Program-made: the position numbers and the translations under genes | Shown: positions 1 through 40,021 of the stretch, one piece after another | Numbering within the stretch: the stretch's first letter is position 1 | Layout: every line of letters begins with the position of its first letter | Notes under the pieces: generated by a model | The model's input: the letters and a program-made list of their open reading frames with translations, nothing else | Told to the model about the DNA's origin: nothing | Databases searched by the model: none | From: a virus | Taxonomy: Duplodnaviria > Caudoviricetes | DNA length: 40,021 nt | IMG/VR virus record: IMGVR_UViG_3300032212_000055 | Coordinates: 1-40,021 of that record | Direction: 5' to 3' (one strand)

Positions 1-127
1 CAGGCCATGCAACAAGGTAAGAACCCCGGTGAGGCTGTGTATAACCTGGCCAAAGCGCGTGGTTATGTCACAGGCGCTAACGCAATACCGGGCGGTGAGG
101 ATGATGATGCTAATAAGGAAACGCTCG
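1..127. repeat. Terminal direct repeat (copy 1) identical to 39895-40021; most likely circular-assembly overlap
   Basis: First 127 nt (caggccatgc...aacgctcg) match the last 127 nt exactly; 127 is a common maximum assembler k. Confidence 0.95.
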
Positions 128-297
128 ATAAGCAGCTTGATACCATCGAGAAAGGCCAGAAGGCAGCAGGCACCCTGGATGGTGGTAAATCAACACCAGA
201 GGGTGAGGTGACACTGGACGACATCAGCAAGATGTCCGACGATGCATTCGACAAGCTCTGGGCTGATATGGATAAGGCCAATAACAGCTATAATTGA
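1..297 (+). CDS. C-terminal part of the capsid scaffolding protein (gene starts at 39235 and wraps the join)
   Basis: In frame with the open frame from ATG 39235; acidic C-terminal helix (DDISKMSDDAFDKLW) typical of scaffold capsid-binding ends; lies between portal and capsid. Confidence 0.8.
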   Translation, partial: QAMQQGKNPGEAVYNLAKARGYVTGANAIPGGEDDDANKETLDKQLDTIEKGQKAAGTLDGGKSTPEGEVTLDDISKMSDDAFDKLWADMDKANNSYN

Positions 298-321
298 TTT
301 TATCCACAACATAAGTAGAAT
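294..321 (+). promoter_or_regulatory. Putative sigma70-type promoter for the capsid operon
   Basis: TTGATT (294-299), 16 nt spacer, TAGAAT (316-321). Confidence 0.5.
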
Positions 322-343
322 ATGTCCTAAGCCCTGTGGATAA
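300..343. promoter_or_regulatory. Two perfect DnaA boxes in inverted orientation
   Basis: TTATCCACA at 300-308 and TGTGGATAA at 335-343. Confidence 0.65.
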
Positions 344-489
344 CTTTCCGCAGGGTTTCCGCATTTCCCAGCGATAGGGCACCAGTGACGACTGATTCAA
401 ACGTGACCAGCTGAGGCAGCAGTATCTGTCATCGTGGTATGGACGATCCATACAACACAATTTGATTAACTAATTATTGGAGCAATCCC

Positions 490-1566
490 ATGCAGACAGA
501 ATATGGGGTCAATGCACCTGAAGCGGTTAAGCTTTGGTCACGAAAACTCATGCACGAAGCGCTCAAGCAAACCTGGGCGTCTAAATTCATGGGCAAAGAT
601 TCTTCGGCTGTATGCCAGATCAAAGACGATACCCAAAAAGGTGCGGGCGACCGAATCCGAACTACACTACGCATGCAGTTATCTGGTGCGGGTGTTCAGG
701 GTGATGACACTCTGGAAGGTAAAGAAGAAAAACTCACCACGCATACCGATGACCTGCTGATTAATCAGCTGCGTCATGCTGTGCGTTCTAAAGGTAAGAT
801 GACCGAGCAGCGTATCCCCTTCTCAATTCGAGAAGAAGCGCGTATGGGTCTTCAGGACTGGTGGGCAGATCGAATCGATAGCTGGTTCATGAATCAGTTA
901 GCTGGTAACTCAGCGCAGGAAGATACTCGTTACACGGGTAATAACGCTGCACTAGCGCCAGATTCCAGTCATCACATCTTTGCTAACAGCCATGCCTCAG
1001 AGGCAACCATGACCGCAACCGCGTCAGCGCAGTTCAGTCTGGGCCTGATCGATGCATGCCGACTTAAAGCTGAAACCCTTAAGGTGCCTATCCGTAAGAT
1101 GACGGGTGCCGGTGGTGCTGATTATGTGATGTTTGTTACCCCTGAGCAGGAGTATGACATGCGTCGTAATGCTAGCTCGATGGAGTGGGCAGACATTCAA
1201 AAAGCAGCTATCCAGGGCGGTCAAATCTCAGATAACCCAATCTTTAAGGGTGCTCTGGGTATGTATAACGGCGTACTGATGCACTCGTCTTACCGCTTAC
1301 CAGTCACTGATTCGACTGGTGGCTCTAAGATTGGTCGTTCAGTGTTCTGTGGTGCGCAGGCGGCTGTCATGGGCTTTGGCCGTGGTGATGGTCCGAACCG
1401 TATGGACTGGACAGAAGAGCTGTTCGATTATAAGAACAGTCTGGGTGTCGAAGCTGGTTGTATCGCAGGTCTTAAAAAGACTCGTTACAATAGCGAAGAC
1501 TTTGCAACAATGGCCGTTAGTGCTGCGCATTCCTCGAATGCTGCATCATTCACTGGCCGAACTTAA
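490..1566 (+). CDS. Major capsid protein, N4-gp56/DUF4043-like (HK97 fold)
   Basis: 358 aa; N-terminal T.YGVN.P.AVKLWS.KL, GD.TLEG.EE.L, INQLRHAV, NPIFKGALGMYNGV, W.EE.FDY.N motifs; follows scaffold. Confidence 0.9.
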   Translation: MQTEYGVNAPEAVKLWSRKLMHEALKQTWASKFMGKDSSAVCQIKDDTQKGAGDRIRTTLRMQLSGAGVQGDDTLEGKEEKLTTHTDDLLINQLRHAVRSKGKMTEQRIPFSIREEARMGLQDWWADRIDSWFMNQLAGNSAQEDTRYTGNNAALAPDSSHHIFANSHASEATMTATASAQFSLGLIDACRLKAETLKVPIRKMTGAGGADYVMFVTPEQEYDMRRNASSMEWADIQKAAIQGGQISDNPIFKGALGMYNGVLMHSSYRLPVTDSTGGSKIGRSVFCGAQAAVMGFGRGDGPNRMDWTEELFDYKNSLGVEAGCIAGLKKTRYNSEDFATMAVSAAHSSNAASFTGRT

Positions 1567-1580
1567 GGAGGGACTGAGTC

Positions 1581-2027
1581 ATGGCACATTTTGAAACTCA
1601 AGAAGCTACGTCAGGCCCTGCTGTTGCTGTACATGCAGGTCTTAACTCAGTGGTGGTTCAATACACCCTGGATGAGACGGCATCAGGCAGTACATCTATC
1701 GCTATCTGTGCATTACCAGCAGGCGCTGAGGTTACACGAGCTATGGTTCGTGCTAATCATGCAGCACTTAACGCTGGCGCTGCACCGGGCGCAGTTCGTT
1801 TATATCCCACTATCGGTGGTAACAGTGTCGGTGATCTCATCAGCACAGCGACCATCAGCTATCAGATTCAATCTGGTGCAGCGGGCAATAACGAGTCTGG
1901 TTTAGGTGTACGCTTAACCGGTTCCGCTAATCTAATCCTGAACCTTGAGGATTTGACCGGCACCGGCACAGCAAGCACGGTCTTTACCGTCATCGTTGAT
2001 TACTTGGCTGAGAAGTCGGGCGATTAA
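1581..2027 (+). CDS. Putative capsid decoration/cement protein
   Basis: 148 aa, rich in small residues and predicted beta; strong RBS AAGGAGG; directly after MCP and before a terminator. Confidence 0.6.
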   Translation: MAHFETQEATSGPAVAVHAGLNSVVVQYTLDETASGSTSIAICALPAGAEVTRAMVRANHAALNAGAAPGAVRLYPTIGGNSVGDLISTATISYQIQSGAAGNNESGLGVRLTGSANLILNLEDLTGTGTASTVFTVIVDYLAEKSGD

Positions 2028-2031
2028 AGAT

Positions 2032-2090
2032 AGGTAGCGCCCATCCTCGCTACCTGGGGTCGTTAGCTTAGGCTATCGGCCCTTTTTCGT
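2032..2090 (+). terminator. Tandem hairpins / intrinsic terminator after the head genes
   Basis: AGGTAGCG..CGCTACCT stem, then GGGGTCG-TTAGC-TTAG-GCTA-TCGGCCC followed by a T-run. Confidence 0.7.
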
Positions 2091-2144
2091 TTCTTAAGAT
2101 TTACCCTCACGGCGTATCATTCCCTAAACACAGAGGGAACCATA

Positions 2145-3569
2145 ATGCCGCTACTAGCCGACCTATTCGCCGCTACTCAACAGAAACACTTACAAGCATC
2201 AGAAACTAACGATATCGTCTTATTGCGCGAGTGCTACGAGGAATACAATGCCTTTCTCAACCAGGCACCTGATGAACCTGCCTTTATCTTTGCGATTGCG
2301 ACACTCAATATGCAGTTTGGTTACAACGCGCAGGCCATTGCACAATTTAAACGCTGTATTGATCTGGACCCCAATCAAGCTAATTTCTGGAATAACCTGG
2401 GCAGTGCTTATAAGAACGAGCACATGGACGATGAGGCTGAGAAGTGCTGGCTAAAGGCTAACGAGCTACACCCATCAACGGAATACCTGAATAACCTGTC
2501 TGTCTTGCACATTAACCGGGGGCACCCTGAGACCGGTATCGAGTTTGCTGAGAAAGCCATCGAGATGGACCCGAAAAATATTAAGGCCAACTGGAATTAT
2601 TCGCTGTTACTGCTTGAGCAACAGGATTATAAAAACGGCTTTGTACAGTATGAAGCTGGCTTATTGACAAAAGACCGGATGAATAAGCTGTACGACGCTA
2701 AAAACGGCACGGTACCGTACTACGAGGGGCAGGACCTGAGCGGTAAGACTATCGTGGTCTTTGGTGAGCAGGGTATCGGTGATGAAGTGCTCTATGCGAC
2801 TGCCATACCTGATCTGATTGCTACCGGCGCCAATATAATCTATGACTGCCATGACCGGCTTGAGTCAGTGATGAAGCGCTCATTCCCTGAGATTGATATC
2901 AGGCCCAATCGTAAGGACTACAACAGCCCTGAGTGGGCTAAAGATATGCACATTGATTACCGACTCGCTATCGGCTCACTGTTTCGCTTCTTTGGTGTGA
3001 GAAAACGCCCGCCTTACTTGGAGCCAGACCCTGAGCTGGTTGAGAAGTACCGGACGAAAATGGAGAACACAGGCCCAGCCCCGTATGTGGGTATTGGTTA
3101 TGCCGGTGGCCATAAGAAAACCCACGGTCATGAGCGCAGTTTTAAGCTCTCGGACTTAACCCCGGTGATTGATGGTGAGGCGACACTGATCTCACTGCAG
3201 TACACCCGTGAAGCCACAGAGAAGCTGAAGAATCACTTTATCCAGACAGGCCGAAAGATACATCACTGGCCTATGGTGATTTACTCGCACCTGGACGATG
3301 CCGCCACAGACAAGGCAGACGGCTATAACTACGAGAACACCATCGCCCTGATAGCAGCTCTTGATTATTGCGTGTTGCCTAATACCTCGGCGGTGCATGT
3401 TTGTGGTGCTGTAGGGACTACCTGCTACACATTAACCCCGGATGCTAAGGCATGGCGCTACTGTTCCGATGATAACCACATGAACTGGTATCAGGACCAC
3501 GTCACGCAGATTTATCAGGATGGTGACTGGGATAAGGCGATTAAGACACTTGCGGAGGCACTTAAATGA
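2145..3569 (+). CDS. TPR-repeat protein with C-terminal GT-B glycosyltransferase domain (GT9/heptosyltransferase-like)
   Basis: N-terminal TPRs (FWNNLGSAY, YLNNLSVL, ANWNYSLLL); C-terminal EQGIGDEVLYA, ISLQY and ALIAALD...NTSAVHVCGAVG motifs of TPR-GT9-like proteins. Confidence 0.8.
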   Translation: MPLLADLFAATQQKHLQASETNDIVLLRECYEEYNAFLNQAPDEPAFIFAIATLNMQFGYNAQAIAQFKRCIDLDPNQANFWNNLGSAYKNEHMDDEAEKCWLKANELHPSTEYLNNLSVLHINRGHPETGIEFAEKAIEMDPKNIKANWNYSLLLLEQQDYKNGFVQYEAGLLTKDRMNKLYDAKNGTVPYYEGQDLSGKTIVVFGEQGIGDEVLYATAIPDLIATGANIIYDCHDRLESVMKRSFPEIDIRPNRKDYNSPEWAKDMHIDYRLAIGSLFRFFGVRKRPPYLEPDPELVEKYRTKMENTGPAPYVGIGYAGGHKKTHGHERSFKLSDLTPVIDGEATLISLQYTREATEKLKNHFIQTGRKIHHWPMVIYSHLDDAATDKADGYNYENTIALIAALDYCVLPNTSAVHVCGAVGTTCYTLTPDAKAWRYCSDDNHMNWYQDHVTQIYQDGDWDKAIKTLAEALK

Positions 3570-3967
3570 TTGTTGCAACTAATATTGATGTTGTCGAAAT
3601 GCCTGACGATAAAGGCGAAATACATCGGATGATTCAACAGCAGAGCATGGGTCAAATGCCGCCTATATATGACAGCGCAGACAACCCGGTAGACCGTGAG
3701 GTGATGATAGAAACTATCCAGGGCAGACGCTTTAGAAACAGCAAAGGACTCGATATCGTATTGGGCATGAGCAATCAGGCTCAAGAGGCCCTGGGCATCT
3801 GGTTTGATACTGTCGAGAACCAAGCAAATATCATTGATGATTTACATAATTCCAATAACCGGCTAATGGCCGAATTGAACATGCTCAGAAAGACTTACGA
3901 TGCCTTTGAAAAAATGGGGTTTTGGTCTAGGTTACGATTCGCATTTACAAGGAAATATAAGCTATGA
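3566..3967 (+). CDS. Hypothetical protein
   Basis: 133 aa ORF with 4-nt overlaps to both neighbours. Confidence 0.7.
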   Translation: MIVATNIDVVEMPDDKGEIHRMIQQQSMGQMPPIYDSADNPVDREVMIETIQGRRFRNSKGLDIVLGMSNQAQEALGIWFDTVENQANIIDDLHNSNNRLMAELNMLRKTYDAFEKMGFWSRLRFAFTRKYKL

Positions 3968-4620
3968 AAACAGCCGTTATCGTAGGTCATGGCCCCAGCG
4001 CACTCGATGGCAAATTAGGTGAGTTTATCGACGCTCAGGACTATGTGATCAGGCTTAAACGCTGCCAGGAATCACTCAAATACCCTGCAGACTACGGCAC
4101 GCGCACTGACATTCTGGGTGGTTCATACGGCATAGCCGGTGCTATCAGACAGATACCAGCCGATCATTACTGGGTCTGGGTGGACTCACGACAGGATGAG
4201 CCCGACGTCAGCATTATTGAAACTCTGTTCTATGGTCACACCGTCGATGTTGATATCAACCTGTGCCGGTTCTGGGACTCTGCCTACATGCGCAGACGTG
4301 ACAAGGTCGACCAGTATGAGAAGCACGAACAGATGGAACAGTCTCAATATGCCGACGAATACGGTGAGAAACACCTGTCACAAGGGTTTAAAGCCATTGT
4401 CTATGCCGCTGAAAAGCTGGATGTGGATAAGATTTACCTAGTTGGCTTCGATAACATGATGACCGGTGAATTTACGTGGTCCATTACACGAGGCCCTGAC
4501 TTTGACCAGTACGCCACACACCGCTGGGATATTGAGCACGAGATGTTGCCACAGGTAGAGATTGTCTATGGCAAGAAAATCATTTTTAAAGTACCGGAGA
4601 TTACCCATGAGCAAGATTAA
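3964..4620 (+). CDS. GT29 (sialyltransferase-like) glycosyltransferase
   Basis: Sialylmotif-L-like AVIVGHGPS...LGEFIDAQDYVIRL...DYGTRT; S-like LSQGFKAI...IYLVGFD; VS-like H.W..E. Confidence 0.7.
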   Translation: MKTAVIVGHGPSALDGKLGEFIDAQDYVIRLKRCQESLKYPADYGTRTDILGGSYGIAGAIRQIPADHYWVWVDSRQDEPDVSIIETLFYGHTVDVDINLCRFWDSAYMRRRDKVDQYEKHEQMEQSQYADEYGEKHLSQGFKAIVYAAEKLDVDKIYLVGFDNMMTGEFTWSITRGPDFDQYATHRWDIEHEMLPQVEIVYGKKIIFKVPEITHEQD

Positions 4621-5911
4621 ATTTGTTACTTCATTCTCAGAAAAAGGTTTTAAGGAATACGGTGAGCGCATGCTTGAAACCTTCTGTGAGCATAACGACT
4701 TTCCGATAGTGGTCTACTACGAAGGCAAGAAAAAGCCGACGTTTAAGCGACCACAGATTGAATACCGGGATTTATTCAAGGTGCCGGGGGCTGCTCATAC
4801 CATGAATGTGCTGTCAGGCTTCCCCGTATTCTCTGGCCTGGTGGATGCAGTGCACACTGATCGACGCTTTTATCAATACGATGCCTTTAAGTTCAGCCGC
4901 AAGATGTTTGCTCAGGCTGACGCAGCTGGCGCCCACGACGGGCTTCTGTTCTGGCTGGATGCTGATGTTATCTGTCAGGCGCCATTCGATCCTGATCGTT
5001 TGGAGGCCATGCTGGAAGGTACTTATATGTGCTATTTAGGCAGGCCGAGCTGGCATTCCTGTGCTTCATTCGTGGGCTGGGACCTGACACATGAGGTTGA
5101 TAGCGTGTTCTGGACTAACTATTTCAACCTGATTGTCAGTGGTCGCTTCCTGGTACTGAAGGAATGGCACGACTCGTTCTGGCTGGATGAGATACGCAAA
5201 GGGGCGCATTTACCAGCACGTAATGTTGCAGGCGGTCTTGATCTTGAAGATGGCCCGGTTAATGTCTTTGACCGAGTCTGGCAGGGTGTAGCTAAACACC
5301 TGAAGGGCAACATCAAGAAAGGGCCACAGCGCTATAACCAGCTGATAGATATCGTGCGCGAGAAGCAGCCCAAACACATCATTGAGATTGGCACCTGGAA
5401 CGGTAACAGAGCCGTGGAGATGCTGAATGCTTCAGACGTGGCTGAGTCTTACATCGGCTTTGATCTGTTCACTCAGGCAACCCCTGAGACCGATGAGCAT
5501 GAAAAGAATGTTAAACCTCACTTCACCATCGAAGATGTCAAAGGCTACATTCACGACTGCGTGGGTGATGAGATTGTCGTCGAGCTGCACGAGGGCAACA
5601 CGAATGAAACGCTAGCCGACTTTGTTAATGGTGAAGTGGTGGCGCATGACCTGATTTATATCGACGGTGGCCACGCTGTTGAGACTATTGAGTCTGATCT
5701 GGTCAATGCTATGCGTGTTATCGCCCCAGACGGCACCATCGTTATGGATGACTACTACGAAGGCATGCCAGAGGAAGACCTGGATAAGTGGGGCTGTAAC
5801 CGGGTACTGGAAAAACTCGGTATTGAGTACGAGGTGTTACCTGTCGCTGACCCGGTCAATGGTGGCGGTGTCACTAAAATGGTCGTGATTAATGGAGCCA
5901 GCCTCACATGA
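4607..5911 (+). CDS. Fusion of a GT-A-like sugar transferase domain and a class I SAM methyltransferase (Methyltransf_24-like)
   Basis: ATG 4607 after GGAGA; N-half DAFKFSRKMFA...WLDADV (DxD) and EWHDSF; C-half IEIGTWNG, DLIYIDGGH and VMDDY. Confidence 0.75.
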   Translation: MSKIKFVTSFSEKGFKEYGERMLETFCEHNDFPIVVYYEGKKKPTFKRPQIEYRDLFKVPGAAHTMNVLSGFPVFSGLVDAVHTDRRFYQYDAFKFSRKMFAQADAAGAHDGLLFWLDADVICQAPFDPDRLEAMLEGTYMCYLGRPSWHSCASFVGWDLTHEVDSVFWTNYFNLIVSGRFLVLKEWHDSFWLDEIRKGAHLPARNVAGGLDLEDGPVNVFDRVWQGVAKHLKGNIKKGPQRYNQLIDIVREKQPKHIIEIGTWNGNRAVEMLNASDVAESYIGFDLFTQATPETDEHEKNVKPHFTIEDVKGYIHDCVGDEIVVELHEGNTNETLADFVNGEVVAHDLIYIDGGHAVETIESDLVNAMRVIAPDGTIVMDDYYEGMPEEDLDKWGCNRVLEKLGIEYEVLPVADPVNGGGVTKMVVINGASLT

Positions 5912-6522
5912 ATGCACGCATTATTGAGAAAAACGGATTCTTTATGCCAGAAACTCGGTTCGTTAATGAAGATTTGGGTAAATGGCTGGATCAGGCTAAG
6001 ACGCTTGATTTAGCGCTGCCCTATGTTCAAAACTTTGACCATGCGCTGGATGTCGGTGCCTATATCGGGTTGTGGACTATCCGCATGGGCCAGAGTTTCG
6101 ATAAGGTTACTGCCTTTGAGCCAGTGCCTGAGAACTACACGGCCATGCAGATGAACCTGGAAGACACAGGCATTAGCGTGCACCCGGTCAATAAGGCGGT
6201 AGGCAGTCACGTAGGCACCACAGACATGAGACTGAAAGGTGCTAATCATGCCACTATCACCCCAGAAAGAGAAAGCACGCACACCTTCAAAACCACGTCG
6301 ATTGATTCCTATGGCTTTGATGATATCGGTCTGATCAAGCTGGATATCGAAGGCATGGAACGACAGGCGCTGCAGGGTGCACAGAAAACCATTAAACGAT
6401 GCTCACCGGTTATCTGCATTGAAATCAAATTCCACGAGAAAGAAATCGATGCAGACTTGCGCGAGATGGGCTATTCACAGGTATTCAAAAACAAACTAGA
6501 TGCGATTTACGCGAGGACATAG
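5908..6522 (+). CDS. FkbM-family SAM methyltransferase
   Basis: LDVGAYIG, AFEP, IKLDIEGME..AL.GA motifs. Confidence 0.85.
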   Translation: MNARIIEKNGFFMPETRFVNEDLGKWLDQAKTLDLALPYVQNFDHALDVGAYIGLWTIRMGQSFDKVTAFEPVPENYTAMQMNLEDTGISVHPVNKAVGSHVGTTDMRLKGANHATITPERESTHTFKTTSIDSYGFDDIGLIKLDIEGMERQALQGAQKTIKRCSPVICIEIKFHEKEIDADLREMGYSQVFKNKLDAIYART

Positions 6523-6524
6523 CA

Positions 6525-6728
6525 ATGGATGAAACACTAGTTATCAGAACGGCATTAAATGGTTTTATAGTAGAAAACCTGGACCCTAATAATGATTATG
6601 CACAAACATCAAATAAGATGGTTTTCCAGTCTATGACTGAATTGCTGCACCATATCACTGAGTTTTACGGTTATAGAAACCCTAGCGAAATCATGAGTGA
6701 TAAGGAGGAAAAGCATGCAGCCTCTTAA
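6525..6728 (+). CDS. Hypothetical small protein (AT-rich)
   Basis: 67 aa ORF filling the gap between two transferase genes. Confidence 0.55.
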   Translation: MDETLVIRTALNGFIVENLDPNNDYAQTSNKMVFQSMTELLHHITEFYGYRNPSEIMSDKEEKHAAS

Positions 6729-7416
6729 AATCTTCATCGGGTTTGATCCCGTCGAGTCAGTGGCCTGGCATACGCTGGTGAGTTCGATCATGAGTCAGGC
6801 ATCAGTGCCGGTGTCGATTATCCCGTTAAACCTGCGTAATCTGCGCGATATCCACCACCGGGAGCGTGACCCTAAGCAGAGCAATGAGTTTACCTATATC
6901 CGCTTCCTGGTGCCGTATCTGTGCAATTATCAGGGTACAGCGCTATTCATGGACTGTGACATGCTGCTGAGGACGGACATTAAAGAACTGTTCAGCCTGG
7001 CAGACCAACAATATGCGGTCCAGGTGGTGAAGCACGACTATGAGCCTAAGCACTCGATCAAGTATCTTGGTAACGTGCAGCATTCATACCCGCGTAAGAA
7101 CTGGTCGAGCGTGGTGCTGTGGAACTGTGGACACCCTAAGAATAAGGAAATCACCCCCTATAAGGTCGATATGGCCGACCCGTCGTACCTTCACCGCTTT
7201 AACTGGCTGGATGATGACGAAATCGGAGAGTTGCCTATTGGCTGGAATTTTCTTGTTTCAGAATATGATGCAGACACCATAAATCATAATGATATCAAGA
7301 ACTTACATTTTACAACGGGCGGGCCTTACTTCAAGGAATACGAGACCGTAGACTTTGCTGCTGAATGGTTCGAAGCGTGTGAAAATATGCAAAGATGTGC
7401 TCAGCTAGACGACTAG
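6715..7416 (+). CDS. GT-A fold glycosyltransferase (GT8-like)
   Basis: RBS AAGGAGG; IFIGFD, SNEFTYIRFLVPYLC, FMDCDML (DxD), YPRKNWSS, WNFLV, LHFTTGGPYF. Confidence 0.85.
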   Translation: MQPLKIFIGFDPVESVAWHTLVSSIMSQASVPVSIIPLNLRNLRDIHHRERDPKQSNEFTYIRFLVPYLCNYQGTALFMDCDMLLRTDIKELFSLADQQYAVQVVKHDYEPKHSIKYLGNVQHSYPRKNWSSVVLWNCGHPKNKEITPYKVDMADPSYLHRFNWLDDDEIGELPIGWNFLVSEYDADTINHNDIKNLHFTTGGPYFKEYETVDFAAEWFEACENMQRCAQLDD

Positions 7417-7421
7417 GCCTC

Positions 7422-7465
7422 GGTCTGCTTTAATAGCGGGGAAACCCCCGCTAATGGAGCAGGCC
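7422..7465 (+). promoter_or_regulatory. ~19-bp hairpin that sequesters the RBS of the adaptor gene
   Basis: GGTCTGCTTT pairs with GGAGCAGGCC (with G-U); TAGCGGGG/CCCCGCTA inner stem; ATG immediately after at 7466. Confidence 0.6.
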
Positions 7466-8077
7466 ATGAAATTTGGCGACGCACGAAACCAGTTACTTGA
7501 TGAGTTATTTCGTACCGGGCAGCTCACTTCTCAAGCCCATACCTACATCAACAAAGCAATTGATTTCTATAAAAAGACCCCGACCTATTTTAACGAAGAA
7601 GTTTCAACAGCGCAGACCGTAGCGGGTGAGGAATATTTCGACTTACCTATTGATTATGGGTCGCTTCAATCTTTAACCCTGCAGGTCGATACTAACGAAT
7701 ACCGATTAATCCACCGCACTATGCAGGAAATGGACGACATGTATGTCTCAGCCGATAACTATACCGGCTATCCCCAGGACTTCTGTATATTCCGTAACCA
7801 AATCCGTTTAGGCCCTGTGCCTGACCAAGCTTATACCCTTAAGATGGCTTATCGCCGCTACCCAGAGACCGCCTCAGCCTCACATCAGGTGAATATCTGG
7901 CTAGATAACGAGCCCGACTTAATCATCGCCAGGGCAGCCCAGCAGATGTGCTTTAAGATCATTCAGGATGTCCCCAGGGGCCAAGTATTCAAGATGGAAG
8001 AAAAGGAATACCAGCAGGAAATGACCTCGACCACAGCCCGAAAAGTGATGCGAGGCTATACAAAGGGAAGAAATTAA
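7466..8077 (+). CDS. Head-to-tail adaptor / tail tubular protein A-like
   Basis: ~200 aa; Y.DLP.D, G.P..F, IRLGPVPD.AY.L...Y pattern typical of podovirus adaptors; position in the operon. Confidence 0.7.
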   Translation: MKFGDARNQLLDELFRTGQLTSQAHTYINKAIDFYKKTPTYFNEEVSTAQTVAGEEYFDLPIDYGSLQSLTLQVDTNEYRLIHRTMQEMDDMYVSADNYTGYPQDFCIFRNQIRLGPVPDQAYTLKMAYRRYPETASASHQVNIWLDNEPDLIIARAAQQMCFKIIQDVPRGQVFKMEEKEYQQEMTSTTARKVMRGYTKGRN

Positions 8078-9559
8078 ATGGCTGACTTCACTGTGGTTGT
8101 TTCTAATTGGGTTGCCGGTAGTGATGGCAAGGTCCGAGGCACAGACCCTGATGGAACATTCAGCGAAGACTCAGATTTTACGGGAGCCCCCGCTTATGCT
8201 ATTGGTTCAGGCACTGAGTACCATGTCGCAAAAACAGGGAATGATACAACAGGTGACGGGTCTTCCGGCTCGCCTTGGCTCACTATCGAAAAAGCATTGA
8301 CAGACGGTGCTACCACAGCCGGTGACACGATATCAGTTCATGCGGGTACTTATGTAGAAACCGGCTCTCATACGGTTCAAGATTCGTATAAGGCCAGTAT
8401 GTTATGCAGAGCCAGCGGCTCAAGTGGAGAACCGATCACATTACGTGCTAATCCGGGTGATGAAGGTTCTGTCATTATCGATGGTCAAAGCACTATCGCA
8501 GGAATACGTGTTGCACACGAGGATTACTGGCAGTTCTACGGCCTTCGTTTTGTTAATCATCTTCTAGGCGCTATTGTGATTTCAGATGCTTTTGACGATG
8601 TTATAACAACAGCAGGATTAGCTAAAAATATACGAGTAGAAAATTGCTATATCGGTAACACTGTCTCTGATAATCCCGGCTATAACGTTGCGTCATTAAG
8701 GTTCTTCCATATTCAGAACGTGACTATAAAAAATGTCAAAATTCGCAACACAGACCCTGATGTTCATGCATTCCAGAATTACGGTGCAAGCGATTACATT
8801 ATAGAAAACTGTGATTTTGAAACCACGAAGATTGCCGTATTTAATAAGGCGCATCTTATTGCAACGGTTTCGGGTGGCGCAGTGATTGGCGGCGAGGTCA
8901 AATATTCTAAACTTAAAGGCCAGCTGGCATGGATGGAACAACCTCAAGGCGCTGGCGGCAATGAAGCAGGTTTTGATTGGATTCACCATAATATTTTACA
9001 ATCAACCAGCACAAATAATGAAGAGGCGGTTATACGGTCTCTTATGCCTGGAGCTGCGCGGCAATCAACACGTAAACGCATAGAGCATAATACTTGCTGG
9101 GGTAATGGCTTTGGCGCGATGGTTTATATGGCATCCTTTAATGATGTCGAAATCTACGGCAACATAGCCGCTAATGTAAGATCAGTTCATTATCTTGGTG
9201 GGCAGCAAAATGGTTTTGATACCTTCTTAACCGAATGCGACTACACCGTAGCAGACTGGACAAATGCGAATTATGCAGAAATGGACAGACTGGATACTCT
9301 GGCAGAGGGGTACACCTTAGCAGAGTTTCAGGCTGGCACAATTGCATCAGAGGCCCCGACTTCATTTGCAGTAGACACCCCCGATGCCAATGGCGTATCA
9401 GCAGCGGCAGCCGATTTATTTGACACACCGGGAACAACTTTCACGAATAAGACAGGCTCTCCCGCTATCGGTATTATGCCGGGTGGTAATAACGCAGGAT
9501 GTTATGAAACAGGTAGCGAAGTTGTTGGCCTAACAGCAAGTTACACCGCAGGTGCATAA
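8078..9559 (+). CDS. Right-handed parallel beta-helix (pectate-lyase-like) protein; putative tailspike/depolymerase
   Basis: YHVAKTGND...G...SPWLTIEKA...AGDTISVHAGTY start motif; repeated I.VENC, I.NV.I, IIENC, IHHN, IEHNT stacks. Confidence 0.75.
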   Translation: MADFTVVVSNWVAGSDGKVRGTDPDGTFSEDSDFTGAPAYAIGSGTEYHVAKTGNDTTGDGSSGSPWLTIEKALTDGATTAGDTISVHAGTYVETGSHTVQDSYKASMLCRASGSSGEPITLRANPGDEGSVIIDGQSTIAGIRVAHEDYWQFYGLRFVNHLLGAIVISDAFDDVITTAGLAKNIRVENCYIGNTVSDNPGYNVASLRFFHIQNVTIKNVKIRNTDPDVHAFQNYGASDYIIENCDFETTKIAVFNKAHLIATVSGGAVIGGEVKYSKLKGQLAWMEQPQGAGGNEAGFDWIHHNILQSTSTNNEEAVIRSLMPGAARQSTRKRIEHNTCWGNGFGAMVYMASFNDVEIYGNIAANVRSVHYLGGQQNGFDTFLTECDYTVADWTNANYAEMDRLDTLAEGYTLAEFQAGTIASEAPTSFAVDTPDANGVSAAAADLFDTPGTTFTNKTGSPAIGIMPGGNNAGCYETGSEVVGLTASYTAGA

Positions 9560-11082
9560 TGGCATTTACAGATGATTTCAACCGAACTAATGAAGATCTA
9601 GAAGATTCTGCCGACTGGGATTTGGTCGACGGTGCAGCAGGCGCAGCCAGGGTTTTTGGTAACGTTGTAATCTGTGACACTGGACAATCAAGCGGCTCTT
9701 ATCGTTGTCCCGATCAAGCAAGCGCAAATCATTACGCGCAAGCTGCGATTAGAAATTCAGGAAATGCCTTCCCTGTTGTATGTAGGATGACAGACGGCAG
9801 TAATGGTTTCGGATTAAGACATGAAGGCACACACTGGCAGCTTTATAAACAAGACACGGGAAGTTTTACTCAACTAGGATCGAACTATACAGCAGCATTG
9901 GTGGCCGGTGATATTGGGCGTATAGAGTGCGATGGCAATGACATAACCGTCAAAATAAACGGTACTACACGAATAGGTCCAATCACAGATTCCTTTAATA
10001 ACACGGAAACGCGCCAAGGTGTTTGGCCTAGAAGTAACACGATATCTGACTGGTTTGACGACTTTGAGGCAGGGACATTAACAGTAGGTGACACAGCCGC
10101 CCCAGCCACTGGTCAAATCAATATTGTTGGTTATTCACCAGCAGCTGCCAGCGATACAGTCTTTCCGGTCATAGGCCAGATTGATGTGGTCGGCTACGCA
10201 TCAACGGCTGAAATAGCCGAGGCCACTATCGCCTCTGTACCATCGACAGTGGCGCGTGGCGAATCGGCGGTCACGATTACAGGCTCATATTTTGGTGCTG
10301 TTCAGGGTTCAGGTTCTGTCACTTTCGGCGGCGAATCCTGCACGATAGATAGCTGGTCTGATACCAGTATTGATGTCACGATTCCCAGCGGTATAAATTT
10401 ACTTTATGACGAAACACCGACATACACGTTTGTTGTCACAGCTGACGATGCCACCAGTGATACCAGCTCAGCGGTAGATTTCACCCCAGCCTCTGGTCGT
10501 AGCTATATCACGCTGTCGTCACCAGCTTACTCAAGCAATGCATATATGCTGTTTGGCTATGAGGGTACGCCAGCGCCTGTGACCGGTGATCAGCTTGAAT
10601 ATGACACCAATACAGTACCTAGCAGCATCGCAAACGAGCCAGAATTAACATCAGAGTGGGTGCTGGCCAGCATGCCGACAGTGCCGCAAACCACAGATTG
10701 TCAGATTATTCGAGCAGCGACCGGGGTCAGGTCCACCACCTGGACCATTACCTGGGCGGTTGAGCACACGGCAGAGCCCTCAGTCGGTAGCGCTGATGTC
10801 ATCGGTTACGCACCAACAGCCGAATTGGTTGTTGATGTGGACCCAGTAACTGGTCAGATCGACGCAGTGGGTTACGTGCCTCAAATCGAGTCAACTGTAC
10901 AGGTTACGCCTAGCGTAGGTATAATCGAGGTCACGGGGCTGTCTCTAAACGCAGGTATCGTGCATTATATTGATATTTTAGCGGGTGGCGCGGTCGACGT
11001 TACGGGTTATAGCGCGTTAAAAGTTGACACGCGGCGCTGGGTTCCGATCAATGAATCATCAAGTACATGGTCAGTTTATTAA
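9559..11082 (+). CDS. Virion structural protein: lectin-like N-domain, IPT/TIG-like domain and P..G.I...GY repeats
   Basis: VTITGSYFGAVQGSGSVTFGG...SWSDTSI.VTIP (IPT/TIG); six G.I.V.GY-type repeats. Confidence 0.6.
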   Translation: MAFTDDFNRTNEDLEDSADWDLVDGAAGAARVFGNVVICDTGQSSGSYRCPDQASANHYAQAAIRNSGNAFPVVCRMTDGSNGFGLRHEGTHWQLYKQDTGSFTQLGSNYTAALVAGDIGRIECDGNDITVKINGTTRIGPITDSFNNTETRQGVWPRSNTISDWFDDFEAGTLTVGDTAAPATGQINIVGYSPAAASDTVFPVIGQIDVVGYASTAEIAEATIASVPSTVARGESAVTITGSYFGAVQGSGSVTFGGESCTIDSWSDTSIDVTIPSGINLLYDETPTYTFVVTADDATSDTSSAVDFTPASGRSYITLSSPAYSSNAYMLFGYEGTPAPVTGDQLEYDTNTVPSSIANEPELTSEWVLASMPTVPQTTDCQIIRAATGVRSTTWTITWAVEHTAEPSVGSADVIGYAPTAELVVDVDPVTGQIDAVGYVPQIESTVQVTPSVGIIEVTGLSLNAGIVHYIDILAGGAVDVTGYSALKVDTRRWVPINESSSTWSVY

Positions 11083-11094
11083 GAGGACAACAAC

Positions 11095-11550
11095 ATGGCA
11101 GCCGGTAAATTTTTTATGTATAACACAGGGCTTTTAAACGTCCTGAAACGCAATATTAACCTTGTGTCGGGTACGCTGATTGCTTACCCGTTACATTCTG
11201 GTTATACCCCCTCGACAGCCTCGCACTCCACGGTGGCGCAGATAGCGGCCTTTCAGGCGACAGCCTCTGCTACCGTAGTCAATGCGGTGTCAGTGACGGC
11301 AACGATCACCGGGTCAGGTAACGCGGTCAAATTCGATTTGACGGATATCTCAGGCTTTTCCGCTGCGGGTGATACCTTCCAGGCGAAATACGTCGCAGTG
11401 GTGCATCGATCAGGCTCAGCCTCGCAGGCCGGTGATTTACTGGTCGGCTTCTGTGACCTGGATACAGCCGCCAGCACGGGCTTAGAAGGCACGCAGGTTA
11501 ATGTCACCTGGAATGCTTCGGGCGTTACTAAATATAACGTCAATCCTTAA
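11095..11550 (+). CDS. Putative virion protein
   Basis: 151 aa, beta-rich, RBS GAGGA, inside the tail operon. Confidence 0.65.
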   Translation: MAAGKFFMYNTGLLNVLKRNINLVSGTLIAYPLHSGYTPSTASHSTVAQIAAFQATASATVVNAVSVTATITGSGNAVKFDLTDISGFSAAGDTFQAKYVAVVHRSGSASQAGDLLVGFCDLDTAASTGLEGTQVNVTWNASGVTKYNVNP

Positions 11551-11561
11551 GGGGGTGTGTC

Positions 11562-12275
11562 ATGGCTCTTGAATCTGCAGACTTTATCAGTCAGCTGGTA
11601 CTCACGAACCCGGACGGGGGCGACCAATTCTCGACACTGGATAATCAGGATCGACTGATTAAAAAGGCGGTACAGCAAACCCTCCCGAACCTAAACAGTG
11701 AAGTTTCAGCCACGCCTCAACATCTAAACGCTACTATCAGTGCCTCTGCTCATTTAGCTGACTTATCCGCCACATTAACCACGCAAATCACTACTTTGTC
11801 AGCGAATTTACAGACAGAGATTGATGCCAACGATTCTAAATTTCATGGGGCAAGGGTTGTTTTGCAAGCCAATACAGCGATAGCAGATTCTTCGGCTTAT
11901 GTTATCCCCTTCGATTTTGAAGAATATGACACAGATTCAATACACGACAACGCCACAAACCCAGAAAGAGTCACTGTGCCGACTGGATATAATAAGATCA
12001 AGTTAGGTGCTTATGTGGCGGCCTCATCGATTACAGCATCGGGCCACCTACAGGTTACTCTGTTTAAAAATGGCTCAAGTCTTTTTCCGGGCTCTGGTAC
12101 TGTTTTCGGGTCTAGATATACTCCCTTGTCGATAGCAGAACTTAATAGACAATTATCTTGCACGGCTGGTGATTATTTTCATCTTCGAGTCACGCAAACA
12201 TCAGGGTCTAGTAAAACATTGATCGGAGGCACGGCTGGCGGTTCCTCATTCTGGTGTCAGATTATGGAAAGTTAG
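11562..12275 (+). CDS. Short tail fibre: conserved N-terminal anchor, coiled coil and C1q-like head
   Basis: MALESA.FI..L..TNP...D.....D...RLIK..VQ.T.PN anchor; IPFD.EEYDTD..HD....P.R.TVP and L....GDY..L.V.Q C1q-like pattern. Confidence 0.65.
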   Translation: MALESADFISQLVLTNPDGGDQFSTLDNQDRLIKKAVQQTLPNLNSEVSATPQHLNATISASAHLADLSATLTTQITTLSANLQTEIDANDSKFHGARVVLQANTAIADSSAYVIPFDFEEYDTDSIHDNATNPERVTVPTGYNKIKLGAYVAASSITASGHLQVTLFKNGSSLFPGSGTVFGSRYTPLSIAELNRQLSCTAGDYFHLRVTQTSGSSKTLIGGTAGGSSFWCQIMES

Positions 12276-12277
12276 GC

Positions 12278-13849
12278 GTGCCAATTGCTCACTTTGACAA
12301 CCTGTCAGACATTGGTGTCGTCAAGGATACATCAGAGTTTGACATCCCTGAAAATGCCTTCACTGATGCGCGTAATGTCCGGTTTACCGATGGCGCAGTC
12401 AGAAAGGCTAAAGGCCGTGAGCAGGTTTTCGGTACGCTTCTAGGCACCCCATACTTTGCGATGCCGGTCACGAAATCAGGTAGCAAGTTCTGGTTTTATG
12501 CTGACCAGGAATATATCTACGGCACCGATAACACCAATCACTACAAAATGTCGTCTGCTACGGCAGCGATGAGCCTGGACATTAACTGGACCGGGGGTGT
12601 TTTGGGCAACTCCATTGTCATAATGAATGAAAGCACAACAGACCCCTATGTGTGGTCTGGTAGTGCATTAACCGACGCTTTCGGCTCTCTGGCTAACTGG
12701 CCTGCCTCGATGACCTGTCGCAGTCTGCGCGTACATAAGCAACGACTGATCGCTATGGATATCGACGAAGGCTCAGGCCGCGACGATACCCTGCTCAGAT
12801 GGTCTCATCCAGCCGTGCCTGGTGGGGTCCCTGCCAGCTGGGATTATGCCGATAAAACCAAAAGCTCTGGCCGGGTTACGATTGATGGGCCGGGCGCTAT
12901 CATCGATGGGCTTCCTTTACGTGATCAATTTATCGTCTACAAAGAGCAATCGGTCCACTCGATGCAGTTAATCGGCGGTAATGCTACTTACCAAATTCGT
13001 AAGATGTTTGATGAGTTCGGTCTGTTATCGCGTCGCTGTGTTCAAGAGTTTTACGGTAAGCATTTTTGCGTGACCCAGGGCGATATCCTAATACATGACG
13101 GGCATGACCATCAGCCGGTCTTTGATCGCCGCATGCTTGATTGGCTGTTCAGTAACATTGATAGCGGCAACTACGAGCGCTCATTCGTCTCGATTAATTA
13201 TAACGAGCGTGAAGTGTGGATATGTTTCCCAGAGTCCGGGCAAACACTGCCTAATCTGGCGCTGGTCTGGAACTGGCAGGATAACACCACGCAGATTCAA
13301 GAGCTGCCAGTGGGTACAGCCCACATCGGCTGGGGCATTGTTGACCCGAATATCGACACCACGATTGATGGTCGTACCGGTACGATTGATAGTTATACCG
13401 ACGCGATAGACTCGTCTTACTATACCCAGGTCAAGCGCTCTAATCTCATTTGTAACACCACGCTAGATCGATTACAGCGCCTGTACTATACCGACCAGTT
13501 TGACGGGGCGAACATGACGGCTTACGTGCAGCGCTCAGCCCTGCCATTAGGTCGTGAAACACAGACCGGTAAAAAGTTCGATCCGCACAGAATCAAATTT
13601 ATCAGTGAGATATGGCCCGTTATCGAAGGCACTACCGGCGGCATTGTTAATGTTTACGTGGGTGCTCGTGATACCCCGGACGCCACCGTGTCCTGGTCAG
13701 GTCCTTATCAACACACGATAGGCAGTACAACCAAGCTGCCCATGCGTGTCTCAGGCCGTTTAATAGACATCAAATTCGAATCGACCACCGATATTGACTG
13801 GGAGCTGGTTAAGTATTCTGTGGTCTATGAATTGGGCGGGGAGCGGTGA
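12278..13849 (+). CDS. Tail nozzle / packaged-DNA stabilisation protein (tail tubular B / P22 gp10-like)
   Basis: ~520 aa; GVVKD.....P.NAFTD.RNVRF, LRWSH...P.SWD, EVWICFP...ALVWN motifs; GTG start at 12278 after the upstream stop. Confidence 0.75.
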   Translation: MPIAHFDNLSDIGVVKDTSEFDIPENAFTDARNVRFTDGAVRKAKGREQVFGTLLGTPYFAMPVTKSGSKFWFYADQEYIYGTDNTNHYKMSSATAAMSLDINWTGGVLGNSIVIMNESTTDPYVWSGSALTDAFGSLANWPASMTCRSLRVHKQRLIAMDIDEGSGRDDTLLRWSHPAVPGGVPASWDYADKTKSSGRVTIDGPGAIIDGLPLRDQFIVYKEQSVHSMQLIGGNATYQIRKMFDEFGLLSRRCVQEFYGKHFCVTQGDILIHDGHDHQPVFDRRMLDWLFSNIDSGNYERSFVSINYNEREVWICFPESGQTLPNLALVWNWQDNTTQIQELPVGTAHIGWGIVDPNIDTTIDGRTGTIDSYTDAIDSSYYTQVKRSNLICNTTLDRLQRLYYTDQFDGANMTAYVQRSALPLGRETQTGKKFDPHRIKFISEIWPVIEGTTGGIVNVYVGARDTPDATVSWSGPYQHTIGSTTKLPMRVSGRLIDIKFESTTDIDWELVKYSVVYELGGER

Positions 13850-14529
13850 CTGACTTACATGAGCCTTATGTCGCCTCAGAACCCCCTGTTTCGAATGATA
13901 TTCAGGTCTTAAGAGACTGGCTATCGTATGAATTCAAACGCATTGAAAGCGGGTTTAACGGTGTCGATTTAGAGCAAGAAAGCCGATACCAAACCATAGA
14001 GCCTAATCTATTACCCCGTCTGTTTTTTGAGGGTATTATCGATAGGACGGCAGACCCGGTTTATGAGGTGGCTTATTCAGCCGGTGGCAGCATCATCACC
14101 GATGTGCACTGGTTTGATGGTACAACCGCCGCACAATCGCTGTATTTTAACGTCAGGCTGCCCAGTTCCTTCAAAGAGGGCTCAATCATTCTGCCCCGTG
14201 TACGCTGGACACATAATGCCTCAGCAACCGCCTCAGAGGTGGTGGTGTGGGGCATCAATTACCAGTTATGGCACCCCGGTTCTGCGATCCCTGCGCACAC
14301 TAACGCATTGATTACAGCGACCTGTAATGTCACACCCGATTTACATTTGACGCATGCATTCCCAGAAATTACCGCTTCTGCTGCAGTTATTGGTACAATA
14401 TTAGCGGGTCATATTTATAGAGACCCTACGGCATCCACCGATACCTGGGCGAAAAAAGCTGGATTACTGGGCTTTGAGTTTAACATCGAGATCGATTCAG
14501 TCGGTTCGAACACAGATACGGTGAAGTAG
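13846..14529 (+). CDS. Putative tail/virion protein
   Basis: 227 aa; L..EF.RI N-terminal motif seen after nozzle genes; beta-rich C-domain. Confidence 0.6.
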   Translation: MTDLHEPYVASEPPVSNDIQVLRDWLSYEFKRIESGFNGVDLEQESRYQTIEPNLLPRLFFEGIIDRTADPVYEVAYSAGGSIITDVHWFDGTTAAQSLYFNVRLPSSFKEGSIILPRVRWTHNASATASEVVVWGINYQLWHPGSAIPAHTNALITATCNVTPDLHLTHAFPEITASAAVIGTILAGHIYRDPTASTDTWAKKAGLLGFEFNIEIDSVGSNTDTVK

Positions 14530-14538
14530 GGCGACAAT

Positions 14539-16347
14539 ATGGCAACTTTTACAGGCGACAGTTTTACCTACCCATACGAAATACCGCAATTCGCTTCCCC
14601 GCAATATTCGATTGAGCAGCTATTGAATTATGCCAATATGGGTAATTATATGGATTCAATTGGCGACGGCGGTTGGTTTTCAGATACAGGGTCTTTCGGT
14701 GGCGGTATCAGCAATCAGCTGGCTAACTATGTCGTCAATGAAATAAAGAACGGCACGCCTCTCGATCAAATCCAGTTTTTAGAAGGTCATGATTTAACAG
14801 AGTTACTTTCTGAAAGCGCTGGCGGTCCTCAAAATCAATTCGCTCAGGCTGTTGAGGGCAAACTGCAGAACGTCGTCTCAGACTTGCAGGGTCAAGGCAT
14901 TACCCTCGATTATATTAACGACAATTACCCGATGATTTCCCAGCTGGGTACGATGGATGGGTCTGGCAATTTTCAACTAGGTTCGACGCCAGATCAGACA
15001 ACAACCGCGCCACCAGCAACAACGACGCCAGTCACCACAACACCGCCAGCAAGCAATCCATTGGACCCAACCAATGCCGTAGCCACACCTGACAGCGAAA
15101 CCCCATATCTGGGTCAGGGCGGCATTAACTTAACACCTGGCGCCAGCGATATTGGCTCACAGAATGCGCTGGTTGATCCGCTGTCGAGTGTTTATACCTC
15201 ACCCACGAGCGGCTTACCGGGTGATAAAGTCGCTGCTACTGTTTCTGCCCCGTGGTCAGGGCTGTCGCCTTATCTGGGCGATATGTACTCGTACATGGCC
15301 GGTACTCGGCAAATGGCCGATCAGCTGGGCGTACCTGATGTCACGATGGCAGGCTTTAATCCGTACATGGCGCAGACGAATATTCTGGGTGAGCAGGCAG
15401 CGGGAGATATTGCGGAACTTACTGACCGTTTTGGCGGCACGTTAGATAGTATTACCGGCTCACAAAATCCTTTACTGAGTACGCTACCGCACCAGCAGGC
15501 GACTGACAGACTCAGCAGCATTATGTCGGGCGAGTTCGGTGATAGCGCGTACTCACAGCCGTTTTCAAACCTGCCAGATAACGAATACACCAACGCATTA
15601 AGCAGCGCTGCACAGCCCGGCACCAATCCGTATTTATCTCAAATGACCCAGAAGGCAATGGGTGACGTTACCGACGTCTTCAATCGTGATGTCATGGGCA
15701 ACATTCGAGATGAGTTCGAACTGGCTGGGCAATACGGTAGCTCTGAACACCAGCAAGCCGTGAGCGGTGCTGCTGAAACACTGCAGGACACACTGGGCGA
15801 TATTTCCAGCTCTATGTATGGCCGTGCTTATGACGCTGATATGACCAGAGCATTACAGGCTGGCACATCCGGGCTGGGCATGCAGTTAGAAGGTGGTCGC
15901 CAGGGTATGGCCGGTCAGGAGCTGTATAACCAGTTACAACTGGGTGCAGCCGGTAAGACAATCGACCCATTCCAAGAGGCTTATTCCGGTAATGTTGGTG
16001 ACATTACTCGCGGCGCATCGCTTATGCCGCAGATGGCGGGCATGTATCAAATGCCTCAGAGCATTATGGCCAATATGGGTTCCAACATGATGAACTGGGA
16101 TCAGTCAGTGATTGATGACCAGATAAACCGCTACATGTGGGACTACAACATGGCGAACCAGGCTAATCTAAATTATGGTCAGGGCTTAGGTTACGGCAAT
16201 GTGCCGGGTTCTTCGGCCACATGGTCAGATAATCCTAGTGAAACGAGCTGGGCTGATGCGATTGCCGGGGGTGCGATGGGTTACGCGATGGGCGGACCTT
16301 GGGGCGCTGCTGCGATGTCACTGCCTTACTTAGAGGACTTACTGTAA
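14539..16347 (+). CDS. Putative internal virion (ejection) protein
   Basis: 602 aa, G/Q/M/A-rich; APWS...PYL, NPYL..M, AGQYGSS.H motifs; C-terminal GGAMG..MGGPWGAA. Confidence 0.7.
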   Translation: MATFTGDSFTYPYEIPQFASPQYSIEQLLNYANMGNYMDSIGDGGWFSDTGSFGGGISNQLANYVVNEIKNGTPLDQIQFLEGHDLTELLSESAGGPQNQFAQAVEGKLQNVVSDLQGQGITLDYINDNYPMISQLGTMDGSGNFQLGSTPDQTTTAPPATTTPVTTTPPASNPLDPTNAVATPDSETPYLGQGGINLTPGASDIGSQNALVDPLSSVYTSPTSGLPGDKVAATVSAPWSGLSPYLGDMYSYMAGTRQMADQLGVPDVTMAGFNPYMAQTNILGEQAAGDIAELTDRFGGTLDSITGSQNPLLSTLPHQQATDRLSSIMSGEFGDSAYSQPFSNLPDNEYTNALSSAAQPGTNPYLSQMTQKAMGDVTDVFNRDVMGNIRDEFELAGQYGSSEHQQAVSGAAETLQDTLGDISSSMYGRAYDADMTRALQAGTSGLGMQLEGGRQGMAGQELYNQLQLGAAGKTIDPFQEAYSGNVGDITRGASLMPQMAGMYQMPQSIMANMGSNMMNWDQSVIDDQINRYMWDYNMANQANLNYGQGLGYGNVPGSSATWSDNPSETSWADAIAGGAMGYAMGGPWGAAAMSLPYLEDLL

Positions 16348-17159
16348 TGAATGACGATTACTTATCTATGATGGGCAGCATGCAGGGCATGACCCCTGAA
16401 ATGATGGAAAAAATCAAAGAGCAGATGATGAAACGGGCGCTGTTATCCGGTGCCTCGTCTTATCTGGGTGCTCGTGGTCGTGGCGTCGATCCTAAATTCG
16501 CTATTGGCCAGGGTGTCGCTAGTGGCATGCAGGGCTATGACAGCACTATGCAGCAAGCCCTACAGATGCAGATGCAGAATAAGCGCTACACGGACCAGCA
16601 AAATCGTTATAAGGCCCAGACTGATCGTCAGGCGATGCTCGATAAACGCGCTGCGCAGGACCGTAAGGACCGGCTGGACTATCAAACTAAAATGATGGAT
16701 ATGCAGCAGAAGCGTCTCAACATGCAGCAGGGCAAGTACAACCTCGACAGACAGCAGAATGAGGATGCGATGCAGTCTATGCGTACCGGTATCACGGGTG
16801 GCTTTGAAGAAGGTCCGCTCACCCCAGATCAAGACATGATGATGGGGCTGGCTCAATCTGGTAACCCCGGTCTTGCGATGCGCATGTTACGCCCTGACCT
16901 GTTCAAATCAGGCAGCGGCATAGATTACGGTTCGCTATTGCAGCCAGGCGGTGAGCATACCCCTACACAGCCAACAGAGCCGCCACCAGAGCCTGATGAC
17001 GAAGAGGAATCAAGACTCGCTGAGCGTAAAGCACGCCAGCAGCGGGCAAACTCAGCCATTACAAAGAGCCTGATGAAGAAAAAAGCCATGGAGTTTTTAC
17101 GCGGCAACCCGCTCGATCCTTTCTCAACACCTAACCGGTTCACGATTACAGGTCAGTAA
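16347..17159 (+). CDS. Putative internal virion (ejection) protein
   Basis: ATG overlaps the previous stop; M/Q-rich coiled coil. Confidence 0.65.
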   Translation: MNDDYLSMMGSMQGMTPEMMEKIKEQMMKRALLSGASSYLGARGRGVDPKFAIGQGVASGMQGYDSTMQQALQMQMQNKRYTDQQNRYKAQTDRQAMLDKRAAQDRKDRLDYQTKMMDMQQKRLNMQQGKYNLDRQQNEDAMQSMRTGITGGFEEGPLTPDQDMMMGLAQSGNPGLAMRMLRPDLFKSGSGIDYGSLLQPGGEHTPTQPTEPPPEPDDEEESRLAERKARQQRANSAITKSLMKKKAMEFLRGNPLDPFSTPNRFTITGQ

Positions 17160-20014
17160 TGAGATATGCCGACTATGCCAATGCCTACAAAGAGCTTTAC
17201 CCGGACGCTGACAAAGACGAAATAAGCGAAGGTTACAAGCTGGCAAACGAAGACGTATCGCCTATGGCCTTAACCGGCAAAGGGCTGCAGGCCGGTTATC
17301 ATAATATGCTGGGGTCCTTTGGTTCCCTGGGTGAAATGGTCGGACTTGATACTGGCGACTTTGCTCAAGAGCAATACAAACAAGCTGAACAATTCCAACT
17401 CCCTGAACATCTACGCGGTTCAATCGTTGATAATCCTGACCTACTATCGAGCCCTCAATGGTGGGGGCATTCTCTGGGTCAAATAGCACCTAGCCTGGCA
17501 ACCTCATTGGTTCCCGGTGGCGTTGTCGCTAAAGGCGCGAGTATGCTGCCTAAATTAGCCCCGTATGCGGCGGCTTTGGGTTCGGGTACATCAGCATTCA
17601 CCGGTGGTGCCATCGAGGCAGGTGGTTTCTATAACGAGACAAAAGACCCTGCCTTATCCACGCTGTATGGCGCGGGTGTTGCGGGTATGTCCTATCTCCC
17701 ATTCTCAGCCATGTTAGGTGGCGGCAAGTTCAAATCATTGCCAGGGCGCATGCTAGCCGCTGGTGGTGGTGAAGCCGTACAGGAATGGGCAGAAGAGCCC
17801 TACGGTGCCATGCTCAAGGGTGAGGACATCATGCAGGCGGCTAAAGAGGGTGTGAACGTCATGCCAGCCTCATTTGTTGCCGGTATGTTAGGCGCTGGCG
17901 GTGTGAAAGCTACCGGTAAAGCCATCAAAGCCACGCAGAAATCCTTTAAAGAAGCGGCTGACTATTACCAGGAAACCGGTACTCTGCCCACAGGCATGAT
18001 GGTCGCGGGCGTGAAAGCTGGTACAGCTGATATGACCACGCTGGAAGAGGCGCAGAAACAGGTCGAGTCCGGTAAGGAAATGAACGAGGTATTCAAGGAT
18101 ACCGGCTGGTATCTGGGACCTGATGGCGAATGGCGTTTCGAGATCAATGATCAAGAGGCTGAAGTCTATCAACACGTCTTTAACCAGATCAATGCGGGCA
18201 TTGTCGATACCTCTGAGGGTATCCCGCTAGGCCAAATATTAGAGCATGAGAAACTGTTTAACGCCTATCCTGAACTGTCTGGGTACGAGGTCTTTGTCGA
18301 GTCTGACAAGGCTGCTGGCGGCTCATTCAATCCTGAAACAAAACAAATCAATATTTACAGTAAAGGCCGGGCTAAAAAAGACCAGTTTAAATCAACGCTG
18401 CTGCACGAAATCCAGCACGGCATCCAGACTGTTGAGAACTTTGCACGGGGCGGTAGCTCGGCAGAATTTAAAAACCAAGTGCGGAAAGAGGTGAATCAGG
18501 CTGACGAAGTTATCTCTAAATTAAATCTCGAAATGCACAAAAACGTGCAGGCTGCTGACAAAATCAAAGCCGACAGATCGGCTGCCTGGAGTGACCCGGA
18601 AAAGGTAAAACTCTACGATGAAATGCTGGATAATCTCAGTAAACGCTATCGACAGCTTATGGATCGGCGCAGCGAATTTATAGAAACAGCGCAGCAGGAC
18701 GTGTACGAAGAGCCATTTAAAAGATATCAAAACCTTGCCGGTGAAATCGAAGCCCGTGACACTGAGGCTCGTATGAACCTCACCGATGAACAGCGACGCA
18801 CCACCGAGCCTCAGCTGCTCAAAGATGCTGATAAGGCGATTATTAAACGTCAGGCATTTAAAGAAGCTGAATCACGCACAGGCGACAGTAATTTTGCAAA
18901 CTGGTTTGGTGATTCTAAAGTGGTTGATGAGGCAGGGGCGCCACAAATCATGTATCACGGCACCACGCACGACTTTGACACCTTCTCGCCAGAGAAAGGC
19001 AACCCGGAAAATGATTTCGGCGTCGGTTATTACTTCACCAATACGCCAGAAGATGTATCAGAGAACTATGCTGGCGAAGGCCCTGATTTAACGTCTCGCA
19101 TTCAGCGTCATGCCGAATTACTGCATAACGAGTTCTATGACCAGCCAGATGCGCCGATGTGGGACAGGGTCGATGAGCTTCTCGGTACAAGAGACATGAC
19201 GACGGTCTCATCAGAAGACTATGACACCGCTCTTGAGCAAATAGCGAGAGAGGAGCTATCTGGGGGTCAGCCCAACGTCATGCCTGTTTATGTCAGCCTG
19301 AAAAACCCGGCCATACTTGGTGGTCAGAACGAGACCATTATCGAGGGTAATGAATACACCGAAGATGGCGACATCAATGAAAGCGAAGACTTTGAAAATC
19401 TTTATGAGGCCATTCAGGACGCAGCCAATCTGTTTGACGATACCGACGCGCAGACGCTCTGGGAAGACGTGTCTATGGCTATCGCAGAGGGCGAGGATAT
19501 CTCACTAGCCGATGTGGTCAGCGCGATAAAAGAATCAGAGGGCGCTATGTATGCAGCCGACCCAGCGGGCGACCTGGCGTCTGGTGAGCTTATAAGAAAG
19601 GTCCTAGAATATATGGGCTACGACGGCATTATCGACAACACGGTTAACGAGAAATTCGGCACTGGTCGAGTAATGGGTCAAAGTATGGCGGGCGTTGATT
19701 ACGACACCCAGCACGTTATTGCTTTCAAACCCGAACAAATCAAATCAGCCATCGGTAATAAAGGCACCTTCGACCCCAATAACCCGAATATCATGGAGTC
19801 GCGTGAGGTTCCACGTGGAACCGACGGCATCGAGTCCCGCAATGGCGACCTGCTGTATAAAAACGTCCCTCTCAAATCATTACAGATAGACCGTATCGCC
19901 ATCGATGAGAACGGTCAGCAGTCTGTCGTTAAAGAACAGGCTGATATCGCACTCAAAGAGATTGACGATCACATTGAGACCGTCAGGAAGGTGATAGAGT
20001 GCCAAAATTCATAG
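17159..20014 (+). CDS. Polyvalent ejection protein: Gly/Ala-rich hydrophobic N-region, LPD23-like/zincin metallopeptidase and ADP-ribosyltransferase-like (ART-PolyVal) domains
   Basis: TGWYLGPDGEWRFEI; LLHEIQHGIQ (HExxH) and Y..LAGEIEAR; F.NWFGDSKVVD..G.P..MYHGT, G.YFT, GYDGII, AFKPEQIKSAIGN.GTFD. Confidence 0.8.
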   Translation: MRYADYANAYKELYPDADKDEISEGYKLANEDVSPMALTGKGLQAGYHNMLGSFGSLGEMVGLDTGDFAQEQYKQAEQFQLPEHLRGSIVDNPDLLSSPQWWGHSLGQIAPSLATSLVPGGVVAKGASMLPKLAPYAAALGSGTSAFTGGAIEAGGFYNETKDPALSTLYGAGVAGMSYLPFSAMLGGGKFKSLPGRMLAAGGGEAVQEWAEEPYGAMLKGEDIMQAAKEGVNVMPASFVAGMLGAGGVKATGKAIKATQKSFKEAADYYQETGTLPTGMMVAGVKAGTADMTTLEEAQKQVESGKEMNEVFKDTGWYLGPDGEWRFEINDQEAEVYQHVFNQINAGIVDTSEGIPLGQILEHEKLFNAYPELSGYEVFVESDKAAGGSFNPETKQINIYSKGRAKKDQFKSTLLHEIQHGIQTVENFARGGSSAEFKNQVRKEVNQADEVISKLNLEMHKNVQAADKIKADRSAAWSDPEKVKLYDEMLDNLSKRYRQLMDRRSEFIETAQQDVYEEPFKRYQNLAGEIEARDTEARMNLTDEQRRTTEPQLLKDADKAIIKRQAFKEAESRTGDSNFANWFGDSKVVDEAGAPQIMYHGTTHDFDTFSPEKGNPENDFGVGYYFTNTPEDVSENYAGEGPDLTSRIQRHAELLHNEFYDQPDAPMWDRVDELLGTRDMTTVSSEDYDTALEQIAREELSGGQPNVMPVYVSLKNPAILGGQNETIIEGNEYTEDGDINESEDFENLYEAIQDAANLFDDTDAQTLWEDVSMAIAEGEDISLADVVSAIKESEGAMYAADPAGDLASGELIRKVLEYMGYDGIIDNTVNEKFGTGRVMGQSMAGVDYDTQHVIAFKPEQIKSAIGNKGTFDPNNPNIMESREVPRGTDGIESRNGDLLYKNVPLKSLQIDRIAIDENGQQSVVKEQADIALKEIDDHIETVRKVIECQNS

Positions 20015-20328
20015 AAAAGCCTAAGCCTAAACCCTTCGACCAGGCCAGAGCCCATCAGGACGTGCAGCAGGCTATCGATTTACTGTCGAGTAAGCTGAAT
20101 AATACCGATGTAAAGCAGGATATTCAGCGACTGAGCGAAATCCTGTCACAATTGATTGACCTGATAGGCTCTCAGGACACCATTAGCCCAGTGCTGAATG
20201 AGTTGAACACTACTAAGACGTCATTACTTGAGGCTGTTGAAAGACTGCAGCAGCCTGAAGAATGGCATTTTGATATTGAACGAAACGAAAATAACCGCCT
20301 GACCGGTGTTAAAGCGAGAAAATTATGA
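19999..20328 (+). CDS. Hypothetical protein (coiled coil plus W.F.I.R C-terminal motif)
   Basis: 109 aa ORF with GTG start, coupled to neighbours. Confidence 0.65.
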   Translation: MPKFIEKPKPKPFDQARAHQDVQQAIDLLSSKLNNTDVKQDIQRLSEILSQLIDLIGSQDTISPVLNELNTTKTSLLEAVERLQQPEEWHFDIERNENNRLTGVKARKL

Positions 20329-21632
20329 GCAATAACGTAAAGGTTCAAGATGCCGAATCAGGTCACCGTGTCCCGGTAAAAACTCGTGTGGTCGATGGGG
20401 TGCATATCCCTGTTTATGACTTCAATACGGACTCGGCTAACTTCGATGCCTTTGACCGGTTACGCGTCTCGAATCCTGAAACCCTGTTCGATTCAAAGCT
20501 GATACATAACAACGGTGCTCAGTTTTATGATGACCAGGAAGTCTCAGGCGGTGGTATGTCTTCAACATGGAGTCAAGATACCGCCTCAGTGGTCATGGGC
20601 GTTAGTGATAGCACGGCGGGTAATCGTACTCGTCAATCCTTTATGTGTTTTAACTACCAGCCTGGTAAGTCTCAGCTCATTCTATGCACTGGCACTCTGC
20701 AGAAATCGGGTGGCGGTGCTGGTATTACTCGCGGCTTTGGTTATGTGCATAACAATAACGGCCTTTACCTGCACGATAATGAAGGCACAATACAGCTGGT
20801 TAAGCGCTCTTATGCTACTGGTGCTGCTGTTAATACAGCGATAGATCAGGCTGACTGGAACATCGACACGATGGATGGTAACGGCGACTCAGGCATCGAG
20901 CTAGATTTCACTAAATCCCAGATACTCATCATTGACTTTGAGTGGCTGGGGGTGGGTCGCGTGCGCATGGGCTTTGTCATTGACGGGGTGCTGATTTACG
21001 CCCATCAATTCGTGCATGCAAACAACCTGGAAGGGGTGTATATGTCGACCCCTAACCTACCCATCAGATACTGGATAGATAACGATGGGACCGGCGGGGC
21101 GGCTGAGATAGAGCATATCTGCAGCTCTGTGATGTCTGAGGGGGGTACGGTCGATTTGGGTGTCCCTCATACAGAAACCACGGGCGTCGCCTTCGTTAAC
21201 GCGAATACAGCAGGCACGGTCTATGCCGTTTATGGCATACGACTACGCTCAGCGAATCTCGATTCAACGGTCAAGATACAGAACGTGCATGCGATGGTAT
21301 TAACCTCAGATGATTATTACTGGGAGTTAAGACTTAACCCTACGGTAGCCAATGCACCGACATTTGCAGACCATGACGCGACATCAGTCATACAGGTAGC
21401 CACAGGCGACACGGTCAACAACCCATCAAATACCACCGTTACGGGTGGTCATGTTATTGATGCCGGTTATGTAAAGGGCGGTAATACTGTCGGTTCTATT
21501 TCAGAAATTACGCGAAGTCAGTTAAGGCTGGGCTCTGCAATTGATGGCACGCCCGACGAGATATGGCTTGTCGTCACCCCTATAACGGCGAATGCTGATG
21601 TTTTGGGCGGCATTTCGTGGCTTGAGTTATGA
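20325..21632 (+). CDS. Conserved phage beta-rich virion-associated protein
   Basis: DAFDRLRVSNP.TLFDS, RQS...YQPGK, IDFEWLGVGRVRMGF, NLPIRY motifs recurrent in phage structural regions. Confidence 0.65.
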   Translation: MSNNVKVQDAESGHRVPVKTRVVDGVHIPVYDFNTDSANFDAFDRLRVSNPETLFDSKLIHNNGAQFYDDQEVSGGGMSSTWSQDTASVVMGVSDSTAGNRTRQSFMCFNYQPGKSQLILCTGTLQKSGGGAGITRGFGYVHNNNGLYLHDNEGTIQLVKRSYATGAAVNTAIDQADWNIDTMDGNGDSGIELDFTKSQILIIDFEWLGVGRVRMGFVIDGVLIYAHQFVHANNLEGVYMSTPNLPIRYWIDNDGTGGAAEIEHICSSVMSEGGTVDLGVPHTETTGVAFVNANTAGTVYAVYGIRLRSANLDSTVKIQNVHAMVLTSDDYYWELRLNPTVANAPTFADHDATSVIQVATGDTVNNPSNTTVTGGHVIDAGYVKGGNTVGSISEITRSQLRLGSAIDGTPDEIWLVVTPITANADVLGGISWLEL

Positions 21633-21847
21633 GCATTAACGCGCCATTGACGGTCGATTCACAGATGGGGCCGGGCTGGTTCCTGTTATTTCGTTCTGTG
21701 CAGGCTGATACTCGATCCGATGGCAATACCGGCGGGGGCGTGGCAGATTTTAAGCAGCAATTTATCGAGCAAGAATTGATCGACGAAGATACAATGATAC
21801 TGAACGTGATTAAACAGTTTCTAGGTAAGCGTCATGAATCTAACTAA
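21629..21847 (+). CDS. Hypothetical small protein
   Basis: 72 aa ORF overlapping both neighbours. Confidence 0.55.
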   Translation: MSINAPLTVDSQMGPGWFLLFRSVQADTRSDGNTGGGVADFKQQFIEQELIDEDTMILNVIKQFLGKRHESN

Positions 21848-24227
21848 GTGCTTTAAAAAACTCGGTATCTCTGGCGCTGAGGCTGATCATATCAGGACTA
21901 TCGCGCAGGAATACCGTGACGATGGTATGAGCGCAGCCGACGCCAACAAAGAGGCTTTACAGGATTACCTGGAAGACCTGCATAACGAGCGTGATAACGT
22001 GGTCCAGCAGGTTCACAGCAAGCTAGGACCCCCACCACAGCCAGCCATAACTCCTGAACGGGTCGCTGAGGTCGGTGGTGAGCAGGCAGGCTTTGAAGCT
22101 AAGCGCGGTGTGATTAACTGGCAGGAAACCGAGAAGCTGGCTGAAAAATTAGGCTTAACCCCGGATCACCTCAAAAGACTGATTGATCGAGAAGCTGGCA
22201 AAACCTTTAATGTCGAAGAGCTTGAGGGCGCCGCCAGAGCGGTCGATGAAACGTACCAGCGCACGCATGAGCAGATGGTTCAATTAGCCCAGAAGATCGA
22301 GCAGGGTCGTATTACCGACGAAGAACTGGCAGCGGCGGCTGAGGCCTTTGTGCAGACAGCCAATATCGGTGCGCAGTGGACCGGGGTTTCAGGTGAGGCT
22401 GGTCGAGCCCTGCAAATCCTGAGAAAGCATCAAGACACCAAATCAAAAGCTGAGGTACTGAGAGACCTGGCAGAAGGTCAGGGCGGCATGGATATGCTCA
22501 AAGCCAAGATCATTGCTTTCTCGCGTGCTGGCAGTCCGACTGCAGCTGCCCAGGTGGCTCGTGACACCATGAAGGTGACGAAGTGGGACAAGTTCATGGA
22601 GTATTACTATTTCAGCTTGCTCTCTGGCGTACCGACCCATGTGGTGAACGTAGTTTCTACCGGGTTCCAGGGACTGGTGCAGGAAATTGATAATTTTATT
22701 GCTGCAGGTATCGGTAAAATTACCGGGTCTCAGGATCGAATCACCTTTAACGAAGTTAAGGCCCGGCTGGGTGCTGTCGGTACCGGCGCAAACCTGGGCA
22801 TACGAGAGGCGGTGCGCGTCTTCAAAGATTTTGAGGGTGAAGGTTTCGAAGAGTTCGGACCCACGAAAATAGATTACCCACAGAAACGGGCGATCAAAGG
22901 CACGAAGGGCAAGGTGTTCCGCTTCCCCATGCGCATGCTCTCGACAGAGGACACATTCTGGAAGGCGATGCTCTACAACATGGGTATAGCGCAGTTTGCT
23001 GAGGTCGAGGCCAAGCGTACCGGTAAACCGGCGCAGTTCTTTATCGATAACCCCACCGACATGATGAAAGAGCAGGCCTGGAAACAGGCCAAGCAAGGTA
23101 CTTTCACCGAAGAGGCGGGCGATATCGGTAAGGCTATCAAGCAGCTTCGAAAAAATGTGCCGATATTTAATCTGGTTTTTCCGTTTGTGCAGACCCCTGG
23201 CAACATTCTTAAGGTAGCATTAAAGCATTCGTTTATGGCGCCGATATTCAAAGATGTCCGGGCAGATTTTGAAGCCGGTGGGCGTCGTCGTGATTTGGCG
23301 CTGGCTAAAATTGGTGTCGGTTCTGCGATTGGCTTAACCGGGTTTGCATTAGCAGCCGCCGGTAAGATTGTCGGACAACCCCCAGAAGATGCGAATGAGC
23401 GTCGCCTGTGGTATCGACAGGGCAAGCAGCCGAACTCTATCAAAGTAGGTGATCAGTGGGTCTCATTCAGCCGTATTGAGCCGCTGGGCATGCTGTTAGG
23501 TATCTTTGCTGATGCTCATCAGTTTGCAGATCGATTCACTGTCGATGAGGCTGGTGAGATGTGGTCTATGGTCATGGGTTCGATTGCTTCGAATCTGACC
23601 AGTAAAACCTACCTGCGCGGCCTGACCGATGTCATTAACGTCATTCAAGAGCCTGAGCGCTACGGTGAGCGCTATATCCATAACTTCCTATCTACCCTGG
23701 CAGTTCCTGTCGGTGTGTCGTACATGGCGAAAGCCTACGACGATAAACTCAGACAGGCTGAGACCATTGTCGATGCTGTGAAGCGTCGCGTCCCTGGTTT
23801 ATCTGAAACACTGCCAGAGCGGCTAGATATTTTCGGTGATACCGTCAAATCCGAAGGCACCCCGGTTTATCGTTTCTTTAGCCCGGCCTATTTGAAAACA
23901 TCGCGCAATGATCAGGTTGCTAATGAGTTGCTGGCCTATGATGTTTCGTTCCCGGCTATCGGTAAAAGTTTCCGAGGTGTTGAGCTGACCCCTGAGCAGC
24001 GTAATTCCCTGGTAGAACTGACCGGTAAGCCGGCCTATCAGATTCTACAGAAAGTCATTCAGTCATCGGGCTATCAACAGCTGCCCGGTATTTTGAAACA
24101 GCGCGTGCTTGAGAAAGTCATTCGTGATGTCAGGGCTGATGCCAGAGAATACTGGGTGCACCAATACCCGGATTTAATGCGGGCAATTCATAACCTAAAA
24201 CTTCAAAAATACGGGGCGGTATCATGA
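21834..24227 (+). CDS. Large internal virion/ejection protein (LPD38-like C-terminus)
   Basis: 797 aa; SLLSG.PTH.VN, PFVQTP.NI, W...G.QP.S..GD.W.S.SRIEP.G, KTYL.GL, LP.R.D.FG motifs. Confidence 0.75.
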   Translation: MNLTKCFKKLGISGAEADHIRTIAQEYRDDGMSAADANKEALQDYLEDLHNERDNVVQQVHSKLGPPPQPAITPERVAEVGGEQAGFEAKRGVINWQETEKLAEKLGLTPDHLKRLIDREAGKTFNVEELEGAARAVDETYQRTHEQMVQLAQKIEQGRITDEELAAAAEAFVQTANIGAQWTGVSGEAGRALQILRKHQDTKSKAEVLRDLAEGQGGMDMLKAKIIAFSRAGSPTAAAQVARDTMKVTKWDKFMEYYYFSLLSGVPTHVVNVVSTGFQGLVQEIDNFIAAGIGKITGSQDRITFNEVKARLGAVGTGANLGIREAVRVFKDFEGEGFEEFGPTKIDYPQKRAIKGTKGKVFRFPMRMLSTEDTFWKAMLYNMGIAQFAEVEAKRTGKPAQFFIDNPTDMMKEQAWKQAKQGTFTEEAGDIGKAIKQLRKNVPIFNLVFPFVQTPGNILKVALKHSFMAPIFKDVRADFEAGGRRRDLALAKIGVGSAIGLTGFALAAAGKIVGQPPEDANERRLWYRQGKQPNSIKVGDQWVSFSRIEPLGMLLGIFADAHQFADRFTVDEAGEMWSMVMGSIASNLTSKTYLRGLTDVINVIQEPERYGERYIHNFLSTLAVPVGVSYMAKAYDDKLRQAETIVDAVKRRVPGLSETLPERLDIFGDTVKSEGTPVYRFFSPAYLKTSRNDQVANELLAYDVSFPAIGKSFRGVELTPEQRNSLVELTGKPAYQILQKVIQSSGYQQLPGILKQRVLEKVIRDVRADAREYWVHQYPDLMRAIHNLKLQKYGAVS

Positions 24228-24499
24228 GTGATGACGGCAATATTCCAGTTAAAGATAAATTAGCAGAGAACGGTATTAAGTGGGGCAATATCATGACAGC
24301 CATCATTATTGGCCTGATGTCCTGGGTCGCTTTCAACATCAACCACATTAAGGACTTAGTGGCAGACGCACTAAAAAATATTGCTATCATCAAGGTCGAA
24401 AACGGACACACGAGAGAAGACGTGAGAGACCTAAAGAGCTGGGCGAAAGAGCACGAAGAGGCGCATAAGGAAATGATTTCATATAAAGAAAAAAAATAG
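24224..24499 (+). CDS. Single-TM plus coiled-coil protein; holin-like candidate
   Basis: Hydrophobic IMTAIIIGLMSWVAF followed by a charged coiled coil; last gene of the late operon. Confidence 0.45.
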   Translation: MSDDGNIPVKDKLAENGIKWGNIMTAIIIGLMSWVAFNINHIKDLVADALKNIAIIKVENGHTREDVRDLKSWAKEHEEAHKEMISYKEKK

Positions 24500-24623
24500 C
24501 CTCTCCCATTTAAGGAAATAAACCAAGGTTATGAGGTAGGCCGCTAGGTAGATAATAACGACTAGTTTCTGGCAGTCGGTCACACCTCACCTATTAATTA
24601 ATAGCCTGGTATCTGGCTAGGGG

Positions 24624-24833
24624 TTAATCATCACTATTTTTTGTTCCTATATGCCAATCATGAAAGTCGCAATTATCTGCCGATGTTAAATAGCCAGCCT
24701 CGCAGTTTCCCTGTATTTCTCCACATGGCGCGAGGTCATCGTATTTGCAAGCGCATTCTCCTGCCTGAAATAATCCGTCATACCCGTTATCTTTTAAATA
24801 ATTGCTCACGATTACAATTACATCTATACTCAT
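24624..24833 (-). CDS. Hypothetical Cys-rich protein
   Basis: 69 aa; YL..NGYDGL....ECAC..DDL.PC motif; RBS upstream. Confidence 0.7.
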   Translation of the reverse strand: MSIDVIVIVSNYLKDNGYDGLFQAGECACKYDDLAPCGEIQGNCEAGYLTSADNCDFHDWHIGTKNSDD

Positions 24834-24860
24834 ATCATCATTCCTTTCCGCTATGCGGGG

Positions 24861-25055
24861 TTAGTCTTTACTTCTAATCTGTTTCAGTATTTCATAATAG
24901 CATTTAAAACAGCAATCAAATGACCCGCCATCACCGGGGCCGACTGCGTGGCCAGCATAATCTAAACCGTCAGAAGTCATTTTAATTTTGCAATTACTTT
25001 TATCGTTTGTTATCTCTTTTCCGCAACTATCACAATAATAGGTAACTACTGACTG
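24861..25055 (-). pseudogene. Zn-finger-like ORF remnant lacking a start codon
   Basis: Open frame QSVVTYYCDSCGKEI...DCCFKCYYEILKQIRSKD* is bounded upstream by an in-frame TGA; first ATG (24980) lies after the first CxxC. Confidence 0.4.
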
Positions 25056-25059
25056 TCAA
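25032..25059 (-). promoter_or_regulatory. Putative leftward promoter
   Basis: Minus strand TTGACA-N16-TATTGT. Confidence 0.45.
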
Positions 25060-25163
25060 CTATTTTGAATTAAAAATCCCCCTCGGCTATTAGGGTTTGG
25101 GGATATGGGGTGCCGAGAGGGTGACAAAACCGGTCATTAGGGTAACCGGCTAAAGCAAGAGAA

Positions 25164-25472
25164 CTAATTATAAAACTTTTGTATTCGCTTAGGTAACTTT
25201 TCTTTTTTCCGTCTGCCACCCAGGGGGATTAACAGATCACCGTTTTCGAGATCAATCAGCACATTCATGACACGAAAAAAAGCTTTCACATGCGGGTTTT
25301 TCACATTGTTCGAGCCGCTTTCTTTCATCAGGTAGATAATCCACTCTTTCGGGACCTCAGCCTTAACAGCGATAAAAGGCCAGTTGCCCTTGTAGTCCTG
25401 CAGGCGTTTTTTGGTCCAGGCGAATAAATCCATTTTCTTGTAGAGCTTTTTATGGGGTTTCGTTTCAATCAT
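25164..25472 (-). CDS. Cro/CI-like HTH transcriptional regulator
   Basis: KGNWPFIAVKAEVP..WI......NP.V..F..V pattern of XRE-type HTH; divergent from the early operon; no peptidase domain. Confidence 0.55.
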   Translation of the reverse strand: MIETKPHKKLYKKMDLFAWTKKRLQDYKGNWPFIAVKAEVPKEWIIYLMKESGSNNVKNPHVKAFFRVMNVLIDLENGDLLIPLGGRRKKEKLPKRIQKFYN

Positions 25473-25543
25473 GGTTTTATCTAATATCGTGAATGTAACC
25501 TGATACTAATCAATAAATAGTGACTTAACAATATATTTATCAT

Positions 25544-25575
25544 AAAAAAGCCCCTAATCTTTCGAAAAGGGGCTT
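25544..25575 (-). terminator. Leftward intrinsic terminator
   Basis: AAGCCCCT/AGGGGCTT inverted repeat with a flanking A-run on + (U-run on -). Confidence 0.65.
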
Positions 25576-25602
25576 GACCACAAATAACAACAAGCGTATT
25601 TT
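25574..25602 (+). promoter_or_regulatory. Putative rightward early promoter
   Basis: TTGACC-N17-TATTTT. Confidence 0.5.
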
Positions 25603-25608
25603 ATTTGC

Positions 25609-25965
25609 ATCGGCACTGGTACTGACCATACCAAATTGCTGAACAGTTAAAGACAGGTAACGATTCAACACGGCCTAACGCCATTATAAGTTAAATCAAA
25701 ATTCTTGCAAAACTGTTTCGCTGCCGGTCCGAAAGCAGATGCGGTATATCTGTGCGGGCGGTAAGTTAGGGAAGAAAAAAACCCTAAATTCGAGGACACG
25801 CACTCGCATACGCCCCCAATACAGGACCAGGACACTTGGGACCCCCTCGCTATGGGATACGCACCTGGCATAGGAAGCTGTACACAAGGATATAGTGAAT
25901 AGTTTAAGCGAATAGCTAGTAAGAAATTTTTATTTTCTTCGTTGTTCGTGTTCGTCTACAAAAAA
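25609..25965 (+). ncRNA. Candidate long structured leader/pre-primer RNA or origin region
   Basis: No convincing ORF; stems at 25611-25641, 25713-25738, 25736-25752, 25766-25787, 25791-25806 and 25827-25868. Confidence 0.4.
25683..25710 (-). promoter_or_regulatory. Putative leftward (antisense) promoter
   Basis: Minus strand TTGCAA-N16-TATAAT (perfect -10). Confidence 0.6.
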
Positions 25966-25975
25966 GGAGATAGAT

Positions 25976-26299
25976 ATGGGAGTTAAACATTATTACGCAG
26001 TAAAGCGAGGACACAAATTAGGTATTTTTGAGTCCTGGGAAGAGTGCCAAGAAGCTGTTGAGGGTTATTCTGGTGCTGTTTATAAAGGTTTCAAATGGCG
26101 TGAGGATGCCGTGGCATTTCTGGCTAAAAAGATGCCTAACTGGGCTGGTCGCCATAAAAAACCAGTTAAGCCTAAAGCCACCAACAATGATGGTAAATTC
26201 AAATATGCCAGCATGAGGCACGGTAAAGTCTATAAAACAACCTATGCAACAGACCCCAACTTTGAACCATACAGCGGTGATTTGCCGCCGTGGAATTAA
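25976..26299 (+). CDS. Stand-alone RNase H1 N-terminal hybrid-binding (caulimovirus viroplasmin-like) domain protein
   Basis: YYAVKRG...GIF.SWEEC...V.GYSGA.YKGF....A..FL; no RNase H catalytic domain; basic tail ending PPWN; RBS AGGAG. Confidence 0.85.
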   Translation: MGVKHYYAVKRGHKLGIFESWEECQEAVEGYSGAVYKGFKWREDAVAFLAKKMPNWAGRHKKPVKPKATNNDGKFKYASMRHGKVYKTTYATDPNFEPYSGDLPPWN

Positions 26300-26319
26300 C
26301 TTAAATTGAGGATAAAGAG

Positions 26320-26541
26320 ATGGCAAAAGAGCTGAGAAAAGTTGTTTTATATAAATATGAAAGAGTGAAATTTTCTAATCGTTATGAAAAAGTGCCTGAT
26401 GGTCATGGCTTGTTTCATGGCTTTGGTGTTGATTACGAAGAACTAGAAAACGGTGTCGGAAATTACACCACGGCTATTGTTGAGATACCGTCAGGTGAAA
26501 TTAAAAACGTGCCTGTTGAGCTGGTGATATTTAATAATTAA
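26320..26541 (+). CDS. Conserved phage hypothetical protein
   Basis: G.FH.FG.DYEE...G.GNYT.AIVE...G.I motif; RBS GAGG. Confidence 0.75.
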   Translation: MAKELRKVVLYKYERVKFSNRYEKVPDGHGLFHGFGVDYEELENGVGNYTTAIVEIPSGEIKNVPVELVIFNN

Positions 26542-26558
26542 TTTCTTAGGGATCAACT

Positions 26559-27116
26559 ATGACCAAACAATCTGATATCGAAGAATGGTTTAATAAAACA
26601 TTCTGGCCCTCATATCCTCGTGAGTTGTGCCGTATGGGTAAATTAGGCAGTAAGGGTAAAGCCATGCAGTCTATGCTGAAAATTAACCCGGACGCTGACG
26701 AGAGAGCGCGTATTCTGGCCAATATGAAAGCCATGGTTCGTTATGACCTGGAATATCAGCGAAAGACCGGGGAAAAGCCGACATACTGGCGTCACTGTGT
26801 TACCTGGTTGAATCAGCGCGGTTATGATGACGAGATCGGGTCCCATGCTGACATTGAGAAAGAGAAAGCTGTTAGAGAGTTACCTAAATGCTCTACTGAT
26901 GGCTGCACAGAGACAGTACACGGCCTCAGGTTCAGCCTATGCCCCTCGTGTATCCATAAACTCAACAAACCACACTATGACCAACTTAAAGATAACCTGC
27001 ACTCAATGGGGCTGCGTAAATCTAAAGACGAAACCATGCTGCAGTTCAATAATCGCTGTCGTGCCAAATATCGTGAATTAGTCGCCTCTGGTCAATTAAC
27101 AAAAAAAATACCTTAA
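26559..27116 (+). CDS. Replication-initiator C-terminal-like domain plus Zn finger (no N-terminal HTH)
   Basis: F..TFW..YPR.....KGKA and H..TWLNQR.YDDE motifs of phage initiator C-domains; C-x4-C...C-x2-C. Confidence 0.6.
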   Translation: MTKQSDIEEWFNKTFWPSYPRELCRMGKLGSKGKAMQSMLKINPDADERARILANMKAMVRYDLEYQRKTGEKPTYWRHCVTWLNQRGYDDEIGSHADIEKEKAVRELPKCSTDGCTETVHGLRFSLCPSCIHKLNKPHYDQLKDNLHSMGLRKSKDETMLQFNNRCRAKYRELVASGQLTKKIP

Positions 27117-27121
27117 AGCTA

Positions 27122-27149
27122 TTGACTATTAACTAGCTATCATTATTAT
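27122..27149 (+). promoter_or_regulatory. Putative promoter
   Basis: TTGACT-N16-TATTAT in an intergenic gap. Confidence 0.55.
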
Positions 27150-27185
27150 AGGTAGTGAGTGTTAACTATTTTGAGGGATATGATC

Positions 27186-27455
27186 ATGAGAGACCCAGCA
27201 GAACAAGCTGACATCGAGCGTGATGTCGAAGAGCAGAAACGCACTGAGCATAACGACGCTTTACGTGCTGTCGCTTTAGAGTCGATGAACGACAAGCAAA
27301 CCTTTGTCGAGGTCTTCTCTGATCTGATGGCCGGTGATGACGAGTTCGTCGATATGGTGAACGAAGAGCTATTTAAAAAACTCTCATCAAACGATCTGTC
27401 TGAAATCCGCGACAAAGTGGTGACGCACTATGTCGAATACTGGTTGCATGGGTGA
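27186..27455 (+). CDS. Hypothetical acidic protein
   Basis: RBS GAGGG upstream of the ATG. Confidence 0.7.
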   Translation: MRDPAEQADIERDVEEQKRTEHNDALRAVALESMNDKQTFVEVFSDLMAGDDEFVDMVNEELFKKLSSNDLSEIRDKVVTHYVEYWLHG

Positions 27456-27458
27456 TTT

Positions 27459-27674
27459 ATGAAAATTAAAAACAAATTGAGTCAAAATCGCAGGGATTTC
27501 ACAGCTATCTATGAGTGTGAGCACTGTGGAAATGAAGAAAAGTCGAGCGGGTATGATGATGCCTACTTTCATCAAAACGTTATACCCAAAATGAAATGCT
27601 CGAAGTGTGGCAAATCTGCCGGTGAAGATTACGAGCCGATGGCAACCAGATACCCAGAAGGCATGCAGGTTTAA
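27459..27674 (+). CDS. Small Zn-ribbon protein
   Basis: RRDF.A.YECEHCG...GYDD..FH..VIP.MKC..CG. Confidence 0.75.
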   Translation: MKIKNKLSQNRRDFTAIYECEHCGNEEKSSGYDDAYFHQNVIPKMKCSKCGKSAGEDYEPMATRYPEGMQV

Positions 27675-27676
27675 TC

Positions 27677-28090
27677 ATGAGCCATTCGCCCATCATTATC
27701 CATAATCCCTACCAGAAACAGGCCGCTAGAAATGTGATTGATCAGCTGCCTGAAGATGGCTCGATGATGGTTAAAATCACGAAAGTTACACGCCGTCGGA
27801 CCATCGAACAAAATGCTCTGCTGCATAAGTGGATAGGCATTATCGCTGAACATGTGGGCTACACCCCAAAAGAAATGAAGGACGCGCTCAAGTTCGAACT
27901 GCTGCAAATGGAGCAATACAGAGACGTGAGAGGCCGAGTGCAGTACAAACTACCTGAGACCTCGAATATGTCCACAGCCGAACTATCGGCCTTTATGAAC
28001 GAGATAGAGCGCTGGGCTGCACAAATGCTCAGTATTCAATTGCCACACCCTGGGGATCGTATCGATGAGCAAATCAACCAAAGAAGCTGA
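27677..28090 (+). CDS. ninB: NinB-family recombination accessory protein
   Basis: RT.EQNALLH.W...IA and TS.MS..E.S.F...IE.WAA motifs. Confidence 0.75.
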   Translation: MSHSPIIIHNPYQKQAARNVIDQLPEDGSMMVKITKVTRRRTIEQNALLHKWIGIIAEHVGYTPKEMKDALKFELLQMEQYRDVRGRVQYKLPETSNMSTAELSAFMNEIERWAAQMLSIQLPHPGDRIDEQINQRS

Positions 28091-28196
28091 GCGCCAGTCG
28101 AACCGGGATAAGTTCCCAGAGATTGCTAAATTTGTTGATGAGTGCCGTAAGGTTTTCGGTAATGTGAAAGTGATTAAATTAGAGGTGAAACGATGA
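28065..28196 (+). CDS. Small hypothetical protein (43 aa)
   Basis: MSKSTKEAERQSNRDKFPEIAKFVDECRKVFG...; bridges the neighbours with overlaps. Confidence 0.55.
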   Translation: MSKSTKEAERQSNRDKFPEIAKFVDECRKVFGNVKVIKLEVKR

Positions 28197-28426
28197 AAGG
28201 TCGCACCATGACTGATGCCCAGAAAGATGAGGCACTGAAATCGAGAGAGAGCGCCCCTATCCTGGCGCGAAAGTTTGGGGTGTCATCGAATCAGATTTAC
28301 CGCTGGCGGAATGCAAATGGTTATAAGCCTGCGACCAATAAAGGCCGCAAGATTAACCCGGTATGCAACAACAGAGAGCCCAGTGACGCATTAGAGAAAT
28401 TTATTCGAGGAGGTTTCGGTGTCTGA
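28193..28426 (+). CDS. Small HTH DNA-binding protein
   Basis: LARKFGVSSNQIYRWR helix-turn-helix. Confidence 0.65.
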   Translation: MKGRTMTDAQKDEALKSRESAPILARKFGVSSNQIYRWRNANGYKPATNKGRKINPVCNNREPSDALEKFIRGGFGV

Positions 28427-28676
28427 TTATCACGAGATTACGGCTTATCTTCGAAATGCTGACGACCTGGAACTCAAGGTTAGTTTCGAATACGAACCCT
28501 ATCAGCCTGCCTGTCATGTGCCTGGGCTATTACAGCCGGAATCACCGCCTGATGTGAATATCTATCAGATCACACTAGACGATTTTTTCGAGGTATCGGC
28601 GGTATTAAATCCGCATGCCGTCGAGGATATCCGTAAGCAATGTTTTGAATACATGGAGAAAGTTAATGATTATTAA
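28419..28676 (+). CDS. Hypothetical protein
   Basis: 85 aa, GTG start after GGAGG. Confidence 0.65.
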   Translation: MSDYHEITAYLRNADDLELKVSFEYEPYQPACHVPGLLQPESPPDVNIYQITLDDFFEVSAVLNPHAVEDIRKQCFEYMEKVNDY

Positions 28677-28854
28677 AGTGGTTGCTGGTGTTTTTATTTT
28701 TGTAGGTGTCGTTTTTTATCTGGCTGCAATTCGTTGTGACTGGGTGATCGACAGGGATGAGCTGGACAAGAATTACCATGTCTTTACAGGCATCGGGTAT
28801 GGCATAGCTATCGCCTGCTTCTCTGTGGCTGGTCTTGTCGCTTATTACGGGTGA
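28666..28854 (+). CDS. Small two-TM membrane protein
   Basis: Two hydrophobic segments; RBS GGAG. Confidence 0.6.
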   Translation: MIIKVVAGVFIFVGVVFYLAAIRCDWVIDRDELDKNYHVFTGIGYGIAIACFSVAGLVAYYG

Positions 28855-29129
28855 ATGATATGAACCTACCAACAGTACGAATAGAGTTTGATATTACCAA
28901 AGCAGAAAAAACAATTGCATGGTTTTATTCTGGTGAAAAACAACCGGGTTATCAAAAAGCTAGCTTGTCGCTATTTAATGTTTTGCCAAATGGTATTGAG
29001 GCTCACCTTGCTGCTGCTGCGATGCTGTTTAAATGTCGGGGCTATTTAGCGAGAGTGGTTTTATATAGCTCACTAGGCGCTATTAGCCTACGAATTGATG
29101 ATGAATACGGATGGGGTAGGTATCAATGA
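28851..29129 (+). CDS. Hypothetical protein
   Basis: Coupled ORF. Confidence 0.5.
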   Translation: MNDMNLPTVRIEFDITKAEKTIAWFYSGEKQPGYQKASLSLFNVLPNGIEAHLAAAAMLFKCRGYLARVVLYSSLGAISLRIDDEYGWGRYQ

Positions 29130-29461
29130 GCCTAACCAACGAAGAACTAAATCGACGCTGTGCTGAGGCGATGGGGCTTGAGTACGAGGGCGCGATATTA
29201 AAATGCAAAGATGATGGCTGCTGGATTGACTGGGGTGATTGTATTGAATGGGTACGCTTCACACCAACGACTAACCGTGATCAGTGCATAGTTTTTGTAA
29301 TTAAGTTATGGGTAGTAGGCATCAAATTGAATAAATCAAAAATTGATGGCGGTTATTATGTTGATATTGCTTCATTAGGATATGCAATACACGACCCCGA
29401 TCCACTCCGCGCTATTGTCATTGCCTTTATCAAGTGGAAGGAGAGCGATTGTGGAATATAG
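29126..29461 (+). CDS. NinX/DUF2591-like protein
   Basis: ELN...AEAMG, F.PTT...Q, P.RAI..A pattern. Confidence 0.55.
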   Translation: MSLTNEELNRRCAEAMGLEYEGAILKCKDDGCWIDWGDCIEWVRFTPTTNRDQCIVFVIKLWVVGIKLNKSKIDGGYYVDIASLGYAIHDPDPLRAIVIAFIKWKESDCGI

Positions 29462-29810
29462 CGACTATAAAAACATTTGTGCAATTCTGTTTGATTCATC
29501 TAGCCCTTATTTGATTCAAAAATTAACTGAATCAGCAGACTATCAAATGGCTAAAGAGATTGACGACCTCCAAAAACAAAACGCAGCTTTGCAGGCCAAG
29601 GTTGATTCTTTAATGCTGGAATACTGCCCTGATGAAATGACGAGAGAGCAGCTTGATAATTGGGGTAAGCATCAAGAACCATCAAACAAAATTCCAGCAG
29701 ATAGAGGGCGTGATGCTGAGCGTAGAATGCGGAAAAAGGAATACACATCTAATGATGTTCTTCAAGCCAGATTAGCCGGAAAAGGAGTAGAAAATGACCA
29801 AAGAAACTGA
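29451..29810 (+). CDS. Conserved phage hypothetical protein
   Basis: LQAK.D.LMLEYCPDEMT.EQL..W..HQ motif; GTG start after AGGAG. Confidence 0.6.
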   Translation: MEYSDYKNICAILFDSSSPYLIQKLTESADYQMAKEIDDLQKQNAALQAKVDSLMLEYCPDEMTREQLDNWGKHQEPSNKIPADRGRDAERRMRKKEYTSNDVLQARLAGKGVENDQRN

Positions 29811-30075
29811 GCTTAAAAAAATAATCGGTGTTATGAACATAGAAATGATTGGTGATGTAACTGCTGACGCAATTAAATACAGCGGCATAGAACGTGGCAT
29901 ATTAAAAATGCCAGACTCTTCTATGCCTCCACTAATAGCTGTCGGTGAAAACGAAATCTACCTGCATTGCTTTACACAAACTGGTGATTACTGGGGTGTT
30001 TTCAAAAGCGATGACGAAAACCATCTATATCAACATTTGTTGAGGCTAAATACCCGCAAACCGGAGCAGAGCTGA
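29794..30075 (+). CDS. Hypothetical protein
   Basis: 93 aa, RBS AGGAG. Confidence 0.65.
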   Translation: MTKETELKKIIGVMNIEMIGDVTADAIKYSGIERGILKMPDSSMPPLIAVGENEIYLHCFTQTGDYWGVFKSDDENHLYQHLLRLNTRKPEQS

Positions 30076-30154
30076 TGAAAAAAACTATTCCCGAAGTAGT
30101 TACCGGTATATATTCGGGGTGAAACTTAAATTTATTCTATTAGGGGATGGGACT

Positions 30155-30559
30155 ATGAAAACATTATTAGATTTTGATTTGCCGGTCACGTTTTTCACTA
30201 AATCAGGTGATAAGGGCACTGTGCAATTTGTCAATGAGCATATAACCGAGAAAAATCAACGCGCTGTTGGTTATATCGATGACGGCGAAGAAGTGAGCCA
30301 GACAAGTTGGGATATTAACGGTCACTATCTGAGCACTGGCGACACTTCGAACCTTGATCTTGTTATCAATACAGAAGAACCCGACGATATCTTACTCAAA
30401 GCCGTGGTCTGCAAGACATTAGACAGCACTGTCTTTGTTAATTTTTATCTGGGTGAAGGTGATGATTATCATGCTGCTTTCGGTGGTTGCCTGAGTCTGG
30501 GTGATTGGGAACTGCTAAAAGCTCGTGTTAATTTTGACCTTGTTGAAATTGCATCATGA
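30155..30559 (+). CDS. Hypothetical protein
   Basis: ATG 30155 after GGGGATGGG; W..NG.Y.....LDL motif. Confidence 0.65.
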   Translation: MKTLLDFDLPVTFFTKSGDKGTVQFVNEHITEKNQRAVGYIDDGEEVSQTSWDINGHYLSTGDTSNLDLVINTEEPDDILLKAVVCKTLDSTVFVNFYLGEGDDYHAAFGGCLSLGDWELLKARVNFDLVEIAS

Positions 30560-31551
30560 GCAGGCCGCTGAAAAAATACGAGGCACCCATTATCGAGGCT
30601 AAAGAGCGGTTTATCGAAATCGCTCAGCAGGACGATGTGGTGTCTTTTGAAAAGGAATCAATGTTTGCCTTACAGGCGCTGCAGAAAAATGATTTCTTGC
30701 TGAAGACCGCTGAAAATAATCAGCCCTCGCTATTCAATGCGATCATTAATGTCGCCTCTGTGGGTATCTCACTCAATCCAGCCTTAGCCCATGCCTACCT
30801 TGTACCGCGTGACGGCTCAGTCGTGCTGGATATCTCTTATCGCGGCATGATTCAAATAGCCACTGATACCGGGTCGATTCTCTGGTGTCGTGCTGACGTG
30901 GTCTATGAAACGGATAATTTCGAGTACAACGGCAAGTTTGAAAAGCCGATTCACAAAAAAGACCCGTTTAAGAAAGACCCCGGCGAAGTGGTCGGTGTTT
31001 ATTGCGTCGCTAAGACCCTGGAAGGTGATTATTTAGTCGATACCATGACCGTTGAAGAAATCAACGAGATACGCGACAAGACTGAAGCCTATAAGTCATA
31101 CGTTAAAAGGGGCATGAAAGGCTTTAAGCCGCCCTGGGTCACGTATTACAACGAAATGGCGAAGAAAACCATCATCAAACGTGCTCAGAAAACATGGCCT
31201 AAAACGGATAAGACCGACCGTATCAGCAAGGCGGTTGATGTTCTAAACCAGCATGAAGGCATTGATTTTGGGTCTGCCAATATTCTCGGTATGAATCTTG
31301 ATGAGCTTGTCGATATGGAAAAGGTCGATAAAAAGCGGGTCGAAAATCTAATTATCGAGGCCCGTGAAGTCATCGACGATGACGACATGGACGAAGACGA
31401 AGCACGGGACCGGCTACTTGATATCGATTCTCAGCTACTCAACGGAGAAGAGCGCACAGTCTTTGACAAGATGATGAGCGCACGCAAGCACGGAGCCAAA
31501 ACACAGCGAACCATCTACTATGAGATGATCGCGCCACTTGAAGCCAGTTAG
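30556..31551 (+). CDS. recT: RecT-family single-strand annealing recombinase
   Basis: GISLNP....AYLVPR.....LDISYRGM, VVYE.D.F, VGVYCVA, PW.....EMAKKT.IKRA.K.WP. Confidence 0.9.
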   Translation: MSRPLKKYEAPIIEAKERFIEIAQQDDVVSFEKESMFALQALQKNDFLLKTAENNQPSLFNAIINVASVGISLNPALAHAYLVPRDGSVVLDISYRGMIQIATDTGSILWCRADVVYETDNFEYNGKFEKPIHKKDPFKKDPGEVVGVYCVAKTLEGDYLVDTMTVEEINEIRDKTEAYKSYVKRGMKGFKPPWVTYYNEMAKKTIIKRAQKTWPKTDKTDRISKAVDVLNQHEGIDFGSANILGMNLDELVDMEKVDKKRVENLIIEAREVIDDDDMDEDEARDRLLDIDSQLLNGEERTVFDKMMSARKHGAKTQRTIYYEMIAPLEAS

Positions 31552-31560
31552 GGGGTTATC

Positions 31561-31719
31561 ATGGAAATTATCATTTTTATTATTGGTTTGGTTGTCGGTT
31601 CAAATACTAATGAGCCAGTGCCATTAGACCTGGAACACGTCACCTATGTTGAGCAGAACGCATACGGTGAATACTGGAAACCCATCACACCGGAGATACC
31701 TAAATGTACCTTGAGATAA
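31561..31719 (+). CDS. Small protein with hydrophobic N-terminus
   Basis: 52 aa, MEIIIFIIGLVVG...; G-rich RBS. Confidence 0.45.
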   Translation: MEIIIFIIGLVVGSNTNEPVPLDLEHVTYVEQNAYGEYWKPITPEIPKCTLR

Positions 31720-32219
31720 GACCTGTTATAAAAAACATCAGTGCACGCTCATTGGGCAGTGAAGATGACAAGCACGTCTGGGCTGATATCAAAATGATGG
31801 CCTCACTCAGTGCGACTGGGCTGGATCAATTCGCCATTAAAGATATGTTCAGCAATCAGCTCTGGCTGGTCGACGGTGAACCCAAATTCAGCGAACTGGA
31901 TGGGTTTAAGCTCAAGCGTAAGTTTGAAAACATCGATGCTTATTTCTCAGGTGTTGATTTCGAAGAAAGTGAGCGAAACTTTCTCGAAGCGGTCGAGGCC
32001 GGTGATTTCGATACGGCTATCAAAGGCCAGCTTATCCCCTGTGAGAGCGGCTATCTTCAAAAGATCACTTTCGATGTGATGTCAGGTAATTCAGCGCTGG
32101 TGGAAATGACCTACAGCGCTATGATGCCCGGTATGCAAATCGGCCAGATGATCGATCGCTTTCTAAACGAGCAGATTTTTATTCTGCTGTATCAAAAACA
32201 GGAAGAAATGGAACTGTGA
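31704..32219 (+). CDS. Hypothetical protein
   Basis: 171 aa, RBS GGAG. Confidence 0.7.
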   Translation: MYLEIRPVIKNISARSLGSEDDKHVWADIKMMASLSATGLDQFAIKDMFSNQLWLVDGEPKFSELDGFKLKRKFENIDAYFSGVDFEESERNFLEAVEAGDFDTAIKGQLIPCESGYLQKITFDVMSGNSALVEMTYSAMMPGMQIGQMIDRFLNEQIFILLYQKQEEMEL

Positions 32220-32527
32220 GATACAGCGCCAAAACTGACGATAACCACATGGACGTGGTCAAGCGCTTTAGAGAGTACGGCTGCTCTGTACTTGACGCCT
32301 CGCGCATGGGAAAAGGATTTCCTGACATCATCGTCGGCTATCGGCATGTTAATTATTTGATCGAGATCAAAGACGGTAAAAAGCCACAAAGTAAACAGAA
32401 ATTAACCCCAGATCAGGTGGTATTCTTTGATACCTGGAAGGGGCAAGTGCAAGTTATCAACAGTCTCGAAGCTGTGGATAAGTTTATGGTGAGGGTGAGA
32501 CATGAGACCAACAGAGAAACTTTATAA
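32216..32527 (+). CDS. VRR-NUC-like PD-(D/E)xK nuclease / resolvase
   Basis: D.N...V, GKGFPDI.VG, LIEIKDG.K....LT.DQ..F...W.G. Confidence 0.8.
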   Translation: MRYSAKTDDNHMDVVKRFREYGCSVLDASRMGKGFPDIIVGYRHVNYLIEIKDGKKPQSKQKLTPDQVVFFDTWKGQVQVINSLEAVDKFMVRVRHETNRETL

Positions 32528-32825
32528 AGGCCGTGATATCGACGGCAATCTGGTAGAAAAATCACTGCCTGAGTGGGAGCACTACCGGGCAATTACTGAG
32601 GGCGTGACGATCAGCTGCAATGCCATGTATTACCGCATTCGAGGCAGCACAGGCGACTGGGATGAAATCAGCGCCACAGGTGCACACAGCAATGAGACCC
32701 GCGCAGACTACGAGCAGCGCATTGCTGACAGTCAGGGGAAAATGTCGATTTATCAGGGTTACCGTCAGTTTGTCCACGAAACCCCGGCTATCTGGAATAA
32801 AGATGCTAAAAAGACCCGTCATTAG
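32502..32825 (+). CDS. Hypothetical protein
   Basis: 107 aa, overlapping neighbours. Confidence 0.55.
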   Translation: MRPTEKLYKGRDIDGNLVEKSLPEWEHYRAITEGVTISCNAMYYRIRGSTGDWDEISATGAHSNETRADYEQRIADSQGKMSIYQGYRQFVHETPAIWNKDAKKTRH

Positions 32826-33114
32826 ATCGAACAAGGTTAGGGAGTCAGCGCGTGACGAAGCCTGCACGCTGAATGGCCCCAACTGTAATTATGATTCGCA
32901 GACCACGGTATTCTGTCACCTCAATGAGCAGTTTGCCGGTAAGGGTATCGGTATCAAGGCAGATGATATCGGGTTTTATGGTTGTTCAAATTGTCACAGC
33001 GATTACGATGGTGGACGACTCGAAGACAAATATTTTTATGTATTGCGCGCTGTGGTCAGGACACTGCAGCGATTAGTGGAAAAACAAATCATTACTATCA
33101 AGGGCATGAGATGA
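32803..33114 (+). CDS. DUF1364/YbcO-like Zn-binding putative nuclease
   Basis: SAR.E.CTL....C.....TTV.CH......G.G.K.DD....GCS.CH..YDG. Confidence 0.8.
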   Translation: MLKRPVIRSNKVRESARDEACTLNGPNCNYDSQTTVFCHLNEQFAGKGIGIKADDIGFYGCSNCHSDYDGGRLEDKYFYVLRAVVRTLQRLVEKQIITIKGMR

Positions 33115-34067
33115 GACATCGCATAGTATCAATGTCGGGCGGCAAGGATTCGACAGCTGTCATACTGCAGGATATTGAGCGCGGTTTAAAAGCCCGTTAT
33201 ATTTTTGCAGACACTGGCAATGAGCATGAATTGGTCTATGAGTACATGGAATATCTGCAGACTCAGCTAGGCATTCAAATTGAAACAGTAAAGGCCGATT
33301 TTACAAAAAGATTGGCTACTCGTCGCGCCAATCTCGAAAACACAGAATCATGGGTTCACAAACAATGGATACTCGCTGGCTGGGAAACTGAGGAAATCTT
33401 GGAGCTGGCTAAATTGATCATTCCTACAGGCAACCCCTTCCTTGATTTATGTATGTTAAAAGGCCGGTTTCCATCGACCAAGGCATCATTTTGCACGATT
33501 GAGCTAAAGCAAATTCCTATGAGGCAGCAGATAGTTGATCCGATACTGGATGCCTCAGAAAAAAATATCGTTATTAGTATCCAGGGTGTCAGAGCTGATG
33601 AGTCGTTAAAGCGTGCAGGACGCTCACCCTGCGGAATGATTGACGAGGGCATATACCACCAGTACCCCATATTCCAGTGGACCGCTGAGGAAGTATTCGC
33701 CATTCATAAAAGACATTTCATTAAACCGAACCCGCTTTATAAAATGGGTTGTGGCCGTGTTGGCTGTATGCCTTGCATTAATGTTAGAAAAGACGAATTA
33801 ATGAATATTTCGCATCGATTCCCAGAGCATATCGAGCGCATTGCAGAGTGGGAAAGGATTGTCGCCAGGGTATCGAAGTGCAATGCTTCGACATTTCTTC
33901 CAGCCATTGGCATTGACACTGAAAACGCCATGGAAAAAGGCAATATTTACCAGCATGTTGAGTGGTCAAAAACCTCGCGCGGCGGCAAACAAATGGATTT
34001 AGAGCGCATGCTTGAACCACCGGCCTGCTCTAGTGTTTACGGACTATGTGACAAAGGAGATTTATGA
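33111..34067 (+). CDS. PAPS-reductase-family (PP-loop) protein, phage type
   Basis: SMSGGKDS, FADTGNEH, KGRFPS....FCT.ELK, GVRADES..RA, NPLY..G..RVGCMPC, CSSVYGLC. Confidence 0.85.
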   Translation: MRHRIVSMSGGKDSTAVILQDIERGLKARYIFADTGNEHELVYEYMEYLQTQLGIQIETVKADFTKRLATRRANLENTESWVHKQWILAGWETEEILELAKLIIPTGNPFLDLCMLKGRFPSTKASFCTIELKQIPMRQQIVDPILDASEKNIVISIQGVRADESLKRAGRSPCGMIDEGIYHQYPIFQWTAEEVFAIHKRHFIKPNPLYKMGCGRVGCMPCINVRKDELMNISHRFPEHIERIAEWERIVARVSKCNASTFLPAIGIDTENAMEKGNIYQHVEWSKTSRGGKQMDLERMLEPPACSSVYGLCDKGDL

Positions 34068-34477
34068 AAACAATATTACTCTCAGGCGGCTTCGACCCTC
34101 TCCATATCGGCCATGTACGCATGATTAAGGCTGCGTCACGTCGCTGTGAGGTGATTATCGCCTTAAATTCCGATGACTGGCTGATGCGCAAGAAAGGCTA
34201 TGTATTCATGCCTTTTGATGAGCGTAAGGAAATACTCGAAAGCCTGGAAGCGGTATCAGGGGTCACTCACGTCGATGACAGTGACGAAACCGTCTGTGAA
34301 GCTATTAACAGAATACGCCCTGATTGTTTTGGTAACGGTGGTGACCGGCTACCCGGTAACACGCCAGAACACGAACTTTGTGAAAAACTGAGCATTCACC
34401 TCGTCTATGGTTTAGGGGGTGAGAAAATCCAGTCAAGTAGCGAACTTGTTGATAATGCAGAGGTATATCATGGATAA
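34064..34477 (+). CDS. HIGH-motif nucleotidyltransferase (TagD / RfaE-domain-II-like)
   Basis: SGGFDPLHIGH, LNSDDWL.RKKG, F.NGGDR...NTPE, K.QSSS. Confidence 0.9.
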   Translation: MKTILLSGGFDPLHIGHVRMIKAASRRCEVIIALNSDDWLMRKKGYVFMPFDERKEILESLEAVSGVTHVDDSDETVCEAINRIRPDCFGNGGDRLPGNTPEHELCEKLSIHLVYGLGGEKIQSSSELVDNAEVYHG

Positions 34478-34754
34478 ATTACTGCCAATTGTGCCGGGGT
34501 GTATGGCGATATATTTGCCAGAGGGTAAGGCCTACAAGGTAATAGATAGGATCGTACCCGGTGAGTATTATGCAAGGAATGAGAACACGGGTCAGTTAAT
34601 GGAGCGACTGGGCGAGGGTTACTGGCGCATCGACGCAAAACCAATATTTGAGGATGCTGAATGGACTGCCGTACATGAAAAGTATTTAATGCGCATCGAC
34701 GGCTATGACGAATCTCAAGACCTTGTCGAAAAAGGTAAGGAGTTAAGCAAATGA
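34470..34754 (+). CDS. Hypothetical protein
   Basis: PGC.A...E..LMRIDG motif; RBS GAGG. Confidence 0.65.
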   Translation: MDKLLPIVPGCMAIYLPEGKAYKVIDRIVPGEYYARNENTGQLMERLGEGYWRIDAKPIFEDAEWTAVHEKYLMRIDGYDESQDLVEKGKELSK

Positions 34755-35164
34755 ATCAGCCTGTCTTAAAAAAGATTACCGAGAACCCCTGGACCCCCAG
34801 ACCCTGGGGTATCATGCGAATCATTCACGAGGACGAGCGCTACTGGGTGAAAGTTATTCGTATCGCACCATGCCAGCAGATATCCCTACAAACACACGCT
34901 AACCGTGACGAAGTCTGGACCATTACCCAGGGCGAAGGGCTTGCCACACTGATCGCCTTTCCCAAAACATTGAAAAATGGTAACAAGATGCGGGTTAATA
35001 CCGGCCATACGGTATCAATTCCCAAAGGGGTCAAGCATCGCATCAAAAACCTGTCAGCAACCGAAACACTGGAATTTATCGAAGTCGCCACCGGGCGCTG
35101 TGATGAGGCAGACATTGTGCGCTATGCCGATGACTACGACAGGCCTGTTTTACCAGAGCCATAA
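34751..35164 (+). CDS. Cupin, mannose-6-phosphate isomerase type II C-terminal-like
   Basis: RPWG, VK.I.I.P...SLQ.H..R.E.W, IP.G.KHRI.N, EV..G...E.DIVR..DDY.R. Confidence 0.85.
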   Translation: MNQPVLKKITENPWTPRPWGIMRIIHEDERYWVKVIRIAPCQQISLQTHANRDEVWTITQGEGLATLIAFPKTLKNGNKMRVNTGHTVSIPKGVKHRIKNLSATETLEFIEVATGRCDEADIVRYADDYDRPVLPEP

Positions 35165-35213
35165 ACTGGTATAATATTAAGTAAATATTTAACGATAATT
35201 AGAGGATGGGATT

Positions 35214-35411
35214 ATGTCAGACCCTTGGAAGCATCGAAGTGAAAATATGTGCTGTGAAACCTGTATGTGGTGCGCAGTTAAAGAAACCAAAGGCCCAAAA
35301 AAATCTAAGTTAGGCCGATGCCGAAAGCACTCACCAACCTTAAACGGCTACCCCGTTGTCTACATGAATGACTGGTGCGGCGACCACAAGCTGGACGAAA
35401 CTAAAATCTAG
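35214..35411 (+). CDS. Small Cys-rich protein
   Basis: C..C.W...G.CR.H.P....P.V...DWCG.H. Confidence 0.7.
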   Translation: MSDPWKHRSENMCCETCMWCAVKETKGPKKSKLGRCRKHSPTLNGYPVVYMNDWCGDHKLDETKI

Positions 35412-35533
35412 TCATGAGCTGGTTACCACTCGTCACTGTATTGCTTGTTAGTCCTAACCCCACATATGTTCAGGAACAGCCAAGCTGTGATAATCTAATA
35501 TTAGTCAAATCAAATACTTGAGGATAATGTGTT

Positions 35534-35869
35534 GTGGCAACCAGTAAACGATCAAGACGAGCATCACATGACGTGTCACCTCGCATGCGTAAGGCCTTCT
35601 TTGAGGGCTTTATACTCGCAGCTCAGCGTAACGGTGGCACCACAGCTGAATACTGCCAGAAACTCTGGGAAGAAGACTGGAAAAAGGCTGCAGAGCTGCT
35701 TACCAAGTTCCTACCCCGTGAAAACGTCGTTAAGGGTAAGGTAGAGCATGAGCACTCTGGCACAGTCGAATTATCGGCTACTGAACGATTCCTTGAAGAA
35801 ATTACCGCCCCAGGAGAAGAAAGGGCATTTGAGGAACCTGTGCAGGACGGACCTGTACTACCTCATTAG
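35534..35869 (+). CDS. terS: Terminase small subunit (putative)
   Basis: Immediately upstream of and overlapping TerL; K.LP.E...VEH.HSG.V C-terminal motif. Confidence 0.65.
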   Translation: MATSKRSRRASHDVSPRMRKAFFEGFILAAQRNGGTTAEYCQKLWEEDWKKAAELLTKFLPRENVVKGKVEHEHSGTVELSATERFLEEITAPGEERAFEEPVQDGPVLPH

Positions 35870-37325
35870 GTATGTATTCAAGCGAACCGACTTTGACGAT
35901 GAGTGGCTATTCCATCGATGCCGGGAAGTACAACATAATCCAAATGGCTATCTTGATCTCTGGGCTCGTGATCACCGCAAATCTACAATCATCACCTATG
36001 CTAAGACGATTCAAGACGTACTGGCCAGCCACGGCGATGACCCTCTACCTGGATGGTGGGAGAACAGAGAAGTCACCTGTGTCATATTCTCGTTTAATCG
36101 ACCTACTGCAAAGAAGTTCCTCGATCAGATCAAAACTGAGTTTGAAAACAATGAGGTGCTTAAAGAACTCTTCCCCGACATCCTGTATCAGAACCCGCAA
36201 CGAGAGAGCCCTAAATGGTCACTCGATGAGGGGCTACTGGTCAAAAGGCAGCGCGGCAACCCGAAAGAGAAGACGATAGAAGCCTATGGGATCATTGACT
36301 CAATGCCTACGGGTGGTCACTGGCTACTGAGGATATACGACGATGTTATCACCGAGAAAGTGGCTCGAAACCCTGAGATTATCAAGAAAGCCACCAAACA
36401 GTGGGAGCTATCGCTATCGCTGGGAACATCGGGTAAAAGCTCAGTTAAGGGTCAATCTCGTTACATTGGCACCCGGTACGCGGTTAATGACACGTACAAG
36501 ACCATCATGGCCAGGAAAGCAGCCAAGCCCCGGCTATACCCAGCCACAGACGATGGCACTGAGTTTGGTGCACCTGTTTTCCTCACTGAAGAAGAACTTA
36601 AGACCAAGCGTAGAGAGATGGGGCTCTATACCTTCAACTCACAGATGCTACAAAAACCTGACCAGGATCAAGCGATGGGCTTCTCAAAAGATTGGCTGAA
36701 GTATTACGACTCAGACCCCAGCACAGGCTGGAACTATTACATTGTGGTGGACCCGGCTAATGAGAAGCACAAAAAGTCTGATTACACCGTCATGCTGCTA
36801 ATCGCCACAGGACCCGATCAGAACTATTACCTAGCCGGTGGACTCAGAGACAGGTTAAACCTGCGAGAACGGACAAAAGCTTTATTTGATATGCACCGTA
36901 AGTGCTTTGCTGACTATGGGGTGTTACCACAGGCTGTAGGCTATGAGAAATACGGCATGCAGTCTGATATCGAGCACATGGAGGACGTGATGGACCGGGA
37001 CAACTACCGGTTTGATATCACCCCACTCGGTGGCTCGATGGCTAAGAATGACCGCATACGCAAGCTGATACCTATCTTTGAGGATGGCCGTTTCTATCTA
37101 CCAGAGGCTTTATCGTTCATTGACTACCAGGGCAGACAGCACGAACTGGTGGCAGAGTTCATCGAAGAAGAGTATGAAGACTTCCCAATGATCGACCACG
37201 ATGACATATTTGACTGCATGGCACGCATCGTAGACGATGAGCTTGGTGTAATATTCCCAAAACCAGTAGAATACAAAGACAGATACTCGAAAAAGCGTAA
37301 GCGCTCATCCTGGGTGACGAGGTAA
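35748..37325 (+). CDS. terL: Terminase large subunit
   Basis: Walker A variant ARDHRKST, Walker B IYDDV, IGTRY, nuclease VDPA...SDYT, HDD..D. Confidence 0.92.
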   Translation: MSTLAQSNYRLLNDSLKKLPPQEKKGHLRNLCRTDLYYLIRYVFKRTDFDDEWLFHRCREVQHNPNGYLDLWARDHRKSTIITYAKTIQDVLASHGDDPLPGWWENREVTCVIFSFNRPTAKKFLDQIKTEFENNEVLKELFPDILYQNPQRESPKWSLDEGLLVKRQRGNPKEKTIEAYGIIDSMPTGGHWLLRIYDDVITEKVARNPEIIKKATKQWELSLSLGTSGKSSVKGQSRYIGTRYAVNDTYKTIMARKAAKPRLYPATDDGTEFGAPVFLTEEELKTKRREMGLYTFNSQMLQKPDQDQAMGFSKDWLKYYDSDPSTGWNYYIVVDPANEKHKKSDYTVMLLIATGPDQNYYLAGGLRDRLNLRERTKALFDMHRKCFADYGVLPQAVGYEKYGMQSDIEHMEDVMDRDNYRFDITPLGGSMAKNDRIRKLIPIFEDGRFYLPEALSFIDYQGRQHELVAEFIEEEYEDFPMIDHDDIFDCMARIVDDELGVIFPKPVEYKDRYSKKRKRSSWVTR

Positions 37326-37327
37326 AC

Positions 37328-39223
37328 ATGGCAAAAGACGACGACTTAATTACACATATCAAGGAAGAATACCGCCGCAGCAAGTCACACCAGAAGAAAT
37401 GGCGACAGGAAGCACGCGAACTCTATGACATGGTGGCTGGTAAGCAGCTGTCAGATACCGAGAAGGCAGAACTCGAAGAGGCCGGGAAACCCGCCATAGC
37501 CTTCAATCGAATAGACCCGGTAGTCTCAGCTGTTGTGGGTCACCAGATCAACAACCGACAAGAAATCAAATACCTGCCCCGCTCTCAGGGCGACATCAAA
37601 CCTAACGAAACCTACTCAAGCGCTGCTGAATACTTCGACCAGGGCTGTGATGCCTACGAAGAAATATCAGATGCATTCTGGGATATGACGATATGTGGCA
37701 TGGGCTTCTCAGAGATGCGTGTCGACTACGATCAGAACTACGAGGGCGATATCCAGAGTGCTGAACGTATCCCACCACTTGAAATGGGCTGGGACCCGTC
37801 AGCTAAGAAGCGCAACATTGCAGACTCTCGATACCGTTACCGTCAGAAATGGTGGTCCCGTAAAGAAGCGGAAAAGCAATGGCCCAAAGTTAAGAATATC
37901 GATGTCAGTAATACTGAGACCTGGCTGGATGCACCAGAGAGCGATGAATTATCAGAACACGATGCCTCACGCGCCTGGATGTACGAATCAGACAGCTCTC
38001 AGTGGTATAAGCAGGACACAGACGAGATTCTGGTCCTACAGTGGCAGGAATGGGAATACGAGCCGATGTATGTCGTCGGTGATCCACAGAACAACAAGGT
38101 CATTGAGCTGTCAGCTAAGAAGTTCAACCGCCTGAAAGAACGCATTGACGATATGGGTGCTCGTTACGTCAAACAGATGCGTAAGGTCTATAAGCAGTAT
38201 TTTGTGGTGGGCGACACGATCCTTGAGAAAGGCGATGCACCTTGCCCTAATCATTTCAGCCTGCAGTGTATGACAGCCCGGCGTGATGAGAATACCAACA
38301 CATGGTATGGTCTGGTCCGGGCGATGGTCGACCCTCAGAAGTGGTCGAATAAGCTATTTTCCGATATCACCTCGATCATGTATAAAAACCGTACCGGGGG
38401 CGCATTCATTGAGACAGACGCCCTTGACGATCCGAGAGAGGCAGAAGAGCAGTGGGCAGAAGAAAACCCATTGATTAAGCTCAAGCCTGGGGCATTACAG
38501 AAAGGTAAGATTTTAGAGCGTAACCCTATCCAGTACCCACAAGGTCTGGACCGGCTCATGGAATTTGCCATCTACTCTATTCCGCATGTGACCGGGTTAA
38601 ATCAGGAGCTGCTGGGTTTGGTGGATCGTAATCAGCCAGGTGTACTCGAAGCACAGCGCAAACGTGCCGGTATGACCATTCTGGCGGGTATGTTCGACAG
38701 TCTTAAGCTGTTTCAAAAGACTCGTGCTGAAGTGTTACTGTATTTCGTGCAGGAATATGTAACAGATGGGCGCCTGATTCGTATGGTCGGTGAGGACGGT
38801 ATGGAGAAATACATGCCCATCGTCAAGGATAAGGAAACGGTTAAATACGACGTTGTTATCTCTGAGTCACCACAGTCACCGAATCAGCAAATGGAGACCT
38901 TCGGTGCACTCATGGAACTGTTACCAAGAGTCACTCAGATGGGAATTCCAATGCCGCCTGACTTCCTTGATCATGTGCCACTACCTAGCACATTGACTGA
39001 TAAGTGGAAGAAGCACATAGCGCAGCAGCAGAATGACCCACAGAAGAAACAAATGCAGCAGGAAATGGCGCAAATGGCTAAACGTCTGCAGGCCGCTGAA
39101 GCCGCTAAGGACGAATCAGTGGCTAAGCTGAACGACGCTAAGACTGAGCTGACCCGTGTACAGGCAAAATTGAAACCTGCTGAAGAGGCATCTAAGGCAA
39201 TTGAACGAGCAACCAATAAATAG
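37328..39223 (+). CDS. Portal protein (P22-like)
   Basis: 631 aa after TerL; G.Q, FNRI.P.V..V.G, YGLVR.M.DPQ...NK, VTG.N..LLG, YDV.I...P. Confidence 0.9.
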   Translation: MAKDDDLITHIKEEYRRSKSHQKKWRQEARELYDMVAGKQLSDTEKAELEEAGKPAIAFNRIDPVVSAVVGHQINNRQEIKYLPRSQGDIKPNETYSSAAEYFDQGCDAYEEISDAFWDMTICGMGFSEMRVDYDQNYEGDIQSAERIPPLEMGWDPSAKKRNIADSRYRYRQKWWSRKEAEKQWPKVKNIDVSNTETWLDAPESDELSEHDASRAWMYESDSSQWYKQDTDEILVLQWQEWEYEPMYVVGDPQNNKVIELSAKKFNRLKERIDDMGARYVKQMRKVYKQYFVVGDTILEKGDAPCPNHFSLQCMTARRDENTNTWYGLVRAMVDPQKWSNKLFSDITSIMYKNRTGGAFIETDALDDPREAEEQWAEENPLIKLKPGALQKGKILERNPIQYPQGLDRLMEFAIYSIPHVTGLNQELLGLVDRNQPGVLEAQRKRAGMTILAGMFDSLKLFQKTRAEVLLYFVQEYVTDGRLIRMVGEDGMEKYMPIVKDKETVKYDVVISESPQSPNQQMETFGALMELLPRVTQMGIPMPPDFLDHVPLPSTLTDKWKKHIAQQQNDPQKKQMQQEMAQMAKRLQAAEAAKDESVAKLNDAKTELTRVQAKLKPAEEASKAIERATNK

Positions 39224-39234
39224 AGGATAAGAGG

Positions 39235-40021
39235 ATGGCAGAACTAGATATTCACGAGACATTTAACGACGAACCACCAGCCGACGAACCGGCCACGGAT
39301 ACCACTCAGACAGAAGAGACTAAGACCGAAGTAGTCGAAGCCTCTAAAACTGACGAACCTGCTAAGACCGACGAACCAGCCAAAGACCCATCACAGAAGA
39401 CGGTGCCTCATGGTGCCTTTCATCAAGAGCGTGAGATGCGTAAGGAGTTCCAGGGTCAGACTAAGGAACTGATGGCACAGAATCGTGAGCTGATGAATAA
39501 ATTAAATCAGTTCAGCAGCCTGCGCGAAGAGCTGGACGAGCTACGCAACAAGCCAGCAGAACCGGCTGAGCCTACGGTCAGTTATGAACAGGACCCAGTG
39601 GGCTTTCTCAAGCAGGAAAATGAGCAGCTAAAGAGTCAAGTTAATCAGGTTACCGAAAAGGTGGAAACTGACGAACAACAGGCCGAGCAGGTACGCCAGC
39701 AACAAGAGCAGGCCATGCAGTTCAAACAGACTGTTGAGACTCAGGTCGGTGAGTTCATACAGGAAACCCCGGATTATCCTCAAGCCTTTGAATTCTTGAT
39801 GGAGTCGAAGATTCAGGAATACCAGGCACTGGGTTACACCAATCCGCAGCAGATCAGTCAGCTGTTTAATCGCGACTCATTCATGCTCTCGCAACAGGCC
39901 ATGCAACAAGGTAAGAACCCCGGTGAGGCTGTGTATAACCTGGCCAAAGCGCGTGGTTATGTCACAGGCGCTAACGCAATACCGGGCGGTGAGGATGATG
40001 ATGCTAATAAGGAAACGCTCG
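39235..40021 (+). CDS. Capsid scaffolding protein, N-terminal part (continues through the join to 297; ~318 aa in total)
   Basis: ATG 39235 after GAGG; acidic DEPAKT repeats, VP..AF..ER..RK motif, coiled coil; no stop before the window end. Confidence 0.8.
   Translation, partial: MAELDIHETFNDEPPADEPATDTTQTEETKTEVVEASKTDEPAKTDEPAKDPSQKTVPHGAFHQEREMRKEFQGQTKELMAQNRELMNKLNQFSSLREELDELRNKPAEPAEPTVSYEQDPVGFLKQENEQLKSQVNQVTEKVETDEQQAEQVRQQQEQAMQFKQTVETQVGEFIQETPDYPQAFEFLMESKIQEYQALGYTNPQQISQLFNRDSFMLSQQAMQQGKNPGEAVYNLAKARGYVTGANAIPGGEDDDANKETL
39895..40021. repeat. Terminal direct repeat (copy 2)
   Basis: Identical to 1-127. Confidence 0.95.

What the first reader, a model, noticed from the sequence alone, without database searches (positions are those of the whole stretch)
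988..14460. Recurrent (S/T)A(S/T) patches across unrelated outer virion proteins: a possible glycosylation acceptor motif
Seen: MCP SHASEATMTATASA (988-1029); decoration protein ETASGSTS, ISTATIS, GTGTAST; adaptor ETASASH; 11095 protein STASHST, QATASAT, SVTAT, SGSAS; fibre VSAT, ATISASA, LSAT, ITASG; nozzle SSATAA; 13846 protein NASATAS, ITAT, ITASAA, TAST. By eye such patches are rare in terminase, portal, the enzymes and the early proteins. Known: bacterial O-glycosylation often targets Ser/Thr in Ala-rich low-complexity segments. Inference: several non-homologous surface proteins have converged on an acceptor motif read by the TPR-GT, i.e. a writer-plus-code system within one genome.
Basis: partly seen in the sequence, partly recalled or inferred. 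Interest (0 to 1): 0.85.

Follow-up and report, generated by a model that had tools for sequence, protein, structure and literature searches.

The report
Likely sugar-acceptor ladder on phage virions
In this uncultured phage and its relatives, outer coat proteins carry short alternating serine/threonine-alanine patches about five times more often than chance when a sugar-transferase-like gene sits behind the capsid genes, and barely above chance when it is absent, so the patches likely mark where the phage attaches its own sugar coat, though no sugar has been measured.

Summary
The window is a whole 40-kb GP4/Pam1-like podophage. A TPR + GT9-like glycosyltransferase (TPR-GT) cassette lies between its cement and adaptor genes. 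[ST]A[ST] occurs 22 times against 5.4 expected in the seven named proteins, but that set was chosen by eye. I therefore tested relatives with and without the cassette.

In 94 held-out phages, observed/expected counts with the cassette were capsid 46/31, cement 86/31 and adaptor 33/12. Without it they were 43/49, 40/36 and 28/30. Portal, scaffold and ejection proteins show no excess. The signal is a longer ladder, [ST]x[ST]A[ST] or [ST]A[ST]x[ST] (5-fold against 1.3-fold); lone tripeptides sit at chance. One capsid loop holds it in 55 of 86 against 2 of 74 phages. It survives phylogenetic regression, but well-supported independent pairs are too few.

Against: three large appendage-like proteins lack the excess, the nozzle barely discriminates, and two other TPR-GT phage lineages show none.

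Best reading (0.67): O-glycan acceptor patches for the phage's own enzyme. No chemistry is shown. The scan noted this cassette on other DNA before; my look-ups found no note of this motif.

The parts
490..1566 (+). Major capsid protein, HK97 fold, GP4/Pan3/A1002/Pam1 family
   Evidence: PF13252 E 6e-73; PDB 8h89 E 4e-52, 9vye, 26de, 7eel; Foldseek TM 0.73 to 8h89
1012..1026 (+). Capsid ladder site TATAS (residues 175-179), in the indel-rich loop between G-loop and first A-domain helix
   Evidence: extended motif at residues 170-179 in 55 of 86 cassette-bearing vs 2 of 74 cassette-less relatives; coil in the AF2 model
1581..2027 (+). Cement (decoration) protein with three ladder sites at 1677-1685, 1845-1853 and 1968-1976
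   Evidence: profile of 37 homologues hits Pam1 cement 7eel_H E 7e-7 and GP4 8h89_J E 3e-5; sites
2145..3569 (+). TPR-GT: N-terminal TPR helices plus GT9-like GT-B domain with invariant Q-G-x-G-D (Asp213); the proposed initiating enzyme
   Evidence: Pfam TPR; AF2 pLDDT 95; VIA-align Z 17.8 to GT9 3tov, 16.6 WaaF, 16.0 WaaC, 15.5 TibC; domain profile hits WaaF E 0.0024; QGxGD invariant in 62 of 62
3566..3967 (+). Unknown ORF inside the cassette (133 aa)
   Evidence: no Pfam, PHROG or NCBIfam hit
3964..4620 (+). GT29 (sialyltransferase-like) protein, candidate elongating enzyme
   Evidence: PF00777 E 8e-7, above cut-off
4610..5911 (+). Two-domain protein: N-terminal domain with a DxD-like WLDAD word (GT-A-like by inference only) plus C-terminal SAM methyltransferase
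   Evidence: PF13578 E 3e-14 for residues 258-382; N-terminal part had no convincing hit
5908..6522 (+). FkbM-family methyltransferase
   Evidence: PF05050 E 1e-18; TIGR01444
6715..7416 (+). GT8-like glycosyltransferase
   Evidence: PF01501 E 1e-7; present in 55 of 60 TPR-GT loci with the adaptor in view and 0 of 74 loci without TPR-GT
7454..8077 (+). Tail adaptor with ladder site TASAS at 7868-7882
   Evidence: PF24175 E 9e-18; extended motif at residues 140-149 in 23 of 60 vs 3 of 74 relatives
11095..11550 (+). Small structural protein, five sites (11215-11223, 11260-11274, 11296-11304, 11416-11424), all extended
   Evidence: phrog_644; nearest named Atlas cluster is GP4 fibre I gp80, score 0.87, a lead only; cassette-bearing homologues 8 extended vs 1.6 expected, n=6
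11562..12275 (+). Tail fibre-like protein, four sites (11706-11714, 11739-11747, 11766-11774, 12033-12041)
   Evidence: PHROG tail protein hits; family test weak: extended 9/3.9 with vs 8/5.5 without cassette
12254..13849 (+). Tail nozzle, one non-extended site at 12554-12562
   Evidence: PDB 9nwi E 2e-81, VP1 nozzle 8zkm E 2e-44; not significant in the window
13846..14529 (+). Fibre/appendage-like protein, five sites (14221-14235, 14314-14322, 14371-14379, 14428-14436)
   Evidence: 5 vs 0.6, 4 of 5000 shuffles; Atlas look-alikes mostly viral and unnamed; no homologue among my loci
34064..35164 (+). Two possible sugar-nucleotide supply genes outside the cassette: RfaE-domain-II-like nucleotidyltransferase (34064-34477) and GMP-PMI-like cupin (34751-35164)
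   Evidence: PF01467 and PF01050; TIGR02199 E 6e-15 and TIGR01479 E 3e-18, both below cut-off; the link to the cassette is inferred

Best explanation
The outer coat proteins of this phage carry short alternating Ser/Thr ladders around an alanine that likely serve as attachment patches for sugars added by the phage's own TPR-glycosyltransferase. Shown: the ladders ([ST]x[ST]A[ST] or [ST]A[ST]x[ST]) are in excess in capsid, cement and adaptor proteins of relatives that carry the TPR-GT gene, at several separate positions. They are not in excess in internal proteins, and only slightly so in cassette-less relatives. The enzyme has a GT9/TibC-like fold with an invariant aspartate in its G-x-G-D word. 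Inferred: (1) During late infection the TPR domain holds newly made virion subunits in the cytoplasm, as FlmG's TPR holds flagellin. (2) An extended ladder puts every second hydroxyl on one face, and Asp213 acts as base to attach a sugar from a nucleotide donor to Ser or Thr. (3) The GT8-like and GT29-like enzymes extend the glycan and the methyltransferases cap it. (4) With hundreds of capsid and cement copies the particle would get a dense glycan coat. The donor sugar, the exact acceptor residue and the benefit are unknown; shielding from proteases, grazers or host surface traps is my guess.
For: First set, window excluded: capsid 81/45.4, cement 121/44.8, adaptor 46/22.7 in 52 cassette-bearing vs 7/12.0, 15/12.1, 10/9.2 in 14 cassette-less phages. 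In an unbiased screen of all trimers with S and T merged, SAS alone is enriched in all four outer families (worst p 1.4e-4; next best 0.07). Held-out set of 34 vs 60 phages: capsid 46/31.0 vs 43/49.0, cement 86/30.5 vs 40/36.0, adaptor 33/11.7 vs 28/30.1, nozzle 33/15.4 vs 69/51.3; in cassette-bearing phages portal 8/9.5, scaffold 9/10.6, ejection 4/4.0. Extended ladder in that set 132/25.7 vs 60/47.2; isolated tripeptides 66/59.4 vs 120/117.2. The contrast holds in three GC bins and three collections. PGLS on a capsid tree built without the loop gives p 4e-6 (lambda 0.53) and 7e-4 (lambda near 1) for outer proteins and 0.79 for internal ones; 9 of 10 clade pairs on the best tree go the same way. 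Separate sites: cement residues 0-9 in 26 of 86 vs 0 of 65, 30-39 in 40 vs 0, 90-99 in 18 vs 0. The excess persists in the 5 loci without GT8 (31/5.7) and the 8 loci without the common accessory family 8 (37/7.3), which points to the TPR-GT as the partner. 69 of 373 motif serines use AGY codons, so it is not a DNA repeat. Fold evidence. Precedents: PMC4358343 (TibC heptosylates Ser), PMC7591256 (FlmG TPR binds acceptor), PMC6973325 (alternating Ser acceptors).
Against: No sugar, activity or virion has been examined. Cassette presence changes only 11 times on the tree, and just 4 independent pairs lie on well-supported branches, too few for significance. For the extended motif the pair test is 8 of 10 (p 0.11), and the control [ST]G[ST] also goes 8 of 10. 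Single-family PGLS is weak for capsid (p 0.04 and 0.16), adaptor (0.18) and nozzle. Nozzles of cassette-less phages are also 1.3-1.5-fold enriched. Two other lineages with TPR-GT homologues show no excess: SU10-like capsid 15/13.7, nozzle 12/14.8; distant GP4-like capsid 2/3.3, cement 1/3.4. Exceptions exist: the cassette-bearing group L130/L333/L196 has 7/8.7, and cassette-less L149, L150 and L251 carry motifs. Three large appendage-like proteins of the window lack the excess. Cassette absence was scored from the locus; whole records were searched for only 24 (0 hits, 3 of them at least 90% complete). The extended form of the motif was found on pooled data, so its held-out figure is not a blind test.
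Confidence: 0.67

Rival explanations
1. Shared ancestry plus structure: alternating S/T is a normal feature of exposed beta-strands and turns, and it happens to be richer in the clades that also kept the cassette.
For: General [ST]x[ST]x[ST] without Ala is enriched in both groups, 1.93 vs 1.36. Solved cement proteins of Pam1 and GP4 have S/T/A-rich strands. Only 4 well-supported independent pairs. Other TPR-GT lineages lack the excess.
Against: Homologous positions in cassette-less relatives at similar capsid identity lack the ladder (2 of 74 vs 55 of 86). Single cassette-less tips inside cassette-bearing clades mostly lack the loop motif (L208, L236, L247, L251), and cassette-bearing L045 inside a cassette-less clade has it. 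PGLS stays significant at lambda near 1.
Confidence: 0.13
2. The ladder is a docking or recognition signal for the TPR protein (or another cassette product), but the chemistry is not O-glycosylation at these residues; sugars might go on elsewhere or the modification might be of another kind.
For: TPR domains bind peptides. The cassette holds methyltransferases and an unknown ORF. The motif keeps several hydroxyls, more than one acceptor would need.
Against: The GT domain keeps an invariant G-x-G-D and other cleft residues in 62 of 62 homologues. The constrained residues are exactly the hydroxyl-bearing ones, with S and T interchangeable (SAS 97, TAS 84, TAT 67, SAT 62).
Confidence: 0.1
3. The cassette acts on host LPS or on phage DNA, and the motif reflects a host or habitat shared by cassette-bearing phages (for instance a host enzyme that modifies virions).
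For: GT9, GT8 and FkbM enzymes are typical LPS enzymes (established knowledge; best structural matches are WaaF and WaaC). Phage GTs are known to modify DNA and host serotype (passages in PMC12619734). Cassette-less loci include many prophages of soil Alphaproteobacteria.
Against: The cassette sits in the late structural operon directly after the cement gene in the near clade and in two distant lineages. It carries a TPR module that LPS heptosyltransferases lack. The contrast holds within viral, genome and metagenome collections and within GC bins. Internal proteins show no shift.
Confidence: 0.1

Closest known systems
Virion O-glycosylation of mycobacteriophages Che8, Corndog and Myrna (Freeman et al. 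2023; not held, seen only through passages in PMC12619734 and PMC12363180)
   Same: Tailed phage with its own glycosyltransferase genes; capsid and tail proteins as targets
   Different: There, glycans are reported at the C-termini of capsid and tail-tube subunits in Actinobacteria phages. Here the candidate sites are internal, recur in several unrelated proteins, the enzyme is a TPR-GT9 and the relatives infect Proteobacteria. Glycans there are measured; here they are not.
TibC/AAH autotransporter heptosyltransferases, BAHT family (PMC4358343, passages read)
   Same: Cytoplasmic protein O-glycosyltransferase with a WaaC-like GT-B domain and a catalytic Asp; Ser acceptors in S/T/A/G-rich beta structure; VIA-align Z 15.5 over residues 181-474
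   Different: TibC has an N-terminal beta-barrel, a four-Cys iron finger and a dodecamer, and modifies Ser only; this protein has N-terminal TPRs, 9% identity, and its motif accepts S or T equally
FlmG flagellin glycosyltransferase of Caulobacter (PMC7591256 and bioRxiv 10.1101/2023.12.03.569772, passages read)
   Same: N-terminal TPR that binds the acceptor protein plus C-terminal GT-B; cytoplasmic O-linkage to Ser/Thr of a surface polymer subunit
   Different: FlmG serves one family of paralogous flagellins with no known sequence consensus and uses pseudaminic or legionaminic acid; here unrelated proteins share a linear ladder. Sequence kinship to FlmG was not tested.
Serine-rich repeat adhesins glycosylated by GtfA/GtfB (PMC6973325, passages read)
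   Same: Acceptor pattern of alternating Ser, most often separated by Ala, Val or Thr; a priming enzyme followed by elongating enzymes and a non-sugar decoration
   Different: SRR domains are long repeat tracts in one exported adhesin; here 5-7-residue patches are set into folded virion proteins, with a different enzyme and no accessory Sec system
OGT/SPINDLY (GT41) TPR glycosyltransferases
   Same: TPR plus GT-B architecture; top Foldseek hits (E 1e-11)
   Different: 11-14% identity and TM about 0.33, apparently driven by the TPR part; the catalytic domain aligns best to GT9 structures

Membership tests
GT9-like GT-B glycosyltransferases | Two Rossmann-like lobes matching WaaC/WaaF | tested here: met
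   Z 17.8 (3tov, rmsd 3.0, 253 aligned), 16.6 (WaaF), 16.0 (WaaC) on a pLDDT-95 model
GT9-like GT-B glycosyltransferases | Pfam PF01075 at curated cut-off | tested here: inconclusive
   No hit for the window protein; 8 of 62 homologous domains hit weakly, best E 1.6e-4; profile vs WaaF E 0.0024
GT9-like GT-B glycosyltransferases | Conserved Asp in the first-strand G-D word (catalytic base) | tested here: met
   QGxGD invariant in 62 of 62 and aligned to the WaaF G-D word; its role as base is inferred from recalled WaaC chemistry and TibC Asp110 (PMC4358343)
GT9-like GT-B glycosyltransferases | ADP-heptose donor and transfer activity | not testable with these tools
   Needs an enzyme assay
BAHT (TibC/AAH) | N-terminal beta-barrel domain | tested here: not met
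   Residues 1-175 are TPR helices
BAHT (TibC/AAH) | Four-cysteine iron finger | tested here: not met
   Only one nearly invariant Cys (C235) in 40 homologues; none among the invariant columns of 62 GT domains
FlmG-class flagellin glycosyltransferases | N-terminal TPR plus C-terminal GT-B | tested here: met
FlmG-class flagellin glycosyltransferases | Sequence homology to FlmG | not tested
   No named FlmG sequence came up among the 120 listed of 275 profile hits; no direct comparison was possible
FlmG-class flagellin glycosyltransferases | Pse/Leg donor and TPR-dependent acceptor binding | not testable with these tools
   Needs biochemistry
OGT/SPINDLY (GT41) | GT41 catalytic domain | tested here: inconclusive
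   Foldseek hits at 11-14% identity, TM about 0.33; no GT41 Pfam hit; GT9 chains rank higher
Serine-rich repeat protein glycosylation | Alternating Ser/Thr separated by Ala, Val, Thr or Leu | tested here: met
   In [ST]x[ST]y[ST], Ala is 4.4-5.6-fold and Leu (x) 5.2-fold enriched in cassette-bearing phages
Serine-rich repeat protein glycosylation | Long SRR repeat domains and an accessory Sec locus with GtfA/GtfB | tested here: not met
   Patches are 5-7 residues; no such genes among the 30 window proteins scanned
Mycobacteriophage-type virion glycosylation | Phage-encoded glycosyltransferases | tested here: met
   TPR-GT, GT29-like and GT8-like genes
Mycobacteriophage-type virion glycosylation | Glycans at the C-termini of capsid and tail-tube subunits | tested here: inconclusive
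   Candidate sites here are internal; real sites are unknown, and the feature is known to me only second-hand
Mycobacteriophage-type virion glycosylation | Glycan detected on virions, lost on GT deletion | not testable with these tools
   No cultured close relative: best INPHARED hit to the TPR-GT is a metagenomic record at 32% identity, 5 records in all

The most novel reading that the evidence does not exclude
A widespread clade of podophages of Gram-negative bacteria runs a self-contained writer-plus-code system. One TPR-GT9 enzyme reads a portable linear Ser/Thr-Ala ladder that evolution has written independently into unrelated capsid, cement, adaptor and fibre proteins, and erased after loss of the enzyme. 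This would give a glycan-coated virion and a short transferable cytoplasmic O-glycosylation tag.
Probability: 0.5. Interest if true: 0.85.

Novelty: new variant of a known kind. Interest (0 to 1): 0.72.

Why it matters
Virion glycosylation by a phage's own enzymes has been measured, as far as my searches showed, only in mycobacteriophages. Flagellin-type cytoplasmic O-glycosyltransferases were reported in 2020 to have no known sequence consensus. Here comparative genomics names an enzyme, its likely targets and residue-level candidate sites, which makes the idea testable with two genes in E. coli. If true, many environmental podophages would be sugar-coated, which bears on their stability, adsorption and grazing. 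The large bacterial TPR-GT9 family would gain a first defined protein acceptor. The ladder could also serve as a short tag for cytoplasmic glyco-engineering.

Tried and rejected
- A single-sequence scan for TPR-GT loci found nothing; the alignment scan worked.
- The complex prediction of TPR-GT with the cement protein gave no answer, score 0.00 in two runs. It is not used as evidence either way.
- The idea that the tripeptide alone is the signal was rejected: isolated [ST]A[ST] is at chance in both groups.
- A virion-wide motif was rejected: it is absent from three appendage-like proteins of the window and from internal proteins.
- A motif common to all TPR-GT phages was rejected: SU10-like and distant GP4-like lineages lack it.
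- A DNA repeat or GC effect was rejected: codons are mixed, [ST]P[ST] is at 0.87 of expectation, and the contrast holds across GC bins.
- GT8 or the common accessory family 8 as the sole partner is disfavoured on small numbers.
- treekit's strict pair test was uninformative, with 4 pairs. L173, whose GT gene is cut by the contig end, was drawn as cassette-less in that one tree and left out.
- Dropped before counting: loci without a full capsid gene, loci of unknown cassette status (8 of 79 representatives; 29 of 202 new loci), near-duplicates above 85% capsid identity, and in the near-clade tables 4 distant cassette-less capsids.
- The N-terminal domain of 4610-5911 could not be assigned.
- No paper read gives the orientation of the capsid loop.
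- Freeman et al. 2023 is not held in the library. No supplements were read; those of the capsid-structure papers could bear on loop exposure.

Full report
What the window is. The translation shows the last ORF ending in the same peptide with which the first begins, so the window is a circularly complete genome of about 40 kb (a virus record of 40021 bases). Families: P22-like portal, terminase, capsid protein PF13252, SU10-type adaptor, nozzle and ejection proteins. The capsid protein is homologous to the solved capsids of GP4, Pan3, A1002 and Pam1, and the next gene to the cement proteins of Pam1 and GP4. Those cement proteins sit as trimers on the outer capsid surface (passages of PMC9698820 and PMC13730344). 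Between cement and adaptor genes lies a cassette: TPR-GT, an unknown ORF, a GT29-like gene, a two-domain methyltransferase, an FkbM methyltransferase and a GT8-like gene.

The observation. All quoted peptides are present. The seven named proteins hold 22 [ST]A[ST] against 5.4 in shuffles (0 of 2000), and 6.5 with local shuffling. Among 1331 class-level trimers it is the top one in that set, but not in all structural proteins together, where it is 25 against 14.2. Ten other structural proteins hold 3 against 8.8, and the whole proteome 29 against 18.1. Because the seven were chosen by eye, the window alone proves little. I therefore used relatives as a natural experiment.

First comparison. Scans with the capsid protein and the TPR-GT gave 130 loci with a full capsid gene and 79 representatives below 85% identity. 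Of these, 53 carry the TPR-GT, 18 lack it and 8 are unknown. In the near clade, window excluded, observed/expected counts were capsid 81/45.4, cement 121/44.8 and adaptor 46/22.7 with the cassette (52, 52 and 39 proteins). Without it they were 7/12.0, 15/12.1 and 10/9.2 (14 each). S+T and Ala content were alike in both groups. None of 24 cassette-less records had a TPR-GT elsewhere, though only 3 are at least 90% complete. An unbiased screen of every trimer, S and T merged, found only SAS enriched in all four outer families (worst-family p 1.4e-4; next best 0.07).

Held-out comparison. Three further scans gave 202 new capsid loci, 173 classifiable, and 94 representatives below 85% identity to everything earlier (34 with, 60 without). 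With vs without: capsid 46/31.0 vs 43/49.0 (p 0.006), cement 86/30.5 vs 40/36.0 (p 9e-6), adaptor 33/11.7 vs 28/30.1 (p 9e-6), nozzle 33/15.4 vs 69/51.3 (p 0.03). Internal proteins showed no excess: portal 8/9.5 vs 16/27.1, scaffold 9/10.6 vs 12/22.8, ejection protein 4/4.0 vs 23/35.6. These p values treat genomes as independent. The capsid loop at residues 165-183 holds the tripeptide in 22 of 34 vs 4 of 60.

The motif is longer than reported. Sites flanked by another S/T two residues away carry all the excess. In the second set the extended form is 132/25.7 vs 60/47.2 and the isolated form 66/59.4 vs 120/117.2. The first set gives 209/43.5 vs 24/14.3, and the window 17 vs 1.7. This refinement came from pooled data, so it is consistent in both halves but was not blind. 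Best spacers are Ala and, before the central S/T, Leu; Lys and Arg are under-represented in both groups. The ladder occurs at separate positions: capsid 170-179 (55 of 86 vs 2 of 74), cement 0-9, 30-39, 90-99 and 130-139 (26, 40, 18, 21 of 86 vs 0, 0, 0, 4 of 65), and adaptor 50-59 and 140-149 (15 and 23 of 60 vs 3 and 3 of 74). Most cassette-less cement proteins belong to a sister family, so that comparison is less exact. The contrast holds in each collection and GC bin, and 69 of 373 motif serines use AGY codons.

Phylogeny. On a capsid tree built without the loop, cassette state changes 11 times; only 4 pairs lie on well-supported branches and cannot reach significance. My own PGLS gives p 4e-6 at the fitted lambda and 7e-4 at lambda near 1 for outer proteins, and 0.79 for internal ones. 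Nine of 10 clade pairs on the best tree agree (p 0.02), but the control [ST]G[ST] gives 8 of 10, as does the extended motif. So descent alone is an unlikely but not excluded cause. Exceptions are the group L130/L333/L196 (cassette, 7/8.7) and L149, L150, L251 (no cassette seen, motifs present).

Limits of the link. TPR-GT homologues also sit behind the capsid genes of SU10-like and distant GP4-like phages, in their own enzyme clades. There the motif is not enriched. Either those enzymes read something else, or the link is clade-specific. The fibre family barely discriminates (9/3.9 vs 8/5.5), and 13846 has no homologue among my loci.

The enzyme. The model (pLDDT 95) has TPR helices to about residue 175 and a GT-B domain whose best matches are GT9 enzymes and the protein heptosyltransferase TibC (Z 15.5-17.8). 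A profile of 62 domains hits WaaF (E 0.0024), and Q-G-x-G-D is invariant. Foldseek's SPY/OGT hits are at 11-14% identity. The motif excess persists in the 5 loci lacking GT8 and the 8 lacking the common accessory family 8, which leaves the TPR-GT as the constant partner.

Where the sites lie. The capsid site aligns just after the region called G-loop in A1002 (147-180), at the start of the A-domain, in a coil of the model that is rich in indels. That the HK97 G-loop lies on the capsid exterior is my recollection; in my calls it is backed only by the title of a cited reference and by G-loop contacts with an external decoration protein in P74-26. Exposure is therefore inferred, not measured.

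Mechanism and rivals. I commit to O-glycan acceptor patches read by the TPR-GT, extended and capped by the other cassette enzymes (0.67). The statistics and fold are shown; binding, catalysis, donor and function are inferred. The rivals are ancestry with beta-strand periodicity (0.13), a docking signal without sugar at these residues (0.10), and an LPS- or DNA-directed cassette with a host-linked motif (0.10).

What is known. Papers were seen as search listings and keyword passages only, none in full. Virion glycosylation by phage enzymes is reported for mycobacteriophages (second-hand). TibC shows that this fold can O-glycosylate protein serines. FlmG shows TPR-guided acceptor choice with no known consensus. 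SRR adhesins show alternating-serine acceptors. Five searches (listings only, 25 of 120 seen) showed no paper on a TPR-GT9 cassette or such a motif in podophages; subscription journals are mostly not covered. Earlier notes of this scan describe what appears to be the same cassette on other DNA and other motif-plus-transferase systems in other phages. Look-ups by place and by words found no note on this motif. These notes are leads, not support.

Verdict. It is a new variant of phage virion glycosylation, with residue-level predictions and a two-gene test. Interest 0.72.

Noticed in passing
L275 (Vineibacter terrae CC-CFT640), L294 (Reyranella sp. CPCC 100927), L282 (Vineibacter MAG): Chromosomal capsid and TPR-GT genes in all three genomes, with GT8 and adaptor genes in view in the two cultured strains. 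In those two the portal lies about 11 kb upstream, with other, apparently host-type genes in between. It looks like a degraded or domesticated prophage and offers cultured sources of the enzyme; the cement-like protein carries ladders.
   Followed up: partly
window 34064-34477 and 34751-35164: RfaE-domain-II-like nucleotidyltransferase and GMP-PMI-like cupin just before the terminase genes, possibly supplying sugar donors; few homologues were in view in my loci.
   Followed up: partly
L108 2432-6275: A distant GP4-like phage carries a run of genes near its TPR-GT that look, from their N-terminal sequences only, like a nucleotide-heptose pathway.
   Followed up: no
L051, L054, L055, L078, L089 and others; L059, L087, L107, L108, L112: The same TPR-GT family sits behind the capsid genes of two other podophage lineages, each with its own enzyme clade and no [ST]A[ST] excess; they may use a different acceptor motif.
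   Followed up: partly
window 17159-20014: Large polyvalent protein with LPD23 and ART-PolyVal domains among the ejection proteins.
   Followed up: no
window 32982-34067: PAPS-reductase-family gene in the early region.
   Followed up: no
window 8078-9559 and 9559-11082: Two large S/T/G-rich appendage-like proteins right after the adaptor (one with a TIG domain) that have few or no homologues among my loci and lack the ladder excess; possibly recently acquired.
   Followed up: partly
L003 13120-13458, L051 6003-6512 and related loci (family 22, 10 members): A small ORF that looks by eye like an HNH endonuclease is inserted in or near the cassette in several relatives.
   Followed up: no
window 1-127 and the last ~127 bases: Terminal direct repeat that splits the scaffold gene across the ends of the record.
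   Followed up: yes

Follow-up and report, generated by a model that had tools for sequence, protein, structure and literature searches.

Replication of ColE1 depends on a pre-primer, RNA II, that folds through its α, β, and γ segments, and on steps carried out by RNase H and Pol I; it is inhibited by an antisense RNA, RNA I. In hok/sok, a long toxin RNA is combined with a convergent short RNA. The P4 CI, P1 C4, and N15 CA immunity RNAs, for their part, come from the strand that also encodes their targets. The Marine RNA-based (MRB) origin of Vibrionaceae plasmids, as described in PMC3035462, is Rep-less, spans ~500 bp, and encodes two complementary RNAs; RNA-mediated initiation was attributed there, in 2010, to ColE1 and MRB plasmids alone. 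According to the same source, pES213 shares only a ~110-bp RNA I core with MRB, the rest of its RNA II being non-homologous. VBR1 plasmids are described in PMC12753305 as protein-initiated and thus offer no relevant parallel.

The DNA analyzed here, a viral record of 40,021 nucleotides referred to as the window, had been proposed in an initial annotation to carry a ColE1-like, antisense-controlled, RNA-primed replication module. The RNA I/RNA II-like layout on which that proposal was built survives those of its refuting conditions that were checked by sequence comparison: it is conserved in homologues with replaced stems, and the six leaders examined contain no conserved or frameshifted HTH ORF. 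Judged by this recurrence, the predicted antisense RNA switch is real, and it is uncatalogued. A literature search that covered few subscription papers found neither this element nor a tailed phage with a ColE1-like origin described.

Genomic setting of the element

The window is a 40-kb circular podovirus-like phage genome, circularly permuted, with a 127-nt terminal overlap (direct terminal repeats). Its gene set includes a P22-like portal, an SU10-type adaptor, RecT, NinB, and nucleases. The claimed lack of a helicase, primase, or polymerase holds for the 58 window ORFs scanned, among which an integrase is absent too, and the region 24900-27200 is without an iteron array, as also claimed. 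TPR, glycosyltransferase (GT29, GT8), and methyltransferase genes lie amid structural genes at 2145-7416 and 32982-35164, along with PAPS reductase, cytidylyltransferase, and cupin genes; judging by their predicted products, these likely serve virion glycosylation or DNA modification. A Polyvalent-type virion protein with ART-PolyVal and LPD23 domains is encoded at 17159-20014.

To the left of the element, a small, weakly HTH-like protein encoded on the minus strand at 25164..25472 (profile match with a weak E value of 0.009) is a candidate repressor. Promoter and repeat scans place a leftward promoter with operator-like inverted half-sites at 25027..25072 (minus strand) and a rightward promoter, at which that operator-like sequence is repeated, at 27113..27178 (plus strand). 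The repeat, ~45 bp in length, overlaps both of these outward promoters around the block that holds the HTH-like gene, the RNA, and the initiator gene. The strict half-site pattern occurs three times genome-wide, always at this block (25030-27180), and a related half-site at 25516 lies inside a possible promoter of the HTH-like gene. Outward promoters that share an operator-like repeat, with an HTH-like gene between them, would be in keeping with a plasmid-like state that is repressed while the RNA module remains active. A G+C-rich, hairpin-like sequence behind the leftward HTH-like gene (25070-25160) is possibly a second RNA structure.

A microbial-mat DNA run, possibly the source of the window, is the only sequencing run listed as containing it, and no RNA run was listed; one contig of the mat run spans 24988-27400 of the window with zero differences. 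Further contigs of that run cover the RNA core (25632-25677) and the left promoter (24840-25050) at deeper coverage than the window's contig, so related phages in the run share these pieces.

Structure and distribution of the predicted RNA switch

The element was located in eight uncultured phage loci, of which seven, the window included, have a complete copy and one has a partial copy. Scanning metagenomes with the alignment of the hybrid-binding protein returned 14 loci: the window, L014, L015, L016, and ten distant ones without the element. L014, L015, and L016 have hardly any other gene in common with the window and retain a ~100-nt core (80-84% identity in L014 and L015), a hybrid-binding gene, and a headless initiator, which here belongs to another subfamily; L016 begins inside the core and is the partial copy. 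The second initiator subfamily led to two of two IMG/VR loci, L115 and L116, which carry a diverged element and no hybrid-binding gene. RNA-pattern scans yielded L174 (one of 120 loci, with 24 of 64 parts scanned) and L260 (among 25 loci, one of them on L174's contig and 23 due to chance). Core identity among the seven complete copies ranges from 56 to 90%. Because L014 and L016 carry the same assembly prefix as the window record and the cores form three groups, the copies amount to about three lineages, not seven.

Rfam searches on the window and its relatives gave only chance matches for the element, as did blastn against INPHARED and PLSDB. In GTDB, the RNA pattern had 0 matches, and the initiator alignment had a single weak match of 24 residues that was taken as chance; single-protein scans of IMG/VR returned nothing. 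A first RNA pattern (8/8 loci false) and a degenerate initiator pattern (11/11 loci false) were discarded.

All seven complete copies have a sense promoter, a convergent promoter, a minus-strand terminator, and a predicted switch whose helix sequences are replaced between subfamilies. The rightward sense promoter (TTGACC-17-TATTTT, 25574..25602, plus strand) lies where it was first annotated; across the seven copies, it matches the consensus at 8-10 of 12 positions and ends at the same offset, 5-7 nt ahead of an ATCRG motif. The convergent antisense promoter (TTGCAA-16-TATAAT, 25683..25710, minus strand) was likewise found at its annotated site and keeps its offset in every complete copy, with a minus-strand TATAAT 69-74 nt past the ATCRG motif and a −35 box that matches 3-4 of 6 positions at a spacing of 16-18 nt. 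In L174 and L260, the TATAAT hexamer and part of the β strand were elements of the search pattern, so these two copies provide no independent test of them. Promoter matches alone are at chance level (9 found versus 8.8 expected in 24000-28500); the antisense promoter is the sole TT[GT][ACG]A.-16..18-TATAAT site in the window genome.

The leftward terminator is present as well, at 25542..25575 on the minus strand, as an intrinsic hairpin with a U tract that a simple terminator scanner did not pick up. It recurs in 7/7 complete copies with several different stem sequences, is more stable on the minus than on the plus strand in each of them, and overlaps the sense promoter in the relatives. The predicted antisense RNA is 135 nt long in the window (25542..25676, minus strand), close to the ~130 nt first proposed, and 107-118 nt in the relatives (107-135 nt over the seven copies). 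Its fold, computed on 138 nt of the minus strand, has a z score of −4.7 in the window, with 0/200 shuffles equally stable, and z scores of −1.8 to −5.1 across the copies. In all five copies that can be aligned, the first antisense stem persists: one U.G pair is invariant, one change is compensatory, and the loop varies. The fold also retains G.U pairs that are valid on the antisense strand only. This RNA lies ~300-440 nt from the first downstream start codon.

Folding was done as per-copy ensembles with shuffled controls because MAFFT-based consensus folds misregister the replaced stems. A multi-stem transcript of ~360 nt had been proposed for the sense strand; conserved structure is confined to its first ~125-150 nt, whereas the whole 368 nt has a z score of −0.95 with 21/100 shuffles as stable. 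Predicted folds with shuffled-downstream controls delimit a conserved 5′ switch domain at 25608..25732 (plus strand). The first stem-loop of the annotation is borne out here as an early hairpin (25610-25642, plus strand), which has a probability of 0.67-0.97 in the 60-nt sense RNA of the seven copies. In the 150-nt sense RNA, two long-range helices are predicted on the plus strand: (i) P1 (25609-25615 with 25722-25728), with a probability of 0.51-0.96 versus control means of 0.04-0.23 over the seven copies, and (ii) P2 (25638-25648 with 25711-25721), with 9.7-17.9 expected pairs over the same copies. At most 1/40 shuffles reach the P1 or P2 values in each of the seven copies, and the P2 strands of L115 and L116 differ in sequence from those of the other copies. 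Taken as isolated duplexes, P2 reaches p < 0.02 in 4/6 copies, also in L260, while P1 is weak (p < 0.05 in 1/6). Of six copies tested, none shows significant downstream β-γ pairing, the alternative that ColE1 would predict (z scores of +0.5 to −1.7).

The distal non-coding leader (25733..25975, plus strand) is the candidate hybrid-forming or primer part of the sense RNA. Its sequence is not conserved in the other subfamilies and is alignable within L015/L115/L116 and L116/L174 only. Measured from the sense promoter to the first start codon, the leader spans 368-509 nt and is ORF-free, whichever gene comes next, and at least 200 nt of non-coding sequence past the switch (a distal part of 200-340 nt) is kept in these compact genomes. 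Folding of the distal leader shows no excess over shuffles (z scores of −1.7 to +0.7). Its G skew is 0.01 in the window versus 0.15-0.24 in the other six copies; strand skew at fourfold-degenerate sites has no switch and is uninformative. Neither a conserved or frameshifted HTH ORF nor a conserved or hydrophobic ORF occurs in the six leaders examined. No conserved sense-strand intrinsic terminator (hairpin plus U tract) was found, the distal leaders of L174 and L260 being without a run of at least five T, nor was a leader peptide or coupled ribosome-binding site conserved across copies. A YATGGG sequence near the leader 3′ ends, similar to the ColE1 origin motif, was discounted; it often doubles as a ribosome-binding site and stands at a variable distance.

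Protein neighbours and carrier genomes

The first gene downstream of the leader differs among copies. In the window, it is a plus-strand ORF at 25976..26299 whose residues 6-48 match the RNase H1 hybrid-binding domain PF01693 (E value of 2e-18; 66.6 bits against a gathering score of 21) and which has no catalytic domain; hybrid binding itself is predicted. The domain assignment of the initial annotation stands; the protein further has a conserved C-terminal tail of ~50 aa that is common to seven of its eight homologues (lengths searched, 58-188 aa). The gene directly follows the leader in four of the eight loci and is absent from the other four, which removes it as a regular member of the module. 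L015 (4987-5338) and L115 (5001) have a near-identical leader end, followed by the hybrid-binding gene in the former and directly by the initiator in the latter, which suggests precise gain or loss of the hybrid-binding gene. The next window gene, at 26320..26541 on the plus strand, encodes a phage protein of phrog_11000 not found in the modules of the relatives.

The third gene (26559..27116, plus strand) encodes, by profile and model, a stand-alone protein made up of the C-terminal domain of O-type initiators, a zinc finger with two invariant Cys, and a two-helix tail. Its earlier designation as an initiator without the HTH is supported by the match of residues 2-98 to the C-terminal part of replication-initiator PHROGs 270, 9474, and 9327. 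There are 185 relatives at E ≤ 0.001 among 50%-identity representatives; among the 150 listed, 113 (query included) form the stand-alone set and share the initiator domain, zinc finger, and helical tail, with lengths of ~150-210 aa and a match starting near the N-terminus, full-length initiators and fragments being left out. Of 80 IMG/VR loci, most have an ordinary full-length initiator whose C-terminal part is matched by the family profile. Since it belongs to a stand-alone family with a zinc finger and tail, the protein is, on these alignments, intact rather than a broken initiator. Its structural model is confident (pLDDT of 95.6). The model has no match among PDB folds (best Z of 4.8), and a viral fold library returned only rows at E > 0.001, mostly initiator-type; these searches speak neither for nor against a DnaT- or DnaD-like fold.

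The second headless subfamily (L014-L016, L115, and L116) is related to that of the window with a profile probability of 91%, is stand-alone in 25/27 matches, and is similar to the C-terminal end of the ST64B and phiP27 replication protein O. An initiator domain lies downstream, within 1.1 kb, in six of the eight loci, while neither an initiator nor a hybrid-binding gene is present in the fetched flanks of L174 and L260. The way in which the loci were found inflates both protein-link counts, as six of the eight comprise the window and others recovered via those proteins. The proposal that RNA substitutes for the missing DNA-binding domain of the initiator is not upheld: with L174 and L260 lacking an initiator in their fetched flanks, the element is not simply a stand-in for the missing HTH. 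At L064, a member of the window's zinc-finger initiator family follows ~300 non-coding bases (3648-3945) that are unrelated to the element. Another headless initiator type is preceded, ~430-480 nt upstream, by the Rfam Betaproteobacteria-1 RNA at L093 (3442-3567), L096, and L099 (both 3391-3516).

Three carrier genomes of the relatives illustrate the variety of backbones. G006, which carries one of the two copies recovered by RNA pattern, is a siphovirus (29 kb, 75% complete) whose early region, bounded by tail genes and an endolysin, consists of a cro-like gene, the element, an SSB, a Ref-like nuclease, and small unknown genes; no initiator, helicase, primase, polymerase, or integrase is recognisable there in the 75% of the genome at hand. 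A 205-aa protein encoded upstream of its element (L274, 3239-3856) gives a weak Arm-DNA-binding match, gives none to an integrase catalytic domain, and could be an initiator. Together with the appearance of the promoters, the SSB may point to a gammaproteobacterial host. In G001 (42.9 kb, 82% complete), the element stands ahead of Erf and an exonuclease, and no initiator was found, one early operon being cut by the contig end. G002 (59% complete) has a headless initiator and no other recognisable replication gene. With podo- and siphovirus carriers and differing next genes, the element moves between backbones and needs no fixed downstream partner.

Possible functions and relation to known systems

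The favoured reading, held with moderate confidence, is that the element is a ColE1/MRB-like RNA-primed replication origin under antisense control. Folding predicts that the nascent sense RNA would form the 5′ hairpin first and then refold into P1 and P2. By its complementarity to the 5′ strand of each helix, the antisense RNA would block this refolding. By analogy with ColE1, the refolded sense RNA would invade the template downstream, host RNase H and Pol I would convert it into a primer, and host restart proteins would then load the helicase. The variable loop may confer phage-specific incompatibility. Two optional helpers are envisaged: the hybrid-binding protein might act as an R-loop guard or duplex binder and the headless initiator as a helicase adaptor. 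Primer formation is favoured because (i) the switch is far from any start codon, (ii) no sense terminator or leader peptide is conserved, (iii) the long ORF-free tail is always kept, (iv) one carrier, G006, shows no other initiation system, and (v) a hybrid-binding domain and an initiator adaptor domain occur as optional neighbours. The window's own lack of helicase, primase, and polymerase genes also counts toward an origin. Counted against it are the distal leader, which is neither folded above shuffles nor conserved between subfamilies, lacks significant similarity to the ColE1 origin, and has no G skew in the window, the non-significant β-γ pairing, the weak isolated P1, the inflated protein links, the incompleteness of G001 and G006, and the Arm-DNA-binding protein of the latter; the benefit of copy-number control for a phage without a demonstrated plasmid state is doubtful as well.

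A quite possible, if less probable, explanation is that the leader, gated by the antisense RNA, regulates the early genes behind it, whether through termination by Rho, antitermination, decay by RNase III, or translational control over a distance, and that replication starts elsewhere, for instance in a recombination-dependent manner via RecT or Erf plus NinB. It stays close behind the origin, given that conservation is limited to the 5′ switch and that control by Rho or by decay leaves no trace in the sequence. In every copy, the element heads a gene cluster, and six of the copies lie inside early operons that read in one direction; a search for a terminator separating the initiator-like gene from the early genes after it found none. 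The window, G001, and G002 have annealing proteins and NinB. PMC5415839 describes attenuation by antisense RNA (pT181, pIP501) as well as translational control (IncFII). Against such control stand the missing conserved intrinsic terminator, leader peptide, or coupled ribosome-binding site, the inconstant first downstream gene, the at least 200 nt of non-coding sequence retained past the switch in compact genomes, and the G006 early region without any other origin system.

That the product is the sense 5′ domain or the short RNA itself, either as a processed structured RNA or as a trans-acting small RNA directed at the host or co-infecting phages, with the convergent layout only setting their ratio, is unlikely. 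No promoter of the window genome comes closer to consensus than the antisense promoter, the core is common to several contigs of the mat run, and loops vary while stems stay, all of which would agree with it; sense refolding, however, needs sequence past the antisense promoter, which points to a cis switch. The convergent short RNA and long-range 5′ pairing are also what a type I toxin-antitoxin locus would have, with a small toxin ORF in the long RNA in the manner of hok/sok, but the six leaders hold no conserved or hydrophobic ORF, making this highly improbable. Even less credence is given to chance motifs in an ordinary intergenic spacer or to a decayed initiator head: promoter counts are at chance level and the whole leader has an unremarkable z score, yet the geometry is common to all seven complete copies, their stems being replaced, and the headless proteins form intact families.

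A broader claim is put forward only tentatively: in a group of podo- and siphoviruses, replication would start at an RNA-primed origin that is mobile and Rep-less, has its copy number controlled by antisense RNA, and encodes incompatibility in its loop. It would be an independent RNA-run replicon, the third after ColE1 and MRB, and headless initiators and stand-alone hybrid-binding proteins would act there as adaptors that bring the host helicase to the R-loop. If true, a phage RNA-primed origin would account for replication in many uncultured phages that lack initiator, helicase, or primase genes, assign a function to the large headless-initiator families, explain the many headless genes in phage genomes, and add a new small replicon. 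Should the leader instead control early genes, the element would still be an uncatalogued predicted antisense switch of defined structure.

O-type initiators (phrog_270; replication protein O of ST64B and phiP27) share the C-terminal domain of the headless proteins; unlike in a lambda O-type module, the initiator-like protein of the window lacks the N-terminal HTH and no iteron array occurs in 24900-27200, and the stand-alone families have added C-terminal parts. The Betaproteobacteria-1 RNA (RF02932) is similar as an uncharacterised phage RNA upstream of headless initiators (3/10 short-initiator loci, from one lineage, and 0/18 full-length loci), but its sequence is unrelated and does not match the element. 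The P4/N15-like immunity alternative raised at the outset is disfavoured by the convergent layout, which differs from that of the P4, P1, and N15 RNAs, and by the lack of an Rfam match; antisense-gated expression as such is still a serious rival. As in pT181, pIP501, IncFII, P22 Sar, and lambda OOP, a cis-encoded antisense RNA, predicted in the present case, opposes a leader upstream of replication-related genes (PMC5415839). In contrast to antisense attenuators and translational controls, the target here is ~300-440 nt from the first start codon and the downstream gene varies, and, in contrast to pT181, there is no antisense-induced intrinsic terminator, as no sense hairpin with a U tract is conserved.

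The likeness to ColE1, as described in PMC3035462, PMC5415839, and PMC8683028, comprises convergent promoters, a predicted antisense RNA of ~110 nt that has its terminator near the sense start and whose sequence complements the 5′ end of a long non-coding RNA, and predicted refolding of that long RNA. The differences are a leader of 368-509 nt versus ~550 nt, an unconserved distal part, optional hybrid-binding and initiator C-terminal proteins with no Rop detected, residence in tailed phages, and primer formation that would follow only by inference from ColE1. Similarity to the ColE1 RNA II-oriV region is not significant (short chance-level blastn matches with a best E value of 0.04, and none with nhmmer), and blastn against PLSDB, a comparison that did not contain the type plasmid pB1067, gave no real match to MRB-type plasmids. 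The MRB RNA I, as given in PMC3035462, has 68 nt and two stem-loops, whereas the predicted antisense RNA here has 107-135 nt and two stem-loops plus a terminator, thus three. The same text provides in MRB and pES213 a precedent for the unconserved tail, namely a conserved ~110-bp core with a non-homologous remainder. The element would therefore be a member neither of ColE1, for want of homology, nor of MRB, owing to its different RNA size and fold; if it is an origin, it would nevertheless work like them.
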